DNA from: Terriglobia bacterium
Lineage (GTDB): Bacteria; Acidobacteriota; Terriglobia; JAJPHL01; JAPKYU01
Reading direction: 5' to 3'
Length of the DNA stretch: 64,000 nucleotides
NCBI GenBank assembly: GCA_965218055.1
Contig: CBDCKA010000001.1
Span: forward strand, 840,953-904,952
The notes below the pieces were generated by a model. The model worked only from the letters and a program-made list of their open reading frames with translations, had not been told where the DNA came from and searched no databases. Shown here piece by piece: positions 1-64,000 of the stretch. The position numbers were made by a program, and so were the translations under genes. Positions within the stretch are counted from its first letter, which is position 1. The number at the start of each line of letters is the position of its first letter.

Positions 1-527
1 ACCAAAGCCGGGGCAATCTTCCACACCGGGATAGCCGCCGGAAAATTCCAGGGGGTGATGCAGGCCACTACCCCCAGCGGGTGCTTCAGCGTGTAGCAGA
101 AGTTCCGCGGCAACTCCGACGGTAAGGTGTCGCCGCCGATGCGGCGCGCCTCGCCGGCCATGAATTCGATCACGTTGATGGCCCGCAGCAACTCCCCGAG
201 CGACTCTTTCACCGTCTTGCCTTCTTCCCGGTTGAGCGCGCGCGCCAGCCTGTCCTTCCGCTCGGTCATGATCTGGGCCGCACGGGCAAGGACCTTCCCG
301 CGCACTGGGGCAGGCGTCTCCCGCCAGGCGGGAAATGCCTCGGCCGCGGCGCGGATGGCCGCCTGGGCCTCCTCGCGCGTGGCTAGCGGGATGACGCCTA
401 CGAGGTCATCGAAATCGGCCGGGTTGCGGCGCTCCAGGCTCTTGCCGGACGAGGATTCTTCCCACCGCCCGCCGATGAAATTCTTGGCCCGGGCGACCTG
501 TTGCTCTTGTTTGGTTACGGTGCTCAT
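1..527 (-). CDS. NAD(P)-dependent aldehyde dehydrogenase, N-terminal part (gene runs off window start)
   Basis: Minus-strand ATG ending at 527 with AGGAGA RBS. Translation MSTVTKQEQQVARAKNFIGGRWEESSSGKSLERRNPADFDDLVGVIPLAT...ITPWNFPAAIPVWKIAPAL is a typical ALDH N-terminus. Not in the ORF track because it has no stop inside the window. Confidence 0.8.
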   Translation of the reverse strand, partial: MSTVTKQEQQVARAKNFIGGRWEESSSGKSLERRNPADFDDLVGVIPLATREEAQAAIRAAAEAFPAWRETPAPVRGKVLARAAQIMTERKDRLARALNREEGKTVKESLGELLRAINVIEFMAGEARRIGGDTLPSELPRNFCYTLKHPLGVVACITPWNFPAAIPVWKIAPAL

Positions 528-589
528 CGCTATCTCCTATCCAAAGCGGAGGAAAGGCAGGGAGGCCTGGCTCTACCGCTGACGCTCAC

Positions 590-1900
590 CTAAGGTTTCT
601 TCGTCGCGACGCTAGGCTGGACTGCGGCAAAGGCCTGGTCCAGGATGCTCACGGCTTCGTCCACATCGGTCTTCGAAATGTTCAGCGGCGGCGAAAAGCG
701 CAGGACGTTGTTGTAGAGCCCGCCCCTGCCCACGATCAGGCCGCGCCGCCGCGCCTCTTCCATGAACTGGGCTACCTCTGCCGTCGCCGGCTCCTTCGTC
801 TGGCGATCTTTCACCAACTCCAGGCCCAGCAGCAGGCCCATGCCGCGAACGTCGCCGATCAACGGGTACTTGTCCTGCAATTCCCGCAGGTGCTGGCGGA
901 AGTAGTCGCCGACCCGGTGCGCGTTCTCCATCAGCCGATCCTCTTCAATTACCTCAATGGTAGCGCGTGCCGCCACACAGGAGACCGGGTTGCCGCCAAA
1001 GGTGGATATCTGCAAGCCCTGGAAGCTGCCAGCAATTTCGCGAGTCGTGATGGTGACACCCAGCGGCGCCCCGTTGGCAACGCCCTTGGCCGAGGTGAGG
1101 ATGTCGGGCGTCACTTCCCAATGCTCGATGCCGAACCACTTCTTGCCGGTGCGTCCCCAGCCGGTCTGGACCTCGTCAGCGATAAACAGCCCGCCGTGCT
1201 GTTTCACGATATTGAAGACGATCTTGAAATACTCCGGCGGGGGCGTGATGACCCCACCCAGGCCCTGGATGGGCTCGGCCAGAAAGGCCGCGATGCGCCC
1301 GGAGGTGGACGTCTGAATGACGGTCTCGATCTCGGTGGCGCAGGCCACGTCGCACTCCGGGTAAGTGCGGCCCAGCGGGCAGCGGTAGCAATACGGGTTC
1401 GGAGCGTGAACGACCCCCAAGCCGCCCGGGAGCGAGCCGCGCCAGGTGTGCAGACCGGTCAACGACTGTGCCAGGGCCGAGCGCCCGCTGTAGCCGTGCT
1501 GCAGCGCCACCACCTCGTAAGCGCCTGTATACACACGCGCCAGCTGCACCGCGGTCTCATTGGCCTCGGTGCCGCTATTGGTAAAGAAATTGCAGGTCAA
1601 CTCGCCGGGGGTAATGTGAGCCAGCTTCTCAGCCAGGGCAACGATGGCTTCGCTGGGCAGCAGCGTGGAGGCGTGCTGCAGCCGCTCGTTCTGCGCGTTC
1701 ACACGCTCGGTGACGCGCGGGTTGCAGTGGCCCACGCTGATGGTGACGATACCTCCGAAAAAGTCCAGGTAGCGGTTCCCTTCGTTGTCCCACAGGTATT
1801 GCATGCTGCCGCGCTCGGCCCACAGCGGCTCGCGGTAATAATGCGCCAGAGAGGGGAACAGATGCGCTTGATGCTTGCGGTACAGTTCTTCCCGGTTCAT
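590..1900 (-). CDS. class III (omega-type) aminotransferase, PLP-dependent
   Basis: Within ORF 590..2059; start taken at internal Met MNREELYRKHQ (ATG at 1900). The AT-III family signature is clear throughout. Lies upstream of the ALDH gene on the same strand (gabT/gabD-like pair). Confidence 0.88.
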   Translation of the reverse strand: MNREELYRKHQAHLFPSLAHYYREPLWAERGSMQYLWDNEGNRYLDFFGGIVTISVGHCNPRVTERVNAQNERLQHASTLLPSEAIVALAEKLAHITPGELTCNFFTNSGTEANETAVQLARVYTGAYEVVALQHGYSGRSALAQSLTGLHTWRGSLPGGLGVVHAPNPYCYRCPLGRTYPECDVACATEIETVIQTSTSGRIAAFLAEPIQGLGGVITPPPEYFKIVFNIVKQHGGLFIADEVQTGWGRTGKKWFGIEHWEVTPDILTSAKGVANGAPLGVTITTREIAGSFQGLQISTFGGNPVSCVAARATIEVIEEDRLMENAHRVGDYFRQHLRELQDKYPLIGDVRGMGLLLGLELVKDRQTKEPATAEVAQFMEEARRRGLIVGRGGLYNNVLRFSPPLNISKTDVDEAVSILDQAFAAVQPSVATKKP

Positions 1901-2030
1901 CGAAAACCTGGCCCCAAAATATACCACAGCGGGAACAGGCGGCCACGCCGCCCGACAGCGCTCCCCAAGGAGGTGAAAAAGCGGGCATGCTAGTATAAGA
2001 GGCTTATACGGACTCTGGAAGGGAGACTCC

Positions 2031-3752
2031 ATGCGCTGGAGCCAGCTTTTCATCCCCACGCTCCGGGAAACTCCTGCAGACGCAGAGATTGCCAGCCACC
2101 GGTTGCTGCTGCGCGCCGGCTACATCCGGCAACTGGGGGCTGGCATTTACAGTTATCTCTACCTGGCGCAGCGCTCCCTAGCCAAGATCGCCCAGATCGT
2201 GAGAGAGGAGATGAACCGCATCGGCGCGCAAGAGTTCTACCTGCCGGCATTGCACCCGGCCGACATCTGGCAGCAAACCGGGCGATGGGAAGAGATGGGC
2301 CCAACTATGTTCCGGCTGAAGGACCGCGGTGACCGCGACCTGTGCCTGGGGATGACCGAGGAAGAGGTGATGACCGACATCGCCCGAAGTGAGCTTCGCA
2401 GTTACAAGCAGTTGCCGCAAATCTGGTACCAGATCCAGGCGAAGTTCCGCGACGAGCCGCGGCCGCGCTCCGGCCTTCTGCGCACTCGCCAGTTCACGAT
2501 GAAAGACTCCTACTCGTTTGATCTCGACGAGGCCGGGCTGGGGTTCAGCTACCAGAAGCACCACGACGCTTACCGTCGCGCCTTCGATCGCTGTGGACTC
2601 AAGTACAAGGTGGTGGAAGCGCACTCGGGACCGATGGGCGGCAGCCAGTCGCACGAGTTCATGTTGCTGTCCGATGCTGGGGAGGACCAGCTGGCCGAAT
2701 GCGGCAGCTGTGGCTACGCGGCCAACCTGGAGAAGGCGGTGTCGCGTCTGCCTGCCATCTCGGACGCCGAGGGCCCGGCGGCCCCGGAACCGTTTGCTAC
2801 GCCCGAGCAGAAGACCATCGCTGCGGTTAGCGCCTTTGATGGGAGGCCGGAAGCCGAGCACATCAAGTCGCTCGTCTTCATCAGCCGCGACGCCCCGGTG
2901 CTTGCCTTGCTGCGGGGCGACCACGAACTGAGCGAAACCAAGCTGGTCGGCGTGCTGGAGGATCCGCGCGTGCGTCCTGCGCATCCCGAGGAGGTGCACC
3001 ATCACACTGGCGCCGGACCCGGATCGATTGGCCCGGTCGGCCTGACGGGGCTGCGCATTCTGGCCGATGCGGCGCTTGAGGGACGGCGCAACCTAGTGGC
3101 TGGCGCCAATCGCGACGGCTACCACCTACGTGGAGTCACCCCGGGTCGGGATTTTCGCGCGGAATTCCACGACCTGCGGGCGGTCCACTCGGGCGAGATG
3201 TGTGCCTCCTGCGGCGAGCCCCTCCGGGTCTCGCGCGCCATCGAGCTCGGGCACATCTTCAAGCTCGGCCGCAGGTATTCGGAAAGCATGGGGGCACGAG
3301 TGCTGGACGTTTCCGGGAGCGAGGTGGCGCTGGTCATGGGTTCTTACGGCATCGGCATCGAGCGCATTCTGGCGGCGGCCATCGAGCAGAATCACGATGC
3401 CGACGGTATGGCCCTGCCCGTCTCCATTGCTCCGTTTCATGTTGTAATCACGCCGGTCAACGCTTCCGACCCGGCCCTGATGCGTATCGCAGAACAACTC
3501 TACAGGCAGTGCCTGGAAGAGAAGCTGGAGGCGGTGCTCGACGACCGTGATGAGCGCCCCGGCGTCAAGTTCAAGGACGCTGACCTGATCGGGGTCCCGT
3601 TCCGGGTCACGGTGGGAAGAAAGGCACCTGGGGGTCTGGTCGAGGTGCTGCCGCGCTCGACACGCATTAGTACCGATGTTAAAATCACCCAAGCGGCGGC
3701 ATTCCTAAGCGACGCCTGCAGGAAACAGTGCCTAAGTTCTGAGGCTTGCTAG
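2031..3752 (+). CDS. proS: proline--tRNA ligase (bacterial type with editing insertion)
   Basis: 573 aa. N-terminus MRWSQLFIPTLRETPADAEIASHRLLLRAGYIRQLGAGIYSYL and class II motifs are typical ProRS. Confidence 0.95.
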   Translation: MRWSQLFIPTLRETPADAEIASHRLLLRAGYIRQLGAGIYSYLYLAQRSLAKIAQIVREEMNRIGAQEFYLPALHPADIWQQTGRWEEMGPTMFRLKDRGDRDLCLGMTEEEVMTDIARSELRSYKQLPQIWYQIQAKFRDEPRPRSGLLRTRQFTMKDSYSFDLDEAGLGFSYQKHHDAYRRAFDRCGLKYKVVEAHSGPMGGSQSHEFMLLSDAGEDQLAECGSCGYAANLEKAVSRLPAISDAEGPAAPEPFATPEQKTIAAVSAFDGRPEAEHIKSLVFISRDAPVLALLRGDHELSETKLVGVLEDPRVRPAHPEEVHHHTGAGPGSIGPVGLTGLRILADAALEGRRNLVAGANRDGYHLRGVTPGRDFRAEFHDLRAVHSGEMCASCGEPLRVSRAIELGHIFKLGRRYSESMGARVLDVSGSEVALVMGSYGIGIERILAAAIEQNHDADGMALPVSIAPFHVVITPVNASDPALMRIAEQLYRQCLEEKLEAVLDDRDERPGVKFKDADLIGVPFRVTVGRKAPGGLVEVLPRSTRISTDVKITQAAAFLSDACRKQCLSSEAC

Positions 3753-3784
3753 GAAGCCGTCCAAAGCAAACGCGGGGTTAACTT

Positions 3785-4156
3785 ATGAGCAAGCAATCTG
3801 GAATGGCCAGCTTCAAGGCCGTGGTCGCGGTAGGGCTGTTTGTGGTCCTCGTCTACTTGGGAATCAAGCTGGTTCCTCCCTGGGTGAACAATTACCAGCT
3901 CCAGGACTACCTCACCACGCTAGTCCGCAAGGCCACCTACGCTCAGGGTATAACTGAAGAAGGTATTCGCAGAGATGTCCTCACCAAGACTAAGGAGCTT
4001 CGCATGCCGGTGAAGGGCCAGCAGATTAAGGTGGTCAAGAGCACCTATGGGGTGAACATTGACGTGAAGTACAACGTGGTGGTGAAGACGCCTGCCTACA
4101 CCTTCAACCTCAAGTTCAACCCGACGGCCGGGAACAAGATGATCGCCGCAAGATGA
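3785..4156 (+). CDS. small membrane-anchored protein (DUF4845-like), hypothetical
   Basis: 123 aa ORF with an N-terminal TM helix (FKAVVAVGLFVVLVYLGIKLV) directly downstream of proS. Confidence 0.5.
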   Translation: MSKQSGMASFKAVVAVGLFVVLVYLGIKLVPPWVNNYQLQDYLTTLVRKATYAQGITEEGIRRDVLTKTKELRMPVKGQQIKVVKSTYGVNIDVKYNVVVKTPAYTFNLKFNPTAGNKMIAAR

Positions 4157-4242
4157 CGACCGAGCGCCCGGTTCGGCTAAAATAGAAAGAGAGCCGGCGA
4201 GGGCGCCCCAACCGGATCCGGCGCCTCGGTTGCTGGCCGGGA

Positions 4243-6816
4243 GTGCGTTTGCGAGTCCACTTTAAGAAAACCCGCCTGGCCCGGATCCTGCTGCACCCGT
4301 TCACCAAGGTATTGCTGGCGCTCGCCGTGCTGTTGGCCGTGAGCGGGGCCTCCGTTTTCGGCTACTACTATGTGCGGTTTGCCAAGCTGATTGACCGGCG
4401 GCTGAGCGGCGACGTGTTTGCCCGCACCTCGAAGCTCTATGCCGCCCCCGAGCAGCTCTTTGTGGGACAGGAAGTCCAGCTCCCCGAGCTGATCGACAAG
4501 CTACGCCGCGCCGGTTACTCCGAGGATGAAGCCAACCCTTTGGGCTGGTACCGGCAGGTGCCGGGCGGCGTGGAGATCTATCCCAGCGCGAACTCCTACT
4601 TCCGCGACGAGCCGGCCCGGATCCGCGTGGCCGGCGACAAGCTCGAGGCGGTCCTCTACCTGAAGGGAAACATTGACCAGCAATTCTACGAACTGGAGCC
4701 CGAACTCATCACCAACCTGTTCGACCGCTCCCGGTCAAAGCGCCGGCTGGTACGGTTTGACGATTTGCCACCCCACCTGGTGAACGCGATCCTGGCCGCC
4801 GAAGATAAAAGTTTCTTCCAGCACCCGGGGATTGATTTTCTGCGCGTCCTGAAGGTCGCCTACGAAGACATCCGTACCCGGACGCTGGCGCAAGGCGCCA
4901 GCACGCTGACCATGCAACTGGCCCGCAGCTTCTTCCTGACGCCTGCCCGCACCTTCAAGCGGAAGCTGGCGGAGGTCATGATCGCGCTGCAGCTCGAACG
5001 GCGGCTCACCAAGCAGCAGATCTTCGAGTTCTACTGCAACCAGATCTACCTGGGCCAGCGAGGCAGCTTCAGCCTGAACGGGGTGGGGGAAGCTACCCTG
5101 GCTTACTTCGGCAAAGACGTGCGCCAGCTCACTTTGCCCGAAGCGGCCTTCCTGGCGGGCATTGTTCGTGGGCCCAACCTGTATTCTCCCTATCGCTACG
5201 CGGAGCGGGCCACAGAACGGAGGAACCGCGTCCTGGACGCCATGGTGCGCACCGGCGCCATCAGCCCCGAGCAGCGCGACGCGGCAGTGCAAGCGCCGCT
5301 AGGAGTCCTGCCCCCTTACGTGGAAACCGGCAACGCGCCCTATTTTGTGGACCTGGTGCGCGAACAGTTGCTGGCCCGCTACCCCGAAAAAGAGCTGGTC
5401 ACCCGCGGCTACCGCGTCTACACCACGCTGGACATGAATCTGCAGCGCGCCGCCGGCGAGGCGGTCCGCAAGGGCATGCAACTGGTGGACGAGCAACTCG
5501 CCAAACGGAAAAGGAAGCAGCCCTGGCCGCGGGCCCAGGCGGCCCTGGTGGCCATAGACCCGCACACTGGCGACGTCAAGGCGCTGGTGGGCGGGCGCTT
5601 CTACGGGACCAGCCAGCTCAACCGGGCGGTGGCGCAAAGGCAGCCCGGCTCGGTTTTCAAACCATTCGTGTACGCTAGCGCCTTCAGCTCCGCCCTGGAC
5701 GGCTTCGAGCCGGCCATCACGCCGGCCACGGTGGTCGACGACACTCCGACGACCTTTCTCTACGAGGGTGGCGTCTATGAACCGAGCAATTATCAGCAGA
5801 AATTCCACGGCGAGGTCACAGCCCGCAAGGCGCTGGCGCTGTCGCTCAATGTGTCCACGGTGAAGATTGGAGAAATGGTCGGGTTCGACCGGGTCGCCCA
5901 ACTCGCGCGCCAGGCTGGCCTGAAGACTCCTCGGGGCACACCCTCGGTAGCGCTGGGATCCTATGAGGTGTCCCCCCTGGATATAGCTCAGGCCTACACC
6001 ATCTTCGCCAACCGGGGCGTGCGCGTGAATCCGATGCTGGTGCGGCTGGTCAAAAGCGGCAACGGCGAAGTCATTGAACGGCGGCAGACTTCCCAGCAAA
6101 AGGTGCTGGATCCGCGGATCGCCTACCTGATGACCCAACTGCTGCAGGGCGTCATCCAATCAGGAACCGGGGCCGGGGTAAGGTCCCGAGGGTTCCGGGC
6201 TCCGGCTGCCGGCAAAACCGGCACCTCCCACGACGGATGGTTCGCCGGCTACACCTCCAACCTGCTGTGCATTGTCTGGGTCGGTTTTGACAACAATCAG
6301 GAACTGCCGCTGAGCGGCGCGCGGTCGGCCCTGCCCATCTGGACCGCATTCATGAAAGGCGCCGCTTCCCTGCCCCAGTACCAGGAGATGACACCCTTCC
6401 GCGAGCCGCCGGGCTTGACCTGGCGCGAAGTGGATCCTCTCTCCGGTGAGCTGGCCACGGCCTACTGCCCCCAGAGCCGTCCAGAGGTTTTCCTGGAAAA
6501 TACTGAACCTACCGAAGTTTGCTCGCTACACACGCTCCAGCGGGTGTCGCGTCCCGGCTTCCTATCCAACCCCTTCGGGATCGGCGCACGTCCCCTCGGT
6601 CGCCCGCCAGCCGTTGCCCCTCCTGCGGGGGATGCCCCCCCAGCTGCCTCCGACTCTCCGGACAACGGCGCTCCCGCCGATCAGACCTCCCCGGCAGCGC
6701 ATGCGGCCGACCCTAAGGAGAAGAAACGCGGTTTCTTCGGCACGGTTTTCGGGGTTTTTAAAGGCAGCGACAAGGATAGTCCGGAGAAAAAACAGGCCAG
6801 CCCTCAAGGCCAATAG
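4243..6816 (+). CDS. bifunctional penicillin-binding protein 1A (GT51 transglycosylase + transpeptidase) with Pro/Ala-rich C-terminal tail
   Basis: 857 aa. N-terminal TM helix, GT51 motifs (ILAAEDKSFFQHPGIDF...STLTMQLARSFFL) and a transpeptidase domain. The C-terminus is low-complexity, Pro/Ala-rich. Confidence 0.9.
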   Translation: MRLRVHFKKTRLARILLHPFTKVLLALAVLLAVSGASVFGYYYVRFAKLIDRRLSGDVFARTSKLYAAPEQLFVGQEVQLPELIDKLRRAGYSEDEANPLGWYRQVPGGVEIYPSANSYFRDEPARIRVAGDKLEAVLYLKGNIDQQFYELEPELITNLFDRSRSKRRLVRFDDLPPHLVNAILAAEDKSFFQHPGIDFLRVLKVAYEDIRTRTLAQGASTLTMQLARSFFLTPARTFKRKLAEVMIALQLERRLTKQQIFEFYCNQIYLGQRGSFSLNGVGEATLAYFGKDVRQLTLPEAAFLAGIVRGPNLYSPYRYAERATERRNRVLDAMVRTGAISPEQRDAAVQAPLGVLPPYVETGNAPYFVDLVREQLLARYPEKELVTRGYRVYTTLDMNLQRAAGEAVRKGMQLVDEQLAKRKRKQPWPRAQAALVAIDPHTGDVKALVGGRFYGTSQLNRAVAQRQPGSVFKPFVYASAFSSALDGFEPAITPATVVDDTPTTFLYEGGVYEPSNYQQKFHGEVTARKALALSLNVSTVKIGEMVGFDRVAQLARQAGLKTPRGTPSVALGSYEVSPLDIAQAYTIFANRGVRVNPMLVRLVKSGNGEVIERRQTSQQKVLDPRIAYLMTQLLQGVIQSGTGAGVRSRGFRAPAAGKTGTSHDGWFAGYTSNLLCIVWVGFDNNQELPLSGARSALPIWTAFMKGAASLPQYQEMTPFREPPGLTWREVDPLSGELATAYCPQSRPEVFLENTEPTEVCSLHTLQRVSRPGFLSNPFGIGARPLGRPPAVAPPAGDAPPAASDSPDNGAPADQTSPAAHAADPKEKKRGFFGTVFGVFKGSDKDSPEKKQASPQGQ

Positions 6817-7137
6817 AAGAGTTGGCGCTTCTGCGGAGTTGATGGCCAACCCGCCCGCTGCCTTGCCCCACTCGAAACCCCAATAGGAACCACCGGTCGG
6901 TAGTGGGTCAGTTTCCGATAAGGGCGTTACATATCCAGTGGGCGGCGTGGCAGCATAGGTAAACACTAACCGACTAGTGGGGACCTATCTGCCGAATCCG
7001 AGCCAAATTCTTCCGTTTTAGAAACTTGCACTGCCAGTGAGCCCCCGACTAGCTTCTTCTCAGGCATTCTCAACAGACCCGCCTCGCGTTGACTTGCCTG
7101 CGGGTGGGGCGTAGGATGGGTGGCAAGAGGGAGCCTT

Positions 7138-8013
7138 ATGCGACTCACGCGCGAAGCAATCCTGATAATCCTTTTGTTAACCCCGGTTGTAGTCAGGGCT
7201 GGGGACATCAACAAAGACCTGTTTGAAGCGGCAAGGAAAGGGAACACCGACACCGTGCAGGCGTTGCTCGCCGGAGGAGCGGACGTCAATGCCAAAAGCA
7301 ACTCCAGAGGCGCGGGGAGCCGGGCCTTGAGGTACGCGGCAAGCGGAGGCCACGCCGACGCCGTGAAGGCCTTGCTCGATGCGGGCGCAGACGTCAATGT
7401 CAAAAGCAGGGGCGGATGGACGGCCTTGATGCGCGCGGCAGACAAAGGCCACGCCGACGCCGTGCAAGCCTTGCTCGACGGCGGCGCAGACGTCAATGCC
7501 AAAAACGAGTCTTTAGAGACGGCCTTGATGCGCGCGGCAGGCGGAGGCGTCACGATGCGCCTGCGCCCGTTCACCGCAGGCCACACCCACGTCGTGCAGG
7601 CCTTGCTCGACGCGGGCGCCGGCGTGAATGCCATAAGCAGGGGCAAAGTGACGGCCTTAAGCTACGCGGCAGGCATAGGCCACACCGACGCCGTGAAGGC
7701 CTTGCTCGACGCGGGCGCAGACGTCAATGCCGGGCACTCTACTGGGACGACGGCCTTGATGGACGCGGCACACGAAGGCCGCACCGACGCCGTGCAGGCC
7801 TTGCTCGACGGCGGCGCAGACGTCAACGCCGGGCCATTTACGGCCTTGATGCGCGCGGCAGCCATAGGCCACGCCCCCACCGTGCAGGCCTTGCTCGACG
7901 CGGGCGCAGACGTCAATGCCAAAGGCAAGTTGGGGACGGCCTTGCGGGTGGCGCAGAAGTATGGGCGAACCGAAGTGGTTGAAATCCTCAGGAAGGCCGG
8001 AGCTAGGAAATAG
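7138..8013 (+). CDS. secreted ankyrin-repeat protein (about 8 ANK repeats)
   Basis: ORF 7120..8013 starts with GTG. ATG at 7138 is preceded by GAGGGA and gives the signal peptide MRLTREAILIILLLTPVVVRA. Then comes the repeated ALLAGGADVNAK..G.TALM.AA..GH.D.V.ALLDAGADVNA ankyrin consensus. Confidence 0.85.
   Translation: MRLTREAILIILLLTPVVVRAGDINKDLFEAARKGNTDTVQALLAGGADVNAKSNSRGAGSRALRYAASGGHADAVKALLDAGADVNVKSRGGWTALMRAADKGHADAVQALLDGGADVNAKNESLETALMRAAGGGVTMRLRPFTAGHTHVVQALLDAGAGVNAISRGKVTALSYAAGIGHTDAVKALLDAGADVNAGHSTGTTALMDAAHEGRTDAVQALLDGGADVNAGPFTALMRAAAIGHAPTVQALLDAGADVNAKGKLGTALRVAQKYGRTEVVEILRKAGARK
7180..7990. repeat. approximately 99-bp tandem coding repeats (ankyrin modules)
   Basis: gtgcaggccttgctcgacg(c/g)gggcgcagacgtcaatgcc... 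recurs about every 99 bp. This also generates long spurious antisense ORFs (6966..7646, 7416..7982, 7662..7928). Confidence 0.7.
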
Positions 8014-8569
8014 GAAGGGATTTCTTAGTATCCGTTTCTTATTCTGCCAAACCTAACCTAGCTATAATTCCCACCCCTCCAATGCTTCGGGCGCATGGCA
8101 CCTTCTGCCGGGAGCTACAGGTGCGGAGCAAGACCGAGCCGCTCTTGACGGCTCCTACACTCCAGTGGCTTTGCTTGGCTCGCGTTTGGCAAACATCGTA
8201 CCAAGGAAGGCTCCTGTGAGGATAAGCGCAAAGGATCAGCGGCGATGATCTGCGGCAGGCTTCAGTGAGAGAACACGGACAAAACACGAACGCAGACACT
8301 CAACGCCCCCGAGTTTTCGCTTCACACAGGAAAGACTCAAGCCAAGCAGAATAGCCATCAAACAGAACAGCACAGCGTGCACAATGAGGCTCTTGGTCAT
8401 GACTTAGACTCGGGCTGATTTGGCAAGATTATCTGCCTGCCAAGAAAACCAGGTCTCCGCGAGAGTGGCAGCCTGCATAGGATCAGGGAATGACCACGTG
8501 CGCGGTAGCACTCGTGCTTGTAGCACGCCCGCTGATGATCTGGCTGGTCACGCTTCGGCTGGGACTGCA

Positions 8570-9586
8570 TCAAGCCTTCAGTACCACCAAGTAGTAGGCG
8601 GCAGCGGCCAGCATTGCGGCAACGAGAGGCGCGAGAAGCATGTACCCCCCAATCTTCCATAATATGGGAAAAAGAATCACGCCAGCTAGGAGAACAAGGA
8701 CAGGGATTACCGCCTTAGAGAAATTCACGCGCAAAGGTGGCCTCGAGGCAGATGGAACAGCCGTTCGTCTTGAGTCTGGGTCCAGCTTCAGACCAATGAG
8801 GTACCTGCACAAGGCGTCCGCATTCGGGTAGCGGAGTTTGCTGTCCTTCTGCAGCGCCTTGGAGATTATGCGTTCGATGCCGGGGGGCAAATCAGGATCT
8901 ACCTTGGCATGCGGTGTCGGGTCACGATGAAGGATGGCATCGGCGACTTCCGCCCTTGAATTACCGCTGAACGCCTGGCAGCCTGTGGCCATCTCGTAAA
9001 GGATGGCGCCGAGAGAGAAAATGTCACTATGGGCACCGACTTTTTCGCCCCGCACCTGCTCAGGGGCCTGATAGGCCACGGACCCCGGTGCTGCAGCGGA
9101 ACTGAGTTTCTGAGCTTTTGCCAGATTCGCCAGTCCGAAGTCAAAAATCTTAGCTTGCCCGTGCTTGGTAACAAAGATGTTGGCTGGCTTGAGGTCTCCG
9201 TGAACGATCTCTTCCAAGTGCGCTAGGTTAAGCGCGTCGGCAATCTGATTCGCTAGCTTCAGGAAGGTATCAGAGGGCAGGGGCCGACCGCCAATATGCT
9301 GTTTGAGCGTCTGGCCCTCCAGCAGCTCCATGGCAATGAAGTGCTGGCCTTCGTACTCCCCGATTTCGTAGATGGTGCAGATGTTGGGGTGATTCAGGAT
9401 TGAAGCGGCGCGGGCCTCGCGCCGGAAGCGCTCGACAGCTTGCCGGTCGCGGGAGAGTTCTTCGGAAAGCAACTTGAGGGCGACGAAGCGGCCCAGGTGG
9501 GTGTCTTCGGACTTGTAAACGACGCCCATGTCGCCTGCTCCGAGCTTCTCGACGATACGGTAGTGTCCGAGCGTCTGGCCAATCAT
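8570..9586 (-). CDS. Ser/Thr protein kinase with C-terminal transmembrane anchor
   Basis: 338 aa. Glycine loop LGAGDMGVVYK, VALK, catalytic loop HGDLKPANI (non-RD), DFG and APE motifs. C-terminal hydrophobic stretch VIPVLVLLAGVILFPIL... Confidence 0.85.
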   Translation of the reverse strand: MIGQTLGHYRIVEKLGAGDMGVVYKSEDTHLGRFVALKLLSEELSRDRQAVERFRREARAASILNHPNICTIYEIGEYEGQHFIAMELLEGQTLKQHIGGRPLPSDTFLKLANQIADALNLAHLEEIVHGDLKPANIFVTKHGQAKIFDFGLANLAKAQKLSSAAAPGSVAYQAPEQVRGEKVGAHSDIFSLGAILYEMATGCQAFSGNSRAEVADAILHRDPTPHAKVDPDLPPGIERIISKALQKDSKLRYPNADALCRYLIGLKLDPDSRRTAVPSASRPPLRVNFSKAVIPVLVLLAGVILFPILWKIGGYMLLAPLVAAMLAAAAYYLVVLKA

Positions 9587-10242
9587 GGGAAGTGGACTCT
9601 CTGTGCGGCCATGCTACGTCCTGCCTACGGGCAAGTCAACATGGTGACCTCGTCACTGCCGGCTGGCGCGCGGCCGGCACACCCAGATTCGGGTGACATA
9701 CGCGAGCTTGGCGATCCGTGCCTGACTGCGCCCGACTGCGAACGTCTCTGGGGAGAAGGCAACGGGCGGAGGGAACCCTTCTCGTGGTGCTACATTTGTG
9801 CTATATAATGTTCTAAAGCAGGAAGTGTGCTGCGTGTCGCATTGGGTTGTGCCCATGGCCACAAAGTGCCGGAGTTGCGCTGGATTGGCGGTTCAAACAT
9901 TTCTCACCCAGTTGTCATGGGCCGAAGACCGCATGGGAGTAAGGCGGCGGGCCGGTAGTCGCCAGGTCGTTGGCCCAATCCCGCCGGTGTTGGGACATTG
10001 CGGCGGGCTGTGGGAAACCTGTGCAAAGAATTGGTGGATTCCTTATAACCATATGTTTATAAACACGTTACGTGGCTGGCCGTGCAGTGAAAAACTAGCG
10101 CCTGCTGCAGCACGGAGAGGCAAATTGGATCGTATTGTAGCGCAAGCGCTAACTTGCACCACCTTGCAGCAGCCGGAAAAACTTGCGGGCGACTGGAACC
10201 GCACTGTAACAATCGCTGCCTCCGCTTCCCGTTAAGCTCACG

Positions 10243-11607
10243 ATGGCTACTAGCGACCCGGTCTTGGAAAAAGGATTACCGAGCAACCTGGATGCCGAAC
10301 GATCGGTTCTCGGCGCCATCCTGCTGGACAACTCCGCTTACAACTACGCCGCTGAACTGCTGATCGCCGACGATTTCTCGAGCGGTGGCCACCGGCGGAT
10401 CTTTGCGCGGATGGTGGCTCTGGGGGAAAGCGGGCGGCCCATCGACCCGGTCACGCTGACCGAGGAACTGCTGCGCACCAACGAACTGGAGGCGGCGGGA
10501 GGGGTAGCCTCCCTGTCGGCACTCACCGAGGGACTTCCGCGGGCGACCAACGTGGCGCACTACGCCCGCATCGTCAAAGACAAGGCGGTCCTGCGCCGCT
10601 TGGTTCACACCTCCAACAGTATTCTTCACGAAGCACTGGAAGCCTCCGAGGATCCCGCCGACATCCTGGGGCGCGCCGAAAGCGCCATGCTGGCGGTCGG
10701 CGAAGACCGCGACCGCGAGGGGCTGACGACCCTAGGCGAGGTCTTCAAGAAGACCTACCGCTCGCTGGACGATCTGCTGGACCGCGGTAGCCGTATCACC
10801 GGCCTGACCACCGGATTCCGCCGGTTCGACGACCTGACCTGCGGGCTGCAGTCGAACGACCTGATCCTGGTGGCGGCGCGTCCGAGCATGGGCAAGACCG
10901 CCTGGGCGCTGTCGGTGACCCTGCACGTCGCAGCCAAACTTTTCCCTCCCCGCACCGTCGGCATCTTCAGCCTGGAGATGAGCAAGGAGGCGCTGTTGAT
11001 TCGCCTGCTGTGCGCGGAGGCCAAGGTGGACTCGCACAAGTTCCGCTCTGGCTTCCTCAACAAGGAGGAGATGCAACGGCTGGCTCAGGCTATGGGCCGG
11101 TTGGCCCAGGCACCCATCTACATTGACGACACCCCCGGCCTCCGCCTCCAGGAGATGCACGCCAAAGCGCGGCGGCTGAAGAAGGAGCACGGTTTGGCCC
11201 TCGTCGTGCTCGATTACATCCAGCTGATGAACGCACCGAGGGCGGAAAACCGTAACCAGGAGATTTCGGCGCTGTCGCGGGGGCTGAAAGCGCTGGCGAA
11301 GGACCTGGAGGTGCCGCTGCTGGCGCTCTCGCAGCTTTCCCGCGCTCCCGAACATCGCGGGCAGGAGCACCACCCGCAGCTGGCCGATCTGCGCGATAGT
11401 GGCTCGCTCGAGCAGGACGCCGACCTGGTGGCCTTCCTCTATCGCAAAGACTACTACCTGAGGATGGCCGGCCAGGAGGTGCCCGACGACGTCGCGGGGC
11501 GGGCGGAACTGATCATCGCCAAGCAACGCAATGGCCCCACCGATAGGGTGCCCCTTGCCTTCCTGGATCGCTTCGCGCGGTTTGACAACATCGCCGAGGG
11601 CTTTTAA
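10243..11607 (+). CDS. dnaB: replicative DNA helicase DnaB
   Basis: 454 aa. N-terminus LPSNLDAERSVLGAILLDN, Walker A ARPSMGKTA and the rest are typical DnaB. Confidence 0.95.
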   Translation: MATSDPVLEKGLPSNLDAERSVLGAILLDNSAYNYAAELLIADDFSSGGHRRIFARMVALGESGRPIDPVTLTEELLRTNELEAAGGVASLSALTEGLPRATNVAHYARIVKDKAVLRRLVHTSNSILHEALEASEDPADILGRAESAMLAVGEDRDREGLTTLGEVFKKTYRSLDDLLDRGSRITGLTTGFRRFDDLTCGLQSNDLILVAARPSMGKTAWALSVTLHVAAKLFPPRTVGIFSLEMSKEALLIRLLCAEAKVDSHKFRSGFLNKEEMQRLAQAMGRLAQAPIYIDDTPGLRLQEMHAKARRLKKEHGLALVVLDYIQLMNAPRAENRNQEISALSRGLKALAKDLEVPLLALSQLSRAPEHRGQEHHPQLADLRDSGSLEQDADLVAFLYRKDYYLRMAGQEVPDDVAGRAELIIAKQRNGPTDRVPLAFLDRFARFDNIAEGF

Positions 11608-11629
11608 GCCGGCGTGGTAGGATCGCCAC

Positions 11630-12742
11630 ATGTTGGGCCGTCGCAGCTGGGCTGAGGTTTCGCTCGCCCGCCTGCGCTCCAATTTCCAGGCGCTCCGCGC
11701 TCTGGTGGGACCCAAGATCCAGATCCTGGCGGTGCTGAAGGCAGACGCCTACGGCCACGGCTCGGTCGAGGTGGCGGGGGCGCTTGCCGAGGAGGGAGCC
11801 GACTGGTTCGGCGTCACCTGCGCTGCCGAGGCGCTGCCGTTGCGGCAGGCCGGACTCACCCAGCCGATCCTACTGTTCAGCGGCTTCTGGCCGGGCGAGG
11901 AAGAGCTTCTGCTCGACCAACGCCTAACCCCCACAGTGTTTGCCGAGCAACATCTGCGGATGCTCGACGCCTGCGCTCGAAAGCGCGGCGTCCGCCTGCC
12001 TGTTCATCTCAAAGTGGATACCGGAATGGCGCGCTTGGGCATCGCCGCCGCTGAGCTGGCCCCGTTTCTGGCGCTTCTGCGCACCTGCACGCATCTCCAG
12101 CTTGAAGGCCTCTATACCCACATGGCCTCGGCCGAGGAGCCGTCGCTCGAGCAGACCCGCCAGCAACTAGAGTTGTTCGGTAGCATCCAACGGCAGGTGA
12201 AAGAGGTAGGCTTCCACCCGCCCCACATCCATCTAGCCAACAGCACGGCACTGGCCCGCTGCCCCGAATCCTGGGGGACCATGGTGCGGCCGGGGTTGGC
12301 CCTCTACGGCTATCAGCTCTGTGAATCGACGCTGCAGCTGGCGCCGGTGCTGAGCCTGAAGTCGCGCGTGCTAGCCCTGCGATGGGTGCCAAAGGGGACG
12401 GCCGTGGGCTACGGCGCCAGCTACGTGGCGCCGGCCCGGGCGCGGATTGCCACCGTGGGCGCCGGTTATGCCGAGGGTGTCAACCGCGCCCTGTCTAGCC
12501 GCGGCCGCGCTCTGGTGCGCGGCTGCTTCGCCCCGCTGGTGGGCCGCGTCACCATGGACTACACGCTGCTGGATGTGACCGCCATCCCCAACGTCGAGGT
12601 AGGGGATGAGGTGGTGTTCATCGGCTGCCAGGGTGCGGCGGAGATCACCGCTGCCGAAATTGCCGAGTGCGCCGGGACAATCCCTTACGAGATCCTCTGC
12701 AACATCGGCCCCCGCGTCCCCCACCTCTACCTTCCCTCTTGA
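11630..12742 (+). CDS. alr: alanine racemase
   Basis: 370 aa. PLP-lysine motif AVLKADAYGHG and alanine-racemase C-terminal domain. Confidence 0.9.
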   Translation: MLGRRSWAEVSLARLRSNFQALRALVGPKIQILAVLKADAYGHGSVEVAGALAEEGADWFGVTCAAEALPLRQAGLTQPILLFSGFWPGEEELLLDQRLTPTVFAEQHLRMLDACARKRGVRLPVHLKVDTGMARLGIAAAELAPFLALLRTCTHLQLEGLYTHMASAEEPSLEQTRQQLELFGSIQRQVKEVGFHPPHIHLANSTALARCPESWGTMVRPGLALYGYQLCESTLQLAPVLSLKSRVLALRWVPKGTAVGYGASYVAPARARIATVGAGYAEGVNRALSSRGRALVRGCFAPLVGRVTMDYTLLDVTAIPNVEVGDEVVFIGCQGAAEITAAEIAECAGTIPYEILCNIGPRVPHLYLPS

Positions 12743-13016
12743 CTGGCTGCCAGACCGCGTTCGTCGTAATCTCGGAAACTCTAACCAACCACTTACATTT
12801 GATCGTCCGCGTCCGGATGCTCCCCGAAGCCTGGATTAGTCGTGTGACAACGACTTGTTACGTCCCGACGGGAGTCGCCGCTGGCGCCGCCTCGCCCCTA
12901 GAATCAGGCCCTTAGAATGAGGTTGGTGCGGTGTTATACTGAAGCTTAGAACTGCAAGCCATTTCATAACGAAAGTTTCGGCCTGCGTTTCAGCGCCGGA
13001 ACGGAAAGGACTTATT

Positions 13017-14129
13017 GTGCTTGATCTGGCGATTGGAAGGGCAGTGTTCACCGCTGTCCTGACCGCCGCTTCCTACTATTTCCGTCCTTTTGGGCTCGGC
13101 GCGGAGTCTGCTTTACTTGTGGGGCTGGCGCTTTCGGCGGCTATCATCAGTGTTGAAATTCGATTGAGGCGCGCCACCCTGACCCGGCTGATCGGTGCGT
13201 CGGTGGGTTCTACGTTGGGAATCCTTGGTGCTTTCCTAATCAGCCTGGTGATCGGCCACAGCGTGAACGAGCCCACCACGAGGTCCTTCCTGCAGGTGAT
13301 GACGCTCCTGCTGATGGGCTACGTGGGACTGGTCGTGGGAGCGAGTAAAGGCGATTTGCTGAACCTAGCCGCCTTGGGAGATCTGTTTCGTGGCGAGAAA
13401 CCGGCCAAGAAATCTCTTAAGGTGCTGGACACCAGCGTGATCATTGACGGCCGCATCGCCGACATCTGCGAGACCGGTTTCGTGGACGGCGTCCTGGTGA
13501 TCCCGCAGTTTGTGCTGCGCGAGCTGCAACTGGTAGCCGACTCGGCCGACTCCCTGAAGCGCAACCGTGGCCGGCGGGGTCTAGATGTGCTGCAACACAT
13601 CCAGAAGATGGCCCAGCTCGAGGTGCAGATCGTCGAGGACGACTTCCCGAGCATCCGCGATGTGGACATGAAGCTGATCGAACTGGCCAAGAGGTACGAG
13701 GCCAAAATTGTCACCAACGACTTCAACCTGAACAAGGTGGCCCATCTGCAGGGCGTCCCGGTGTTGAACATCAACGAGCTGGCAAATTCCCTGAAGCCGA
13801 TTGTTTTGCCAGGGGAGGCCATGCGGCTGTTCATCCTGAAAGAAGGCAAGGAGTACAACCAGGGAGTGGCTTATCTGGACGACGGGACGATGGTCGTGGT
13901 GGACAATGCCAGGAAGATGATCAGCAAGACCATCGACATCACCGTCACCTCCGTGCTGCAAACTACGGCTGGCAAGATGATCTTTGGCAAGTACGACGAG
14001 CGGGCGCAGCACCGCCAAGCGCCCGCAGCCGGCCCGGAAAGCTCCGGAGCGGCCTACCCGTCCGGATCCGGGGGCCGTCCTCATCAACGCGAGCGTCGCG
14101 AAGCTACAGGTCTGTCGGAACGACTGTGA
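13017..14129 (+). CDS. PIN/TRAM-domain membrane protein (YacL-like)
   Basis: 370 aa. N-terminal TM helices, PIN domain (VLDTSVIIDGRI...VIPQFVLRELQ), TRAM-like C-terminus. Stop overlaps the ispD start. Confidence 0.8.
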   Translation: MLDLAIGRAVFTAVLTAASYYFRPFGLGAESALLVGLALSAAIISVEIRLRRATLTRLIGASVGSTLGILGAFLISLVIGHSVNEPTTRSFLQVMTLLLMGYVGLVVGASKGDLLNLAALGDLFRGEKPAKKSLKVLDTSVIIDGRIADICETGFVDGVLVIPQFVLRELQLVADSADSLKRNRGRRGLDVLQHIQKMAQLEVQIVEDDFPSIRDVDMKLIELAKRYEAKIVTNDFNLNKVAHLQGVPVLNINELANSLKPIVLPGEAMRLFILKEGKEYNQGVAYLDDGTMVVVDNARKMISKTIDITVTSVLQTTAGKMIFGKYDERAQHRQAPAAGPESSGAAYPSGSGGRPHQRERREATGLSERL

Positions 14130-14887
14130 TAGCCGCTGCGATCATTCCAGCAGCGGGAATCGGGACGCGGATGGCGTTGATGGCTGGGGCCGCAGCTCGC
14201 GCTGGACTGCCGCGTGCGGGCGTGGAGGTGGCCGCCGGTTCCCCCCGCAAACAATTCCTGCTGCTGGACGGCGTCCCGATCCTGATCTATACCCTGCGGA
14301 AGTTCGCAGCCTGCCGGCTGGTCGGGCGGATCTACGTGGCGGTCCGATCTGAAGACCAGGGCGTCTTTGTGCCCGCCCTGGAGCGTGAGCCCTTCGCCGG
14401 GCAGGTGGAAGTGGTTCCTGGCGGCGACTACCGGCAGGAATCGGTGGAAAACTGCTTGCTGTGTCTCCCGCCAGATACCGGCTTGGTAGCGGTGCACGAC
14501 GCCGTGCGCCCTTTCGTTGAAGTCAGCGCCATCGAGCGCGTGATCCAGGAGGGGGAAAAGACCGGGGCCGCCATCCTCGGTATCCCCAGCGTGGATACGG
14601 TGAAGCAGATCGAGCGAACCCGGGTGATGGGAACGATCCCTCGCGAGCGGATCGTTCTGGCCCAGACGCCGCAGGTGTTCCGCTACGCGCTGTTGAAGCA
14701 GGCTTTCGAGCGGGCAGCGGAGGATGGCTTCCAGGCCACCGATGAGGCCAGTCTGGTGGAGCACCTGGGCGCTGAAGTGAGCGTGGTCATGGGATCGGAC
14801 CGCAACATCAAGATCACCAAGCCCGGCGACCTGGAACTGGCCCGCCTGTTCCTGGCCGAGGAGCGCGCTCGCGCCAGTCTGGCCTGA
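14126..14887 (+). CDS. ispD: 2-C-methyl-D-erythritol 4-phosphate cytidylyltransferase
   Basis: 253 aa. MIAAAIIPAAGIGTRM...LLDGVPIL IspD motifs. Carries an unusual Ala/Gly-rich insertion after the P-loop. Confidence 0.88.
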   Translation: MIAAAIIPAAGIGTRMALMAGAAARAGLPRAGVEVAAGSPRKQFLLLDGVPILIYTLRKFAACRLVGRIYVAVRSEDQGVFVPALEREPFAGQVEVVPGGDYRQESVENCLLCLPPDTGLVAVHDAVRPFVEVSAIERVIQEGEKTGAAILGIPSVDTVKQIERTRVMGTIPRERIVLAQTPQVFRYALLKQAFERAAEDGFQATDEASLVEHLGAEVSVVMGSDRNIKITKPGDLELARLFLAEERARASLA

Positions 14888-14901
14888 AGTTGGCTCCCGC
14901 C

Positions 14902-15381
14902 ATGATTCGCGTGGGAATCGGCTACGACTCGCACCGGTTGGTGGAAGGGCGCAAGCTCATCCTGGGCCTGGTGGAAATTCCCTTTGAGCGCGGCCTGGCA
15001 GGGCACAGCGACGGCGATGTGCTTTCCCATGCCATTGCCGACGCGCTGCTGGGCGCCGCCGGGTTGGGCGACATGGGCCGCCATTTTCCCGACACCGACC
15101 CCGCTTTCCGCGGAGCCTCCAGCACCCTGTTCCTCTCCAAGGTCCTTGACCTGCTGGCTGGGAAGGGCTACCGCCCGGCGGCGGTGGACACGGTGGTGAT
15201 CTTGGAGCGTCCCCGGCTGGCCCCGCACCAACAGGCCATTCGTTCTGCGCTGGCCGCCGCTCTGCGTCTGGCTCCGGAGAACGTCAACATCAAGGCCAAA
15301 ACGGCGGAGGGCCTGGGCGAAATTGGGCGGGGAGAAGCAGCCGCAGCGCAGGCTGTGGCCGTGATTGAACTACTTCCCTAA
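14902..15381 (+). CDS. ispF: 2-C-methyl-D-erythritol 2,4-cyclodiphosphate synthase
   Basis: Within ORF 14890..15381. MIRVGIGYDSHRL...GHSDGDVLSHAI IspF signature. Adjacent to ispD. Confidence 0.9.
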   Translation: MIRVGIGYDSHRLVEGRKLILGLVEIPFERGLAGHSDGDVLSHAIADALLGAAGLGDMGRHFPDTDPAFRGASSTLFLSKVLDLLAGKGYRPAAVDTVVILERPRLAPHQQAIRSALAAALRLAPENVNIKAKTAEGLGEIGRGEAAAAQAVAVIELLP

Positions 15382-15472
15382 GCGCAGCGCTCGGGGCGAC
15401 TTCCGTGCGCTTTGGGCGCACCTCCCACGCCCCCGCCGGGACTACGGATGCTCAGGTGGCCACGCCCGTCCC

Positions 15473-16549
15473 TCACGGCGGGATATCGCCGAAATCGATC
15501 TTGGTGTCGGCGGTGTAGCGCCTGTATTGGCGGAACTGAATCTCGTTGCGGGTGGTGACCCGTCCGTCGTCCATCTCCATCACGGCGCGCACCGGAAGCA
15601 GGAAGGAACGCCCGGAAATGGTGGCGTAGTCGTAGTCCAGAGTGGAGGAGGCGGCGCGGATGGGAAAGCCAGCGGGCATTCCCTCAGCTTCGATGGAGAG
15701 ACGCAGTACCTGGTGTTTTTCCGCATCCACCACGACTCGGCCCCGGTAGGGGGGGATAATGGTTTCCTCCTTGTTCCAGGTGATACGCCAGCTGGAGCGG
15801 TCCTTGGCCACGCGGTAGTCGTAGGTGTAGACCGGACGTCCGCGGAGAGAAGCTGGCCCTACATAGGCGAAGCGCGTCTGGGTCTCCGGCAGGAACAGGT
15901 TGTGGAGCAGGCTGCCAAACTCGCCGGTGGAGATGGCGCCGCCCAGAGACTCATAGCTGCGGTTGGTGAGCTGGTCATTGATGGTCACCAACTGGTAGCT
16001 TTCCTGGCGCTCATAATAGGCCAGCCGCGCTTGAACGACGTCCTGGGTCCTCCAATAGCCCCTGCCGTTCAGGTCCACCAGGCGCTTGGTGACCTGCACA
16101 CAGATGAAGTTGGGCAGCTTGTCAGTGTATTGGAGGGCATTTTGACGCACGGACTCCAGCAGGCGGGTCTGCTCCGGGAGATCAAGAGGTGGAGGCTTGG
16201 GGCCCACGATGGGGGCCGGCGCCGGGCGGGCGCCACCGCCGCGATGCTTTAATTCCTCGGCGGCCTTATCCAGGGCCTCCAGCAACGGTGCGCCGGCTCC
16301 CTCTTTTTTCAGTTTCTTGCGGATGGACTTGGTGAGCAAGAATCCGATCCCGCGCCTCTGGACCATTTCCAGCACCTGCTGAGCGCTGAACAGACCCTTG
16401 GATCGAACCATGCGGAACAGTTCGTCCCGGCCGATCGGTGGGCCTGGGCTTTCCTGCTCCGCAGGCACGGCCTGGGGCGCTAGAAGCAGGAGGGTCAACA
16501 ACAGAGGAACCACAGCATCTCTAGGATACCACCGTTTGTGGGCAGGCAT
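15473..16549 (-). CDS. secreted hypothetical protein
   Basis: Within ORF 15473..16594. Start taken at MPAHKRWYPRDAVVPLLLTLLLLAPQAVPA (signal peptide). No family recognised. Confidence 0.55.
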   Translation of the reverse strand: MPAHKRWYPRDAVVPLLLTLLLLAPQAVPAEQESPGPPIGRDELFRMVRSKGLFSAQQVLEMVQRRGIGFLLTKSIRKKLKKEGAGAPLLEALDKAAEELKHRGGGARPAPAPIVGPKPPPLDLPEQTRLLESVRQNALQYTDKLPNFICVQVTKRLVDLNGRGYWRTQDVVQARLAYYERQESYQLVTINDQLTNRSYESLGGAISTGEFGSLLHNLFLPETQTRFAYVGPASLRGRPVYTYDYRVAKDRSSWRITWNKEETIIPPYRGRVVVDAEKHQVLRLSIEAEGMPAGFPIRAASSTLDYDYATISGRSFLLPVRAVMEMDDGRVTTRNEIQFRQYRRYTADTKIDFGDIPP

Positions 16550-16626
16550 AGGCGCGCCTCGGACCTTGGAGCCGTTGACGCCCTGTGCCCGCAATCATAA
16601 GATTCCTTCGTTGGGCAAGGATACGA

Positions 16627-17499
16627 ATGCCCCCATGGATTCGTGAACCAATGATCCGAGTTTCTACCATCAGGTATCTGAACACGGTGCCACTCATCTG
16701 GAGCCTGCAGCGGCAGCGTTCTGACAAGCTGGAACTCAACTTCACTGTGCCCTCGCAATGTGCTGAGCAGGTCGCCTGCGGGCGGGCCGACGTGGGTCTG
16801 ATTCCCTCCATCGAGTACGCGCGAATTCCCGGGCTGGCGGTGCTGGCAGGTCCGGCGATCGCCAGCCGCACGCAGGTGCGCAGCATCCTGCTCCTGTCGG
16901 CCGGCTCGCTGGAGAAGATTCAGAGCGTGGCCGCCGACACCTCCTCGCGGACCACGGTGGCTCTGGCCGATCTGTTGTTGCGCTGCCGCTACGGCACCCG
17001 CGTCGAGATGGTGCCCTGCGCTCCCAGGCCAGCCAGCATGTTGAAGCGATGCGATGCCGCGGTCCTGATCGGCGACCGTGCGCTACGCTACGGGCTGCGG
17101 CCCCTGCCCGGCATCCACGCGGTGGACCTGGTGGCCGAATGGCGGGCCTGGACTGGCCTGCCGTTTGTGTTCGCCTTCTGGGCGGCCCGGCAGGAGGTCG
17201 CCGGCCCGGAACTGGCCCAGCTATTCCTGGAGGCCCGCCAGCAGGGCTTGGCCGCGATCCCGCAGATTGTTCGTGAGGAGGCACGCCGCCGCGGCCTGCC
17301 GAAATCTCTGGTATCGGAATACCTCTGTCGCAATCTCTGCTACGATATGGACGCGGAGTGCAGGGCGGGCTTGGATCGCTTTTACCACCTGGCGGCCGAG
17401 CACGGCCTCATTCCGAGCGCGCCCCGCCTGCACCTAATGCCGCCGGAGAGCGGGTCGCGCGAGGCGGCGTACTCGGCCCTCTCGGAGAAGACCCCATGA
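16627..17499 (+). CDS. MqnA/MqnD-family menaquinone (futalosine pathway) biosynthesis protein
   Basis: Within ORF 16585..17499. IRYLNTVPLIW motif of the MqnA/MqnD periplasmic-binding-like family. AAGGA RBS before the ATG at 16627; the alternative ATG at 16651 is also possible. Confidence 0.7.
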   Translation: MPPWIREPMIRVSTIRYLNTVPLIWSLQRQRSDKLELNFTVPSQCAEQVACGRADVGLIPSIEYARIPGLAVLAGPAIASRTQVRSILLLSAGSLEKIQSVAADTSSRTTVALADLLLRCRYGTRVEMVPCAPRPASMLKRCDAAVLIGDRALRYGLRPLPGIHAVDLVAEWRAWTGLPFVFAFWAARQEVAGPELAQLFLEARQQGLAAIPQIVREEARRRGLPKSLVSEYLCRNLCYDMDAECRAGLDRFYHLAAEHGLIPSAPRLHLMPPESGSREAAYSALSEKTP

Positions 17500-18527
17500 C
17501 GGAAGCCGAAGCCCTGGATCTGTTTCATAGCGATGACCTGATCGGGCTCGGCCTGGCGGCCGACGCCGTGCGTCGCCGCTTGCACCCGGACGGCGTCGTC
17601 ACCTATCTGATTGACCGCAACATCAACTACACCAACCTTTGCACCGAATACTGTTCCTTCTGCGCCTTTTACCGCCCGATGGACTCCAGCGAAGGCTACC
17701 TGCTGTCCGAGGAGACGATGTTTCAGAAGATCCAGGAAACGCTGGCTCTGGGCGGGACCGGCATCCTGATGCAGGGGGGTCTGCACCGCGACCTGAAAAT
17801 CGAGTGGTACCAGGAGTTGTTGTCGGCTATCCGGCGGCGTTTCCCGAGCGTGCACCTGCACTGCTTCTCAGCCCCGGAAATCTTGAACATTGCCGAGATC
17901 AGCGGGCTGACGATCGGCGACACGATCGCCCGGCTTCGAGACTCGGGGCTGGATTCCATCCCGGGCGGCGGAGCCGAAATCCTGGACGCCGAGGTGCGGC
18001 GGCGCATCAGCCGGCTGAAGTGCACCACCGAGGAGTGGCTCGAAGTGCACCGCACTGCGCACGCGCTCGGCTTGCGCACTACGGCCACCATGATGTTCGG
18101 CTGCGGCGAAACCTACGCGCACCGCGTCCGCCACTTTCTGCGCATCCGGCAGTTGCAGCAGGACACCGGCGGGTTCACGGCCTTCATCCCCTGGATGTTC
18201 CAGCGCACCAACACCTCGCTGGGCCGCTTCATCAAAGAAGAAGCCACCGCAGTCGAGTATCTGAAAACGCTGGCCATCGCCCGCCTGTTCCTGGACAACA
18301 TCGACAACGTGCAGGCTTCGTGGCTGACACCCGGCCTGAAGCTGGGACAGATTGCCCTGCGCTTTGGCGGCAATGATCTGGGCAGCATCCTGATCGAGGA
18401 AAATGTTGTTTCCGCTGCCGGCTGCGTGAACCGCACCAATGAAGAAGAGCTGCGCCGCGTCGTCCGCGATGCTGGTTTTCGGCCGGTGCAGCGCGACACG
18501 CTCTACCGCGTCTATTTCCTGAAATGA
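17496..18527 (+). CDS. radical SAM menaquinone biosynthesis enzyme (MqnC/MqnE family)
   Basis: Within ORF 17358..18527. Start MTEAEALDLF overlaps the upstream stop (ATGA). CTEYCSFCAF radical-SAM cysteine triad. The family typically pairs with mqnA. Confidence 0.8.
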   Translation: MTEAEALDLFHSDDLIGLGLAADAVRRRLHPDGVVTYLIDRNINYTNLCTEYCSFCAFYRPMDSSEGYLLSEETMFQKIQETLALGGTGILMQGGLHRDLKIEWYQELLSAIRRRFPSVHLHCFSAPEILNIAEISGLTIGDTIARLRDSGLDSIPGGGAEILDAEVRRRISRLKCTTEEWLEVHRTAHALGLRTTATMMFGCGETYAHRVRHFLRIRQLQQDTGGFTAFIPWMFQRTNTSLGRFIKEEATAVEYLKTLAIARLFLDNIDNVQASWLTPGLKLGQIALRFGGNDLGSILIEENVVSAAGCVNRTNEEELRRVVRDAGFRPVQRDTLYRVYFLK

Positions 18528-19219
18528 ACAGGAGACAGGTCCGTTTCCAGTCCCTCAGTCTTCCATCGGGGTTGGCCTCGGCGCTGGCCCTGAGTTTCCT
18601 GCTGCTGTCTCCGCTAGTGCCACCCGAACTCCGGGGCCAGAAACCGGGTACCGGCAAAGAAGTCACGGCGTGGAAATACAAGCACCTGGTCGTGGTAGTC
18701 CACAATTCCGGCGCCCACCGGCGCGCGGCGCTCTACTGCGTTGATATCCTGAACCAGCTGGCGAGGGTCAAACCGCCTCTAGTGCCGGTCAGCATGTTTG
18801 GGTTTGAGGAAGAGTTCCAGCAACTGGAAGGGGGACGCTTTGCCCGCAAAGTCCGTCTGCTCCTGCCCGATACGACCAGCGCCGACGCCGTCCGCGAGGC
18901 GGCCGATGATCTGGTGTTCCATGGTCCCTCTCCGGTGTATGACGCCGTGGACACCGCTTTGAATGCTGCAAGTGAGCACCCTGAGGCCGCCGTGCTGCTG
19001 CTGTCGAACGGGATTGACAATGCCAGCGACGCTTCGTTTAAGGATCTGGCTCGGCGCGCGAAGAAGACTGGCGTGCCCATCCTCGCAATTTACCTTTCCA
19101 CCAACCCGCCGCAAAAAGGTCCCTCCCGCATGCGCCGTCTGGCCAAGGTGTCCGGCGGCCGCTTCATTGACGCGACCGCCCAAGATAACTGGCAGCAACT
19201 GCTGGCCGCGTTGCGCTGA
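18524..19219 (+). CDS. secreted VWA-like domain protein, hypothetical
   Basis: 231 aa. ATGA overlap with the upstream gene. Signal peptide, then a VWA-like fold pattern (HLVVVVHNSG...LLLSNGIDNAS...GVPILAIYL). Confidence 0.5.
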   Translation: MNRRQVRFQSLSLPSGLASALALSFLLLSPLVPPELRGQKPGTGKEVTAWKYKHLVVVVHNSGAHRRAALYCVDILNQLARVKPPLVPVSMFGFEEEFQQLEGGRFARKVRLLLPDTTSADAVREAADDLVFHGPSPVYDAVDTALNAASEHPEAAVLLLSNGIDNASDASFKDLARRAKKTGVPILAIYLSTNPPQKGPSRMRRLAKVSGGRFIDATAQDNWQQLLAALR

Positions 19220-19251
19220 CCAATTCTGTAGATTAGTCGGGAAGATAACTG

Positions 19252-19989
19252 CTACGGCTGGCCGCCGGTGGAGCCATCGCGGAGCTGGACAATGCGCCGG
19301 CGGAATTGTTCGGCGTCGACGGCGTCCGGATTCCCCCGCAGGTACCACTCCAGCACCTGCGCTTCCTGAAGCGGCCGATTCCAACTTCTGTAGAGTCTGG
19401 CGAGGTGGAGGTGGACGGCCGTCAGCGTCCCTGCCTTCCGGTAGGCCATTGCGCGGTTGAAGGCAACTTCGGCCCGCTTCAGCTTGTTTTGCCGGAATAG
19501 CGCCCGACCCAGGTGAAAGTGGGCCCGAGGGTCTGCGTTATTGACCCCAACCGCTTTCCGCAGTACGGTGACCGCACGCTTCTCATGGCCCTGCGCCAGA
19601 AGCATGCGGCCCTGCATCGTGAGACAGCGCCAGGATCTGGAATGCTTCTTGAGACACCGCGCCAGCAGTTCGGTCGCTTCCTCGGTCCGCTGGTTCTGAA
19701 AATACGCCTCACTCAGCGCCTCCAGCGCCTGGCGATGCGTAGGATGACGCTTCAGGATACCCTCCAATGCTCGAATCCCGGCCTCCCGCTGGCCCCGGTT
19801 GATCAGGTCGGCCGCAGCTTTCACTTCGGGCAGCGGCGGACCGGGAGGCGGCCGATAAGTCCGCAAGCGTTCCTTCCCCAGCCGATTCGCAATTCCACCC
19901 ACTTGCGCAATCAGCCCAGGCGCCACCCACCCCAGGCACACCAACAATCCGCATGCTAGACAGAACCGAAACGCCCGCCCGTTAACCAT
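19252..19989 (-). CDS. TPR-repeat protein with N-terminal signal/anchor
   Basis: Within ORF 19252..20058. Start at MVNGRAFRFCLACGLLVCLGW. Multiple TPR-like helices follow (ALEALSEAYFQNQRTEEATELL...). Confidence 0.7.
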   Translation of the reverse strand: MVNGRAFRFCLACGLLVCLGWVAPGLIAQVGGIANRLGKERLRTYRPPPGPPLPEVKAAADLINRGQREAGIRALEGILKRHPTHRQALEALSEAYFQNQRTEEATELLARCLKKHSRSWRCLTMQGRMLLAQGHEKRAVTVLRKAVGVNNADPRAHFHLGRALFRQNKLKRAEVAFNRAMAYRKAGTLTAVHLHLARLYRSWNRPLQEAQVLEWYLRGNPDAVDAEQFRRRIVQLRDGSTGGQP

Positions 19990-20755
19990 GGCTCGGTTCC
20001 GGCGCCGCAGCCGAAGCTGGTTGCGGTCCTGTGGACACCTGCGACTCCTGCGGCGCAACGTAGTAAAGGATCCGGCCGCAGTTCTCGCAGCGCTGGATCT
20101 GGTCGCTGGTTCTTACCTCCTGGTAGGCCTGAGGGCGCAGCCTCACGTTGCACTCGCCGCAGGTGCCGTCACGTACCTCTGCCACCGCCACCCCTTTGCG
20201 GTGACGCAACAGAGTATCGTAAAAACCCAACACGTCAGGCGAGATTTGCTGACAGTACCCTTCCCGCCGTCGTCGCAGTTCGGTCAGCGCTTCCTCATTG
20301 GCCTGGGTCCGGGCAGTGGCTTCCGTCTTCTCTTTCTCCACCGCCGCGCGCTCACGCGCCAGCTGCCCCTCCGCCTTCCGAACCCGCGCTTCCAGTTCCT
20401 CGGCGGCAATCATCCGCTCCAGGATGGCATCCTCGATCTTGCGAATTTCCCCCTCGGCAAACTCGATCTCGTGCTGGAGCGCTTTATACTGGTCGTTGGT
20501 CTTGACTTCATAAATCTGGTCCTTGTACTTAGAGATTTTCAGCTGGAGCGGCGGGATCTCGCCTTCCAATTTTCGCCGGTCCCGTTGACTGTCGGCCAGG
20601 GTCTGCCGGTCGCTGTCTAGCTGGTGCTGGGCGCCGGCCAGCTTATTTTCAATCTGCTGAATATGCCGGGGCAGATAGGCGATTTCTGCAGAGAGTTGCG
20701 CAATCTGCCTGTCCACAGCCTGCAACTCGATGGCACGCTTCAGGTCCGGATGCAT
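19982..20755 (-). CDS. coiled-coil protein with C-terminal C4 zinc ribbon (COG1579/DUF164-like)
   Basis: Within ORF 19982..20920. Start at MHPDLKRAIELQAVDRQIAQL. Long coiled coil, then CGECNVRL...CENCGRILY zinc ribbon. Confidence 0.7.
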   Translation of the reverse strand: MHPDLKRAIELQAVDRQIAQLSAEIAYLPRHIQQIENKLAGAQHQLDSDRQTLADSQRDRRKLEGEIPPLQLKISKYKDQIYEVKTNDQYKALQHEIEFAEGEIRKIEDAILERMIAAEELEARVRKAEGQLARERAAVEKEKTEATARTQANEEALTELRRRREGYCQQISPDVLGFYDTLLRHRKGVAVAEVRDGTCGECNVRLRPQAYQEVRTSDQIQRCENCGRILYYVAPQESQVSTGPQPASAAAPEPSHG

Positions 20756-20914
20756 GAAATTCCTGTTCGCATACCAAGCTTCCCATATTCTAGCACGTGC
20801 CTGGGCAGACGCAGCCGTCTGTGACAGCTTCTCAACTGTTGCGGAACGGCGCCAGCCAACGAAACGACGCAATGCCCCTAGCCCGAACAGGACGACGGCT
20901 GGTATCGTAGGTGC

Positions 20915-21913
20915 GTGCATCTGGCGGAGCTGACGCGCAAGTTGGTGGATATCGAGTCCACCACGGGACGGGAGCGGGAGGTCGCGCTGTTTTTAGCCGA
21001 CTACCTGCGCGGCCTGGGCGCCCGGGTGGAATTCGAGGAAGCTGCCCCCGGACGCCCGAACGTCTTCGCCTGCTGGGGACAACCGCTGGTGACTCTCTCG
21101 ACGCACAGCGACACGGTCCCTCCCTACAGCCCCTCCCGGGAAGACGCCGATTACATCTACGGCCGCGGTTCCTGCGACGCCAAGGGCATCATGGCCGCCC
21201 AGATCAAAGCCGCCGAGCGCCTGCGGGAACAGGCCATCGAGAATTTCGGACTCCTGTTTGTGGTGGGCGAGGAGCGGGACTCGGTGGGAGCTGCCTTCGC
21301 CAATGACCATCCGCGCGGTTCGCGCTTCCTGATCAACGGCGAGCCCACCGACAACCGGCTGGCCCTGGGTTGCAAGGGCGTACTGCGGCCGGTATTGGAA
21401 GCACGCGGGCGGGCGGCCCACTCGGCGTATCCCGAGCTGGGGGAATCGGCCATTGAAAAGCTGCTGACTGCGCTGGTCAACCTGCGTTCCATCCCGCTGC
21501 CGTCGGACGACGTGCTGGGCGCCTCCACCTATAACATTGGCCTCATCGAGGGCGGCTGGGCTCCCAACGTGATCCCCGACCGGGCCCAGGCGGAGGTGGT
21601 GTTCCGGCTGGTGGGGTCCTCCGAGCCAGTGAAGCAAGCCATTGCCCGTGCCGTCGCCGGATTGGCCGAAGTCCGCTACGCACCGGAGATCCCTGCCATC
21701 CGCCTCGAAGCCATGGAAGGCTTCCCGACGACGGTGGTATCCTTCACTACGGATATTCCCAGGCTGAGCAACTGGGGACGCCCGTACTTGGTCGGACCTG
21801 GCTCCATCCAGATGGCTCATACAGATCATGAACGCGTAGCCAAACAGGAGTTGGAACAAGCCGTGGGAATTTATTCAGAAATGACAAGGGGACTATTGGC
21901 CGAGTCTATGTAG
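20915..21913 (+). CDS. M20-family metallopeptidase (ArgE/DapE-like; candidate succinyl-DAP desuccinylase)
   Basis: 332 aa. HSDTVP...GRGSCDAKG metal-binding motifs. Sits at the head of the asd-lysC-dapBAD cluster. Confidence 0.75.
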   Translation: MHLAELTRKLVDIESTTGREREVALFLADYLRGLGARVEFEEAAPGRPNVFACWGQPLVTLSTHSDTVPPYSPSREDADYIYGRGSCDAKGIMAAQIKAAERLREQAIENFGLLFVVGEERDSVGAAFANDHPRGSRFLINGEPTDNRLALGCKGVLRPVLEARGRAAHSAYPELGESAIEKLLTALVNLRSIPLPSDDVLGASTYNIGLIEGGWAPNVIPDRAQAEVVFRLVGSSEPVKQAIARAVAGLAEVRYAPEIPAIRLEAMEGFPTTVVSFTTDIPRLSNWGRPYLVGPGSIQMAHTDHERVAKQELEQAVGIYSEMTRGLLAESM

Positions 21914-22036
21914 CACCGCTCCTGAGCGTTGCCAGCAGGTAGGCGGCAGGCCGAGGTTTGTCGCGATGTAGTGCCGCCCTTCAGGGCGGCAAGGATCGAG
22001 CGGCGGACGCCGGCACTCGGGGGCTTGGAAGTTACT

Positions 22037-23077
22037 ATGAAAGTGGAAGCAGGAATTTTGGGCGCCACCGGCATTGTGGGGCAACAACTGGTCCGCCTGC
22101 TGGAGAATCATCCCTGGTTTGAGTTGAAGTGGGTGGCAGCTTCGGGCCGCTCCGCGGGCCGCAGCTACGCCGAAGCCGCCTCCTGGCGCCTGTCGTCGCC
22201 CATGCCCTCGGCGGTCCGCAACTTGCGGGTGGAGGAGTGCCGCCCCGGCCGGGGGCCGCGCCTGGTCTTCTCGGGGTTGGACACCTCGGCGGCGCGCGAA
22301 ATCGAGCCAGAATTTGCCCGCTGCGGTCATGTCGTCGTCAGCAACGCCAGCAGTTTCCGCATGGAACAGGATGTGCCCCTGCTGGTGCCGGAGATCAACG
22401 CCGACCATCTCGGGCTGCTTGCCGCCCAAGAGCCGCGCGGCTGGAAAGGAAAGCTAGTCACCAACCCCAATTGCTCGGCCATCACCCTAACGATGGCGCT
22501 GGCGCCGCTGGAGCGGGCTTTTGGTTTGAAGCGCGTGCTGGTGACGACCTTGCAGGCCGTTTCCGGCGCCGGCTACCCTGGCGTGGCGTCGCTCGACATC
22601 CTGGGGAACGTGATCCCTTTCATTCGCAACGAGGAAGAAAAGATCGAGGAGGAAACGCGTAAGATTCTCGGCCAGTTGCGCAACGGCAAGGTGGAAGAGG
22701 CGGCAATCACTTTGAGCGTGCAGACCAACCGTGTGGCGGTGCTCGATGGCCACACCGAAAGCGTCTCGGTGGAACTGCGACAGGCCGCCGCCCTGGAGGA
22801 TCTGAAGCAAGCCTGGCGCCAGTTCCGGGGCGTGCCTCAGGACCGCCTCTTACCGAGCGCGCCGGTACATCCGGTGGTGGTGATGGAGGAGCCCGACCGG
22901 CCGCAGCCGCGCCTGGACGCCGAACGCGAGGCCGGGATGGCTACCTTCGTCGGACGCGCCCGTCCCTGTCCGGTGCTCGACTACAAGTTCATCGCGCTAG
23001 GGCACAACACCGTGCGTGGCGCTGCCGGCGCAGCCGTGTTGAATGCCGAGCTGATGAACTCCGAAGGACTTTTCTAA
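22037..23077 (+). CDS. asd: aspartate-semialdehyde dehydrogenase
   Basis: Within ORF 21929..23077. Start MKVEAGILGATGIVGQQL (Rossmann motif); Asd catalytic-domain motifs present. Confidence 0.9.
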   Translation: MKVEAGILGATGIVGQQLVRLLENHPWFELKWVAASGRSAGRSYAEAASWRLSSPMPSAVRNLRVEECRPGRGPRLVFSGLDTSAAREIEPEFARCGHVVVSNASSFRMEQDVPLLVPEINADHLGLLAAQEPRGWKGKLVTNPNCSAITLTMALAPLERAFGLKRVLVTTLQAVSGAGYPGVASLDILGNVIPFIRNEEEKIEEETRKILGQLRNGKVEEAAITLSVQTNRVAVLDGHTESVSVELRQAAALEDLKQAWRQFRGVPQDRLLPSAPVHPVVVMEEPDRPQPRLDAEREAGMATFVGRARPCPVLDYKFIALGHNTVRGAAGAAVLNAELMNSEGLF

Positions 23078-23087
23078 TTGGCGATCG

Positions 23088-23175
23088 GGTCATTGACCCA
23101 TTGACGACCCATTGACGGCCCATTGACGATTGTTCTATTTTTCCTCTTCAATCCTCAATGATTCAATCGTCAATG
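23088..23175. promoter_or_regulatory. array of ATTGACG direct repeats plus an inverted ATTGAsGATTG pair upstream of lysC
   Basis: tCATTGACccATTGACGAcccATTGACGgcccATTGACGATTG has 4 direct copies at about 10-bp phase. The block caatcctcaatgattcaatcgtcaatg lies 20 bp before the lysC ATG. A near-identical 26-mer occurs at 61681..61706. Confidence 0.4.
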
Positions 23176-23189
23176 AACAAATACTCTCC

Positions 23190-24563
23190 ATGATTGTCCT
23201 GAAATTCGGTGGAACCTCGGTAGCGAACGCCGAGGCCATCGCGCGCGTGGCCGACATTGTGGCGGGGCGCATGGCGGAGCGTCCGGTGGTGGTGGTCTCG
23301 GCCATGGGGAAGACCACTGACCGGCTGCTGGAGCTGGCCACCACCGCAGTCGAGGGGAACCGCAAGCGGGTCGTGGGGCTGCTCGGCGACCTCCGGGATT
23401 TCCACGGCGGCGAGGCACGCAAGCTGGTTCCGCCCGCACGCCGCGTGGCGCTGGAAACCTGCCTGGAAGAGCACTTCCAGGAACTCTCCGAGCTGGCCAA
23501 GGGACTCTCGGTGCTGGGAGAATTGACCCCGCGCGCCACCGATGCCATTTCGAGCTACGGCGAGCGGCTGTCTTCGTTGATCGTTAGCCAGGCCTTCGAG
23601 CACCGCGGTCTGCCGGCCGCGCTGCTCGATTCTCGCCGCTACATCGTCACCAACCAGCACCACGCGCAGGCAGCGCCGCTCTACGACCGAACCGAACAGC
23701 GGCTGCGCCAGGCGGTGCCGGCCCTGCTGGCCGAAGGCTCGATCCCGGTCATGGGCGGCTTCATTGCCGCCACCGCTCAGGGCGTCACCACGACTTTGGG
23801 CCGAGGCGGTTCCGATTTTACGGCCTCGATCGTTGGGGCAGCGCTCGAGGCCAAGCGCATCGAGATCTGGACCGACGTGGACGGCATGCTCACTGCCGAT
23901 CCGACACTGTACCGCGGGGCCCGCCGGGTGAAGATGATTTCCTTCGAGGAGGCCAGCGAGCTGGCTTACTTCGGCGCCAAGGTGCTCCACCCCAGTACCC
24001 TTCTTCCCGCCGTCGAGAAACGGATCTCGGTCTCGATCCTGAACTCGCGCAGACCGCAGGCGCCGGGCACCGTGATCACCGGGCAGGCACCCAGGACGGA
24101 AAACATTTTCAAGTCCATCGCCTGCAAGAAAAACATCACCATCGTGGACATCGGCTCGGCGCGAATGCTGATGGCCTACGGATTCCTGCGGGCCATCTTC
24201 GAGGTCTTCGAGCGCTACCAGACGCCGGTGGACATGGTGTCCACCAGCGAAGTCAGCGTGTCGCTGACGGTGGACAACCCGAGTCGCCTGCCGGAGATTG
24301 TTGCCGATCTCGGCCGCGTTGCCCACGTTTCTTACGAGGGAGGCAAAGCCATCGTCTGCCTGGTGGGCGACAACATCAAGTTCACCCCGGGCGTCGCCGG
24401 GAAAGTCTTCAAGGCGATCGAGAAGGTCAACGTATGCATGATCTCGCAGGGTGCCTCGGTACTGAACATCAGCTTTGTGGTGGACGAGGACCGGCTGAAG
24501 GAGGTAGTCTCCCGCCTGCACCGGACCTTCTTCCGCAAAGTGGACCCCAGAGTTTTTGAATAA
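23190..24563 (+). CDS. lysC: aspartate kinase
   Basis: Within ORF 23130..24563. Start MIVLKFGGTSV; ACT domains at the C-terminus. Confidence 0.9.
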   Translation: MIVLKFGGTSVANAEAIARVADIVAGRMAERPVVVVSAMGKTTDRLLELATTAVEGNRKRVVGLLGDLRDFHGGEARKLVPPARRVALETCLEEHFQELSELAKGLSVLGELTPRATDAISSYGERLSSLIVSQAFEHRGLPAALLDSRRYIVTNQHHAQAAPLYDRTEQRLRQAVPALLAEGSIPVMGGFIAATAQGVTTTLGRGGSDFTASIVGAALEAKRIEIWTDVDGMLTADPTLYRGARRVKMISFEEASELAYFGAKVLHPSTLLPAVEKRISVSILNSRRPQAPGTVITGQAPRTENIFKSIACKKNITIVDIGSARMLMAYGFLRAIFEVFERYQTPVDMVSTSEVSVSLTVDNPSRLPEIVADLGRVAHVSYEGGKAIVCLVGDNIKFTPGVAGKVFKAIEKVNVCMISQGASVLNISFVVDEDRLKEVVSRLHRTFFRKVDPRVFE

Positions 24564-24586
24564 TGCCTTCTACTGAAGGGTCGCCA

Positions 24587-25285
24587 ATGAAGATCGTGCT
24601 TCTCGGCTACGGCAAGATGGGCAAGCTGCTAGATGAGCTGGCCCCCTCCCTCGGCATGGAAGTCGTCGAGCGCCTGGACATCTGGAACAACCAGGGCGGT
24701 TCGGGCATCACCAAGGAAAATTTCCGGGGAGTCGAGGTGGCGCTGGACTTTTCGATGCCTGAGGCGGCGCTGGAGAACATTCCCCGGGTGGCCGGGCTGG
24801 GCGTCAACCTGGTGGTGGGCACGACCGGCTGGCACGACAAGCTAGACCAGATGCGGGCCACGGTAGAGGAGCACGGCATTGGGATGGTCTACGGCTCCAA
24901 TTTCTCCATCGGCGTGAATACCTTCTACCGAGTGGTGGAAAATGCTGCCCGGTGGCTGAAGCAGCGTCCCGAGTATGACCCCTGGATCCACGAGATCCAC
25001 CACCAGGCGAAGTTGGACGCGCCCTCAGGCACGGCGCTGAAGTTGCGCGACCTGCTGCTGGCTGAATATGGGACGCGCTCCATCTGCGTTTCCAGCGCCC
25101 GTGCGGGCACCATCCCGGGCGAGCACACGGTGGGCTTCGATTCCGAGGCCGACACCATCACCTTGACGCACACCGCCCGCAGCCGGAAGGGCTTTGCCCT
25201 GGGAGCGCTCCGCGCTGCTGAGTGGGTTCGCGGCAAGCGCGGCCTCTACGAGTTTTCGGAAGTCCTGTTCGGGAACGCCGGATAA
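24587..25285 (+). CDS. dapB: 4-hydroxy-tetrahydrodipicolinate reductase
   Basis: Within ORF 24563..25285. Start MKIVLLGYGKMGK; DapB motifs (VVGTTGW, HHQAKLDAPSGTA). Confidence 0.9.
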   Translation: MKIVLLGYGKMGKLLDELAPSLGMEVVERLDIWNNQGGSGITKENFRGVEVALDFSMPEAALENIPRVAGLGVNLVVGTTGWHDKLDQMRATVEEHGIGMVYGSNFSIGVNTFYRVVENAARWLKQRPEYDPWIHEIHHQAKLDAPSGTALKLRDLLLAEYGTRSICVSSARAGTIPGEHTVGFDSEADTITLTHTARSRKGFALGALRAAEWVRGKRGLYEFSEVLFGNAG

Positions 25286-25358
25286 TGGTTGCGGACCGTG
25301 GACCGGCGGAGGGCAAGATCATATCCCGGATCCGAAATTGGCAATCAGGAGGGCTCGA

Positions 25359-26288
25359 ATGGGCACCACAACACTAAAGGGCTGCGGCACTGCGCTGGTC
25401 ACTCCGTTCCGGAGCGACGGCGCGCTGGACGAAGACGCGCTGCGGCGTCTGGTCCGTTTCCAGGTGCAGGAGGGAATTGATTTCCTGGTGCCCTGCGGGA
25501 CCACCGGGGAAAGCCCTACCCTGACGCACGAGGAGCACCTGCGCGTGGTGGAAATCACGCTGAAGGAGTCGCGGGCAGGTGGCCGGCGCGTACCGGTGTT
25601 TCCCGGAGCCGGCGGCAACAATACCGCCAAGATTGCTTCGCTGATCCGCGAGCTGGAAGCGATGGGGGTGGACGGCATCGTCTCGGTCTCACCGTATTAC
25701 AACAAGCCCACCCAGGAGGGCCTCTTTCAGCACTACCGCGCGCTCAACGATGCCACGCGTCTGCCTATCATCGTCTACAACGTGCCCGGGCGCACCGGCT
25801 CCAACATCGAGCCGGCGACCCAGGCGCGGCTGGCAGCGCTGCCCAACATCGGCGGCGTGAAGGAAGCCTCAGGAAACATCACCCAGATGGCCGAAGTCCT
25901 CCAGGCTGTGCCGGAGGGGTTTGCGGTACTGTCGGGCGACGACGCCATCACGCTGCCGCTGATGGCCCTGGGAGGCGTCGGGGTCATTTCGGTAGCCTCG
26001 AATGAAGTGCCCGGCGAAATGACGCGGCTGACATCGCTGTGCTTGGCCGGCGATTTCTCCGCCGCCCGGCAACTGAACCGGCGCCTGTTGCCGCTGATGC
26101 AGGCTAATTTCATTGAATCGAATCCCATCCCGGTGAAGGCGGCACTGGCTATGATGGGCTTGCTCGAAGAGCGCTACCGTCTGCCGCTGGTGCCCATGAA
26201 GCCGGAGAACCGCGCCCGGTTGGAAAAGGTACTGCACGCGCTGGACCTGCCCGTTCAAAGTCCCAGCTCCAGCGTCCAAAGTCGGTAG
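25359..26288 (+). CDS. dapA: 4-hydroxy-tetrahydrodipicolinate synthase
   Basis: Within ORF 25194..26288. AGGAGG RBS before the ATG at 25359. MGTTTLKGCGTALVTPF...VPCGTTGES is the DapA signature. Confidence 0.9.
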   Translation: MGTTTLKGCGTALVTPFRSDGALDEDALRRLVRFQVQEGIDFLVPCGTTGESPTLTHEEHLRVVEITLKESRAGGRRVPVFPGAGGNNTAKIASLIRELEAMGVDGIVSVSPYYNKPTQEGLFQHYRALNDATRLPIIVYNVPGRTGSNIEPATQARLAALPNIGGVKEASGNITQMAEVLQAVPEGFAVLSGDDAITLPLMALGGVGVISVASNEVPGEMTRLTSLCLAGDFSAARQLNRRLLPLMQANFIESNPIPVKAALAMMGLLEERYRLPLVPMKPENRARLEKVLHALDLPVQSPSSSVQSR

Positions 26289-26327
26289 CCCGGCCTTGGC
26301 TGACTTTGAATCTTGCACTCTTGACTC

Positions 26328-27161
26328 ATGACCCTACAGGATCGCATTGAGCAGCTTTACGAAGCCTCGCCGGTCGGCGACGAGCACCTGGCCGCGTTTG
26401 AAGAACTGAAGGCCGAGCTGAATACAGGCTCTGTGCGCGCTGCCGAGCCTGATCCGGCGGCCGAACCCACTGGCTGGCGGGTCAATGCCTGGGTCAAGAA
26501 GGGCATCCTGATCGGCTTTCGGGCCGGAGCGCTCCAGAAGATGTCGGTGGACCGCTGGCCGTTCTTTGACAAGCACACCTTCCCGCTGAAGCGGCTCGAG
26601 GTGGCCAGCGGGGTGCGGATTGTTCCCGGAGGCTCTTCGATCCGCGACGGCTGCTTCGTCGCTCCCGGCGTCACTTGCATGCCCCCGATGTACATCAACG
26701 CGGGCGCCTATGTGGACGAGGGCACGATGGTGGACTCGCACGCGCTGGTCGGCTCCTGCGCCCAGGTGGGCAAGCGGGTGCACCTGAGCGCTGGGGCACA
26801 GGCCGGCGGCGTGCTGGAGCCGGTGGGCGCCCTGCCGGTGATCATCGAGGACGAGGTGCTGGTGGGCGGCAACTGCGGCATCTACGAAGGCACGGTTGTC
26901 AAGCGCCGCGCGGTACTGGGCGCCGGCACCATTCTCACCGGTGCAACGCCGGTCTATGACCTGGTGCGCAGCCAGGTCTATCGCCGCGAGGGCGACCGCC
27001 CATTGGTGATTCCCGAGCAGGCCGTCGTGGTTCCCGGCTCCCGCGCCGTCTCTTCCGGGGCAGGCCGCGAGTGGCAGCTTTCGCTCTACACTCCGGTCAT
27101 CGTAAAATACCGTGACCCCAAGACCGAGCGCAGCATACAGCTCGAAGACTTGCTCCGGTAA
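26328..27161 (+). CDS. dapD: 2,3,4,5-tetrahydropyridine-2,6-dicarboxylate N-succinyltransferase
   Basis: 277 aa. Hexapeptide-repeat acyltransferase with a DapD-type N-terminal domain. Confidence 0.82.
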   Translation: MTLQDRIEQLYEASPVGDEHLAAFEELKAELNTGSVRAAEPDPAAEPTGWRVNAWVKKGILIGFRAGALQKMSVDRWPFFDKHTFPLKRLEVASGVRIVPGGSSIRDGCFVAPGVTCMPPMYINAGAYVDEGTMVDSHALVGSCAQVGKRVHLSAGAQAGGVLEPVGALPVIIEDEVLVGGNCGIYEGTVVKRRAVLGAGTILTGATPVYDLVRSQVYRREGDRPLVIPEQAVVVPGSRAVSSGAGREWQLSLYTPVIVKYRDPKTERSIQLEDLLR

Positions 27162-27277
27162 GAAGCTGGAAAGACAACACAAAGACACTAAGACCCAAAG
27201 TTCACGAGGGAAGCGGCATCCCTTTCGACCGCGCGGACTCCTTGGAGCCATCACCAGATTGGTGTAGCCTTGCGCTC

Positions 27278-28173
<896 letters not shown>

Positions 28174-28177
<4 letters not shown>

Positions 28178-29334
28178 GGCCAAGACCCGCAGGGGAGCGT
28201 GGCAGAGGGGCCCAAAGTCAGGGCCAAAGTCAGGCAAAGACACCGGCGGCGCTGGGCTTCCGCCTGCCCGCCGAGTGGGAGGCGCACGAGGCCACCTGGA
28301 TCGGCTGGCCGCACAACCGAAGCGATTGGCCGGGAAAGCTCGCCCCGATCCACTGGGTCTACGGCGAGATTGCGCGGAAACTCGCGCCCGGGGAACTTCT
28401 CCGAATTCTGGTGAACTCCAGGGCCCAGGAGGCGGGGCCACGCCGGCTTCTCACCCGCGTCGGCGTGGATCTCTCCCGCGTCGAGTTCCATCGCTTTCCC
28501 ACAAACCGGAGCTGGACGCGCGACTTCGGCCCGCTGTTTGTTCGCCGCGCCGACCGCGGCGCTGCCCCACACGCAAGCCGCTCGGAAACCGGTGAGGTTG
28601 CCATCGTGCGCTTCCGGTTTAACGGCTGGGCGCGCTATCGGGATTGGCAGAAGGACGACGCAGTGGCCGAGCGCGCGGCCTGCGCGCTCGGCCTTCGTCT
28701 GTTTCACGTCACCAGCGACGGCAACTCGCCGCGCCGGTTCGTGCTGGAAGGCGGCAGCATTGATGGGAACGGCCGCGGCACGCTGCTGACCACCGAGGAG
28801 TGCCTGCTGGATCCGGCCATCCAAGTGCGCAACCCGGGCTTGAGCCGGGAGCAGATGGAGGCGACCCTTCGCGCCTATCTCGGCGTCAGCAACGTGCTCT
28901 GGCTCGGCCGCGGAATTGCGGGCGATGATACGCACGGGCACGTGGACGACCTGTGCCGCTTTGTCGGGCCCCGCACGGTCGTGCTTTGCCGGGAAGACAA
29001 CTCGGGCGACATCAACCACCGGCCGCTGGAGGAAAACCGGGAACGGCTGGAGGCCATGCGGCTGGAGGAGGGGTCTCGGATCGAGGTGGTGCGGTTGCCC
29101 ATGCCCGCGCCGCTTTATCTGGACGGCCAGCGCCTCCCGGCCAGCTACGCGAACTTCTACATTGCAAATGCGGCCGTGCTGGTCCCGACCTTTAACGATC
29201 CTAACGACCGCGTGGCCCTTGGTATCATGGTTGAGCTTTTCCCCGACCGGCCAGTGGTCGGCATCCATGCAGTGGACTTAGTCTGGGGTCTCGGGACACT
29301 GCACTGCTTGACACGCGAGCAACCGGCCAGGTAA
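28174..29334 (+). CDS. aguA: agmatine deiminase
   Basis: 386 aa. Overlaps the aguB stop. FRLPAEWEAHEATWIGWPH N-terminal motif and C-terminal catalytic Cys (TLHCLT). Confidence 0.85.
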
Positions 29335-29418
29335 GGGCCGCAGACATCCCAGCGGCTGGCTTTTACAGGCTCTCCGCAGTAAGCTCACGGGCGCCGACTG
29401 GGCGTAGGAGGAGAAGCA

Positions 29419-29628
29419 ATGAAAGTCGGAGCGCGCAACCGCATCGTGGGGACCGTGACCAGCATCACGAAGGGTAAGCTGATGTGCCTGGTGAAGGTGG
29501 AAGTTCCGGCGCGGTCCCGCATGGCCTCGGTAATGACCATTGAATCGCTGAAGGGCCTGGGCATCCGCAAAGGAGCCCGGGTCGAGGTAGTTGTCAAAGC
29601 AGTGAATGTCTTGTTGCTCAGACGCTAG
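29419..29628 (+). CDS. molybdopterin-binding (Mop/TOBE) domain protein
   Basis: 69 aa. AGGAGGAG RBS. MKVGARNRIVGTVTSI...VKAVNV is the Mop-domain consensus. Confidence 0.8.
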   Translation: MKVGARNRIVGTVTSITKGKLMCLVKVEVPARSRMASVMTIESLKGLGIRKGARVEVVVKAVNVLLLRR

Positions 29629-29703
29629 TCTGTTGATCAGGCTCTCGCGGAATGGGATGGACTAGGGTCTGATCGCAGCAGAGTTGGAGTCGGCGACTCC
29701 GTT

Positions 29704-30453
29704 TTACTTTTCGCTGACTGTAACGGGAGTCCGAAGTCGAAAAGTGAGCACCGTCTCGCTCGGGAAAACCGCCGGGTCGCCCCGGGTGGCGAGCACAACA
29801 CCTGTCCCGACTCCGGCTCCGGTGGCGGCTCCAATCCCGGCTCCCTTTTTCCCCCAAACGATGGCGCCAATGCCAGCGCCAATGCCGGTCGCGATGCCGA
29901 CTTTCGTGGCGTCCTTTTTCTTCGTGGTCTTCGCCTCTCGAGCGCGGGCGTTGGTACTGATCGCAATAGTTTGCCCATCGGCCGTCTCAAATTCCGTCAG
30001 TTGAATTGCCAGACGAGCCACACCCTTCACGCGCCCGCCCTCATCGGCCTCAGCAATGCGGCCATTCACTGTGGAGCCCTTGAGAGCGATCACCCAGTCG
30101 CCTTCCACCAGGGGGTCTACCAGGCTCGCCGTGAAGGTATCTCCTGCCTTGTGCGTCTTCGTGGAAAGAGCAGTCGTGGTGCGCACCTTCAGCGCAGTCC
30201 CATCAGCTAGGGTGGCGGTCCGGGGTTGAGGTTCGGCAGCTTCTTCTGTCGCGGTGGCCCCCTCGGTGGAGGCGCCAGCAGAGGGAGCGGGATGTGTGCT
30301 TCTCCTGGGCGTGGTGGCAGTCTCGGCGTTTGCCGCATCCTCAGAAGACTCAAGGGCGGGCTCGCTAGCCTTCGTGCACCCCGCCTGCAAAACCAACATT
30401 GCAGCCAGCGCACAAACTAGCAACACACCATACACCTGACTTTTCCCGAACAT
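29704..30453 (-). CDS. lipoprotein with C-terminal glycine-zipper domain
   Basis: Within ORF 29704..30531. Start MFGKSQVYGVLLVCALAAMLVLQAGC (lipobox). C-terminus GIATGIGAGIGAIVWGKKGAGIGAATGAGVGTGVV is a glycine zipper. Confidence 0.65.
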   Translation of the reverse strand: MFGKSQVYGVLLVCALAAMLVLQAGCTKASEPALESSEDAANAETATTPRRSTHPAPSAGASTEGATATEEAAEPQPRTATLADGTALKVRTTTALSTKTHKAGDTFTASLVDPLVEGDWVIALKGSTVNGRIAEADEGGRVKGVARLAIQLTEFETADGQTIAISTNARAREAKTTKKKDATKVGIATGIGAGIGAIVWGKKGAGIGAATGAGVGTGVVLATRGDPAVFPSETVLTFRLRTPVTVSEK

Positions 30454-30653
30454 AGAGAGCACCTCCCCAGTAGCATTAGTAGCATTCCTGACAGCATAGC
30501 CATCCTCTTCGTCTCTTGTTCCAGGTGTCAAGGTCAGGAAGAGCGGCAGGCCCCGAAGTTGGCCTCAAACGAACATCGGACTGCTTTGCGGGCGACGCCT
30601 GCACCCGCGGCGGTACCCGCCGAGGGTTGCCCTCAATCATTCGTTTACGAATC

Positions 30654-31028
30654 TTACTTGTGCTTGCCTTTGGCTTTACCCTGGCCTTTGCCCGCGCTCT
30701 TGGCTTTAGCCTTACCCTTAGCCTTGCCCTTAGCTCCGGTCTCCGCCTCACCGCTGGCAGGGGTGCTCTTTTTCCCCAGGCCAGCAGGCTCCTCGAAGCC
30801 ACGGTGCTCCTTGCCCTGGCCCAGTTCCTGGGCTTCGACTGCCCGGTCCGTGCCGCGGCTACCAGTGGCGCGCGCCGAGGCGCCCGAAGCTCCGCGCTCC
30901 GTGTGGGCAGCAGCAGGCTTCGGCTTGTCTTTTCCTTTGGCTGCCCCTTTGCCTTTCCCTGTCAAAGCCGGTGCGGCAACAACCAGCGCAACCAGAACTC
31001 CGAGGGAAAAATAGAATAGTCCTCGCAA
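30654..31028 (-). CDS. secreted Lys/Gly/Ala-rich low-complexity protein
   Basis: 124 aa. TTG start with GAGGAGG RBS. Signal peptide, then KGKGAAKGKDKPK...GKAKGKAKAKSAGKGQGKAKGKHK. Confidence 0.55.
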   Translation of the reverse strand: MRGLFYFSLGVLVALVVAAPALTGKGKGAAKGKDKPKPAAAHTERGASGASARATGSRGTDRAVEAQELGQGKEHRGFEEPAGLGKKSTPASGEAETGAKGKAKGKAKAKSAGKGQGKAKGKHK

Positions 31029-31136
31029 GTGAACCTCCTCGTACTACGCGTCCTGGGGGTAGGAGAATTATACCCAAAGAGAGCGCCACCCCGCTAAGCG
31101 ATGATTCGTGTCTTCTGGGGGTGGGCGGCAGGCATC

Positions 31137-31979
31137 TTACGCCCCCGTCTGGCGCTTGCGGTCGAGCAGCGTCGCAGCCGCCTCGGCCGCTTCCTTTACC
31201 AGGTAACCCATGCGCGAGTGCTGCGCTTCCAGGTCCACCTCCAGCCCGTATTCCCGCAAGCCAGTGCTGGCAGTGGGGCCAATGGAAGCAATCACCACAC
31301 GGCGGAACGCCTGCCGAAGCCCATCCGCCAGGCTCTCCCGTTCGGCAACTTGAAACAGATGAACCACCTGGACCACGTTGGTGAACAGCGCCAGGTCCAC
31401 CTCACCAGCGATGATAGAGCTGATGGCAGAGCGCAGCGGCCCCAAGTCCTCGGGCAAGGTCCAGCGGTAGACCGGGACACGGGTGACCGCAGCGCCTCGG
31501 GCTTCCAGTTCGCGCACTAGTTCCGCGTTAGGGACGCCGTATTCCTGTACGGCCACGTGGCGTCCTTCCAAGGGCAGTTCCGTCCGGCGCGCCTGCAGTG
31601 CGGTAACTATTTCGCGCCAGGTGTTGGGCTCGGGAGCGGCGACGGTAATCGGAACACCCATCTCTCGCAACACAGCAGTTGGTTTCGGCCCGCGCACGAC
31701 CACCGTCACGCGCTTCAGGGCAGCCACCAGCTCCTCTCGCGAATGGCGTCTCTCCAGCAACTCGAAGAGCGAGCGAGTTCCTACCCCCGTGAGGAAAATG
31801 ATCACTTGGTAGCGGCCAGCCAGCAGCTCCTCCCCGAAGGCCAGCGCTACAGGGTTTTCCCCAAGGGGAACTTCGCGCAGGGTCGGGGCAGAGATCGGGC
31901 GACCCCCTTTGGCGGCGATGAGCCGTGCGATCTCCTGCGCCCGGCGGCTCTCAAAGGAAACCACTCGCAGTCCGTTCAT
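31137..31979 (-). CDS. hemD: uroporphyrinogen-III synthase
   Basis: 280 aa. HEM4-family pattern (VVSFESRRAQEIARLI...IIFLTGVGTR). Confidence 0.78.
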   Translation of the reverse strand: MNGLRVVSFESRRAQEIARLIAAKGGRPISAPTLREVPLGENPVALAFGEELLAGRYQVIIFLTGVGTRSLFELLERRHSREELVAALKRVTVVVRGPKPTAVLREMGVPITVAAPEPNTWREIVTALQARRTELPLEGRHVAVQEYGVPNAELVRELEARGAAVTRVPVYRWTLPEDLGPLRSAISSIIAGEVDLALFTNVVQVVHLFQVAERESLADGLRQAFRRVVIASIGPTASTGLREYGLEVDLEAQHSRMGYLVKEAAEAAATLLDRKRQTGA

Positions 31980-32001
31980 CGGCTACCTTCCCTGCCCTGC
32001 C

Positions 32002-33462
32002 TCATACTCTAATGTAGCGCAAACAGTCGGCGGCCGCCGCCCGCCCGCTGCGAACGCAGTCGGAAATGCCCACACCCGATTCCCAGTTCCCGGCCAGAAA
32101 CAGCCCCGGATGGCGCCGCAAGCGCTGCTTGACTGCAGCCACCCGCTGCTGGTGTCCGAGGGTATATTGAGGCATGGAGCGAGGCCAGCGGTAGATGCGC
32201 ACAAACAGCGGCGCTTCGGCCAGCTCCAGAATGCTGTTCAGTTCTTCCCGCACCAACGCCACAACCTGGTCATCGTCCAGTTTCAGGACAGCCTCATCAC
32301 GGCTGCCGCCCAGGAAACAACGCAGCAGCGCGCGGTCCGGGGGAACCCGCGCGGGGAACTTAGTGTGGACAAATGTGCAAGCCAGCAGCCGTCGCCCCTC
32401 CTCGCGGGGCGCCAGGAAACCGAACCCCGGCGGAAGTTGCGCGCGGACGCGCGCCGGGTAGCCCAAGGCCACCGTCAGGGAGGAGGAGTACGGCGTGGCG
32501 GCCAATGGGGTGGCCAGTTCCCGGTCCAGCCCACGAATCAGCCGTGCCGATTCATGGCCCGGCACCGCCAGGACCAGCGCCTCGAAACCGGGGAAGATTC
32601 GCCCCTGTGCCACCAAGTCGTAGCTGCGCCGACCAGCCTGCTCGGTGACCTGAATTGCCGCCACCGGTGTCCGCAACTGCATTCTGGACCCGTGCTCCGC
32701 GTCTTCGAGGTGCGGCCGGATGGCCTCGACGAACTGCACCAGGCCGCCCCGCAGGGTCGAAAACAGCGGGCGCGGCGCCGGAGTTGGGACCGGGGGGCGC
32801 GCGTTCCTGCGCGCGCGCAGCACGGCGCGAATCAAGCTGCCATCCTGTAGCTCCATTTCGGCAAAACGGGGCAAGGTGGCCTGCACGCTCAGCTGTGCCG
32901 CGTCGCCACCGTAGACGCCCGCCAGTAGCGGGTCAGCGATGCGCTCCACCATGGCGCTGCCGAAGTGCCTACCGACGAAGCTGGCCACTGTCTCCTCGTG
33001 AGCGCGACGGCGCCCATGGAACAGCTCGCCCAGCATCCTAAGCTTTTGGCTCCACGGGATCAGGGGCGTAGTCACCATGGGCAGCAACTGCGTCGGAACC
33101 AGAAACTGCAACCCATCGGGCAGCGGGACCAGCTTCTGCCGGTGCAGGATATAGGTGCGGCGCGCGGAGTCATTTGAGCCCATGATGTCAGCGGCAATCC
33201 CCAGTTCCGTTGCCAGCTCAAAAGCCTGCGGTTTCTCGGTGAGAAACGAATCAGGACCGGCTTCGACGAGGCAGCCTTCCGCACGCTCGGTGCAGATGAC
33301 CCCGCCCAGCCGCGCGCTGCTCTCGAACAGGTGCTCTTCGACCGGCTGCCCCGCGGCACGGGCCACCGCCAGATCAAAGGCCGCGGCCAGTCCGGAAATG
33401 CCGCCGCCCACTACGGCCACCCGGTACCGCACGGTCTGTTCATTCTTCCGGATCGCGTCCAT
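32002..33462 (-). CDS. hemY: protoporphyrinogen/coproporphyrinogen III oxidase (HemY/CgoX family, FAD-dependent)
   Basis: Within ORF 32002..33492. Start MDAIRKNEQTVRYRVAVVGGGISGLAAA (FAD dinucleotide-binding fold). Confidence 0.85.
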   Translation of the reverse strand: MDAIRKNEQTVRYRVAVVGGGISGLAAAFDLAVARAAGQPVEEHLFESSARLGGVICTERAEGCLVEAGPDSFLTEKPQAFELATELGIAADIMGSNDSARRTYILHRQKLVPLPDGLQFLVPTQLLPMVTTPLIPWSQKLRMLGELFHGRRRAHEETVASFVGRHFGSAMVERIADPLLAGVYGGDAAQLSVQATLPRFAEMELQDGSLIRAVLRARRNARPPVPTPAPRPLFSTLRGGLVQFVEAIRPHLEDAEHGSRMQLRTPVAAIQVTEQAGRRSYDLVAQGRIFPGFEALVLAVPGHESARLIRGLDRELATPLAATPYSSSLTVALGYPARVRAQLPPGFGFLAPREEGRRLLACTFVHTKFPARVPPDRALLRCFLGGSRDEAVLKLDDDQVVALVREELNSILELAEAPLFVRIYRWPRSMPQYTLGHQQRVAAVKQRLRRHPGLFLAGNWESGVGISDCVRSGRAAAADCLRYIRV

Positions 33463-33567
33463 GTTCGTAAGGGGCTTCGGAAGGCCCTTCATACAACGAA
33501 ACGGGCAACGAAACGGGGAAGCCGGCTCGAACGCTCCATGTGTAACGCCTCCCGCTGCAACTTGGAA

Positions 33568-33870
33568 CTACTCTGGCAGAATTTCAGCGTCCAGGACCCG
33601 AGGCTGGTCGAGATAATGAGGCAGGGCAAATTCGGCCAGGAAACGCTCCACCTTGATAAACGCCCCGCGCCACTCGCCGGGCTGGTGCGGCTGATCGGCC
33701 GGGTGGCGGCACGGACCGCTGCTGCCGTACTGGTGACCAAAATCACTGCCGACAATCTCGTCGAACTGTTTCAGGCTCTCCCAGGCTTCATCGTCCACAG
33801 TACCACCGAGATCAATTTTTATGCTGATGGTCTGCAACTGCAGTGAACCCTTCACAGCTTCACTTTGCAA
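33568..33870 (-). CDS. hypothetical protein (weak call)
   Basis: 100-aa ORF filling the hemY to YVTN gap on the same strand. No family recognised. May be non-coding. Confidence 0.3.
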   Translation of the reverse strand: MQSEAVKGSLQLQTISIKIDLGGTVDDEAWESLKQFDEIVGSDFGHQYGSSGPCRHPADQPHQPGEWRGAFIKVERFLAEFALPHYLDQPRVLDAEILPE

Positions 33871-33882
33871 GGTACGAACCGG

Positions 33883-35853
33883 TTAGGGCTGGCAGGGTTC
33901 GACGTCGGTGTTGACTGCCAGGGTGGTGAAGGGAGGGCTGCTCACTCCTCCGATGGTGACAATGATGGGCACCGCCGGCCCTGAGGGGGGATTCTCATTC
34001 TCCTCGGGGATGCGGATGTTGATCTGCCACAGCCCAACGAAGCCGGGCGCAGCCCCGCTGAATTCCACAGTGACCGGAACGCCGCCCAGGGTGACCTGAG
34101 GCAACGTGGGGGTCTCCGACAGTGGGCTGGGGGGAGCGGGCTCGCCGGGAGGCAGCTCCGGCGTCAAAACTCCCTGGCCGGAGCCAAACAACTGCACCAC
34201 CGAGCCCGGTTCCGCCGGCTTGACGCCCGTTAGGCAGCCATCCACCGAGACCAGCGAACCATCTTCGTTGAGCGCCGCCACAGGCCCGAACCCGGTCTGG
34301 GCTCCAACGACCGCATCGTCTACCCCGTGGCTATTTGCGAAAAACGCAGTGAAGGTAGTCTCCGTGACCGATATGACTTTGACGACCTCGGCGTTCGTCC
34401 CTGAGCCAACCAAAAGGTATATGCCGGGGTAAATCCCGGCCATGCTAGCTGGCGCTATCGTGGCCAATCCCGAAGAAGCCACCGGCGTATTCAGGGTAGT
34501 GCTTACCACCGGCGATTGCGAAAAAAGGGCAGGACTGGCCACGCCCAGAATGAGCTCCCCTCGCAGCTGACTGCCGCCTGATGTGAAGACAACAAAGGAA
34601 ATAGTCCGCACTTCGCCCACCTGAAGGTCTTGCGCCAGTTCGGCGGGAATTTGGAAATTGATCTGGGTAGGCGAAACGAAAAACAGCGGCGCATTCAGCT
34701 CCGCGCCTCCGATCCCCTTCCCATCCCCACCCATTTCCAGGCGGACCCTGACACCCGCCAGCGTGTCGAGCAGGGGAAAGCCGGTGGCGACCTCGGTTTG
34801 GCTGGCCAAGTCAGTCCCAAAGCCGGAAACGATCATGCCGGGCGCAATGGAGCCGCCATGGAAGGCGGCCGCGTTGACTACCGTAAAGCTGCTGACCACG
34901 GGAATGTCTATGAGGGCGACGCTGTTGTTGGAGGGTAAAACCACTGCCGTCTGGCGCCCCCCCTGGTTGGTCGCCGCCGCGGTCGGCGCCGTTAGGCTGG
35001 CAACCTGCCCGATTATCTGGCTGGTGTTTAAATCCAGAAGTACCGCCTGATTGGTGGTGTTACTAGAGATGACAGCCGTATTGGTACGGATGTGGATAGC
35101 GACCCCCTGCGGAGACCCAATGGGGACTTCTTCGATCTGCCCGGTACCCAACTTCACGATGGAAATGCTGTTCCCATTGGCATTGCACACCACGGCCACG
35201 TTGGTGACGGGATTGACGGCCACGGCCACCGGGGACGCTCCGACCGTCAGAGTACCGACGACGCGCGCCTCCGCCAGATCCACCAGAATAATGCTGTTCT
35301 GCGCCGGGCTGGCCACCACCGCCACGTTGGTGGCGCTGTTGACCGCCACCGCCTGTACGGCGCCCGACAGCACAGCGCCCGGCAGCACCGGTACGTCGGG
35401 AATGGTGCCCACCACGGCTATGGGAGTGTTCAAGTCAATCAGGGACAGGGAGTCGCTACCGGAATTGGAGACTACCGCGATATGGGTGCTGCTGTTGATG
35501 TCCACGCTCAGGGGCCTGCTTTCGACCGGAACGCGGGTGACAACCTGTAGGGTGGCCAAGTCAATCACCGTGACCTCGTTGCTTTCCGAACTAGCCACCA
35601 CGGCCAGGCCCAACTGGTCGTCCACGGCCACCCCACCCGCCGTAGACACCGATTCTCCCAGCGTGCGCAACTCGAGACTAGCCAGGTCGAGCACGCTCAC
35701 CGAGTTGTCGGCGAAACTACCCACAATGAGCTGATTCCCCGACGGGTAAAAAGCCACACCGCGGGGTACCGCACCAACGGGAATCTGCTGCGCTTCTTGC
35801 GCAAGAGCCGACACACTCGCCAGCGCCAGAAAGCAGCAAGCCAGGATCCTCAT
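33883..35853 (-). CDS. secreted YVTN beta-propeller protein with two C-terminal 'Solibacter-type' uncharacterised C-terminal domains
   Basis: Within ORF 33883..35889 (TTG). ATG at 35853 gives the signal peptide MRILACCFLALASVSALA. Repeated ~40-residue units (VAVNPVTNVAVV...), then two copies of the pattern AAAFHGGSIAPGMIVSGFG...FFVSPTQINFQIP, resembling TIGR03437-type domains. Confidence 0.75.
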   Translation of the reverse strand: MRILACCFLALASVSALAQEAQQIPVGAVPRGVAFYPSGNQLIVGSFADNSVSVLDLASLELRTLGESVSTAGGVAVDDQLGLAVVASSESNEVTVIDLATLQVVTRVPVESRPLSVDINSSTHIAVVSNSGSDSLSLIDLNTPIAVVGTIPDVPVLPGAVLSGAVQAVAVNSATNVAVVASPAQNSIILVDLAEARVVGTLTVGASPVAVAVNPVTNVAVVCNANGNSISIVKLGTGQIEEVPIGSPQGVAIHIRTNTAVISSNTTNQAVLLDLNTSQIIGQVASLTAPTAAATNQGGRQTAVVLPSNNSVALIDIPVVSSFTVVNAAAFHGGSIAPGMIVSGFGTDLASQTEVATGFPLLDTLAGVRVRLEMGGDGKGIGGAELNAPLFFVSPTQINFQIPAELAQDLQVGEVRTISFVVFTSGGSQLRGELILGVASPALFSQSPVVSTTLNTPVASSGLATIAPASMAGIYPGIYLLVGSGTNAEVVKVISVTETTFTAFFANSHGVDDAVVGAQTGFGPVAALNEDGSLVSVDGCLTGVKPAEPGSVVQLFGSGQGVLTPELPPGEPAPPSPLSETPTLPQVTLGGVPVTVEFSGAAPGFVGLWQINIRIPEENENPPSGPAVPIIVTIGGVSSPPFTTLAVNTDVEPCQP

Positions 35854-36089
35854 AGCAGCTATTTTGACCTGCCCAACCAGCGCGGACAAGGACGAAAACG
35901 GGCGGCAGGTGAATTACTTTGGCACACTGGCGCCGAACGCCCGGCACTAGGTGGACGGGGCGGCCTCCTCGATTCCATGAGCCGGCAGCAGAGTGATTCG
36001 ATAACGGGCGCGACCGGCGCCCCATCCCGCCTCGTGGAGCAAGCCAGGCAGCGAACCCGCTCGGGAGCCCTAAAATCTCACTCAAATCT

Positions 36090-36178
36090 TTACGAATAAA
36101 AATTTTCGATGGGGGTCATCGGAACGTTCGATTGGCCAGGACACCCCGCCTGTGGTCAACTGTGTAGCCTGAGCGCGA
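36090..36178 (+). promoter_or_regulatory. conserved ~85-nt cis element upstream of PII gene (copy 1)
   Basis: ttacgaataaaaattttcgatgggggtcatcGGAACGTTCgattggccaggacaccccgcctgtggtcaactgtgtagcct. About 85% identical to 37585..37662 upstream of amtB. Contains the palindrome GAACGTTC. Confidence 0.4.
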
Positions 36179-36203
36179 GCGCGTTTGCGGCGCTGGATCA
36201 TAG

Positions 36204-36554
<351 letters not shown>

Positions 36555-36815
36555 CGCTTTTTAACTGTTCTGCGGACAGCCTCAAATCGGCAGCGCTGCT
36601 TTTTGACCGCTGCGCTGGGGCGGCCCTGTGCCCGATGCCCGTGTTTTGTTTCTAGCTCTACTTTCCACACTGGCATAATTGCATAATTATTCCTCATAAT
36701 AGGAAAACCTAATCACGCCGATTCAAAAAACCGTCTTGCTTCGCGCTCCAATTATTCCGTAACGTTAGAGATGACAAACACAAGAGTCGTCACATGAACA
36801 TTAAGGAGACTGACA

Positions 36816-37580
36816 ATGGCAAAACTTTTGGTCCTGGTTTTGGTGGTGCTGGGGACGGTCCCCGCTGCCTGGGCTGGCGAACCAGCTGAGGCTGTGAGCG
36901 AAGCGCCAGCAGAGGACGAAAAGCCTTGGAGTCTGTCTTTCGACAGCACGTTCGTAAACAAGTATATCTGGCGCGGCCAAAACCTGAACAACAACGCGTC
37001 GTTCCAACCCGGAATGTCGTTCAGTTACAAGAACCTCACGATATCTTCGTGGAGTCAATTCTCGCACACGAGCTTTGGCGATAGCGGTGTGGCCGGTAAC
37101 CACTGGACCGAGCATGACCTCACTGTTGACTACGGCTTTGCGCTCAGCGAAAAGTTGTCTTTGAACGTGGGCTGGATTAATTATGCGTTTCCGAACCTGG
37201 GAGAGGACCGCTACACGAACGAGTTCTACGCCGGCATCAGCGCCGACACGATTCTCCAGCCGAGCTTCAGCATCTACGGTGACCCGCATCAGGGCGAAGG
37301 CCTCTACTACAACCTCGGCATCGGTCATGGCCTGGACCTGGGCAACGGCTTCGGTCTCAGCTTGTCAGCTGCGGCCGGTCTGAACCAGGGCCAGTGGATC
37401 GACATCACGACGGTTTCCGATGTTGTGCTCGGGGTCGGCCTAGACATTCCGGTCAGCGATAACGTCACATTGTCCCCGTTCTGGAACTACATCACGGGCA
37501 ATGACAGCCTGAGAAGGGGGCCGGACGGGTTCTTCTTCAGCGGTCACCTTGCAGGGGCGAATCTGAACATCAGTTACTAA
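36816..37580 (+). CDS. predicted outer-membrane beta-barrel protein (copy 1), genetically linked to PII/AmtB
   Basis: 254 aa. Signal peptide MAKLLVLVLVVLGTVPAAWA. Alternating amphipathic beta-strands ending in an aromatic residue (..ANLNISY). 80-90% identical to 39685..40443. Confidence 0.7.
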   Translation: MAKLLVLVLVVLGTVPAAWAGEPAEAVSEAPAEDEKPWSLSFDSTFVNKYIWRGQNLNNNASFQPGMSFSYKNLTISSWSQFSHTSFGDSGVAGNHWTEHDLTVDYGFALSEKLSLNVGWINYAFPNLGEDRYTNEFYAGISADTILQPSFSIYGDPHQGEGLYYNLGIGHGLDLGNGFGLSLSAAAGLNQGQWIDITTVSDVVLGVGLDIPVSDNVTLSPFWNYITGNDSLRRGPDGFFFSGHLAGANLNISY

Positions 37581-37584
37581 TCCC

Positions 37585-37662
37585 CATTCGCGGATAAGAA
37601 TCTCTGATGGCTGTCATCCGAAGGTTCGATTTGCCAGGACACCCCGCCCGTGGTTAACTGCG
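37585..37662 (+). promoter_or_regulatory. conserved ~85-nt cis element upstream of amtB (copy 2)
   Basis: ttcgcggataagaatctctgatggctgtcatccGAAGGTTCgatttgccaggacaccccgcccgtggttaactgcgttgcct. Paralogous to 36090..36178. Confidence 0.4.
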
Positions 37663-37691
37663 TTGCCTAACAATTTGCAGGGGGGAGAACG

Positions 37692-39038
37692 ATGAAGAAA
37701 CGAATTGCAACTCTTCCGCTTTGGGTGGCCGTCGCTGCTCCGGCGCTGCTGGGACAGGAGGCGCCCGATATGGCCCAGCTCCAGGCAGAGATAGCCGCTG
37801 CTCAGTCGGCCGGCGACAACGCCTGGATGTTGGTGTGTTGCGCCCTGGTGCTGATGATGACCGGGCCTGGCCTGCTGTTGTTCTACGGCGGCCTAGTGCG
37901 CAGGAAGAACGTGCTGGGCACCATGATGCAGTGCTTCATTCTCATGGCGGTGATCAGCGTGCTCTGGGCCGTGGTCGGCTACAGTCTTGCCTTCGCGGAA
38001 GGAAACGTGTTTGTGGGCGGCTTGGATCATGTGTTTCTCCGTGGCGTGGGCATGGAACCCAGCGGCTACGCCGGCACCATTCCTCATTACACCTTCATGT
38101 TGTTTCAGCTCATGTTTGCGATCATCACTCCGGCGCTGATCACCGGGGCCTTCGCCGAGCGCATGAAGTTCAGCGCCATGCTGCTGTTCATGGTGCTCTG
38201 GTCGCTGGTTGTCTACGCCCCGCTGGCTCACATGGTGTGGGGCAGTGGCGGGCTGCTGGGCTGGGGAGGGACGATCCCGGCGTTCGACTTTGCCGGCGGG
38301 ACGGTGGTCCACATCTCTTCCGGCGTTTCGGCGCTGGTCTGCGCGCTGTACCTGAAGGGCCGGCTGGGCTACGGGAAGGTGCCGATGCCGCCGCACAGCG
38401 TGGTGTTGAGTATCATCGGCGCTTGCCTGCTGTGGGTGGGCTGGTTCGGATTCAACGCGGGCAGCGCGCTGAACGCCGGAGGCTTGAGTGCGAGCGCCTT
38501 TGCCGCAACGCACTTCGCCACCGCCGCCGCCGTCCTGGGCTGGGTGCTTGCCGAATGGTTGCGCAACGGCAAGCCCGGCGTGTTGGGCGCCATTACCGGG
38601 GCCGTAGCCGGCCTGGTGGCGATCACCCCGGCCGCCGGCTTCGTGACCCCCATGGCAGCCATCTTTATTGGCTTCAGCGCCGGGGTGATCTGCTACCTGT
38701 TTGTCGGAATTCTCAAGCACCGCCTGGGCTACGATGACTCGCTGGACGCCTTCGGCGTGCACGGCGTTGGCGGCACGCTCGGCGCCCTGCTCACCGGGGT
38801 GTTCGCCACCACGGCTGTCAATGCCGACCTGCCACATGGCGGCCTGGTGGACGGCAACCCCGCCCAGATTCTCAACCAGGCCGGCGCCGTGCTGATCACC
38901 TGGGCGTTGGCAGCCGTCGGAACCTTGATTCTGCTCAAGGTGGTGGACCTGCTGATAGGAGTCCGTGTCTCGGAAGCGGATGAAGTGCAGGGTTTGGATA
39001 TTACCCAGCACGGCGAGCAGGGCTACGTCATGGAATAA
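37692..39038 (+). CDS. amtB: ammonium transporter
   Basis: 448 aa. Signal peptide plus 11 TM helices. Amt/MEP motifs (DFAGGTVVH, FGFNAGSAL). Confidence 0.95.
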   Translation: MKKRIATLPLWVAVAAPALLGQEAPDMAQLQAEIAAAQSAGDNAWMLVCCALVLMMTGPGLLLFYGGLVRRKNVLGTMMQCFILMAVISVLWAVVGYSLAFAEGNVFVGGLDHVFLRGVGMEPSGYAGTIPHYTFMLFQLMFAIITPALITGAFAERMKFSAMLLFMVLWSLVVYAPLAHMVWGSGGLLGWGGTIPAFDFAGGTVVHISSGVSALVCALYLKGRLGYGKVPMPPHSVVLSIIGACLLWVGWFGFNAGSALNAGGLSASAFAATHFATAAAVLGWVLAEWLRNGKPGVLGAITGAVAGLVAITPAAGFVTPMAAIFIGFSAGVICYLFVGILKHRLGYDDSLDAFGVHGVGGTLGALLTGVFATTAVNADLPHGGLVDGNPAQILNQAGAVLITWALAAVGTLILLKVVDLLIGVRVSEADEVQGLDITQHGEQGYVME

Positions 39039-39089
39039 ACCTATGCGCCGGCCGGCACTCAAGGGGGCTAAGCCGGCGCTGCATCGTAG

Positions 39090-39440
<351 letters not shown>

Positions 39441-39684
39441 CGCTTTTTAACTGTCCTGCCGCCAAACGTTAGGGTAACGCTCTGAATAGACTTCGTTCCG
39501 CGCCCGAAGCCCGTGTTTTCTATTTAGCTACCTCCAAAAACGCAGGTAATATGGTATTTTCTGGTCATAATAGCAACGCCTGGTCCCATAATTAACAGGA
39601 CACTATTACTTTTACACCACTTTTTACTTAATATTGGAGATTTCGCACAAAGGCTCTATCTAATGAGGTTGGAGGAGAAGAGTT

Positions 39685-40443
39685 ATGAAGCTGATCCCTT
39701 GGGTCATGGCATTGGTGGCCATTACAGTCACTGTGAGCGCCGCAGATTTGCTGGGGCAAGACGCCACACCGGCGCAGGCCGACAAACCCTGGAGCCTGTC
39801 CTTCGACGCCACGTTCGTAAATAAGTATATCTGGCGCGGCCAAAACCTGAACAACAACGCATCCCTCCAGCCCGGACTGGCTTTCACTTACAAGAACCTC
39901 ACGGTTTCTTCGTGGAGTCAATTCTCGCATACAGGCTTCGGCGATAGCGGCGTGGCCGGCAACCACTGGACCGAGCATGACTTCACTGTTGACTACGGCT
40001 TTGCGCTCAGCGAGAAGATCTCTGTGAACGTAGGCTGGATTAATTACGCGTTTCCGAATTTGCAGGATGGCCGCTACACCAACGAGTTCTACGGGGGCAT
40101 CAGCGCCGACACGATTCTCCAGCCGAGCTTCAGCATCTACGTTGACCCGCATCAGGGAGACGGCGTCTACTACAACCTCGGCATCGGTCATGGTCTGGAC
40201 CTGGGCAAAGGCTTTGGTCTCGGTTTGTCAGCTTCGGCTGGCCTGAACCAGGGCCAGTGGATCGACATCACGACGGTTTCCGATGTGGTGCTCGGGGTCA
40301 GCCTAGACGTTCCGGTCAGCGACAACGTCACGTTGTCCCCGTTCTGGAACTACATTACGGGCAATGATAGCCTGAGGACGGGACCGGACGCGTTCTACTT
40401 CAGCGGCCACATCGCGGGGGTGAATCTGAACATCAGCCACTAA
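39685..40443 (+). CDS. predicted outer-membrane beta-barrel protein (copy 2)
   Basis: 252 aa. Signal peptide MKLIPWVMALVAITVTVSA. Paralogue of 36816..37580. Preceded by an AT-rich 245-bp spacer. Confidence 0.7.
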   Translation: MKLIPWVMALVAITVTVSAADLLGQDATPAQADKPWSLSFDATFVNKYIWRGQNLNNNASLQPGLAFTYKNLTVSSWSQFSHTGFGDSGVAGNHWTEHDFTVDYGFALSEKISVNVGWINYAFPNLQDGRYTNEFYGGISADTILQPSFSIYVDPHQGDGVYYNLGIGHGLDLGKGFGLGLSASAGLNQGQWIDITTVSDVVLGVSLDVPVSDNVTLSPFWNYITGNDSLRTGPDAFYFSGHIAGVNLNISH

Positions 40444-40844
40444 TCTCCTCCACTGTATTTCTCCTCCACCGCATAGATCAACATGATCCTGGCCGGCCTG
40501 ATCTTAACCTTCTCTTCGCCCCGTTAGGCGGCCGCACAGTGGCCGACTGTGGCGGTGACATCCTCAGGTTGGTGCTGGCCGCTGAGCTGAAAGCAGCCCA
40601 CACGAACGGGGTTGCCTGCCGACCCAGAGACGGCTGGACGCGCGTTTGCAGACCTGTATCCCACCATTGCCTCCCCGCTTGATTCCTGCAAAGCGTGGGA
40701 TAGTGTAAGATAAGATTGGCTTTTTGTGAGCCAACTCCAGCTGGTGCAGGTCTGCCAGCAGCGCGGACGCAGTGCGAATTATGCCTTCGCTTGCTTTGCG
40801 GCCATGGAAGGACAGGTAGTCGAACTCTAGGGAAACACCGTCTC

Positions 40845-43243
40845 ATGTCCACAGAACTAACCCGACCGCAAAGAGCCACGGAACTGGGCCGACCGCTAGG
40901 AGAGGAGGAGCTTGCCGACGAAGCACTCACCCAGGCACTGTCTCATGCACACGCCCAGAAGACCGATGTGCTGGACCTTCTGGTGGTGGAAAAGAAGTTC
41001 AGCGAGGAGGCGGTGGCCGAAGTCCTTTGCCCGGCGGATGCGGCTGCCCCGGGTCAATCTGGCAGCCACCGTTCCGGAACCGGATGCCATCAAGCTGGTG
41101 CCGGAAGGGATGGCCCGCAGGCACCAAGTCGTGCCCCTGAAACTGGAAAACCGCTCCCTGGTGGTGGCTATGGCCAACCCCGCCAACATGGACGCCCAGC
41201 GTGACATCGAGTTCTCCACCGGAAAGACCCTGAAGATCCTGGTGGCGACCCGCACGGAAATCGTGGACGCGCTGGAGAAGACCTTCGCGACGGGCGAAAT
41301 GCTCAAGGACTTCCTGGAAAATATCAGCGACGTCCACAATTTCGAGCTGGTGGAAGAAAGCAAGGCCGAGGAGGTCGATCTGAAGGATTCTTTGGGCGGA
41401 GCGGAGTTGCCACCGGTGGTGAAGATGGTGAACCTGGTGGTGTACGACGCCATCCGCAATCGGGGCAGCGATATCCACCTTGAGCCGACGGTCAATGATC
41501 TGAAGGTCCGGGTGCGGATCGACGGCGTGATGCGCGAGTTTATGCAGCTTCCCAAGTGGGTGTGCCAGCCTGTGGTCTCGCGCATCAAGATACTGGCAAA
41601 ACTGGACATCGCCGAACGGCGCGTGCCCCAGGACGGCCGCCTGAAGGTGGCCATCGAGGGGCGGAACGTGGACATGCGCGTCTCCACCTTGCCCACCCAC
41701 CTGGGAGAGAAAGTGGTGATGCGCATCCTGGGTTCGGGGCAGGTCCCCAAGATGACTGAGCTAGGCTTTGAATCCGAGGATTTGGAAGCAATCCTGGGAG
41801 CGACGCAGAATCCCCAGGGTATGCTGCTGGTGACCGGCCCCACCGGCAGCGGCAAGACAACCAGCCTCTACTCGTTGTTGAATCATCGCAAGAGCCCGGA
41901 AGTAAACATCATCACTGTAGAAGATCCGGTGGAGTACCAGTTACCGGGGATCAACCAAGTTCAGATCAATCCCAAGGCCGGGTTGACCTTCCCTGCCTGC
42001 CTGCGCTCTAGCCTGCGCCAAGACCCGGACATCATTTTGGTGGGGGAAATCCGAGACCAGGAAACGGCCGAAGTGGCCTTCCACGCCTCAATGACCGGCC
42101 ACCTGGTGCTCTCCACCCTGCACACCAACAGCGCGCCGGCCACCCTCAGCCGCCTGCTGGACCTGGGTGTGGACCCGTTTGTAGTGGGTTCCACGGTGAT
42201 CCTGGTGATGGCCCAGCGACTGGCGCGGGAGGTGTGCCCACACTGCAAAGTAAATTACTCTCCGCCCGAGATGGTGCTGAAGCGTCTGAACCTGCCTGCC
42301 GACGAGGTGTACTTTCGCGGCGCCGGGTGTCCTCAGTGTAGTTTTTCCGGTTTCTCCGGCCGAACTGGCATCTACGAGGTGCTACAGGTGAACCCGGCCG
42401 TGCGCGAGCTATTAACCGAAAAGCGCCGGAAGCGGAAATCCGCAAGGTGGCCGTTCGTAGCGGAGGATTTTCCAGCCTGCTCCAGAAAGGGCTGGCCAAG
42501 GTGAGAGCAGGTTTGACCACGCCGGACGAACTGCTGCGGATCCTTCAGGTCGAAGAAGAGGAGGTAGCCGCCTGTCCAAATTGCCGTGCCCAAATCGACC
42601 CGGATTTCACCGTCTGCCCTTATTGCAGCCGGTCTCTAAAGTCCGTCTGCCGCGAGTGCCGGCAGCAGCTCCGTCCTAAGTGGACAATCTGTCCATATTG
42701 CGGCACTCCCGCTGAGGAGTCAGAAGCGGCGGCCGGGGGGCGGATGCCTTCCTTGGCGGACACAACGGGCTCGGCCATGCCGACTCGTCAGAATCACCCT
42801 CCGACCGCACCGGCCCCCGCCTCGTCCGAGGTCACAGCGGACCGGGCTCAGGCACCTGCTGGCTCCCCTGAGACAACCGCTTCTCCGGGGAAGACACCGG
42901 AAGCCGCTTTCGTTCCGCCCCGTTCCACCAAGCCCCCCAAGCAGGTGAAGATCCTGGTAGTGGACGACGATCCCTCCATCTAGATTGTCCTGCGCAAGAG
43001 CTTGGAGCAACTGCCGTTGCCCTCTGAGATCTTCACTGCCTCCAGTGGAGGAAGTACAGCCGGACCTGATTCTGTTGGACGTGATGATGCCTGAGGTCGA
43101 CGGCTTTACCGTGTGCCAAAAGCTGCGGGAAAACGTGCGCACCACCTTTATCCCCATCATCATGCTCACCGCGAATCCGGATGAAGAAAATCGCACTAAG
43201 GGCTTTCTCGTGGGCACAGACGACTACATGAATAAGCCGTTCC
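40845..43243 (+). pseudogene. GspE/PilB-like secretion ATPase fused to a double zinc ribbon and a receiver (REC) domain; disrupted by 2 frameshifts, 1 in-frame TAG and a 3'-truncating deletion
   Basis: T2SSE_N domain MSTELT...EEAVAEVL then a +1 shift (extra T near 41016-41018) into ARRMRLPRVNLAAT... Walker A GPTGSGKTT and tetracysteine CPHC...CPQC are present. A -1 shift near 42423 (aag|cgcc) restores ...EIRKVAVRSGGFSSLLQKGLAKVRAGLTTPDELLRILQ. That frame runs on without a stop into CPNC..CPYC / CREC..CPYC, a Pro/Ala linker, and KILVVDDDPSI-TAG(42981)-IVLRKSL...DLILLDVMMPEVDGF...YMNKPF. Confidence 0.7.
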
Positions 43244-43244
43244 C

Positions 43245-44100
43245 AGTTTGTCCGGCGGGATACCCGGCCCGTAGTTGCGGACGGAGAAACGCACCCGGCG
43301 ATCGATCTCACAGACTGCGGCTTCCACCGCCGTACCAGCCGGCGCATATTTGATGGCGTTGGAAAGTAGGTTCGTCAGGACTTGTTCCATCCGGTCGCGG
43401 TCCGCCATAACGGGCGACACCGCGCCGGACGGCAAAACCACCAGGTGGATAGAGACCCCCTCTGCATAGGTCCGCAGGCCGTTCATGGCGCGGCGGAGCA
43501 GTTCGAGGGGCTCCAGCAGTTCCAGGTTCAGCTCGGTCTTGCCGGCTTCGATCTTGGAAATATCCAGGATGTCGTTGATCAGCCGGTCCACTGCCGACTG
43601 CCCGATCTCCAGCAACTCTCGCACCGAATCGGTAATTGGTCCAGCGTAGCACCCAGCAACAGATCCAGCGACCCCTTGATCGAGGTCATTGGGGTCCGCA
43701 GCTCATGGGAAGCCACCGAGATGAACTCGTTCTTCATCTCGTCGACTTCCTTAGCCTGAGTGACATCGTTCAACGAGCAGACGTAACCGATCAGGCCGCC
43801 CTCAGGATTGTAGATCGACGCGGTGGTCTGCTCAATGTAGCGGAAATCCGGGCGATGCCACTCATAGACCATCTTGCTGGCAGTTTCCGGGTTGCAGGCG
43901 AGCCGCACTAGTTGTTGTCGCATTCGATCTTCTGGCTCAACCAAGTTCTCCAGCAGGCTGGGAGGAAGGCAGATATGCCTGCCGAGCACAGCGGCCGGGG
44001 AAAGACCGGTCATCTCGCCGATCTTGCGGTTGATCCACACCATCCGCCACTGCGCGTCGCACACGACGACCCCGCTGGGAAGGTTTTCTAGGGCCGTAAA
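43245..44100 (-). pseudogene. PAS-domain sensor histidine kinase, frameshifted and 3'-truncated
   Basis: ORF 43579..44064 gives PAS plus H-box [24 protein letters not shown] frame break near 43600-43630 leads into ORF 43196..43624 (MRELLEIG...DILDISKIEAGK...N-box LLSNAIKYAPAG...G1 box). It ends after GIPPDKL, abutting the truncated receiver on the other strand. Confidence 0.6.
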
Positions 44101-44137
44101 TAGGTTTCCGGTGATAGTTTTCTGTCGGGATCACCTG

Positions 44138-44525
44138 TTATTTCTCTCTGCCCGCGTCTTTCAGAATCTGCCGAATTTGGGCGGTCAGTTGGATGGGGTC
44201 AAACGGTTTGACCAGATAGCCGACCGCGCCGAGCGCCAGCCCTTTCCGAATCTCGGTTTCCTGTGCTTTGGCCGTGAGAAAGATGACAGGGATGTGGCGG
44301 GTGGCCGGATCGGCCTTGAGGCGACGGCAGGTTTCGTAGCCATCCATACGCGGCATCATGGCGTCCAACAAAATCACGTCGGGCCGTTCAGTGCTCACTT
44401 TCTTCAGACACTCCTGGCCGTTGCTGGCCACCACTACTTCCCAATGGCCCTGGAACTGGAAGGCTCATGCGCGCAACTTTCTGAATATCCTCCTCATCTT
44501 CCGCGAGCAACACCTTGTGAATTTC
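44138..44525 (-). pseudogene. CheY-like single-domain response regulator with frameshift
   Basis: MEIHKVLLAEDEEDIQKVARMSL is in one frame. ...VVASNGQECLKKVSTERPDVILLDAMMPRMDGYETCRRLK...VGYLVKPF is in another. Break near 44455-44470. Confidence 0.6.
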
Positions 44526-44536
44526 CATAGGTCGTG

Positions 44537-45937
44537 TCAAGACCCTTCGGTCTCGGGCTGGCGACCGAGGATCGACCGCGCTATCTCCACCAGGGCACGC
44601 GCATCAATGGGCTTGCTGACGAATTTCTCCGCGCCCATGGCCATAGCCTGGCCCGGGTCCTCCACGACCGACATGCGAATCACCGGAATGCTCCGGGTGC
44701 GATCGTTTTGTTTGAGCAGGTGGAGCAATTCAAAGCCACTCATGTCGGGCATGAGTAAATCCAGAGCAATGAGGGCAGGCTGATGGCATTCTGCTATTTT
44801 CCACCGCTTCCTCGCCTCGGTCGACGGCCCAGGCCCGGTAGCTGTTTGCTATTGAAAATGCCGCACATTGCCCGGGCCACGTCCTGGTTGTCGGTTCACC
44901 ACCAGGACGAGGGGAAGAGGCTGCTGCTCGGGGTGCGCCGGGGGCTGTCGCCCCAAGCGTGGCCGCCAACTCTGGCTCAGTGCAGGCCGGGGAGTGTAAA
45001 GAAAAACGTGGAACCCTGCCCGACTCTCGTGTCGAACCAAGATGCGGTCGCCGTGCCGTTCGATAATCGCCCGGGCAATCGCCAACCCCAGGCCCGAACC
45101 CTGGTGCTCCCGGGTCAAAGTATCCTCTGCCTGGGAAAATTTGCTGAAAATTCGCTTTTGAGCCTGCCGAGGAATACCTTTACCCTGGTCGCGCACCGAC
45201 ACCTCCACAAACGGGGCGCCATTCTGCATCACGCGGCGAGCTGCAACGGAGACGGTGGCCCCGCGAGGAGAATACTTGATGGCATTGGAAAACAATGAGC
45301 TGAGAGCTTGTTCCAGGCGCTCCCGATCAGCGTTGGCTGGAGGCAGGTCGGGCTCAATTGGGGCTTCTAGCGCCACATTTTTCTTCTCCGCACTCGCCGA
45401 ATGGCTGTTGAGCTCGTGCTGGATACTCTCCGCCACGGAAATGGGCTCCACGCACAAGGGTAGGCGGCGGGTTTCCAGCTTGAACATGTCCAGAATGCTG
45501 TTAGTTAGCGAGACGAGCCGGTCCGTATTCTTTCCCGCCAGTTCCAGTAGTTCTCGCAATTCGGGAGCCAGCGAACCCGCCGCCCCACCCAGCGCAAGTC
45601 CCAGCCGAACCTTTGATGGCCGTCAGCGGTGTCCGCACGGCACGCTTGGTCGGCTTCCAGCTCGGGGGGACTTTGGACCTGGACCACAGGCATCAAATAA
45701 ACGCGCAAGCTTCCCAGTGCACCGGCCAGCGGGAAAACCAATTCCGCCGTCAACGGGAGTCGTTTGCCGTATAGCAGCCAATTGTTTTTGAAACGCCTCT
45801 GAATCGTGGACGTAGTTTTTGAAAAGGCCAGCAATCTGAGGAAGTTCCAGCTGTTTTAGTTCCTCCGGGTCCAGCTGCGCCAGGTTGGCAGCCCGCTCGT
45901 TCGCCATAGCCTCCATTCTGGACTGCGTCATCTTCAT
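44537..45937 (-). pseudogene. hybrid histidine kinase (HisKA + HATPase + C-terminal REC), at least 5 frameshifts
   Basis: Receiver pieces are spread over three frames within 44750-44880 (LVLVVNDNQDVARAMCGIF / YRAWAVDRGEEAVE / KIAECHQPALIALDLLMPDMSGFELL...). The HATPase is intact (GSGLGLAIARAIIERHG). The H-box ...RTPLTAIKGS is in a different frame from ...LAPELRELLELAGKN (break near 45575-45600). The N-terminal part 45623..45937 is also split across frames. Confidence 0.55.
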
Positions 45938-46529
45938 GGATGCCAGAGGCCGGGTGGTGATAGGGACTTATGGTGCTGAGCTTCCTGGCCTTCGGGGGGG
46001 TTCTGGCCTTGTGGATTCACCTCATTCATGGGAACCCGCCATTTGTTCTCAAAAAGACCAGCCCCGGCCGAAGCCAGCCCCGGAGTTGCAAACCGTTGCT
46101 GATCATACGCAGTGTTCATCGGGAAACAAATTACTGGTGCCGGTTGCGCAGGCACGGCAGCGAGCACCTCGGGCACCCCAACACTGTAGCGGTCTGTTCT
46201 GCATGGCAGGGTTTGCCTCTGGAGCACCGGCATTCCACCAACGCCGCGCTGCTTTAGAGCGATGCCCGGGGCGCGACGGCCCGTCCTCGGCTATTCATCT
46301 TGTCCAGGAGCGGACGACGCGCGCAAGCAGCAGTGCACCAAAGGCAAGTGCGGCCAGTAGGGCGGGCGAGACGGCCGCCAGCACCAGCAGGTCGCGATCC
46401 AGGATCAGCCGATGAGAAACGTGCAGCGAGCTGGCAATCAACAGGACACCCATGGCGAAATAGAGTGAGCGTAACACCTAGGTTGCCATTTTTCCGCCTG
46501 AGCCCATAAGTGGTCAACCAACGCCGAAC

Positions 46530-47474
46530 TTACTGGACGGCCATTTTCGCGGGATTGCTCGCTTGGCCGTCGGTTTGGATCACGACGCCGAGATCGCCCG
46601 AGGGTGCATCAAGCGGCACCACAAGGTTCACCTGGTAGAGCCCCACAAATCCGGGGGCCAAGCCGGAGAAGAGCACTTCGGCAACGATACCGCCCACCGT
46701 CACCACCGGCGGAATCGAGGTGAGAGAGAGCGGAGAAGCCGAGGCGGGCGCTCCCGTGAGCGGGGCGGGAGCGACCGGTCCCAGGCCCGTGGCGTAAACA
46801 ACCACCGGCTCACCCGGCGACGCCGGATTTTCGGGCGTGACAAGCTGGAAGGTCTCATTATGCAGAATGGCGCCTGCCGTGCCGTCGAGGGTAAGAATTC
46901 CCGGCTGGGCGAGCGAAATGTTGACCTCGACCGGATCGCTTAACACGCCGTTGTTGTTAACCACTACGGTCACAGTCGCCTGCCCGGTCAGCTCGTAGGG
47001 AACCTGCAGGTTGATCTGCTCCTGGCCATCCACGGTGGCGACGGTAAACAGCGGCACGGCAATGCCACTCAGCGTCACTGAAGTTCCCTGCAACTCGGTG
47101 GGCAGCGGAAGCTGCTCGGCCAGCACGACGCCGCTCACGTCTGTGGTAATCCCCGTCCCGAAGATGGTGACGATGGCCCCCGGCGTCACACCAGGCACAA
47201 AGCTTGCACCGTTCGCATCAGAAAACGCCGCCTCCTGCACGCTGTGGCAGTGAGAGGACATGGGGAACGCCTCGGTCACCGACACCGCGAAGGGTACATG
47301 TGGTTTCCGGGTGACTCGTGGTGGGTCGAAGAACCAAAACCCGCCGTGCTCTGGCGGGTGAACGGAAGGACCACCGGGACTGCCCATGTCAGTCCCAATC
47401 TGATGCCGATCTACCGCAAGCCGGATGCTGAGCACCTGGACCTGGTGCACCTCCGGGCCGGTGTAGACTCTCAA
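46530..47474 (-). CDS. 'Solibacter-type' C-terminal-domain protein lacking a signal peptide (probable gene fragment)
   Basis: 314 aa. From about residue 80, the pattern VQEAAFSDANGASFVPGVTPGAIVTIFGTGI...LSGIAVPLFTVATVDGQEQINLQVP...APGFVGLYQVNLVVP matches the C-terminal domains of 33883..35853. The N-terminal 80 aa have no signal or TM. Confidence 0.55.
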   Translation of the reverse strand: MRVYTGPEVHQVQVLSIRLAVDRHQIGTDMGSPGGPSVHPPEHGGFWFFDPPRVTRKPHVPFAVSVTEAFPMSSHCHSVQEAAFSDANGASFVPGVTPGAIVTIFGTGITTDVSGVVLAEQLPLPTELQGTSVTLSGIAVPLFTVATVDGQEQINLQVPYELTGQATVTVVVNNNGVLSDPVEVNISLAQPGILTLDGTAGAILHNETFQLVTPENPASPGEPVVVYATGLGPVAPAPLTGAPASASPLSLTSIPPVVTVGGIVAEVLFSGLAPGFVGLYQVNLVVPLDAPSGDLGVVIQTDGQASNPAKMAVQ

Positions 47475-47538
47475 AGCAGCTTGGGCCGATCTCTCGACCT
47501 ACGTTCAGCCTCACTAGCCGCTTGCCGATTGGATGATC

Positions 47539-47590
47539 CAAAAGAAAAGGGGAGCCCGATTCGGATCGGACTCCCCTTTCGGTTTCTAGT
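47539..47590. terminator. bidirectional intrinsic terminator downstream of 47649..48755
   Basis: caaaagaaaa-GGGGAGCCCGATtcggATCGGaCTCCCC-TTTCGGTTTCT. GC stem flanked by an A-run and a T-run. Confidence 0.6.
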
Positions 47591-47648
47591 CTCGTGCGTA
47601 AGGCTCTTTCCTCACAAGAGGAGCCGCTGCACGATGGCCCTTCTTAAC

Positions 47649-48755
47649 TTACTCCGTCCGCACCGCGAGATAGCCCTGCGCCAGGGTGTTGTCTCCGTCA
47701 GTGATGAAGGCAAAGCCGTGCGCATTCCGAAATTCACAGGTTGCAGTGATATAGCCCTGGAATTCGGCGGCAATATTTGACAGAAGATCGACCCACTGTG
47801 CCCCACCCGCGACAGGCTCGGGCGTCATCAAATCATCAGGAGCATCGGGACCGCTGTACTCGATGGTGCAGGAGCCAGATCCCTCCGAGGCATTCGTGAT
47901 GACCAGTCCGGTATTGAAGCCGAGCTGGTTGGTCACGAACGGGAACAGCAGCGTCGTGGTGCAATCGTTGATCTCGATCACATCGTTGGTGGGGCCGCTG
48001 GCATAACGCGGGCTCTTTGCAGCGTCATCGGTCACGGGATGATAGCTGACGGTCACGGAACCGGTATTAAGCGTCGGCTCTCCCGCCTCCCACGTGAACG
48101 TTATCGTCAACTCATTCCATTCCATTGCTTTCTCGGCGTCCGTCCCCTCGCGCACGTCGTCAGTAGTATCGAGCTCATCGTCGAAGTTGTATACGATCTG
48201 ACCCGCACGTGCTACTGACAGAGCGACGTTTCCGTCCTCATCAAGGCCGCTCATCTCCCCCTCGGTCATCAACGTGAGTGGGGCTAAATCGCCCGATATA
48301 ACTTGTGGGGAAGCGGTGAGATCTGTCATCTCGAGTGCCATTCTCGTTCCCATCATGCTCGGCGTCACGGTCACACCCTCAGGAATGTCGCGGAAAGCCA
48401 CCACGAGCTGATTTTCATCGTTGAGCGCGCTCGCAAAACCTTCCACGAACTTGATGGTGGCTACGTTCATGTTGTCCGATGGGGCCTCACACTGCAGACC
48501 CGTAGCCGAGGTTACCGTAATGTCGAGTCCGGCTGTCACGTCGGCGAGTTTAATCGGACTGTGTTTAATCATCACACCGTTGACACGAACTTCCGCGGTG
48601 ACATCATTACCATCTCCCACCATGGAGGCGTTGGCCATGATCCCGCCGATAGTTACCGTGCTACCCGTCGCAGTGTTAGGGAAATTTATACCAGTGTTGT
48701 CGGTGGCGATAGTCCAAAACGCTTCGCCAGATCGTTTGTAACTAGCTAATACCAA
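47649..48755 (-). CDS. acidic Thr/Asp-rich protein, shorter paralogue of 49640..51094 (TTG start, no signal peptide)
   Basis: 368 aa. Aligns with the C-terminal two-thirds of the 49640 protein (ASMVGDGNDVTAEVRVN ~ ANAYMVGDDGEISAQLTVN). Shares the C-terminal 4-Cys module FPFVTNQLGFNTGLVITNAS...CTIEY...CEFRNAHGFAFI...AQGYLAV. Confidence 0.65.
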   Translation of the reverse strand: MVLASYKRSGEAFWTIATDNTGINFPNTATGSTVTIGGIMANASMVGDGNDVTAEVRVNGVMIKHSPIKLADVTAGLDITVTSATGLQCEAPSDNMNVATIKFVEGFASALNDENQLVVAFRDIPEGVTVTPSMMGTRMALEMTDLTASPQVISGDLAPLTLMTEGEMSGLDEDGNVALSVARAGQIVYNFDDELDTTDDVREGTDAEKAMEWNELTITFTWEAGEPTLNTGSVTVSYHPVTDDAAKSPRYASGPTNDVIEINDCTTTLLFPFVTNQLGFNTGLVITNASEGSGSCTIEYSGPDAPDDLMTPEPVAGGAQWVDLLSNIAAEFQGYITATCEFRNAHGFAFITDGDNTLAQGYLAVRTE

Positions 48756-48766
48756 TAGATGTACTG

Positions 48767-49057
48767 TTAATCAACGCCCATCAATCCCCTTATTGAATCC
48801 CTCTTTGTAAACGGGAACCCATTGGCCCATTCTGGACTTTTGTAGACCGGTTTGCGAGCAATCCACCCTGAGTCCGGGAATCCGAGGCGGTTGAGTAGGG
48901 TGGCAATCTGCGTGTGCTGCGAATCGGAGATTCGCTGGCTGTGCCGCTGTGCTTCAGCGGCCCGATAGTCGGCCGCGTGCGAACCATCACGACGAGCCTT
49001 CACGACCTGTGTGGAATGGGTGCTCGCGGACCGCAGTGTTTTCAGCTCTTTTGTCAT
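48767..49057 (-). CDS. small hypothetical protein between the two paralogues
   Basis: Within ORF 48767..49072. ATG at 49057 preceded by GGGG. MTKELKTLRSASTHSTQVVKARRDGSHAADYRAAEAQRHSQR... No family recognised. Confidence 0.4.
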   Translation of the reverse strand: MTKELKTLRSASTHSTQVVKARRDGSHAADYRAAEAQRHSQRISDSQHTQIATLLNRLGFPDSGWIARKPVYKSPEWANGFPFTKRDSIRGLMGVD

Positions 49058-49317
49058 CGCGTGACCCCGCAAGTCTAGCTAGATGGAAGTGGCTGCCTAT
49101 CATATCAAGCCAAAGTTGCACATTCAAAGCTATTCAGCCGAATCGCAGCGGCTTGGACAGGCTACTGCGGTCATTGCAAGTCGCCCTCGGCACCCTGCGG
49201 GTGTGCCTCATCGAGTTCCGGATCGCCCTCACCTCTGCGGACCGAGCGCTCGACGAGATCGACCCGCCGCCTCAGATCGGCCAGCCCGGCGGTTCGGGCG
49301 GCGCCGCCTACCCTTAG

Positions 49318-49640
49318 CGTACAAGCCTACCAGACTGTACGCTCTACAAGACAGGCAGGAAAAATGAGCACAGGCTTACCAGCCTATGCTCTCCAGGGGG
49401 CAGGCAGGAATGCCTACCCTACCTTTTGAAAAGGAAAAAAAGGGAGCCTCATCTGGATGAGGCTCCCCTGTAGTTTCCGGCTTGGCGTTCAGGCGCACAC
49501 ACGCCGTCAGGCAGGAAGCGAGTACAGGCCTTGCGGCCTGTACTCTACGCCTAAGCGCAATCGAAGGAGATGGAAACTGAGCACAGGCCTTAGCGGCCTG
49601 TGCTCTCTACAACCCAGGCAGGAATGCCTGCCGCTATGCT
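49318..49640. repeat. cluster of REP-like palindromic repeat units (hairpin + CAGGCAGGAATGCC box)
   Basis: Hairpins: cgtacaAGCCTACCAGACtgtacg (49318-41), gagcacaggcTTACCAgcctatgctc (49366-91), gagtacaggccTTGCggcctgtactc (49520-45), gagcacaggccTTAGCggcctgtgctc (49579-605). Each is followed by ctctacaa(g/c)NcaggcaggaA(atgcct...). Confidence 0.6.
49425..49470 (-). terminator. intrinsic terminator of the 49640..51094 transcript
   Basis: In transcript orientation: GGGGAGCCTCATCcagATGAGGCTCCC followed by TTTTTTTCCTTTT. A 12-bp GC-rich stem plus U-run. Confidence 0.7.
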
Positions 49641-51094
49641 TAGTCCTCCAAGTCGATGGCCAGGTAGCCCTGCGCCGCCGTGGGGCCGCTCATCGTACCG
49701 AAGCCGTTGGAGATGAAGGCGAAGCCGTGGCCGTTTTCAAAGTCACAGTCCACGTCGAGAAAACCCTGGAAGCCCATAGCGATCCCCGACAACACGTAAG
49801 TCTCGCTGCCCCAGGACGGGACCTCCTTCGTCTCCATATCGGCGGGATTGGCCTCCGCACCATAGAACTTGATCGTGCAAGTTCCGCCATAGTTGGAAGC
49901 GTTCGTGAAGGCGATCCCGGTGTCAAAGCCTCCCGCGTTGGTCACGAACGGAAAGCGCATGCTCGTCTCACAGGGATCGAATCCGATGACCCGCACGGCA
50001 GCGGCATCAGCGAACTGCGGATTACCCTCGCTAGCACTGACGAAGCCCACGCTCACCATGCCGTCGGCGATCACGGTGTCTTCCTCCCACGTGAAGCTCA
50101 CCATCAACGTATTGCTCTGCGTCATATCTCCGGCGTCAGAGACATTGTAAGTGACCGAGCCGTCGCCGTCGTCGTCCAGGGTAACTGGAATCATACCATT
50201 GGCCGCTGTCGCGGTTGATGTAGTGGTCAGCGTGACTTTCATGGGATCGGTAGTGCTATCGGTAACCGACACATCGTTGTTGGCTATGTTTGTGATCATC
50301 ACGGTCACGCCGTCCGGGATGCCGGCGAATTTCACCCTTACTACGCCATAGTCAGCACTGTCAGATTGGTCGGTGAGCGCCGTAGCAAAGCCTTCCGTGA
50401 TCGTTATGGTAGCCATTCCCATTTCCATGGTTTCGCACTGCAGGACGTTGGCATCGTCCACCTTGACGGCCAGTCCGGTTTTGACCTTCGAGACATCGAA
50501 CGCCCCCGGCGACACGGACTGCGTGTTCACAGTGAGTTGGGCGGATATCTCTCCGTCGTCTCCCACCATGTAGGCGTTGGCTCGGATGCCGGCGATGATC
50601 ACATTGAAACCGTTGTCGCCAACTCCCAAGCCGAGACTTGCGCCGCTGAGTTTCTCCCACACGACCGTGTTCGGGTCCTCATCGGCATCAATCATCGGAC
50701 CTGCATCACCGGCGGCAGGGTCAAACACGGTTTCGCTTATAGCAGTGCCGCCCGTAGTCCCATCACTGTTCAACTCAGCAGCGTCATAGCTCAGGTCAGC
50801 CAGGCTGGTGATTGGAGTGTTCAGCGTAATGCTTAATGTGAAATCGGTTATTGCAAACAGCGAGCCGGTGTCCTCTGAAGGCACGCACCGCAACTCGATG
50901 CCGCCGATCTGTTCGGTCATGCCCTCGGCCCGCACCGTGGCCACTGCATCGTCGCCCGTAGCAGCCCGCGCCTCGCACCGTTGCGCCTGGGCCACGCTGC
51001 TGCTCAGCACGATGGCCGCCAGCAGGGACAGCATGACGATGCTGTTTCTCAAGATCGCCTTTTGAACCCTCTTCATCGTTCTTCCTTTTTCCAT
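49640..51094 (-). CDS. secreted acidic Thr/Asp/Gly-rich protein of unrecognised family (candidate major surface / secreted protein)
   Basis: Within ORF 49640..51163. Start MEKGRTMKRVQKAILRNSIVMLSLLAAIVLSSSVAQA (signal peptide), GAGG 5 nt upstream. C-terminal 4-Cys module FDPCETSMRFPFVTNAGGFDTGIAFTNAS...CTIKFYG...CDFENGHGFAFI...AQGYLAI. Noticeably lower GC than the flanks. Confidence 0.8.
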   Translation of the reverse strand: MEKGRTMKRVQKAILRNSIVMLSLLAAIVLSSSVAQAQRCEARAATGDDAVATVRAEGMTEQIGGIELRCVPSEDTGSLFAITDFTLSITLNTPITSLADLSYDAAELNSDGTTGGTAISETVFDPAAGDAGPMIDADEDPNTVVWEKLSGASLGLGVGDNGFNVIIAGIRANAYMVGDDGEISAQLTVNTQSVSPGAFDVSKVKTGLAVKVDDANVLQCETMEMGMATITITEGFATALTDQSDSADYGVVRVKFAGIPDGVTVMITNIANNDVSVTDSTTDPMKVTLTTTSTATAANGMIPVTLDDDGDGSVTYNVSDAGDMTQSNTLMVSFTWEEDTVIADGMVSVGFVSASEGNPQFADAAAVRVIGFDPCETSMRFPFVTNAGGFDTGIAFTNASNYGGTCTIKFYGAEANPADMETKEVPSWGSETYVLSGIAMGFQGFLDVDCDFENGHGFAFISNGFGTMSGPTAAQGYLAIDLED

Positions 51095-51574
51095 CTCGCC
51101 TCTTCTCCTTCTTGATTTCAGAGTCAGAATTTTTGATTCCTGGATGACGTTATACCTCAACATGCTCCCCCGTCACGAGAGCTACTGAACAACACGCTCA
51201 CCACAACTTCGCCGCTCCGGGCGGCAAGCTCTGGCAAACCGTACACTCTCGCCGGAGATTGAAAGCCTCACACAGTTCACCTTGGACCCACCCGGGGTGA
51301 TGACGCATTTTTTGTATCAACTCCAGCTGTGCCGCGTCAACTGTTTTTTTACTTTCCTGTTTACTACCCCAAACGGCCAGAGGCGGGATGGCGCGCTCTC
51401 GCCCCGATCATCACTGCCAGTCCAAGCCGGTCCAAACGTTCCCTGCCGCCTTACATACAAAGCGGCCATCGTGAAATTAACAACTGGCAGGGGGTATGTC
51501 AAGATTTTTTTTCGAAATGTGCCAGGAAAAAACAGGCCACTAGGGGGGGCAAGGGGGCGGTAGGCAGTAGGCGG

Positions 51575-51904
51575 CTATCCGGGGAGAAATTTTTGCGGAT
51601 CGGCCATCATACGACCCAACATTCTGCCTAACTGTTCATACCCGGTGACGATGCGCCTATGCAGATCCTGCGATAAGTAGCCGCAATCACGGGCGAAGTC
51701 GAGCCACACTTGCGTTTCGGTTGCCTCCGCGTCGGCGTCAGCAAGCTTACTCACAAACATACTCGGATATTGCCGCTTTCTGAAGCCTTCGGCGAGGTTC
51801 GCGGCAACGCTGCGTGAGGAGCGGCGTATTTGATCGGTCAAGGAGAAACGCTCATCCCTGGGGAATACCTTAGCCGGAATTTCCATTTTGAGCTTCCCCT
51901 TCAC
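51575..51904 (-). CDS. four-helix-bundle protein (23S rRNA intervening-sequence protein / Avd family), possibly N-terminally truncated
   Basis: 109 aa. ...FPRDERFSLTDQIRRSSRSVAANLAEGFRKRQ...WLDFARDCGYL matches the PF05635 core. The usual N-terminal helix (about 30 aa) is absent; an in-frame stop lies immediately upstream. Confidence 0.75.
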   Translation of the reverse strand: MKGKLKMEIPAKVFPRDERFSLTDQIRRSSRSVAANLAEGFRKRQYPSMFVSKLADADAEATETQVWLDFARDCGYLSQDLHRRIVTGYEQLGRMLGRMMADPQKFLPG

Positions 51905-52049
51905 CCGAAAACCTATGCCTCGTACCCTGTCGTGTCAATCGCAAATCGCCCGGGCCTCTTTGAGGTGGTAGTGCGGCACATTTTGGCTGTTCTTCGGAGT
52001 CGCTGTGCGGGTTTCGCCTGCCCAGCCTGCCTCGCCGCTGACACTTGTC

Positions 52050-53600
52050 CGGCCCGACCACTTCTGAGCACCTAAAATTACCCTCTCTCCTGGGTCGCTA
52101 GCCGTCTGGCAGCGGCAGTGCCGAGATCGTTCGCAGCATGCTGCTGAACAGCCTCCGGCTCAAGTGCCCTTCGGCCAGCAAAAGCCAGTAATATCGTGCA
52201 TGTTTCACCAGCCGTCCGCCCGTTTTCACCAGCCGCTGCTGCAAACTCGTCAGCGACCAGTTGTTGATCCTCTTCGGTAGCACCAGCCGCCGCCACAGGT
52301 TTCCCAAGTTGTAGGCGATCAGGCTCAGCCATAGGCGCACCTCGTTCGACCGAAACCGATGGCAACTCAGCCGGGTCATCTTTACCGCCTGCTTGCCTTC
52401 CTTGATCCATTGCTCTGCGGTGCCCCGCTTGTTGTAGAACCGGACCACCGCCCGGCTGTCGGTCTCCAGATTGGTGACGATGAACCCCACGCGAGGGAAC
52501 AGTTCGCCAAAGTGGAACTCCACCTTCGCCACCACCCGCCGCGCCTTTTTCCAACTGGCTGCCTGGTAGAGAAAGCTCTTGTACCAGACCACCGGCTTGT
52601 GGCTCGGTCGCCCCACTGACCGCGTCAACAACTCCGCGATGTCCCTCTCCAGACTGTCGTTGGCCGGGATGCGAATCGCATACTTCACGTCCCGCTCCTC
52701 CAGTGCGTCGTAGATCTCCGGCTTGGCGAAGGCGGCGTCGGCGCGAAACACCGCTTCCTTGCCCAGCTTCTGCTGCCGTTCGATCTCTGGCAGGAGAAGT
52801 TCTTCCCAATCCTCGGCGCTGTGCACGTTGCCGGGTCGCAGCTTGGCCGCCAGACAGTCACCCTCGCGACTGAACAGCAACAACGGGTGATAGCAACTCG
52901 ACTCGAAATGCCCGTTGTAGGCGCTCTGTTCCTGCTCCCCGTAGACCGGGATCTCGGTGCTGTCCATGTCCAGCACCACCCGGCGCGGCGCATCCATAGC
53001 TTCCGCCCTGGCGATCAAATCCCGGTTGATCGCTGCCAAACCAGCAAGGTTCTCGTCTTGCGTCAGCAGTTCTGTCTCGAACGACTGTAACCGGGAAGTC
53101 AGGGCTGCGCCACGTTCCCAGATCTTCTCCGAACCGATCAGCCGGAACGTCGGATCTTGGGAAAGCCGCTCGGCGTCGTTGACGTCTTCGTATCCTGCCA
53201 AGCGGCTGTAGATGGACTGCCGCAGCAAGTCAGCGAGGGGCAACCGGGTGTTCTTCCCCCGAGAGTCGATCAAGTGCTGTTCGATAAGTTCGCCGAACCC
53301 CAAACGTTCGTCCAACTCGCGCACCAGAATCAGACCGCCGTCGGAAGTGATTCGCGATCCCTGAAATGTGACCCGCAGAAACCGGTTGAATGACAGTTGA
53401 AACGCCTGTTTTTGGCTCTCACCCATTCGGTGTACACCTCCGGAAGGCAATGTTGATGCTGGAACCCGCATCAATACTGACGTTGGAGTCATTCAGAAGG
53501 TTGCCGCCGATAGTTCATAAAGGAAATCCGGGCTTAGAATGCTGGAAGACCTCCATCGCTAGCTTGTACGCCAGTTGATAAGCTTTCAGATCCCGATGTC
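52050..53600 (-). mobile_element. IS1380-family insertion sequence (ends approximate)
   Basis: Single DDE transposase ORF with about 100-170 bp of flanking non-coding sequence. It sits between the Avd-like gene and the gspD 3' end. The terminal inverted repeats could not be defined confidently by eye. Confidence 0.55.
52098..53426 (-). CDS. IS1380-family DDE transposase
   Basis: Within ORF 52098..53492. Start MGESQKQAFQLSFNRFLRVTFQGSRITSDGGLILVRELDERLGF is the characteristic IS1380 transposase N-terminus. DDE region ...VVLDMDSTEIPVYGEQE... Confidence 0.85.
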   Translation of the reverse strand: MGESQKQAFQLSFNRFLRVTFQGSRITSDGGLILVRELDERLGFGELIEQHLIDSRGKNTRLPLADLLRQSIYSRLAGYEDVNDAERLSQDPTFRLIGSEKIWERGAALTSRLQSFETELLTQDENLAGLAAINRDLIARAEAMDAPRRVVLDMDSTEIPVYGEQEQSAYNGHFESSCYHPLLLFSREGDCLAAKLRPGNVHSAEDWEELLLPEIERQQKLGKEAVFRADAAFAKPEIYDALEERDVKYAIRIPANDSLERDIAELLTRSVGRPSHKPVVWYKSFLYQAASWKKARRVVAKVEFHFGELFPRVGFIVTNLETDSRAVVRFYNKRGTAEQWIKEGKQAVKMTRLSCHRFRSNEVRLWLSLIAYNLGNLWRRLVLPKRINNWSLTSLQQRLVKTGGRLVKHARYYWLLLAEGHLSRRLFSSMLRTISALPLPDG

Positions 53601-53664
53601 CCTGTAGCAATTGAACCTTCCGTCCACCGCCCGCTTTCCGCCTTCTGCTTTCTGCCTACTGGCC

Positions 53665-55941
53665 TTACTCGCTCTCCTGCCTGAGCGCCTTGCGCAATTC
53701 CTTCAATTTGTCGTGGAACTCCTTGGTGGCCATCTTGGCCTCGCCCATGTCCTTGATCACCCTGGGCGTGAGCAGGATGATCAGCTCGTTGCGGCTGGTG
53801 GAATCGCGGGTGGTGCCGAACAATAGCCCCAAGCCGGGAATGCGCCCTAACAGCGGCACTCGATTGGTGGAGACGATCCGGGTTTCCGAGATGATGCCGC
53901 CCAGGGCAATGGTCTCCCCGTCCTGCACCGTCACCTGAGTGGACACGGAACGCTTCTGGATCGAAGTCAGAGTGCCGCTGCTGGTCGGCAAGCTGACTTC
54001 CTGGTCGATACGCAACGTCACCAGCCCGCTGGGATTGATGCGCGGTGTCACCGACAGGATCACGCCGGTATCCCGCCGCTGGTAGGAACTGACAGGTGAG
54101 ATGGTCCCGAAGGCTACACCCTGCTGAGTCTGGATGGGAATCTCCTGTCCTACCTGGATGCGCGCCTCGGTGTTATTGCTGGCCAAAAGCGTGGGCGCGG
54201 AAAGCACCCGTGTGCGTCCCCGGTTCTCCTGGGCATTCAGGAACAGGAACAACTCGCGGCTGCGGCCTATCAAGGTGCCCACCGAAGCGCTCAGGCCGGC
54301 GTTAGGAAACGTCTCCGTCCCGAAAGCGCTGAATTGCCCAACGGGATTCCGGGAGGCGCTGCTGCGCCGCTGGAGGAACGCTTCGACCCCGAAGGACAGC
54401 GCCCCCGATAAGGTGACCTCGTACACCTTGGCTTCAATGAGCACCTGCCGGGGCGCCACGTCCAGCTCCTTCAGGGTCTCAAGGATGACTTCGTAGTCCT
54501 GCGGGGTAGCCTGGACGACCAGGGTATTGTTGATGGGGTCCGGAACAATGCGCGCCGGACTCTGCAACATTCCACCCGGCACAGCAGCTATGAAGATTTG
54601 CCTGGAACCCCGGTACATAGAACCCCGCGATGTTTGGCCCACCCCGCCGACAGGAAACGACACACCTCCGGGCGTCATTCCTCCACCAGCCGATCCCATC
54701 CCGCCGGGCGGTATCATCCCCGGCGCCGCCATCCCTGGCGCTGTCATCCCGGGCGCCGACGCTCCTGTTGCCTCCGCACCCATCATCGGCCGAGCTGCTC
54801 CGTAAAGGCCCGCCAATACGAAAGCCAACTCCCCCGCCGCCCTGTTTTCCACCTTGTAGGCAAAGTTCTGCAGTCCCCCACGGCGCACGGGCTTGTCCAG
54901 CTTCTCAATCCACTGCTGCACTTCCGAGTACACCTCGGAATTCGGAGTCGCCACCAGGATGGAGTTGATTCGCTCCAGTGCAATAAACCGCACCGCCGAG
55001 CCTTCCTTCGAGAGGGCATACGCCTTGAAGATTTCCTCCAGGTCCTTGACCAGGCTGCTGGCCTGGCTGTTCTCGATGGCAAACAACCGGACCCGCTGCT
55101 GCTCCAGCGCCGAGGTGTCAAACAGGTTCACCATCTCCATTAGCCGCTTCAGGCTGCGGCTGGTGTCGGTGATGAGCAGGATGTTGCCCGGCTCGTGGGT
55201 CACGATGTGGCCCGCTTCCGACAGGTAGCTGCTCAGGATTTTCGACATATCCGCGGCGGTGACGAAGCTGAGGGCGACCACGTTCATCACCATGCGGTCA
55301 TCAGGCGGCAGGCTGGCTCCAGTGGGATCCTGGGTGAGCGGTAGCGGAACACGCGGCGCTCCCTTCAGGGGCACGATCCGCCAGAAGCTGCCGCTCTGGA
55401 CGGCCGAGGCCCCGTTGGCCCGCAGGATGGCCTGCAGCAGGGGCAGCAGGTCCTCATGACTCAGGTTGCCCAGGGTGTTGATGTTCACCACACCCTTCAC
55501 CCCAGGGTCCACGACATAGTTCATCTTGAGTTCGGCGGCAATGATCCCAATCACCTGAAGCAGGTTGGCATTCTCCAGGTGGAGGCTGATGCGCGCCCCA
55601 GCTCGCGTCTTCTCCGTTGCCGGTGCCGCTTCCGCCTCCTGCGCGGGAGGCTCTGCCGATGGCTGGTCTTGAGGCTGGGCAGTCGGTTGTTGCGGTTCCT
55701 GAGCCTGAGGCTCTGTCGGTTCCCCCTGCGCTGGCGGCTGGACCGATTGCTCGGTTTGAGACTGCGCAGGTGGTTGCGCGGGTTCCTGGACCGGCGCGGC
55801 CTTCCTCGGAGTGCTGCCTGCGGCGACCGTCGACATCAGCCCCCAAGCTGCTAAAACTAGGACGGCGCTACCCAGTTGGCCTCTCAGTACACCGGATGTG
55901 AAATTCTGCATCCTCTTCATGGTTCGTTTTATTCGGCTCAT
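53665..55941 (-). CDS. gspD: type II secretion system secretin GspD
   Basis: Within ORF 53665..56007. Start MSRIKRTMKRMQNF. Signal peptide, Pro/Gln-rich linker, N0-N3 domains, and secretin domain ...GETIALGGIISETRIVSTNRVPLLGRIPGLGLLFGTTRDSTSRNELIILLTPRVI. Confidence 0.9.
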   Translation of the reverse strand: MSRIKRTMKRMQNFTSGVLRGQLGSAVLVLAAWGLMSTVAAGSTPRKAAPVQEPAQPPAQSQTEQSVQPPAQGEPTEPQAQEPQQPTAQPQDQPSAEPPAQEAEAAPATEKTRAGARISLHLENANLLQVIGIIAAELKMNYVVDPGVKGVVNINTLGNLSHEDLLPLLQAILRANGASAVQSGSFWRIVPLKGAPRVPLPLTQDPTGASLPPDDRMVMNVVALSFVTAADMSKILSSYLSEAGHIVTHEPGNILLITDTSRSLKRLMEMVNLFDTSALEQQRVRLFAIENSQASSLVKDLEEIFKAYALSKEGSAVRFIALERINSILVATPNSEVYSEVQQWIEKLDKPVRRGGLQNFAYKVENRAAGELAFVLAGLYGAARPMMGAEATGASAPGMTAPGMAAPGMIPPGGMGSAGGGMTPGGVSFPVGGVGQTSRGSMYRGSRQIFIAAVPGGMLQSPARIVPDPINNTLVVQATPQDYEVILETLKELDVAPRQVLIEAKVYEVTLSGALSFGVEAFLQRRSSASRNPVGQFSAFGTETFPNAGLSASVGTLIGRSRELFLFLNAQENRGRTRVLSAPTLLASNNTEARIQVGQEIPIQTQQGVAFGTISPVSSYQRRDTGVILSVTPRINPSGLVTLRIDQEVSLPTSSGTLTSIQKRSVSTQVTVQDGETIALGGIISETRIVSTNRVPLLGRIPGLGLLFGTTRDSTSRNELIILLTPRVIKDMGEAKMATKEFHDKLKELRKALRQESE

Positions 55942-55954
55942 CTCAGATTCTGCC

Positions 55955-56752
55955 TCATTGGGTTTTCTGCGCCGCCGGGAGATCCTCATACCAGGTCTGT
56001 ACGCCAAATGGCGTTACCCGGTCGTATCTCTTCCGGTTACCTTCGACGGTGACGGTTAAATAGCGATCCCCGGTGGGGGAGCCGGTCGCTGGGGCGACAG
56101 CGGGAGCGGTGGCGGCTCCTGGGGTGGGTGTAGACGCCGGCCCTGCAGAAGAAGCTGAAGGGGCAGCCGGAACAGCGGTCAACACCTGGTCGGCCGCGGT
56201 GCCGGCCGGGCGGGCGGGCCGGACTGCGGCCCGCCCGGCGGCCTGGCGCACGTTTTCGGCTGATTCGTAGACATCAATGGTGGTCTTCTGGCCCTCGAAT
56301 TCGATAATCACCTGGTGCTCGGCGATTTCCGCCACGCGATAGCCACCGATTTCATCGCCCACCTTGAGCCGGCGGAATGTGGCCTGCCTGGCCTGTTGCG
56401 GCTCGGCCATCAGGGCCACCGGACCGCTGCCGAGGTTCACGGTTCCAATCACCAAGGGGACCGGCGGCCGGACCTTGGATACGCTTGCCAACGCCTGGTC
56501 GTTGTTGCGGTCGGGGCTGAACAGGTTGCGGGTAAGCAGCACGGAGTGGCTGTCCGGGACAGCCGCCAGTCCAGCTTCAGGCATGCCTGCTTTGGACACA
56601 CCTGCCCAGGGGGTGGCTGCTGAGGTCACAAACTGCTTGTAGCGGGCATGATTGCTCTGCCAGGTATCGTGGATGGCGGCAGCAACCCACACCGCCAGCG
56701 TCAAGAGGGCCAGGTTAAGATAGGTTATCGGTTTGCGCATGCTTTCTCTCAC
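55955..56752 (-). CDS. T2SS accessory protein (GspC/GspN/PilP-like), single N-terminal TM
   Basis: 265 aa. TM helix ITYLNLALLTLAVWVAAAI, then a periplasmic domain and an Ala/Pro-rich tail. Located between the gspM-like gene and gspD. Confidence 0.5.
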   Translation of the reverse strand: MRESMRKPITYLNLALLTLAVWVAAAIHDTWQSNHARYKQFVTSAATPWAGVSKAGMPEAGLAAVPDSHSVLLTRNLFSPDRNNDQALASVSKVRPPVPLVIGTVNLGSGPVALMAEPQQARQATFRRLKVGDEIGGYRVAEIAEHQVIIEFEGQKTTIDVYESAENVRQAAGRAAVRPARPAGTAADQVLTAVPAAPSASSAGPASTPTPGAATAPAVAPATGSPTGDRYLTVTVEGNRKRYDRVTPFGVQTWYEDLPAAQKTQ

Positions 56753-57411
56753 GATTTGGGAGTTGGCGCGGGCTCGGCGAACATCAGCCCACGAATCACC
56801 ATTCGCACCGTCACCATCTTTTGTGGCTTTTGTGGTTTTTGTGTCCGACCGGGACGCGAGGGCAACGCCCTAATGGAGAGCTGATCCAGCGCCAGTACCT
56901 TGCGACTGGCGTGGGCAGCCAGCAGAAAACTCGTGAGCTGGTCCAGCCTGCATTGGAACGACAACGACAAGGGCACGACGTTATAGCTCGCCCCGGCGAC
57001 CTTGAGAACCCGCACCGGCCGGAAGGCGGCGTTGCGCATTTCCATGCCCTGCTTCGCCATCAGTTGCTTGATCACTTCCTGCAACTCGGCCGCAGCCAGG
57101 GCCGACGTGCTGCTGCTCAGCAGGCCTTTCTCGGCTTCAGCCAGACGAGCCTGCATTTCCTGAAACTCCTTTTTCTGATCTGCGGCCAGGGCTACAAGTC
57201 GCCGGTATTTGCGCAGGGTCTTCTCCTTCAGTGGCAGCGAGGCACGGAGCTTCTCGGCGGGGTCCATGACGGGCAAGACAAGCAAATCCAGCAGCAGGAA
57301 CAGAGCAGTGGCAGCTGCCAGCAAGAGCAGAGCCCGCTGGTCTCGAGCGCTCAAAGAACGCAAGAAAGACGCAGCTGTCGCTGGCTCCCTCTTCCTGCCT
57401 CCGTTAGTCAT
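56749..57411 (-). CDS. gspM: T2SS protein GspM-like
   Basis: 220 aa. One TM helix (ALLLLAAATALFLLLDLLVL) plus a coiled coil. Overlaps the gspL stop. Confidence 0.6.
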   Translation of the reverse strand: MTNGGRKREPATAASFLRSLSARDQRALLLLAAATALFLLLDLLVLPVMDPAEKLRASLPLKEKTLRKYRRLVALAADQKKEFQEMQARLAEAEKGLLSSSTSALAAAELQEVIKQLMAKQGMEMRNAAFRPVRVLKVAGASYNVVPLSLSFQCRLDQLTSFLLAAHASRKVLALDQLSIRALPSRPGRTQKPQKPQKMVTVRMVIRGLMFAEPAPTPKS

Positions 57412-58939
57412 GACTGGCCACCTCCTCCGCTCGTGCCTGCGTCTCCCGCAACCGCATCCGGATCTGGAAGGCCTCCCGCCCTTGTTTGTTCTTGGTGATC
57501 GCGGTGATGAATTCCGGCTGTTGGAAATGCGGCGACTGATTGATGGCCTGTAGAATGCCGGAAGCGGATTGGGCTTGCCCGGAGGCCGTCACCTGGTTAT
57601 CCTTAAAATGGAGTGTTTGCAACCAGGCCGTATCGGGAACCAGGCGAGTTAGTTCCTTCCACGCCTCGAGCCTGAGCGCGATATCCTGCCGCTGGCCCTG
57701 TAGCAGATCCCATTTCAACAACAGCGCCTGGTGGCGGGAATTCAGCTGTTCCACATGCTCCACATGGGGCTGCAACTTGCTGATCTCCGAGTTCAACCAG
57801 GAGGAATAGAAGCGGTCCTGCACCCATGTGGTTGCGAGCCAGGCAGCGCCGAGCAACAGCACAAGTACCACCAACGCATAGGCCGACGCATGTGCCCAAT
57901 GGGAGCGCCAGTGAGATCGCCAGTGAGAGCGGTAGCGCTTCTCCGCCGGCAGCAGATTCCAGCGCAGGCCGGGGGGGGAGGCCAACCCCGGCAGGCGGAG
58001 TTCGAGCTCTGGCAGGGCCGCCGCGTAGGCCACAAGATGCTTTCGGAGGTGGAACTCCGCTGGCCCCGCCTCGGGAATGACCACCGGAATATCCTCTGCC
58101 GAGGACCGGTTCGCTGGTGCAGAGTCTTCTGCTGCCGGTTGTTCTCTGACTTCCGATTTTTGCGCGATGACTTCGCCAGTTTCTAGCAGCGGCGGACTAT
58201 CCTGGGGATCGAGTCGCAACTCGGCCACGCAAAACTCCACTTCGCGCTCGAACGAGGTCGTAGCCGCAACTTCTTTAGAGTAGAACGAGCCATCGGGTGC
58301 GACTCCCAGCAGTTCCAGAACTTGCCCGCAGTGATCCATCAACAACAGCGGGCGAGGCAGTCCTGGCTTGTTCCGGCCCCGATGGAAGGAAGCCCCGCGC
58401 AGCGCCTGGTACAGCACGGCTGTAGAAAGGGTGAAGCCGGCCACGTCCACGCCCGCCTGGCAGAACCACTGGTAGAGCTGATCGAGCGCACTCTTCTCCA
58501 CAAGCGCTACAGCCACCCGCAGCCGCCTTCCGAGGCCCTCCTCCGAGGCGCCGGTCCCATTGCCCGCGCCGCGCGCAGGCGATTCGGGCAGCAGCGCGTA
58601 GTCGAAATAGACGCTGCCTTCCTCGAAGGGGTGGAGCTGATCTACCTGGTAGGCCACCGTCTGCCTCAGTTCTCGCCCAACTTCGGGGGGCAATTCCAGC
58701 GTTCGCACCAGGCCGGCTCCGCGCGGGAGCGCCACCAGCGCGCTGGTCGTCAACGCATGATTCTCTTCGCGGAAGCGCCGGTACTGCTGGGCCACCTCGG
58801 CCACCGGCCGGGTGCGGAAATCCTCAATCCGGAGGAATCCGCTGACCCGCAGGCGACGCCCGCGGCCGCGCAGGGAGACGGCTTCCAGGTGACTCCCCCG
58901 AATTGCAATGCCGATGCTGGTCCCCAGGTGGACGGTCAT
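57404..58939 (-). CDS. gspL: T2SS protein GspL-like (actin-like cytoplasmic domain + TM + periplasmic domain)
   Basis: 511 aa. Position and architecture fit GspL. Contains an RSHWRSHWRSHW tandem repeat before the TM helix. Confidence 0.65.
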   Translation of the reverse strand: MTVHLGTSIGIAIRGSHLEAVSLRGRGRRLRVSGFLRIEDFRTRPVAEVAQQYRRFREENHALTTSALVALPRGAGLVRTLELPPEVGRELRQTVAYQVDQLHPFEEGSVYFDYALLPESPARGAGNGTGASEEGLGRRLRVAVALVEKSALDQLYQWFCQAGVDVAGFTLSTAVLYQALRGASFHRGRNKPGLPRPLLLMDHCGQVLELLGVAPDGSFYSKEVAATTSFEREVEFCVAELRLDPQDSPPLLETGEVIAQKSEVREQPAAEDSAPANRSSAEDIPVVIPEAGPAEFHLRKHLVAYAAALPELELRLPGLASPPGLRWNLLPAEKRYRSHWRSHWRSHWAHASAYALVVLVLLLGAAWLATTWVQDRFYSSWLNSEISKLQPHVEHVEQLNSRHQALLLKWDLLQGQRQDIALRLEAWKELTRLVPDTAWLQTLHFKDNQVTASGQAQSASGILQAINQSPHFQQPEFITAITKNKQGREAFQIRMRLRETQARAEEVASHD

Positions 58940-58982
58940 TTCCGATACGCTCGCTTCTTCAAGTCCTCGTTCATAGCCCAGT

Positions 58983-60029
58983 TCACAAAATGACCCGCTG
59001 CTCTTCTACTGCCTGTTCATCCCAGGCCACTAGCTCGGTCCGGCCGCTGGCTTCCCGGCGGAAGATGGCGCGCACCGACGCTCGCGTGGCTGAGCCGCGG
59101 AGCCGGCCCGTGGCAGTCAGGGTGAACAGGTCCGAGATTCGATAGATTCCAAGGTGGGGCAAAGCCTCTGCGGGAATCGAAATTGGCAACTCGGTCAGGC
59201 TTTGGTAGAGCTTTTCCCGGCGTCCGGCGACGACTGCACGTACCCGCTCCTGGTCCATGCCCGGCACGCTCAGCAACGCCTCGTAGGGAGCGTAGTTCAC
59301 ATCCAGCCTTGTGAAGTTCCCATACACCGTCAGCAGGCGGTTGAACCCGCCCCGCCGAACCAGACGGTCATCCGCGTCGCGCTCCATCCAGCCGTAGAAC
59401 AACTCTGGCGTGACCCCCTTGACCAACAGCAGTTCTTCGACCCGCTGGAAGGGCTGGTGCGCTGCCTGGTAGGGCTGCGCCAGACCGGCGTAAAACTGGT
59501 CAAAGACGCTCCCGGCGCTCGAGGTGGCCGGCGCACGCCAATCGGCAATGGCCCGAGTGATCTCCCGGACGTCCATGTTCCCCACCCCGGCGGCTTGAAA
59601 CAGCGTTTGCAGCCGCTCCACCGGGGCGGTGTTGACGTTTAGCTTGCCCGCTTCGGAGGCCACCCGGACACGCGCCGTCCCGGTAGCGTAGGAAAACTCC
59701 AGATAGGGCCGGCTTGGTTCGTAAAGCAATTTCTGTTCCGCGTCCCGCAAGCCGGGGGTTTGTACCAAGTAGAGCGCCTGTTCCAGAGCCCCGCGCGCCA
59801 GGAAGCGGCCTTGCTCAGCTTCCAGGCGGTAGCGGGTGGCGGCCAGCTCGGTGCGCACCGAAAGAGCCAGCGCCAGTGCTACCAAAGACAGCGCAGCCGT
59901 CAGCCACATGACGAGCAACAAGACGGCGCCTCTGTGGGAATTCGAACTGGTCTGGGAATTCGAGCCCCCATGGGAATTCGAGATGGTCGGGGAATTCGAG
60001 CTCGGACTCCGGCCCACCGACTTTGGCAT
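58983..60029 (-). CDS. gspK: T2SS minor pseudopilin GspK
   Basis: Within ORF 58983..60236. Start MPKSVGRSPSSNSPTISN (ATG at 60029, 2 nt after the gspJ stop). GspK motif GKLNVNTAP. The N-terminal region carries an 18-bp x4 tandem repeat. Confidence 0.75.
   Translation of the reverse strand: MPKSVGRSPSSNSPTISNSHGGSNSQTSSNSHRGAVLLLVMWLTAALSLVALALALSVRTELAATRYRLEAEQGRFLARGALEQALYLVQTPGLRDAEQKLLYEPSRPYLEFSYATGTARVRVASEAGKLNVNTAPVERLQTLFQAAGVGNMDVREITRAIADWRAPATSSAGSVFDQFYAGLAQPYQAAHQPFQRVEELLLVKGVTPELFYGWMERDADDRLVRRGGFNRLLTVYGNFTRLDVNYAPYEALLSVPGMDQERVRAVVAGRREKLYQSLTELPISIPAEALPHLGIYRISDLFTLTATGRLRGSATRASVRAIFRREASGRTELVAWDEQAVEEQRVIL
59936..60007. repeat. 4 tandem copies of an 18-bp unit GGGAATTCGAnnnnnnnn (each with an EcoRI site) inside gspK
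   Basis: gggaattcgaactggtct / gggaattcgagcccccat / gggaattcgagatggtcg / gggaattcgagctcggac. In-frame; encodes a Ser/Asn-rich repeat. Confidence 0.8.
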
Positions 60030-60031
60030 TT

Positions 60032-60754
60032 TCACCGGCTCGCTCCGGCGATGCTCAAGCGCGCGTAGAGAGGCACCGGCTCCAGGCCCCTCCACGTGGC
60101 TTCTTCCGCGCCCACCTGTAGGGCGACTGCCGCGGGCATCTCCCTGCGCTCCAATAACGACCAGGAAGATACCCACCGTGCCAGATCGGGCCGTTCGTGC
60201 CGGTACTGGAACCGGCACTCGCGGAGTCCTTCCCACAGCAGCAGGGCCCGCTCTGTGTCAAAGGGACGCAGCTGCGGTTGGTCCCCTTCCGGAGTGCGCA
60301 GCAGGTCCACCACCACGCCAGCCAGCTGCTCGCTGTCGAGCGCCTGCCGCTCTTCGAGCCACAGCTTCCAGGTCCGGTCACGTTGCCGCTGGGCGAAGTA
60401 GTCGGCCACCACGATGCCTCCCCGTCCGCGCTCCAGCGCCGAATACGAGGTCAGAAAGACCAGGCGGCGCTCCTCGGCAAAGAAGAACGGCATCTGCTGG
60501 CGCCGGTTGGGTGACTCCACCACGATGTTCCGCAGCAGGTGGTTGGAAAGCTGGAAATGCAGGATGTCCTCCACCTGGGTCACCCGGCGCAACTGCAGAA
60601 CCGCCTGCTGCCCCTTCTCCCAGGCCCGCAGGCCTATCCGCAGCGAGGTGAGAGCCGCGACAGCTACCAGGCCGGCGATGGTGGTGGCGGCCATCAACTC
60701 CAGCAGCGTCAGTCCCGCGCTGCGTTGCTTACTGCGCTGGCAGTAGTGGTTCAT
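60032..60754 (-). CDS. gspJ: T2SS minor pseudopilin GspJ
   Basis: 240 aa. Prepilin-type N-terminus MNHYCQRSKQRSAG|LTLLELMAATTIAGL. Confidence 0.75.
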   Translation of the reverse strand: MNHYCQRSKQRSAGLTLLELMAATTIAGLVAVAALTSLRIGLRAWEKGQQAVLQLRRVTQVEDILHFQLSNHLLRNIVVESPNRRQQMPFFFAEERRLVFLTSYSALERGRGGIVVADYFAQRQRDRTWKLWLEERQALDSEQLAGVVVDLLRTPEGDQPQLRPFDTERALLLWEGLRECRFQYRHERPDLARWVSSWSLLERREMPAAVALQVGAEEATWRGLEPVPLYARLSIAGASR

Positions 60755-61202
60755 ATTTACAGGTCTCGAACGTGGCGCGTTGCTCTCCGCTGGCGCCTTT
60801 CCAGAACACCGTCAGGGTCACCAGCACCAGGGGCGTCAGCGCCGCTTGTCGTTCGCCGGCGGCTGCACCGGCAGGATTCCAGCGCCGAATTTCCGCCTCC
60901 CAGCGAAACGTTTCATCCCACCGGCCAGCAACCCGGCCGGGCACTAGCGTCTGCTCTATGAGCAAACGGTTCAATTGCGAGCGACCCACCAGTGTCGCTT
61001 TCTCGTAAGTTTCCGTGCGCGCCAGGTTGCGCAGCGAGCCGGAAAGCCCGCTCATCAACGCAGCCACAGCAATGCCCAACAGCGCCATGGCCACCAACAC
61101 TTCCAGCAGCGTGAACCCATGGGTTGCAGGTTGCCGGAGTTGGAAGGAGGCTCTTCCCCCGCCGCTGCTTCCAACATCCCGAATCGCAAGTCCAACACCC
61201 AT
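60729..61202 (-). CDS. gspI: T2SS minor pseudopilin GspI
   Basis: Within ORF 60729..61214. Start at the second Met (TGATG overlap with the gspH stop). Prepilin motif ...THG|FTLLEVLVAMALLGIA, with an unusually long leader (about 29 aa). Confidence 0.65.
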   Translation of the reverse strand: MGVGLAIRDVGSSGGGRASFQLRQPATHGFTLLEVLVAMALLGIAVAALMSGLSGSLRNLARTETYEKATLVGRSQLNRLLIEQTLVPGRVAGRWDETFRWEAEIRRWNPAGAAAGERQAALTPLVLVTLTVFWKGASGEQRATFETCKYEPLLPAQ

Positions 61203-61681
61203 CAGCGCTCCCACTCCACGCGGGGCAGCGCCGTCAGCACATCGAACTTCACCGTGACGGCACGGCCGCGGGCATTGATCAGCCGCAGTCCCACTCGGGG
61301 CATCCCCCCGTTTGGCGGGAAGATAAAGGTGCGCATACGGCTTGGCTCGACCACGATTTCTGGAGGCAACTGCCAGCTCCGACGGTAGGACGGCTCCCCG
61401 CTGGCTGTGGCCCCTTCCAGGTCCTCCAGCTCGACCCGGCGCCGTTCCGAATCCACCGTCACCTGGCAGACGGTCTGCTGACGCAAGGCCCGCACGCGGG
61501 CGTAGCGGAAGGTGTTCGCCAGCCGGTCGGCGGCCGACTTCAGCCGCAACGTATCCAGACCGGCGGTCATGCTCGGGAACACGATGGCTCCCAGCACGCC
61601 GACGATCGTCAGCACGACCACCATCTCCAGCAGCGTGATGCCGCGACAGCGCCCCCGGCGAAACTGTTGACCGCTGCTCAC
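61202..61681 (-). CDS. gspH: T2SS pseudopilin GspH
   Basis: Within ORF 61202..61831. No in-frame ATG exists before the prepilin motif, so the likely start is GTG at 61681: VSSGQQFRRGRCRG|ITLLEMVVVLTIVGVLGAIVFP. Confidence 0.65.
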   Translation of the reverse strand: MSSGQQFRRGRCRGITLLEMVVVLTIVGVLGAIVFPSMTAGLDTLRLKSAADRLANTFRYARVRALRQQTVCQVTVDSERRRVELEDLEGATASGEPSYRRSWQLPPEIVVEPSRMRTFIFPPNGGMPRVGLRLINARGRAVTVKFDVLTALPRVEWER

Positions 61682-61715
61682 AATCGTCAATGATTCAATC
61701 CTCAATTCCCCACTC

Positions 61716-62213
61716 CTAGTGTTTCCAGCTCGCCACATCGCTGTCTTCGCCCTCTCCGCCTTCTCTCCCGTCAGCACCGTGGGAAAGGATGTCGGGTTCT
61801 TCGCCGTGCTCGCCCGGGTACCGGTAGACATAGGGCTGCCCCCAGGGATCGTCCGGGATATCCTGGGGCAGGTAAGGACCGTCCCAGCGCTCCACTTCCG
61901 CGGGTTTGACCCGGAGAGCTTCGAGTCCCTGCTCGGTGGTGGGAAACCTCCCAGTGTCCAGCTTGTAAATGCCCAGGGCGGTCATGAAGCCGTTCATTTG
62001 TTCCCGAGTTGCGGTCTGCTTGGCAGCGCTGACTTTCTTCCACATGCGCGGCAGCACCAGCGCGCTGAACAGGGCGATGATGGTCACCACCACCAGCAGT
62101 TCAATCAGCGTGACGCCGCGCTCACCGGCCTGGCCGCCGAGGCGCGGAGGCACCTTGGAAAGGTTTCTTGCCGGTACGGTCGCGACTTCACCCTCAGATT
62201 GGTTTTTCTTCAT
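61716..62213 (-). CDS. gspG: T2SS major pseudopilin GspG
   Basis: 165 aa. ...ERG|VTLIELLVVVTIIALFSALVLP prepilin motif and GspG signature DPWGQPYVY. The leader is long (about 32 aa). Confidence 0.85.
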   Translation of the reverse strand: MKKNQSEGEVATVPARNLSKVPPRLGGQAGERGVTLIELLVVVTIIALFSALVLPRMWKKVSAAKQTATREQMNGFMTALGIYKLDTGRFPTTEQGLEALRVKPAEVERWDGPYLPQDIPDDPWGQPYVYRYPGEHGEEPDILSHGADGREGGEGEDSDVASWKH

Positions 62214-62261
62214 GCAATTGCTCCTCTGCGCCTCTGTGTGTCTAGTGTCCCTGTGGCTCTC

Positions 62262-63479
62262 TTACAGCGGGACATCATTGATGCTGACGATGCCCAACAA
62301 CATGGACAGCACCATCCCACCGACCAGCAGCCCCATGACCAGGATCACCAGCGGCTCAAATAGAGCCGTGGCGCGCTTGATCGCAGCCCGGGTGTCTTTG
62401 TCGTAGATATCAGCCATGCGCTGGAACATGGCATCCAGCCTGCCCGTCTCTTCACCGACGGTGAGCAGGTGTCCCGCCAGGGGTGGAAAGGCGCCGGTCT
62501 TCCGCAGCGGCCCGGCTAGACCCTCGCCGCGCTGCACGCCCTTGGCGACCGCCGTCAGCGACTCTTCCATCACAACGTTGCCCAGCAGCCCCTTCACGAT
62601 TTTCAAAGACTGCAGCAGCGGCACGCCGTTGGCCAGCAGCGTGGCCATGGTGCGGGCGAACCGCGCCGTCTCCACTTTGCGGAACACGTCGCCGGCCAGC
62701 GGCAGCTTCAGATTCCACGCGTGCCAGCGCTGCCGGCCGGCGGGAGTACGCACGTAGTAACGGGCGCCAACAATCAGGGCCGCGAGGGCCAGCGCTGCCA
62801 TCCAGCCGTAACGGTGGAGCAGGTCGCTGGCCACCAGCAGCAGGTAGGTGGGCGTGGGCACGGGGACGCCCGATTCGGAAAAGACCTGCGCAAATCTGGG
62901 AATCACGAAGTGCATCATCACAAAGATCGAGCCCACCCCGACCAGCGCCAGCAGCAGCGGGTAGATCATCGCCGAGATCAGGTAGCCGCGCAGCTCGTCG
63001 GAGGAGCTCTCCAACTCCGCCAGCCGCTCCAGCGACACACCGAGAGCCCCAGACGCCTCACCGGCACGGATCATGTTCCGGTACAGATCGGAAAACACCT
63101 GCGGGTGCGCCTCCAGGCTGTCGCCCAGCGACTTGCCCCCCTTCAGCTCCTGCAGGACGTCGGTAATGACGCTGCGGAATGTTTTCCGTTCCGTCAGCTC
63201 TGCGCAAATGGATAGCGCGCGGTCCAGCGGCAGCCCGGAATTGACCAGCGTGGAAAGCTCCTGGGTGAAGAAGAGCCGGTCACGCGAGCGCACGCGCCCC
63301 CGGGCGAGCCAGGGCAGCGGCACCCCCGCCGCGGCGGGCTGCCTGCGGCTGCCGATGTAGACCGGCACCAGCCCCCGCCGTTGCAACTCGCGGGCGATGA
63401 CCTTCTCAGTCGCTCCGAAAAGAGCGCCCTCAGCGGGTTTGCCCGCCATCGTCACCGCGCGATAGAAATACTCAGGCAT
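62262..63479 (-). CDS. gspF: T2SS inner-membrane platform protein GspF
   Basis: 405 aa. Duplicated GspF domains and 3 TM segments. Confidence 0.9.
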   Translation of the reverse strand: MPEYFYRAVTMAGKPAEGALFGATEKVIARELQRRGLVPVYIGSRRQPAAAGVPLPWLARGRVRSRDRLFFTQELSTLVNSGLPLDRALSICAELTERKTFRSVITDVLQELKGGKSLGDSLEAHPQVFSDLYRNMIRAGEASGALGVSLERLAELESSSDELRGYLISAMIYPLLLALVGVGSIFVMMHFVIPRFAQVFSESGVPVPTPTYLLLVASDLLHRYGWMAALALAALIVGARYYVRTPAGRQRWHAWNLKLPLAGDVFRKVETARFARTMATLLANGVPLLQSLKIVKGLLGNVVMEESLTAVAKGVQRGEGLAGPLRKTGAFPPLAGHLLTVGEETGRLDAMFQRMADIYDKDTRAAIKRATALFEPLVILVMGLLVGGMVLSMLLGIVSINDVPL

Positions 63480-63532
63480 CTTTTACACTCGCGCCCGCAT
63501 CCTGCCGGCAAGCGTCCACCGACATGGCGGCG

Positions 63533-64000
63533 CTACACATCCTGGGTCACCCGAACCACTTCCTCCACTGTGGTCACGCCCCGATAGACCTTGTCCCAGC
63601 CGTCCTCCTTCAAGGTGCGCATCCCATTGGTTCGGGCAGCGGTGGTCAGCACCTTGGCGTCGGCGTTCTCGACCACCAGGCGGCGAATCTCGTCATTCAC
63701 ATCCATCAGCTCCAGGATGCCCTGGCGCCCGCGGTAGCCGATGTGGGAACAGCGCTCGCACCCGGCGCCGCGATACACCGGTTGGTCGAGCGCCGCCTGG
63801 CGCTCATCTACCACCCGGCAGTGCGGGCAGATCACGCGCACCAGTCGCTGGGCCAGCACCGCCAGCAGCGAGGAGGCGATCAGGTAGTTCTCCACGCCCA
63901 TGTCGGTTAGCCGGGTAACGGCGCTGGGCGCGTCATTGGTGTGCAGGGTGGAGAAGACCAGGTGGCCGGTCAGGGCGGCGCGGATGGCAATCTCGGCCGT
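63533..64000 (-). CDS. gspE: T2SS ATPase GspE, C-terminal part (gene continues beyond window end)
   Basis: ORF 63533..63901 and upstream same-frame sequence give ...[12 protein letters not shown]...CPHCRVV...[20 protein letters not shown] (His box and tetracysteine). Confidence 0.9.

Follow-up and report, generated by a model that had tools for sequence, protein, structure and literature searches.

Gene content of the locus

The stretch of Terriglobia (Acidobacteriota) DNA analysed here is 64 kb long and is referred to below as the window. Between 40845 and 46029 it carries a four-gene signalling module that is dead, broken by frameshifts, a stop codon and further deletions. This interval should be annotated as four pseudogenes and not as about ten short open reading frames (ORFs). 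The genes and the junction that joins two of them are as follows:

40845..43242, plus strand: pseudogene of an MshEN-T2SSE (GspE/PilB-like) ATPase with a double zinc ribbon and a receiver domain
43242..43243, no strand: deletion junction, blunt, without filler or microhomology (blastn break points and base-level flanks)
43243..44134, minus strand: pseudogene, PAS-HisKA-HATPase_c histidine kinase (360 aa when intact)
44138..44528, minus strand: pseudogene, single-domain response regulator (129 aa when intact), carrying a single-base insertion (+1) at 44460
44537..46029, minus strand: pseudogene, hybrid histidine kinase (515 aa when intact)

The ATPase-zinc ribbon-receiver pseudogene was delineated from Pfam matches, intact orthologues and its list of lesions. 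Intact orthologues of the fusion are 808-817 aa long (814 aa in the relative L006), and the version in L002 has 829 aa. The lesions are +1 at 41020 (present in the window contig only), -1 at 42407-9, a TAG codon at 42981-42983, a 23-bp deletion after 43044 and a 3' truncation at 43242; an in-frame duplication of 27 bp is also seen at 40849-40875. The receiver motifs VVDDD, LLDVMMP and MLTA are recognizable, but the frame is broken by the TAG codon and the 23-bp deletion. The receiver fold (PF00072) is likewise incomplete. The plus-strand ORF at 42985-43353 matches positions 38-101 of the 111 in the Pfam Response_reg model (E = 3e-15, match ending at residue 86), and the 19 C-terminal residues with which the orthologues continue after KPF before their stop codon (SVPELLARVxRLLRRTYGL, helix alpha-5) are absent.

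The PAS histidine kinase pseudogene lacks its last 59 codons and its stop codon. Its other lesions comprise a 9-bp deletion after 43579, where exactly one copy has dropped out of a CAGCCGGAT tandem repeat, -1 at 43649-51, a 3-bp deletion after 44092 and +1 at 44118-21. The minus-strand ORF at 43196-43624 matches positions 2-55 of the 111 in the Pfam HATPase_c model (E = 2.6e-11) and ends in ...GPGIPPDKL. The box set of this domain (PF02518, GHKL fold) is consequently incomplete: the N box (NLLSNAIKY) is present, the G1 box is retained with Asp changed to Asn (RNYGPGI versus RDYGPGI), and the F box and G2 box are deleted.

In the hybrid kinase pseudogene, single-base insertions are found at 45605, 45652 and 45755, and six more lie between 44797 and 45040. 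A micro-inversion occupies 45907-45961, and the phospho-acceptor His box is gone, lost with 66 bp deleted after 45637.

The original prediction, that the receiver lacks its last helix after ...YMNKPF and that the kinase has lost its G2 box (GxGLGL) and lid after ...GPGIPPDKL, agrees with both the Pfam matches and the orthologues in the case of the receiver. For the kinase, the two named elements are indeed gone, but the list was incomplete, as the F box (FDKF) and the last strands are missing as well.

Comparison with intact loci

Five relatives span the junction, at 75-95% nucleotide identity to the window: L011 (92.6-94.7%), L005 (about 90%), L006 (86-88%), L007 (84-87%) and L008 (about 75%). 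Their gene order runs from the hybrid kinase (515-517 aa) through the response regulator (129-132 aa) to the kinase (360 aa), which faces a J-domain protein (257-276 aa) and, behind it, the ATPase-receiver fusion (808-817 aa). In all five the kinase and the fusion are convergent and full length. The order is fully intact in L008, a Terriglobia MAG (GCA_040961615.1, contig JBFONE010000538.1) that contains an intact orthologous module. Like the window, L008 has a six-gene neighbourhood with the same domain architectures (hybrid kinase, response regulator, PAS kinase, J-domain protein, MshEN-T2SSE-zinc ribbon-receiver ATPase and receiver-metallo-beta-lactamase); unlike in the window, every gene is full length. 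A search of genome contigs with the ATPase returned L001, L002 and L003, of which only L002 was useful, for its intact receiver end. Collinearity with L001 is lost at 42435 in the window, short of the junction, and L002 and L003 are too distant downstream.

In the window, the last codon of the plus-strand receiver is the F of ...DDYMNKPF (43240-43242), and the last codon of the minus-strand kinase ATPase domain is the L of ...GPGIPPDKL (43246-43244). Beyond the junction, both ORFs continue as antisense nonsense of the opposite gene. In blastn comparisons with the five relatives, homology on the left stops at 43242 and homology on the right restarts at 43243 or 43244 every time; this stop and restart in the same orientation in every relative indicate a simple deletion with a blunt junction. 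The flanks in the relatives (...CCGTTC/AGCG... and ...TCGGT/CCAG...) give 0 bp of microhomology. Between 1,048 bp (compared with L011) and 1,052 bp (compared with L005 and L006) of DNA is absent from the window at this point, namely the last 19 codons of the receiver, a J-domain (DnaJ-like) gene of 257-276 codons and the last 59 codons of the kinase. The lost segment of about 1,050 bp was not found elsewhere in the 64-kb window. Base-level comparison of the flanks with the relatives showed neither inverted repeats nor a target duplication at the junction, and no remnant of an IS; a terminator scan of 42900-43600 yielded one weak terminator-like match, against 0.6 expected by chance.

The two genes had originally been described as abutting within 2 nt, as a result of a deletion that removed both 3' ends. 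The fit is in fact tighter, with zero intervening bases in the comparison with all five relatives. Alignment of the orthologous locus from these relatives places the missing DNA exactly at 43242/43243, and both 3' ends have been lost as proposed; the loss is not confined to them, because the entire J-domain gene has gone too. There is next to no chance that both genes are natural short variants that lost nothing: the ORFs do run a few codons beyond the junction, and nothing else speaks for this view, whereas the ten closest kinase homologues (357-360 aa) have a complete HATPase_c domain, the orthologues of both genes continue past the junction (those of the fusion beyond KPF), the two Pfam matches are cut at 101/111 and 55/111, and both genes carry extra frameshifts and a stop.

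Recurrence of the junction across assemblies

An identical junction is present in four further contigs, making five with the window: L004 (19x), L009 (3x), L010 and L012 (44x, a 1.31-Mb contig). L004, L009 and L012 are metaMDBG-style contigs, and L010 is a Logan k-mer contig built directly from run ERR13605531. They are 99.4-99.9% identical to the window and differ from it by SNPs, an IS insertion and a micro-inversion, and hence represent separate haplotypes. The deletion-bearing contigs apparently all belong to one project, as they have neighbouring ENA accession numbers, so they are independent as samples (at least two further), as haplotypes and as products of two assemblers, but not as the work of different laboratories. 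JGI metagenome contigs, scanned for a 30-mer across the junction, gave 0 matches.

The junction is a property of the organism, and not an artefact of assembly or base calling. Nearly all frameshifts of the tract recur with it in L004, L009, L010 and L012, in keeping with the original view that the decay is real rather than a base-calling artefact, and none of the assemblies carries any extra sequence at the junction. The scar in turn confirms the frameshifts of the tract as biological. An assembly chimera that wrongly joined two conserved two-component domains head-on is scarcely credible. Receiver and kinase domains are repeated many-fold in such genomes, and odd contigs do occur here, the related MAG contig L001 diverging abruptly within the same ATPase gene; but a misjoin would have to have arisen identically five times, at coverages of 3x to 44x and with two assemblers, one of which built its k-mer contig from the read set, and the flanks, both collinear with all relatives, carry haplotype-specific SNPs.

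Single-base duplications and micro-inversions

The decayed tract also contains the following small lesions:

44133..44180, no strand: 48-base segment, in ancestral orientation in the window and inverted in L004 and L012, with one base gained per junction
44797-800, 44845-47, 44893-94, 44940-44, 44989-92 and 45039-40, no strand: six single-base duplications, also present in the Logan contig L010
45907..45961, no strand: micro-inversion that spans 53 ancestral bases (L011 14600-14652) and added one base at either junction
46111..46158, no strand: micro-inversion upstream of the hybrid kinase, about 46 bases long, which added two bases net

Single-base insertions in the tract number 12, against two single-base deletions. 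All 12 copy a neighbouring base, six of them at bases outside runs; those within runs are also open to polymerase slippage. No common motif, as a restriction or guide-directed nuclease would need, was seen at the 12 insertion sites, and no CRISPR arrays were found in the 64-kb window. The six duplications between 44797 and 45040 form a ladder with a fitted spacing of 48.3 bp and residuals of at most 1.3 bp, along which the ancestral frame runs 2>0>1>2>0>1>2, switching about every 16 codons. A further pair of single-base duplications lies 47 bp apart. Periodicity is significant for the local six-insertion ladder only; a single global lattice for all break points is not significant (R = 0.72 for the non-ladder points, compared with a random 95th percentile of 0.73). 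Since all six insertions are also in the Logan k-mer contig, the ladder was judged not to be an assembler artefact. The six +1 sites were likewise judged not to be sites of serial programmed ribosomal frameshifting: they share no slippery motif, a stop codon follows the fourth site and the His box of the same gene has been lost to the 66-bp deletion.

A model in which a segment is cut, filled in and flipped reproduces L004 and L012 at 44133-44180 exactly (143 of 143 bases), and this flip is still polymorphic in the population. At 45907-45961 the same model leaves 6 mismatches in 143 nt, whereas the best plain inversion leaves at least 37; the fit at 46111-46158 is less clean. Micro-inversions were sought between all pairs of relatives over 33.5-55 kb and were found in no lineage but that of the window, and there nowhere outside the tract. 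A second divergent haplotype stretch (50.1-50.8 kb, compared with L012) lacks the signature and instead contains a substituted allele and ordinary indels.

The micro-inversions at 44133-44180 and 45907-45961 have the same topology as the staggered-break inversion model (Ranz et al., 2007; PMC1885836), but the duplications in Drosophila are 46 bp to 1.9 kb long, compared with 1 nt here, and the segments that flipped here measure only 46-53 bp and belong to a bacterium. They are also short, in place and precisely copied, like the micro-inversions attributed to template switching or break-induced replication (Potapova et al., 2022; PMC8755829). Those are 17-33 nt long with near-perfect flanking inverted repeats, whereas ours, at 46-53 nt, are not flanked by inverted repeats and gain one base per junction.

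Origin of the deletion

From the comparison with relatives, the junction is very probably the scar left when an ancestor of this population lost about 1,050 bp in a simple deletion; a single step and several successive deletions would look the same. The ancestral state was two convergent units, with the ATPase-zinc ribbon-receiver gene and then the J-domain gene on one strand, and the hybrid kinase, response regulator and PAS kinase on the other. The deletion took receiver helix alpha-5, the J-domain gene in its entirety and, from the kinase, the F box, G2 box and lid, and joined the two stumps head-on at 43242/43243.

An inversion break point or a mobile-element rearrangement, in place of a simple deletion, is highly improbable. 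Three micro-inversions are present in the tract, and active IS elements lie nearby: L012 has an IS5-family element (44088-44091), the ATPase of L005 is replaced by one of the IS6/IS240 family, and a DDE_Tnp_1_4 element lies at 52098-53492. Against this, both flanks of the junction keep the ancestral order and orientation of the five relatives for more than 2 kb on each side, and neither the element traces sought at the junction nor a displaced copy of the lost segment in the window was found.

For a simple deletion, the blunt junction without any microhomology makes homology-independent end joining of a double-strand break the most likely cause, rather than repeat slippage or recombination. 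This argument is weak by itself: microhomology is 0 bp at all three of the 1,050-bp, 66-bp and 23-bp deletions, and the chance of that at three junctions is about 18%. LigD fills in short 5' overhangs in Ku/LigD end joining, and no ku or ligD genes were seen in the 64-kb window or in the fetched loci of 3-21 kb. Replication slippage or template switching is possible but rather unlikely as an alternative to break end joining. Slippage does act in the tract, as the 9-bp loss of one CAGCCGGAT unit demonstrates, but the three larger deletion junctions have no direct repeat, and both the extra copies of single non-repeated bases and the inversions gaining 1 nt per junction fit fill-in and end joining better.

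These duplications and inversions would be the expected product of breaks with a 1-nt stagger that were filled in and blunt-joined. Under a localized, recurrent process of double-strand breakage (1-nt 5' stagger, spacing of about 47-48 bp, fill-in and blunt end joining), re-ligation without flipping, re-ligation with flipping and loss of the fragment would give duplications, micro-inversions and blunt deletions, respectively. It is doubtful, if conceivable, that the 1,050-bp deletion is one outcome of such a process rather than of ordinary slow decay. We know of no bacterial nuclease, repair pathway or sequencing artefact that yields a ruler of about 48 bp. If the 48-bp ladder and the micro-inversions do reflect a true break-and-rejoin process, they would document the outcomes of end-joining repair in an environmental bacterium, of which natural records are rare, and would hint at an agent that measures about 48 bp.

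Decay of the module

The module, in which the junction is one of some twenty disabling lesions, is no longer under selection. On the branch leading to the window, substitutions (N/S = 77/70) are intermediate between what strong constraint and what neutrality would give, the pattern to be expected of a branch that was under selection for only part of its length. The module has been separately disabled in sister lineages, by nonsense codons in L011, IS insertions in L005 and in L012, a rearrangement in L001 and split genes in L007 and L006. The deletion is an ordinary event in a gene cluster whose decay is under way in sister lineages too.

Bacterial genomes have a deletional bias and retain gene remnants in decaying loci. 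The window shares with bacterial pseudogene formation by deletion the intact syntenic orthologues, the collinear flanks, the missing internal segment and the added frameshifts and stops in neighbouring genes of the same module, and nothing essential differs. What is unusual is that one deletion truncates two convergent genes and removes a third, and that single-base insertions outnumber deletions, against the usual bias. The scar has no function and is of little weight in itself; what it records, at base resolution, is the loss of three genes of a signalling module to a single deletion in an uncultured soil acidobacterium. The module as a whole is a natural example of the parallel loss of a regulatory module beside an intact type II secretion cluster.

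Structure of the junction

At 43242|43243, the receiver domain of an ATPase-zinc ribbon-receiver fusion gene (plus strand) meets a PAS-HisKA-HATPase_c kinase gene (minus strand). The sequence of 43230-43260 reads ...ATG AAT AAG CCG TTC|CCAGTTTGTCCGGCGGGAT.... The plus-strand ORF runs to ...LILLDVMMPEVDGFTVCQKLRENVRTTFIPIIMLTANPDEENRTKGFLVGTDDYMNKPF and the minus-strand ORF to ...NLLSNAIKYAPAGTAVEAAVCEIDRRVRFSVRNYGPGIPPDKL, and both continue as nonsense. In Pfam, the former matches Response_reg with E 3e-15, over model positions 38-101 of 111; the latter matches HATPase_c with E 2.6e-11, over model positions 2-55 of 111. The last base of the receiver's F codon is 43242 and the kinase's L codon occupies 43246-43244, so the original prediction was correct that both coding regions break off here. 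It had also reported an absence of terminators, and the single terminator-like match nearby is not above chance.

The intact locus in relatives

Using the upstream ATPase as query in a genome scan, we found the same gene intact in a distant Acidobacteria MAG (L002), as an 829-aa MshEN-T2SSE-zinc ribbon-receiver fusion with the C-terminal end ...DDYMGKPFAVPELHARVLRLLRRTYGI*. When the kinase was reconstructed across its frameshift and searched against proteins, ten close homologues came back, 357-360 aa long and complete in the ATPase domain. The contigs encoding them supplied the syntenic locus for five relatives.

Relatives carrying the syntenic locus (nucleotide identity to the window)
L011: 92.6-94.7%; 35x coverage; 1.22-Mb contig
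L005: about 90%
L006: 86-88%; 2.6-Mb contig
L007: 84-87%
L008: about 75%; NCBI GCA_040961615.1

The relatives share one gene order: a hybrid kinase (515-517 aa), a response regulator (129-132 aa) and the PAS kinase (360 aa), converging on a J-domain protein (257-276 aa) and the ATPase-zinc ribbon-receiver protein (808-817 aa). Every gene of the module is intact in L008.

In all five relatives, blastn homology to the window stops at 43242 and restarts at 43243 or 43244, with relative orientation unchanged. The DNA skipped amounts to 1,048 bp (L011), 1,052 bp (L005 and L006) or 1,051 bp (L007), and comprises the receiver's final 19 residues (helix alpha-5) with its stop, a complete J-domain gene, and the kinase's final 59 residues (NLVFDKFQQLEGAKKGTGLGLAICRALVVEHGGDIWVRSEP...), and with them its F box, G2 box and lid. 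This alignment, which the original prediction had proposed as a check, supports a deletion. Both 3' ends were removed as claimed; the loss was not limited to them, since the entire J-domain gene went too. The deleted DNA was not found elsewhere within the window.

In the relatives, the bases at the left break point are ...AAGCCGTTC|AGCGTTCCC... and those at the right one are ...GACTCGGT|CCAGTTTGTCC...; the window has ...AAGCCGTTC|CCAGTTTGTCC..., so the junction is blunt, with neither filler nor microhomology. Because it also has no repeat and no mobile-element end, it is most likely the product of homology-independent end joining of a break. Slippage accounts for a 9-bp loss in the same tract and is a less likely source of the junction. 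Inversion and transposition are ruled out by the collinear flanks.

The junction in other assemblies

Exact-protein look-ups with a neighbouring gene and the chimeric ORFs yielded four more contigs with the same junction, 99.4-99.9% identical to the window.

Contigs sharing the junction
L004: ERZ25067264; 19x
L012: same sample as L004 (ERZ25067264); 44x; 1.31-Mb contig
L009: ERZ25072670; 3x
L010: Logan contig assembled from run ERR13605531

The Logan contig aligns gap-free to the window across 3,031 bases, differing at three of them. Despite this similarity, the contigs are distinct haplotypes. A 48-base inversion at 44133-44180 is polymorphic (ancestral orientation in the window, inverted in L004 and L012), and a +1 at 41020 is confined to the window. 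The 44x haplotype, L012, is the only one with an IS5-family element of about 1.3 kb (L012 8840-10144), which has DDE_Tnp_1 and DUF772 ORFs. The element sits at window 44088-44091, at the kinase pseudogene's 5' end, and has duplicated 4 bp of its target. The recurrence of the junction in these four contigs bears out the claim that the decay is real rather than an artefact. No additional copy turned up in a scan of JGI metagenomes. The predicted feature is real and was correctly interpreted; it is of an ordinary kind, the scar of a deletion in a gene cluster undergoing decay.

Decay of the module

All four genes of the module are dead, with lesions called by alignment with the relatives.

Lesions in the four pseudogenes
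40845-43242, plus strand: ATPase fusion; +1 at 41020, -1 at 42407-9, TAG at 42981, 23-bp deletion after 43044, 3' truncation
43243-44134, minus strand: kinase; 3' truncation, 9-bp repeat-unit loss after 43579, -1 at 43649-51, 3-bp deletion after 44092, +1 at 44118-21, G1-box Asp to Asn
44138-44528, minus strand: response regulator; +1 at 44460
44537-46029, minus strand: hybrid kinase; nine +1 insertions, a micro-inversion, 66-bp deletion after 45637 (His box lost)

Among lineage-specific substitutions, N/S is 77/70 for the window branch and 41/53 for that of L011, in both cases intermediate between tight constraint and neutrality. At its 5' end, the ATPase pseudogene also has a partly diverged, 27-bp in-frame tandem duplication (40849-40875; STELTRPQRA/TELGRPLGE), absent in L006, L007 and L011.

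The same module has also been inactivated in sister lineages, each time independently. In L011 all the DNA is still present, but there are nonsense codons (L011 9989-9991 and 12361-12363) at ATPase codon 522 (GAA>TAA) and at kinase codon 137 (GAG>TAG), directly before the His box. In L005 (10097-10792), an IS240/IS6-family transposase replaces the ATPase, leaving a 106-aa receiver stump. The J-domain gene is split in L006 (9116-9892), and ATPase and kinase are both split in two in L007, part of which may be sequencing error at 9x coverage. A further related contig, L001, ceases to be collinear within the ATPase gene, at window 42435/6 (L001 11515), in the same codon as L011's TAA, which we read as a rearrangement. 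Given these independent losses, the module appears dispensable in this clade.

Single-base duplications and micro-inversions

The scar itself is of little interest; only the odd mutational signature around it adds moderate interest. Across the tract, single-base insertions outnumber single-base deletions 12 to 2, and the inserted base always duplicates the adjacent one, which in six cases was a lone base outside any run. Six insertions in the dead hybrid kinase (44797, 44845, 44893, 44940, 44989 and 45039; window 44797-45040) form a ladder with a fitted period of 48.3 bp and residuals of at most 1.3 bp, along which the ancestral frame hops 2>0>1>2>0>1>2, about every 16 codons. Two others, at 45605 and 45652, are separated by 47 bp. 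All six ladder insertions recur in L010, a k-mer contig, so we rejected the long-read assembler as their source. We found no shared motif at the insertion sites, no global lattice of break points and no CRISPR array within the window.

The same length scale is seen in three in-place micro-inversions of 46-53 bases (48, 53 and about 46), confined to this lineage and to the tract.

Micro-inversions
44133-44180
45907-45961
46111-46158

They have no flanking inverted repeats and gain one base per junction. We modelled them with a derived form L-x-y'-rc(S)-x'-y-R arising from an ancestor L-x-S-y-R. For the first inversion, the model matches L004 and L012 at every base (143/143); for the second, it leaves only background SNPs (6/143), where any plain inversion leaves at least 37 mismatches. 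Agreement is poorer for the third. A pair of 1-nt staggered breaks, filled in and rejoined with the segment flipped, would produce this outcome. A staggered-break, fill-in and end-joining model has been proposed for Drosophila inversions (PMC1885836), with the same topology; the stagger here is 1 nt. Template switching or break-induced replication has been invoked for other micro-inversions (PMC8755829), which are shorter and repeat-flanked, unlike those here.

Neighbouring features

The flanks look intact, with ammonium transporter and P-II genes upstream, as judged by gene calls, and a type II secretion cluster downstream. The cluster (53665-64000, minus strand) encodes a 780-aa secretin (53665-56007) and T2SS-M, PilN/GspL-like and GspK-like proteins. 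A second GspE-like gene, recognised from a weak L001 nucleotide match to 63818-64000, runs past the window end; its presence in the cluster indicates that the dead ATPase is a paralogue and that the cluster has a separate motor of its own.

The ammonium transporter gene is flanked by two paralogous copies (36188-37584 and 39010-40445; mutually 89-96% identical) of a P-II gene with a 252-254-aa signal-peptide protein, a duplication also present in L006 and L012. An insertion sequence (52098-53492; DDE_Tnp_1_4 transposase, 464 aa) lies within a 1.66-kb stretch (51874-53532) missing from L012, where a bAvd/23S-rRNA-IVP-like gene occupies the corresponding site, adjoining the secretin. Between 50100 and 50800, within an ORF of 507 aa that matches nothing in Pfam (49640-51163, minus strand), the window differs from L012 by 20-35 mismatches per 100 bp, with flanks about 99.6% identical; this segment looks like an exchanged allele. 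Finally, an ORF at 7347-7920 contains tandem 99-bp (33-codon) repeats, whose length suggests the ankyrin type.

Follow-up and report, generated by a model that had tools for sequence, protein, structure and literature searches.

Bryobacterales keep a fast-changing gene for a putative secreted, acidic all-beta protein directly behind their T2SS genes

Acidobacteria are among the most abundant bacteria in soil, and to our knowledge almost nothing is known of their cell surface or of what their secretion systems export. A 64,000-nucleotide stretch from a Terriglobia bacterium (the window) carries two related ORFs close to a set of T2SS genes, raising the question of whether these encode exported proteins and what such proteins might do. 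A sequence-only reading had taken them for two paralogous secreted proteins of an unrecognised family. Both ORFs were found where that reading had placed them, at 49640..51094 and 47649..48755 (minus strand, as are all features described here), and their relatedness was confirmed by BLASTP (36% identity over 355 aa, E 5e-53), the 368-aa product of the smaller ORF matching the C-terminal two-thirds of the larger protein. The analysis below suggests that only the larger ORF encodes a secreted protein, and that the gene belongs to a variable locus kept behind the T2SS genes across the Bryobacterales.

The larger ORF is a full-length family gene, here called the type A allele; its 484-aa product has a signal peptide, and four beta-sandwich domains are predicted in it. 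The ATG at 51076 and position 51163 are possible other starts, the former being the start position used by family members that are not T2SS-linked. The signal peptide, proposed previously, could be read from the sequence as Sec-type (MEKGRTMKRVQKAILRNSIVMLSLLAAIVLSSSVAQA, followed by Q), with A-x-A cleavage predicted after A37. Its coding block (codons 1-38, 50981..51094) is the best-conserved stretch of DNA among paralogues that are otherwise 35-40% identical, and the peptide is among the most conserved segments in the protein alignment of the family. The mature protein has a calculated pI of 4.05 and a mass of about 46 kDa, with 11% T, 9% D and 3.6% K+R, in keeping with its earlier description as acidic and Thr/Asp-rich. 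A structure model, suggested with the sequence-only reading as a check, was all-beta (pLDDT 78), with predicted domains at about aa 39-150, 160-270, 285-352 and 366-465, each modelled as a complete sandwich. The cysteines said to be conserved proved to be so across 42 aligned sequences: C220, C375, C406 and C450 occur in every one of them, and C40 and C70 in nearly all. The conserved C-terminal domain (about aa 366-484; 49640..49999), a predicted beta-sandwich, carries the motifs FPFVTN..DTGIA.TN.S, C406, FQG, C450, GFAFI and AQGYLA, and it is found elsewhere as tandem repeats in giant multi-Ig proteins that also carry He_PIG, PKD, DUF11, BACON and cohesin/dockerin domains. The GC content was also lower, as claimed (0.583 and 0.557 against 0.62 for the window), the difference being only modest.

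That the family is unrecognised was borne out by searches of curated families and of the PDB. Neither window protein matched Pfam, NCBIfam or PHROGs (the best Pfam hit, GP40 at E 0.013, fell below the cut-off), the 42 aligned family members gave no Pfam match, and the PDB yielded nothing better than E 0.14 by phmmer and profile search. No named S-layer protein was present among the 120 matches listed of 534 homologue matches. The family comprises about 4,000 clusters at 50% identity; genome searches found it confined to Terriglobia/Bryobacterales MAGs, and all homologues are MAG or metagenome sequences. The best structural matches were to Ig-like modules of cell-surface adhesins and pilins, with TM below 0.35. 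Against SpaP/AspA (AgI/II C-terminal region), PrgB, RrgB and the TM1070/ASRT beta-sandwich, identity was 9-12% and global TM below 0.35, and unlike the AgI/II, PrgB and RrgB adhesins and pilins the type A protein has no LPXTG, isopeptide or other family signature. The Ig-like similarity suggested by the model is generic.

The position of the gene ties it to the T2SS more strongly than the sequence-only reading could have shown. The T2SS operon (53665..63479) encodes gspF, G, H, further pseudopilins, K, an L-like protein, M, a 265-aa ORF and, as its last gene, gspD (53665-56007). An earlier observation that the type A gene lies a short distance from gspD, across an IS and an Avd-like gene, was correct as to the distance and the intervening elements. 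The IS (51874..53532, 1659 bp, DDE_Tnp_1_4 transposase) is specific to the window and has a 5-bp target duplication, CTAAG. The second element is a four-helix-bundle gene of the 23S-IVS type; it encodes 123 aa when intact in a close relative (L002), and in the window it is split by the IS, with its 3' part fused to the IS end (51575..51904). A family gene lies directly 3' of gspD, on the same strand and behind a complete T2SS, in at least 15 loci. These include close relatives (L001, L002, L006, L014) and distant loci with members 25-30% identical (L007/8/9, L020, L025, L035, L037, L040, and further L047, L049, L062, L067, L072), where the gap to gspD is 300-540 nt in the distant loci. This adjacency upholds the proposed T2SS association, so that the product is best read as a candidate substrate of the T2SS or a component of the surface. 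The position behind gspD (the slot) holds one family copy per lineage; T2SS-linked copies account for about one in four or five family loci, and the others, located elsewhere, frequently form tandem pairs or have integrases and IS elements as neighbours. Further downstream lies a C-terminal Soli_cterm (TIGR03437) remnant (46530..47474), whose intact form is a large beta-propeller + Big_1 + Soli_cterm protein; in distant T2SS loci a gene of this architecture comes after the family gene.

The high-expression signals named in the sequence-only reading, a long leader and a strong terminator, are present as sequence features. The leader (51095..51575) measures 481 nt from the stop of the upstream gene (51575) to the ATG at 51094, is 90-96% conserved in four related genomes, is conserved only in T2SS-linked copies and matched no Rfam family. 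Two promoter-like box pairs, each preceded by an A-tract, were read by eye rather than called by a scan: TTGACA (51502-51497) and TAATTT (51479-51474), and TTGACG (51340-51335) and ATACAA (51317-51312), both with 17-nt spacing. The intrinsic terminator (49440..49469) was found by scan and has a 13-bp stem and a T run. Downstream of the gene are four copies of a hairpin repeat (49319..49632) of the form GYACAGGCC-loop-GGCCTGTRC, with GCAGGCATTCCTGCC in front; three copies fit the pattern, against 0.12 expected by chance, and the fourth, recognised by reading the sequence, has a 5-nt loop. These had been called REP-like. The hairpins are indeed present, but they were found nowhere else within the 64-kb window and are part of a 3' flank common to family paralogues in other genomes, making them local to family 3' flanks and not a genome-wide REP.

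The gene in the slot varies far more than its surroundings. Among five genomes whose secretins are 97-99% identical, the slot holds three allele types with at most 41% aa identity, and the noncoding flanks of the slot gene are 97-100% identical. Compared with positional orthologues, the type A gene has a hypervariable centre (about aa 213-313; 50156..50455) with 56-68% nt identity and indels, against 97-100% in the flanks, and a second dip in identity at 50656-50849. Both dS and dN are elevated: dS lies at 0.18-0.26 for the gene overall and reaches 0.74 in its centre, compared with 0.003-0.012 for the secretin, and dN/dS is 0.6-0.9 overall, exceeding 1 in some segments on few substitutions. 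Comparison of alleles revealed a segmental mosaic. Paralogues that share 5' and 3' blocks within one genome are only about 35% identical overall, and in the pairs L011/L013 and L012/L017 the 5' blocks (279-315 bp) are 90-92% and the 3' blocks 92-97% identical.

On balance we favour the reading that the 484-aa protein is a dedicated T2SS cargo, exposed at the surface, possibly in an S-layer-like coat, and varied by cassette recombination. Sec would export the protein to the periplasm, where it would fold and form its disulfides, and GspD would be the exit by which the folded protein reaches a place on or around the cell, most likely as a non-covalently attached coat. The conserved N- and C-terminal domains would serve secretion, anchoring and assembly, while the variable central parts would face outward, possibly under selection by phages or predators. 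The type A protein has the prerequisites of a T2SS substrate, namely the signal peptide, conserved cysteine pairs and compact beta domains. Its acidic pI, a mass within the 40-200 kDa expected of them, the Sec signal, the long leader and the terminator fit S-layer proteins generally, although these features are permissive, not diagnostic.

The closest parallel in gene order is the Aeromonas hydrophila S-layer cluster, arranged spsE..M-orf2-spsD-vapA, with a VapA of 469 aa (PMC4413209). In the Aeromonas sps-vapA/ahsA clusters, as here, the secretin gene closes a complete T2SS set, and immediately after it comes the gene of an acidic and secreted, here predicted, surface protein about 470-500 aa long; the order M, small ORF, D, cargo is also that of the window. 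The Aeromonas T2SS is a second, dedicated system whose cargo forms a lattice, and a comparable role for the T2SS here is putative; neither the listed matches nor Pfam and PDB searches revealed a relation to VapA in sequence or fold; and the window family differs in its six conserved cysteines, its several divergent paralogues per genome and its swapping of alleles in the slot. The six conserved cysteines also set the family apart from classical S-layer proteins, which normally contain few cysteines, if any. Database and structure searches gave no detectable sequence or fold relation between the family and known S-layer proteins.

Alternatively, the T2SS may secrete a soluble or matrix protein that forms no ordered cell coat, a possibility we consider rather doubtful but worth weighing. 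Such a protein could be a biofilm-matrix scaffold, a polymer- or mineral-binding protein or a released adhesin, and it might vary because its ligands are diverse or because variation lets it escape consumers. Synteny and the export features fit this equally well; the multi-Ig architecture resembles that of adhesins, the C-terminal domain is common to giant adhesin-like proteins, a Pfam search found no SLH-like anchoring or lattice domain in the type A protein, no anchor motif is present, and conserved cysteines are not typical of S-layers. On the other hand, conserved ends around a hypervariable centre are typical of self-assembling or anchored surface proteins and not of enzymes or soluble binders, the same Pfam search found no catalytic or known binding domain, and the gene order is that of the Aeromonas S-layer cluster.

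The T2SS linkage might instead be positional only, the product being periplasmic, associated with the outer membrane or an accessory of the machine and not its cargo. T2SS substrates carry no recognisable sequence signal, so cargo status is not readable from sequence. Nevertheless this is improbable: even members with only 25-30% identity keep their place next to gspD, each time behind a leader of their own, machine parts are not expected to be hypervariable or to have several divergent paralogues, and in sequence and model the C-terminus is without a beta-barrel, lipobox or TM segment. A little less probable again is a surface fibre or pilus-like subunit exported through the secretin, with the tandem paralogues as major and minor subunits. 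The type A protein is without a prepilin leader, N-methylation motif, or sortase, chaperone-usher or isopeptide signature, its four sandwiches are complete in the model, and the pilin matches reflect only generic Ig-like similarity.

How, then, does the cargo that we favour come to vary, and what is the 368-aa ORF? Comparison with L014, whose secretin is 99% nt identical to that of the window, bears on both. There a full-length allele of a second kind, type B, fills the slot (it is also present in L001), and the window has 2,265 bp (50981-48717; the new gene body and its 3' flank) in place of 345 bp that make up the N-terminal part of the full-length type B gene. The left junction falls at CDS nt 113, the end of the conserved signal-peptide block. 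On the right, homology to type B begins at 48716, and codons 1-13 of the 368-aa ORF (48755-48717) are junction sequence and not family sequence. A 544-bp piece between the two genes (48756..49299) arrived with the type A cassette, as judged by genome comparison; L002 and L010 have the same piece at 99% identity, L003 and L004 have DNA that matches it at 88% downstream of a paralogue, and its ORFs matched no protein family. The 368-aa ORF is the 3' remnant of a former resident allele displaced by a recombined version, and the terminator behind it (47545..47580; 16-bp stem, T run) is the original terminator of the slot.

The description of two secreted paralogues therefore has to be revised, since the smaller ORF is a 5'-truncated relic without signal peptide, N-terminal domain, promoter or leader. 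We think it very unlikely that it functions as a second paralogue, for example an intracellular or leaderless-secreted one, even though the ORF is intact in both the window and L010 (90% aa identity) and has its own terminator. Its start lies 13 codons upstream of the recombination junction, full-length forms exist in two relatives, the L002 copy has an extra 192-bp deletion and a frameshift, and dN/dS between remnants is 1.3, a value compatible with no constraint.

These junctions suggest a mechanism in which the slot behind gspD is fixed, the gene in it has a long leader of its own, and the contents of the slot are swapped by homologous recombination. Family copies have in common a conserved stretch of about 280-315 bp, made up of upstream DNA and the signal-peptide sequence, and conserved 3' flanks, and very different bodies lie between these ends. 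In the window the type A cassette would have entered through the signal-peptide block, while its other end was probably fused to the interior of the resident type B gene by an illegitimate event. What was left of that gene is the 368-aa remnant, probably a non-expressed relic and at most a sequence reservoir. An integrase adjoins one family paralogue in L003 and L004, but the slot itself showed neither a recombinase nor an invertible element, and no recombinase gene adjoins it in the window, so exchange may be rare allelic replacement on an evolutionary time scale and not a programmed switch.

Comparable arrangements are known from host-associated bacteria. In Campylobacter fetus, the several sapA/sapB paralogues begin with a common conserved 5' segment and diverge in their bodies; recombination brings one body or another under a single expression site, by inversion of a promoter-bearing segment, and export is by type I secretion. 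The slot is similar in its shared 5' DNA, its divergent bodies and the use of one expression site; it differs in that a search for an invertible element gave none, only upstream DNA and signal peptide form the conserved block, and the replacement left a truncated relic and is known from comparison between genomes. In Mycoplasma Vsp/Vlp/Vpma and Neisseria pilE/pilS, as in the window family, paralogues resemble each other much more closely in the signal-peptide region than in the mature protein, and there are partial copies without promoters in the neighbourhood. Those proteins are lipoproteins and type IV pilins, respectively, of host-associated pathogens under immune selection, whereas the type A product is a predicted Sec/T2SS protein of free-living soil Acidobacteria. 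References on the C. fetus sap system are given in PMC4232325, and PMC5634654 names the Vpma family.

A diversity-generating retroelement using the neighbouring Avd-like protein is effectively refuted as the source of variability: the neighbour of the hypervariable gene does match the DGR Avd model weakly (35 bits against a cut-off of 80, E 1.5e-8) and bAvd, but TIGR02436 fits better (84 bits), the four-helix-bundle gene is IS-split in this genome and L001 and L006 lack it at the slot, the window was found to contain no template repeat for the variable region, a Pfam scan of 20 large ORFs elsewhere in the window gave no reverse transcriptase, and the indels and whole-allele swaps observed are not products of DGRs.

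If the favoured reading is right, the locus supplies a specific candidate for what the T2SS mainly exports in the whole order Bryobacterales, drawn from a large family that carries no annotation. Surface diversification of the type described in pathogens, with conserved ends, swapped middles and relic cassettes, would extend to free-living soil bacteria. The locus could be of practical use for typing Bryobacterales strains and is a likely phage-receptor or defence determinant, and the family provides a new predicted beta-sandwich domain that is also a building block of giant adhesin-like proteins. More tentatively, free-living Bryobacterales may wear a coat from this unrecognised family that is exported by a dedicated T2SS and changed by cassette recombination at the signal-peptide block, with paralogues and relics as a reservoir. 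Should such coat switching occur, it would resemble antigenic variation but take place without a host, with phages or protist grazers as the presumed drivers.

Both open reading frames described in the sequence-only reading were present, the larger one (49640..51094(-)) encoding 484 rather than 485 amino acids. Within it, an in-frame ATG at 51076 coincides with the start position of family members elsewhere. Its N-terminus, MEKGRTMKRVQKAILRNSIVMLSLLAAIVLSSSVAQA followed by Q, was read from the sequence as a signal peptide of the classical Sec type with an A-x-A site, and the acidic, Thr/Asp-rich composition was borne out for the mature protein (pI 4.05, 11% Thr, 9% Asp and just 3.6% Lys+Arg). 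The smaller open reading frame (47649..48755(-), 368 aa) could be aligned with residues 162-483 of the 484-aa protein at 36% identity (E 5e-53). The GC content of the two frames (0.583 and 0.557) was lower than that of the window (0.62), as had been proposed, although the dip was only modest. Overall, the earlier observation was confirmed and its interpretation was supported in part.

Neither window protein matched Pfam, NCBIfam or PHROGs, none of 42 aligned family members (0/42) matched Pfam, and PDB sequences returned nothing by single-sequence or profile search; the claim that the family is unrecognised therefore holds. A literature search, which also covered TIGR03437 and Acidobacteria S-layers, found no description of it. 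The unannotated family is large and order-specific: a word-indexed search recovered 534 unnamed homologues, mostly of 470-550 aa, an exhaustive profile search retrieved 4,002 cluster representatives at E<=1e-3 (1,013 of them at E<=1e-30), and GTDB species genomes contained 231 confirmed stretches. The best 80 of these 231 matches were all MAGs, labelled Terriglobia, Bryobacterales, Bryobacteraceae, Solibacteraceae or with broader acidobacterial names, with the single exception of a 2.7-kb contig binned as Dehalococcoidia. An adjoining Soli_cterm (TIGR03437) gene agrees with this acidobacterial taxonomy.

In the 42-sequence alignment the conserved cysteines were recovered, C220, C375, C406 and C450 being invariant and C40 and C70 nearly so (C220-C375, C40-C70 and C406-C450 are the predicted disulfide pairs), along with the motifs VRAEGxTE, GIRANA, LQC, EGF, FPFVTN..DTGIA.TN.S, FQG, GFAFI and AQGYLA. 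Conservation over 20-residue stretches peaked in the signal peptide, in the stretch containing FPFVTN and over the final 40 residues preceding a variable C-terminal tail, and variability was greatest at residues 101-160 and 241-340. Family copies located away from a type II secretion system (T2SS) often occur as tandem pairs, or beside integrases, IS elements and toxin-antitoxin genes. In two relatives (L003/L004), a phage-type integrase and several toxin-antitoxin modules (ParE, HigB, Gp49/HTH) lie upstream of P0049, a paralogue without a T2SS link; because of this neighbourhood, some family copies may move on integrative elements.

The proposed link to the T2SS was upheld. In the window, the same-strand genes upstream are gspF, G, H, more pseudopilins, K, L-like, M, a 265-aa open reading frame and the secretin gene gspD (53665-56007). 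The family gene directly follows gspD in four relatives with 97-99% identical secretins (L001, L002, L006 and L014), and the same order was found for members at only 25-30% identity (L007/L008/L009, encoding P0105, and L020, L025, L035, L037, L040, L047, L049, L062, L067 and L072). Between the gspD stop codon and the family gene lie 300-540 nt in distant loci, compared with 750-930 nt in the clade to which the window belongs, and in L017 and L064 a gap of 3-5 kb separates the T2SS from the family gene. The placement behind gspD is conserved. Judged from the gene order, the 484-aa protein would be a dedicated T2SS cargo, the rival reading being that it is encoded at this place without being a cargo. 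The arrangement matches that of the Aeromonas hydrophila S-layer cluster, which has the order spsE-M, orf2, spsD, vapA (PMC4413209): in both, the T2SS genes run to M, followed by a small open reading frame, D and then a secreted protein of ~470-500 aa.

Distant Bryobacterales loci carry one or two family genes followed, as a conserved third component of the arrangement, by a gene for a ~1,160-aa protein combining a YVTN beta-propeller, Big_1 and Soli_cterm (TIGR03437) domains (L007:13938-17441; L020:13843-17325; L047:12267-15782; L062:11811-15566), which may be a second cargo or a partner. Only a C-terminal Soli_cterm remnant of this gene is kept in the window (46530-47474). Elsewhere in the window, at 40912-45559, a second GspE/PilB-type ATPase (T2SSE + MshEN) is followed by a double-zinc-ribbon protein and, after the ATPase, several response-regulator and histidine-kinase open reading frames; the kinases appear fragmented, with HisKA/PAS and HATPase_c on separate frames.

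The sequence-only reading counted the 368-aa open reading frame as a second secreted paralogue. Comparison with L014, which is nearly the same genome (secretin region 99% nucleotide-identical) and has a single gene in the slot behind gspD, overturned this view. The C-terminal 355 residues of the L014 slot gene are 92% identical to the 368-aa frame. Window positions 51873-50982 (a four-helix-bundle gene, leader and signal peptide) match L014 at 93% identity and positions 48716-46000 at 98%, and between these flanks 2,265 bp (50981-48717) replace a 345-bp stretch that codes for the N-terminal domain in L014. Because of this defined replacement, the 368-aa frame is the 3′ remnant of a former resident allele of a second type (type B), and the sequence from its TTG through the first 13 codons derives from the junction. 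The 2,265-bp insert comprises the 484-aa gene body from codon 39, the terminator of that gene, the hairpin repeats and a piece of 544 bp; in L003 and L004 this 544-bp piece is likewise situated downstream of a paralogue. Neither this piece nor its open reading frames (48767-49072(-), 48949-49317(+) and 49083-49367(+)) matched a protein family.

The window allele (type A) together with a remnant was also found in L002 and L010, the remnant in L002 having lost a further 192 bp and being frameshifted. In L001 the slot gene is of type B and encodes a full-length protein (P0041, 498 aa). The full-length type B gene of L014 (10001-11539) has one additional nucleotide in the signal-peptide region, and its N-terminal domain contains in-frame stops; these changes could reflect a long-read assembly error, true decay or slippage. 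L010 contains two type A copies (2332-4298 and 9761-11715) that are 93% identical over ~2 kb, the second followed by a type B relic and with no T2SS within 10 kb upstream, which suggests that the entire cassette was duplicated or rearranged.

In the group of five genomes that share at least 97% secretin identity, three types of allele, at most 41% identical to one another, were found in the slot: type A (window, L002), type B (L014, L001) and type C (L006). Comparison of the window with L002 gave 97-100% identity for the flanks, leader, 3′ flank and 544-bp piece, whereas within the gene identity falls to 56-68%, accompanied by indels, at 50455-50156; a second region, 50849-50656, shows 78-90%. 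By Nei-Gojobori estimates, dS was 0.003-0.012 for the secretin but reached 0.18-0.26 across type A genes, with 0.74 in their centre. The dN/dS ratio was 0.6-0.9 for type A overall and 1.15-2.1 in type B comparisons (including the L001 and L014 slot copies), the latter ratios being based on few substitutions. In the central 300 nt, the best match by segment shifts from L002/L010 to L011, L012, L015 and L017, indicating that the family gene is a mosaic. Both the strongly raised divergence and the mosaicism are limited to the family gene.

Same-genome paralogues with ~35% protein identity have in common a 279-315-bp block (~-200 to +110) that is 90-92% identical, as well as 3′ blocks that are 92-97% identical. 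DNA conservation ends at the signal-peptidase site, where the left junction of the window replacement also lies. Such an arrangement would be expected were the signal-peptide block to act as a homologous crossover site for cassette exchange.

The long leader noted previously proved to be conserved; it spans the 481 nt that separate the ATG from the upstream gene and is common only to T2SS-linked copies. Two promoter-like boxes, TTGACA-17-TAATTT (51502-51474) and TTGACG-17-ATACAA (51340-51312), both following an A-tract and conserved across 5/5 genomes, were read by eye from the leader alignment; in L006 a 23-nt tandem repeat doubles the second box (around 9730-9780). A sigma-70 pattern scan called no promoter in the leader, and the boxes are therefore candidates only. 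Rfam, applied to 47000-53800, identified no RNA family in the leader. The strong terminator was found as a 13-bp stem at 49469-49440, and a second one lies behind the 368-aa frame (47580-47545). The downstream hairpins were likewise recovered as four repeats within 49319-49632, three fitting the search pattern (0.12 expected by chance); the remaining one has a 5-nt loop and was recognised by reading the sequence. This repeat, GYACAGGCC-loop-GGCCTGTRC with GCAGGCATTCCTGCC in front of it, is found at no other place in the 64-kb window, and several copies in both orientations lie in the 3′ flanks of paralogues in L003, L004, L010, L011 and L013. It could serve in mRNA stabilisation or as a recombination substrate.

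A diversity-generating retroelement (DGR) was considered and rejected: no template repeat was detected in the window, and the other large window open reading frames checked contained no reverse transcriptase, being housekeeping genes (ProRS, PBP1, DnaB, alanine racemase, lysine biosynthesis, AmtB). The gene previously called Avd-like, between gspD and the family gene, proved irrelevant, as it scored 84 bits against the 23S-IVS family versus a sub-threshold 35 bits against DGR Avd (cut-off 80), is not found in the slot of L001 or L006, and is split in the window by an IS. This element (51874-53532, 1,659 bp, DDE_Tnp_1_4 transposase) is flanked by a 5-bp target duplication, CTAAG (53537-53533 and 51873-51869), and is missing from L002 and L014, which are otherwise 99% identical; since it lies inside the four-helix-bundle gene, the open reading frame at 51575-51904 is a truncated fusion. 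A phage or mobile-element protein was also rejected, given the lack of a PHROGs match, the chromosomal context with housekeeping genes and the conserved T2SS slot.

An AlphaFold2 model built from the 42-sequence alignment (mean pLDDT 78, pTM 0.67) was all-beta, with ~4 sandwich domains. Foldseek against the PDB returned solely multi-Ig surface proteins at TM <0.35 (PrgB, AgI/II C-terminal regions, integrin legs, Gram-positive pilins and a Haloferax S-layer protein), and a viral structure library gave generic matches only. The predicted fold is that of an extracellular beta-sandwich chain and specifies no narrower identity. The C-terminal domain also occurs in tandem, in 4-6 copies, in proteins of 600-2,900 aa (e.g. 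P0147, P0165, P0176, P0149, P0183), some of which additionally contain the extracellular modules He_PIG, PKD-like, DUF11, BACON and cohesin/dockerin; it is an autonomous, stand-alone extracellular module that has not been described.

By analogy with Aeromonas VapA, and from the pattern of conserved ends and a variable middle, the 484-aa protein is probably surface-exposed, most likely as a coat. Alternatively, it could be a fibre subunit or a soluble secreted protein. Diversification of the gene is presumably driven by phages or grazers. The locus is predicted to encode a variable protein, at the surface or secreted, that is linked to a T2SS; both the family and, for such a protein, the phylum are new.

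Follow-up and report, generated by a model that had tools for sequence, protein, structure and literature searches.

A cluster of GTAG-tagged, REP-like double hairpins in the 3' region of an acidic-protein gene from a Terriglobia bacterium

What is the cluster of palindromes that follows the stop codon of an acidic-protein gene in this Terriglobia genome? The stretch of DNA that was analysed, called the window hereafter, comprises 64 kb, and the cluster occupies positions 49317-49637. The initial annotation reported at least four copies of the palindrome GAGYACAGGCC/GGCCTGTRCTC, each followed by a CTCTACAA..CAGGCAGGAATGCC box, and took them for a REP/BIME-like or small MITE family, or for stem-loops that stabilise the mRNA. 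According to our analysis the copies are very probably GTAG-tagged REPs in a BIME-like array, which belongs to a lineage-specific family of Terriglobia (Acidobacteriota).

The repeat had been described on the plus strand. The informative strand, however, is the minus strand, i.e. the sense strand of the upstream gene, and all units detected in the window by a profile search lie on it. The cluster consists of four copies of hairpin B, which is the annotated palindrome, and of hairpin A in two complete and two truncated copies. Hairpin A (GGCAGGCA-TTCC-TGCCTGCC on the minus strand) is identical with the CAGGCAGGAATGCC box, and the CTCTACAA motif, read on the minus strand, becomes TTGTAGAG, i.e. 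the GTAG foot preceding hairpin B. The former box comprises a second hairpin and, in reverse complement, a GTAG tag. It accompanies copies 1, 2 and 4 (in variant or truncated form) but is missing after copy 3, which is preceded by a CAGGCAGGAA remnant. A unit of ~66 nt has the form RGTAG-(0-3 nt)-hairpin A-CCCyTwA-hairpin B-CATyTCC, where the 5' end before hairpin A can be written more fully as RGTAG(C/G)G. The consensus is (G)RYAGGCA-TTCY-TGCCTGYC for hairpin A and GAGYACAGGSC-loop 4/5-GSCCTGTGCTC for hairpin B. Both hairpins are related by a common core (ACAGGC/GCCTGT), form a head-to-tail pair in each unit and carry a GTAG-type foot 0-3 nt 5' of the stem. In the order of transcription, the locus contains the following features, all on the minus strand (-).

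49640..51163 (-): open reading frame of the acidic secreted protein; likely start M30 at 51076, then a signal peptide
49640..49642 (-): TAA stop codon of the acidic-protein gene
49575..49637 (-): complete REP unit 4 (A+B), starting 3 nt after the stop codon, with the tag ATAG at 49634-49637; nhmmer E = 1e-16
49615..49630 (-): hairpin A4, CAGGCA-TTCC-TGCCTG, the CAGGCAGGAATGCC box
49607-49610 (-): GTAG foot of B4 (ctac on the plus strand), 1 nt from the stem
49579..49605 (-): hairpin B4, perfect 11-bp stem, loop of 5 nt, GAGCACAGGCC-ttagc-GGCCTGTGCTC on the plus strand
49508-49548 (-): partial unit 3 (3' half of A plus B)
49545-49548 (-): GTAG foot of B3, overlapping the stem base
49520..49545 (-): hairpin B3, perfect 11-bp stem, loop of 4 nt, GAGTACAGGCC-ttgc-GGCCTGTACTC on the plus strand
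49508..49517 (-): truncated hairpin A remnant, TTCCTGCCTG, i.e. loop and 3' arm, directly 3' of B3
49435..49469 (-): intrinsic terminator of the acidic-protein gene, a 13-bp stem (49469-49440) with a T7 run (49441-49435)
49366..49424 (-): complete REP unit 2; nhmmer E = 7e-15
49399-49418 (-): hairpin A2, 8 bp with one U-G pair; GTAG at 49419-49422 immediately 5'
49366-49391 (-): hairpin B2, 10 bp with one U-G pair, followed by ATTTTTCC; GGAG replaces GTAG
49317..49361 (-): partial unit 1; nhmmer E = 1e-3
49352-49361, 49344-49347 and 49317-49342 (-): parts of unit 1, namely a truncated A remnant, GTAG and the degenerate hairpin B1
49127-49099 (-): promoter-like site for the next minus-strand ORF

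The four palindromes, two of them with perfect 11-bp stems (B3 and B4), were thus annotated correctly, as was the position of two copies between stop codon and terminator and of two beyond it. The spacing is irregular as described, but the distances given (40, 158 and 53 bp) have to be replaced by 49, 154 and 59 nt between the starts of successive B copies. B3 and B4 differ by a compensatory exchange of C:G to T:A, and a C/A mismatch of B2 on the plus strand is a U-G wobble on the minus strand. In the window, B stems have 10-11 bp and loops of 4-5 nt, A stems 6-8 bp and loops of 4 nt. An exact GTAG stands 0-1 nt from the stem in four of the six complete hairpins (A2, B1, B3 and B4), and the remaining feet are ATAG (A4) and GGAG (B2).

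Within the window the repeat is concentrated in this one place. The decamer CAGGCAGGAA occurs four times (49352, 49401, 49508 and 49615) and nowhere else in the 64 kb, with 0.24 copies expected; none of 100 shuffles contained four copies. The 14-mer CAGGCAGGAATGCC has exactly two copies, both in the cluster. For GAGCACAGGCC with at most one mismatch, five copies were found in the cluster and one elsewhere in the window (expected 2.4). When all 64 kb were searched for perfect stems of 8 bp or more, no further member of the hairpin type appeared outside the cluster. The minus-strand RNA from 49300 to 49645 (346 nt) has a folding energy of -180 kcal/mol (z = -7.9), and its predicted fold corresponds exactly to the A and B hairpins and the terminator. 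Rfam 15 gave no match in the window at the gathering score, and the best hit of a permissive search in 48700-49700 reached 21.7 bits against a cut-off of 80.

No periodic array was detected in the window by TRF, in agreement with the earlier statement that the cluster is not a CRISPR. Furthermore, the spacing is irregular, the repeats are not identical, and repeat-derived sequence fills the intervals between them. An integron attC site was considered by eye only and appears unlikely, as neither a GTTRRRY core nor an integrase was seen.

By an operational definition, REPs have a stem of 7-20 bp, a loop of 2-5 nt and, 0-2 nt 5' of the stem, a GTAG or GTGG (PMC6006769). They are extragenic, mostly downstream of genes and clustered, and their G-T pairs hint at a function in RNA (PMC3733652). 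The hairpins of the Terriglobia family agree with this definition in stem and loop size, and the foot is found at the corresponding distance on one strand only. The two-hairpin structure was tested on an alignment of 32 units (A1), in which 93% of the cells are paired, compared to 28-44% in slid controls. Nine of the 19 pairs are changed on both sides, which was not reached in any of 500 shuffles, and the covariation score is 0.178 vs 0.111 in the shuffles (0.178 was attained in 0 of 500). The stems of A and B are under selection for pairing. Hairpin A is preceded by an exact GTAG in 23 of the 32 units and by one-base variants in six more. On the gene-sense strand, 33 G-T wobbles were counted vs 17 A-C mismatches, and pairing is maintained among the copies by compensatory changes and wobbles. 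The GTAG foot, the compensatory stem changes and the clustering support the proposed REP/BIME-like family. The cluster is not a REPIN in the strict sense, since an inverted doublet of the same REP with a short spacer is missing; A and B are arranged head-to-tail in the window, all on the minus strand.

The initial annotation had named the absence of further copies as an argument for a locus-specific structured RNA. Such copies exist in relatives. A scan for the strict B hairpin in one genome per species (185,579 species) yielded 25 loci, 14 of which belong to three MAGs classified as 'Terriglobia bacterium' (nine in CBDCTS01, three in OZ240237.1 and two in CBDBKE01). The other 11 are singletons from unrelated taxa, several of them terminator-like with a T-run after the hairpin; matches in multiple copies were confined to the three Terriglobia MAGs. 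A profile built from nine units detected ~45 units in twelve 8-kb Terriglobia loci. Three of these twelve loci are homologous to the window locus, and most units lie beside unrelated genes. The family is dispersed over eight separate loci on three contigs of CBDCTS01 and over three loci in OZ240237.1.

Nearly all units fall between genes, as far as our own rough gene calls, based on GC3, can tell. The same rough calls place 25 of 30 units in the orientation of the gene 5' of them (~12-13 of 16 clusters, units within one cluster being non-independent) and let several clusters begin no more than 5 nt from a stop codon. In one locus (L012) the stop codon seems to be formed by the TAG of the foot. 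This locus also contains a four-unit head-to-tail array with a period of 58 nt (265-500). Downstream of the homologue of our acidic-protein gene in L006, the module of terminator and adjoining REP unit is present three times, and one site of L006 has an inverted doublet. At three places in CBDCTS01 (L006 699-800, L011 4559-4720 and L016 7825-7950) the units are followed by a shared segment, ...CCTGCCCCGCCTACACCCTCCGATCAGTGGC..., which ends in a T-run, so that the REP unit may be part of a longer composite repeat or of a small RNA gene.

Around the locus, the window is nearly identical to the MAG CBDBKE01, its closest relative. Positions 48316-51052 align to the CBDBKE01 locus L024 and more weakly to the paralogous locus L020 of the same MAG and to the homologue L006. 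The 64 kb of the window's own genome contain a single cluster, and in CBDBKE01 the strict hairpin was found only at two paralogous copies of the acidic-protein gene. Hence, the family may be small or relict in the species of the window.

This distribution has to be weighed against a structured RNA specific to the 3' UTR of the acidic-protein gene family, either a cis-regulatory element or a 3'-UTR-derived sRNA, that is inherited with the gene. The restriction of the strict hairpin to paralogues in the closest relative would agree with it, as would the orientation of the units along transcription and the wobbles favouring the RNA-sense strand. The window, L024 and L020 have unit 4 in 100% identical form next to the stop codon, and L006, the 79%-identical homologue, has it in the same position. 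However, identity of the 3' flank with L024 is uninformative about constraint on the repeats, because the whole flank (48767-49640) is 96-100% identical. At least nine other clusters stand beside unrelated genes in CBDCTS01 and OZ240237.1, among them clusters in 5' regions and between divergent genes. Moreover, two of the four copies in the window are located past the terminator, and an Rfam family was not matched. We therefore regard an RNA specific for this gene family as very unlikely and favour the dispersed REP family.

REPs are linked to RAYT transposases, for which the initial annotation proposed to look. Apart from the one in L144 described below, motif searches and a tblastn comparison with 120 RAYTs revealed an intact RAYT gene neither in the window nor in 145 loci (~0.9 Mb of sequence from related loci). 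What could be found are two RAYT pseudogene fragments beside units in relatives. The first one is located in L020, where an ORF beginning with MVFYRRRLP starts ~45 nt after a unit and, following a 1-nt frameshift, is continued by HWQPQEKALFITWRLYGSLPATV; this RAYT N-terminus aligns to residues 9-47 of annotated RAYTs with 32 bits, a short and borderline match. The second one, in L017 and 78 nt from a unit, is YSLHADAVMPNPVRMGVKP and aligns with the HUH region YRLDAFSIMPNHVHSVIKP at a borderline E = 0.009. Both histidines are lost in it, and it has an in-frame stop. The remnants resemble RAYTs of the NHVH / YVLNNP type with ~215 aa. Since both fragments are short, this evidence is suggestive only; it suggests an association of REP and RAYT in which the transposase has decayed and the repeats are left as orphans. 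A word-based protein search with the frameshift-corrected 42-aa fragment from L020 did not provide a candidate for an intact cognate RAYT.

Four further candidates were rejected. An intact RAYT gene is present in L144 (reverse complement of 9892-10545; NF047646 with 79 bits, above the PF01797 cut-off), but it and all its homologues are of the Pyrinomonadaceae type, and they are tied to a different REP, GCAAACTGTTAGTTTGC. The motif YVLENPE in L020 is part of a conjugation-type gene, there is no plausible gene at the PSHVH motif at position 40838 of the window, and a weak RAYT-like tblastn match in L015 runs antisense to a penicillin-binding-protein gene. The RAYT gene of L144 is flanked on both sides by inverted copies of the different REP (AAAGCAAACTGTTAGTTTGCG...), and a GTAGGACAGGCATTCCTGCCTGTCC repeat is located 4 kb from it. 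With both repeats on one contig, two REP families reside in one acidobacterial genome.

Could a transposase other than a RAYT have moved the units? They would then be a non-autonomous derivative of an IS200/IS605-type or other IS (MITE or PATE). The element is short, hairpin-rich, present in multiple copies and intergenic, a DDE transposase gene (52098..53492) is only 2.5 kb away, upstream of the acidic-protein gene, and Acidobacteria have unusual Y1 transposases, namely TIRYTs and class 3 (PMC3733652, PMC6006769). Nevertheless, the ends of the unit in alignment A1, RGTAGSG... and ...CCATTTCC, are not inverted repeats, and the small MITE of the initial annotation is disfavoured because the unit has no terminal inverted repeats. 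The foot is GTAG, whereas class 3 elements have CnGA (PMC6006769); the nearby DDE IS and the units have no sequence in common; and the remnants beside units resemble RAYTs annotated as such. In view of these points an IS derivative is highly unlikely, slightly more so than the gene-specific RNA discussed above, and mobilisation by a RAYT is preferred. As to the DDE transposase gene itself (52098-53492, minus strand), it is intact (PF13701, E = 1e-118) and lies at a synteny break with the related MAG; L011 contains a 74%-identical relative of its segment 52405-52584.

The gene in front of the repeats is conspicuous in its own right. The acidic protein has no relative in Pfam, NCBIfam or the PDB, and its gene (49643-51076, minus strand) is hypervariable between near-identical genomes, as seen in comparison with L024, L020 and L006. 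Against L024, the 3' flank is 96-100% identical but the coding sequence only 82%, with blocks of 37-68% identity interspersed with blocks of 90-97%. All three codon positions diverge to the same extent, and upstream of the start no alignment with the relative is possible. In L020 the paralogue is frameshifted. The pattern suggests diversifying selection or cassette-like recombination among paralogues, as far as can be judged from the sequences. On account of a bAvd-like neighbour, a diversity-generating retroelement was considered for the hypervariable gene and rejected: the region 45500-57000 showed neither a template/variable repeat pair nor a reverse transcriptase, so there is no evidence for it. 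This neighbour, encoded a short distance upstream at 51575-51904 (minus strand), is a '23S rRNA intervening sequence protein', a four-helix bundle (PF05635, E = 6e-24) with a sub-threshold bAvd-like match. Directly downstream of the acidic-protein gene, two more secreted proteins are encoded on the minus strand (46530-47474 and 47649-48755). One of them carries a Solibacter C-terminal domain (TIGR03437, E = 2e-60), which is consistent with an acidobacterial host; the other one is related to the acidic protein as a shorter paralogue, with stretches of 70-75% identity at 47887-47957 and 48613-48665. REP units are absent after the stop codons of both genes. The paralogous locus L020 adjoins conjugation-type genes (4297-7715, minus strand), including a large ORF resembling a TraG/VirD4-like ATPase, so the pseudogenised copy may sit in or beside an integrated mobile element.

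Since the identity between the window and L024 is 82% in the coding sequence and changes abruptly to 100% precisely where the stop codon and unit 4 lie, the repeats could act at the DNA level, as protein-binding sites or recombination anchors at the 3' boundary of an exchangeable hypervariable gene cassette. The identical unit in the paralogues L020 and L024 would suit such a role. Yet the high-identity segment continues for 1.3 kb past the repeats, which are thus unnecessary to explain the boundary. In addition, most members of the family stand beside unrelated, non-paralogous genes, and a linked recombinase is missing. Among the explanations considered here, we rate this one as the least probable.

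For the preferred reading, a REP family, the following course of events is conceivable. A RAYT (HUH/Y1) that recognised foot and hairpin presumably made and multiplied the units on single-stranded DNA. Local arrays would then enlarge or contract by recombination between units; the triplication in L006 and the half-A remnants in the window fit such growth and shrinkage. Later, the transposase seemingly decayed in this lineage, and the repeats stayed behind. In the window, the array would be transcribed as the 3' UTR of the acidic-protein gene, from 3 nt after the stop codon. REPs within ~15 nt of a stop codon reportedly reduce translation of the upstream gene, a finding ascribed to Liang, Rudd and Deutscher (2015). 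The first stem stands ~10 nt after the stop codon and may consequently damp translation termination of the upstream gene. By analogy to E. coli REPs, the stable stem-loops A4, B4 and B3 and the terminator would jointly stop 3'->5' exonucleases and would partly attenuate read-through into the downstream genes. Units 2 and 1, past the terminator, are probably passengers. In E. coli, the role of REPs as 3'-UTR stabilisers and partial terminators has been shown for REP325 (bioRxiv 10.64898/2026.03.23.713779). Transferred to the window by this analogy, a role of the array as a stabiliser or attenuator in the 3' UTR has, in our view, roughly even chances.

A more far-reaching proposal is that the A+B double hairpin is a domesticated RNA module, oriented along transcription at or near stop codons of Terriglobia and sometimes supplying the TAG, which sets mRNA 3'-end stability and translation termination. 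In the present locus it could also be an invariant 3' anchor for the exchange of mosaic, hypervariable alleles of the acidic protein between paralogous, partly pseudogenised copies. We consider this improbable, though somewhat less so than a gene-specific RNA.

Hairpin A has a wider distribution than the complete unit. A metagenome scan with its core gave at least 120 loci. Among the matches listed, GTAGGAC-AGGCATTCCTGCCTGTCC(TAC) is the dominant form. Of the 127 copies in this list, 85 possess a GT[AG]G foot and 30 are accompanied within 130 nt by a tagged partner in inverted orientation. This partner often has a compensated stem (GACAGAC...GTCTGTC), an arrangement typical of classical REPINs. 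Hairpin A is combined with a second hairpin, whose stem is related but different, in two metagenome contigs (L063 and L115). Judging from these sequences, hairpin A is a member of a very widespread superfamily of GT[AG]G-tagged REPs in soil. In the literature searched, neither the GTAGGAC-AGGCATTCCTGCCTGTCC(TAC) repeats nor the sequences of the window units were found described.

In the surveys consulted, GTAG REPs are listed for Proteobacteria, the main source of catalogued REPs, and for Cyanobacteria, Chloroflexi and the PVC group, but none for Acidobacteria (PMC3733652); the acidobacterial elements described are TIRYTs and class 3 elements, the latter with a CnGA foot (PMC3733652, PMC6006769). 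With the Terriglobia family, a dominant soil phylum would be added to the known hosts of REP/RAYT systems. Its head-to-tail two-hairpin unit, strong co-orientation with transcription and apparently decayed transposase make it stand out. It provides a marker for the comparison of MAGs and a candidate 3'-UTR regulatory element, and is otherwise a genome feature of an expected kind.

Compared to known systems, the repeats of the window are similar to the REP/BIME elements of E. coli with their RAYT (TnpA-REP, PDB 4ER8; 'GTAG-3' in Di Nocera et al. 2013) in having a GTAG foot 5' of a GC-rich imperfect palindrome, in their extragenic, clustered location mostly downstream of genes, and in compensatory and G-T changes that keep the pairing. 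The roles as 3'-UTR stabiliser and partial terminator are documented for E. coli and assigned to the window by analogy. In contrast, the sequence in the window is unrelated, the stems are simple without bulged long loops and the host is acidobacterial. E. coli BIMEs alternate in orientation, whereas the window has head-to-tail pairs of two different hairpins, and an intact RAYT was not seen. Usually REPs are arranged as inverted pairs, and head-to-tail dimers are rare (PMC3733652). With the REPINs and RAYTs of Pseudomonas fluorescens (Bertels and Rainey 2011) the family shares a short GTAG-type hairpin that expands within a lineage and is presumably mobilised by a single-copy Y1 transposase; inverted doublets link these REPINs to the wider soil family of hairpin A (the 30 of 127 copies among the matches listed). 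The arrangement in the window and in the Terriglobia MAGs is, however, direct (A then B), with tandem arrays of 58-nt period. The metagenomic GTAGGAC-AGGCATTCCTGCCTGTCC(TAC) repeats correspond to hairpin A of the window in the TTCC/TTCT loop, the CAGGCA/TGCCTG stem and the GT[AG]G foot, but differ from it by a GGAC/GTCC stem extension, a frequent occurrence as inverted pairs and, mostly, the lack of hairpin B. Finally, the acidobacterial TIRYTs (Di Nocera 2013) and class 3 TnpA-Y1 elements (Quentin 2018) are from the same phylum and are likewise repeats linked to Y1/HUH enzymes. TIRYTs have long TIRs and class 3 elements hairpins with a CnGA foot, whereas the repeats described here carry the canonical GTAG foot.
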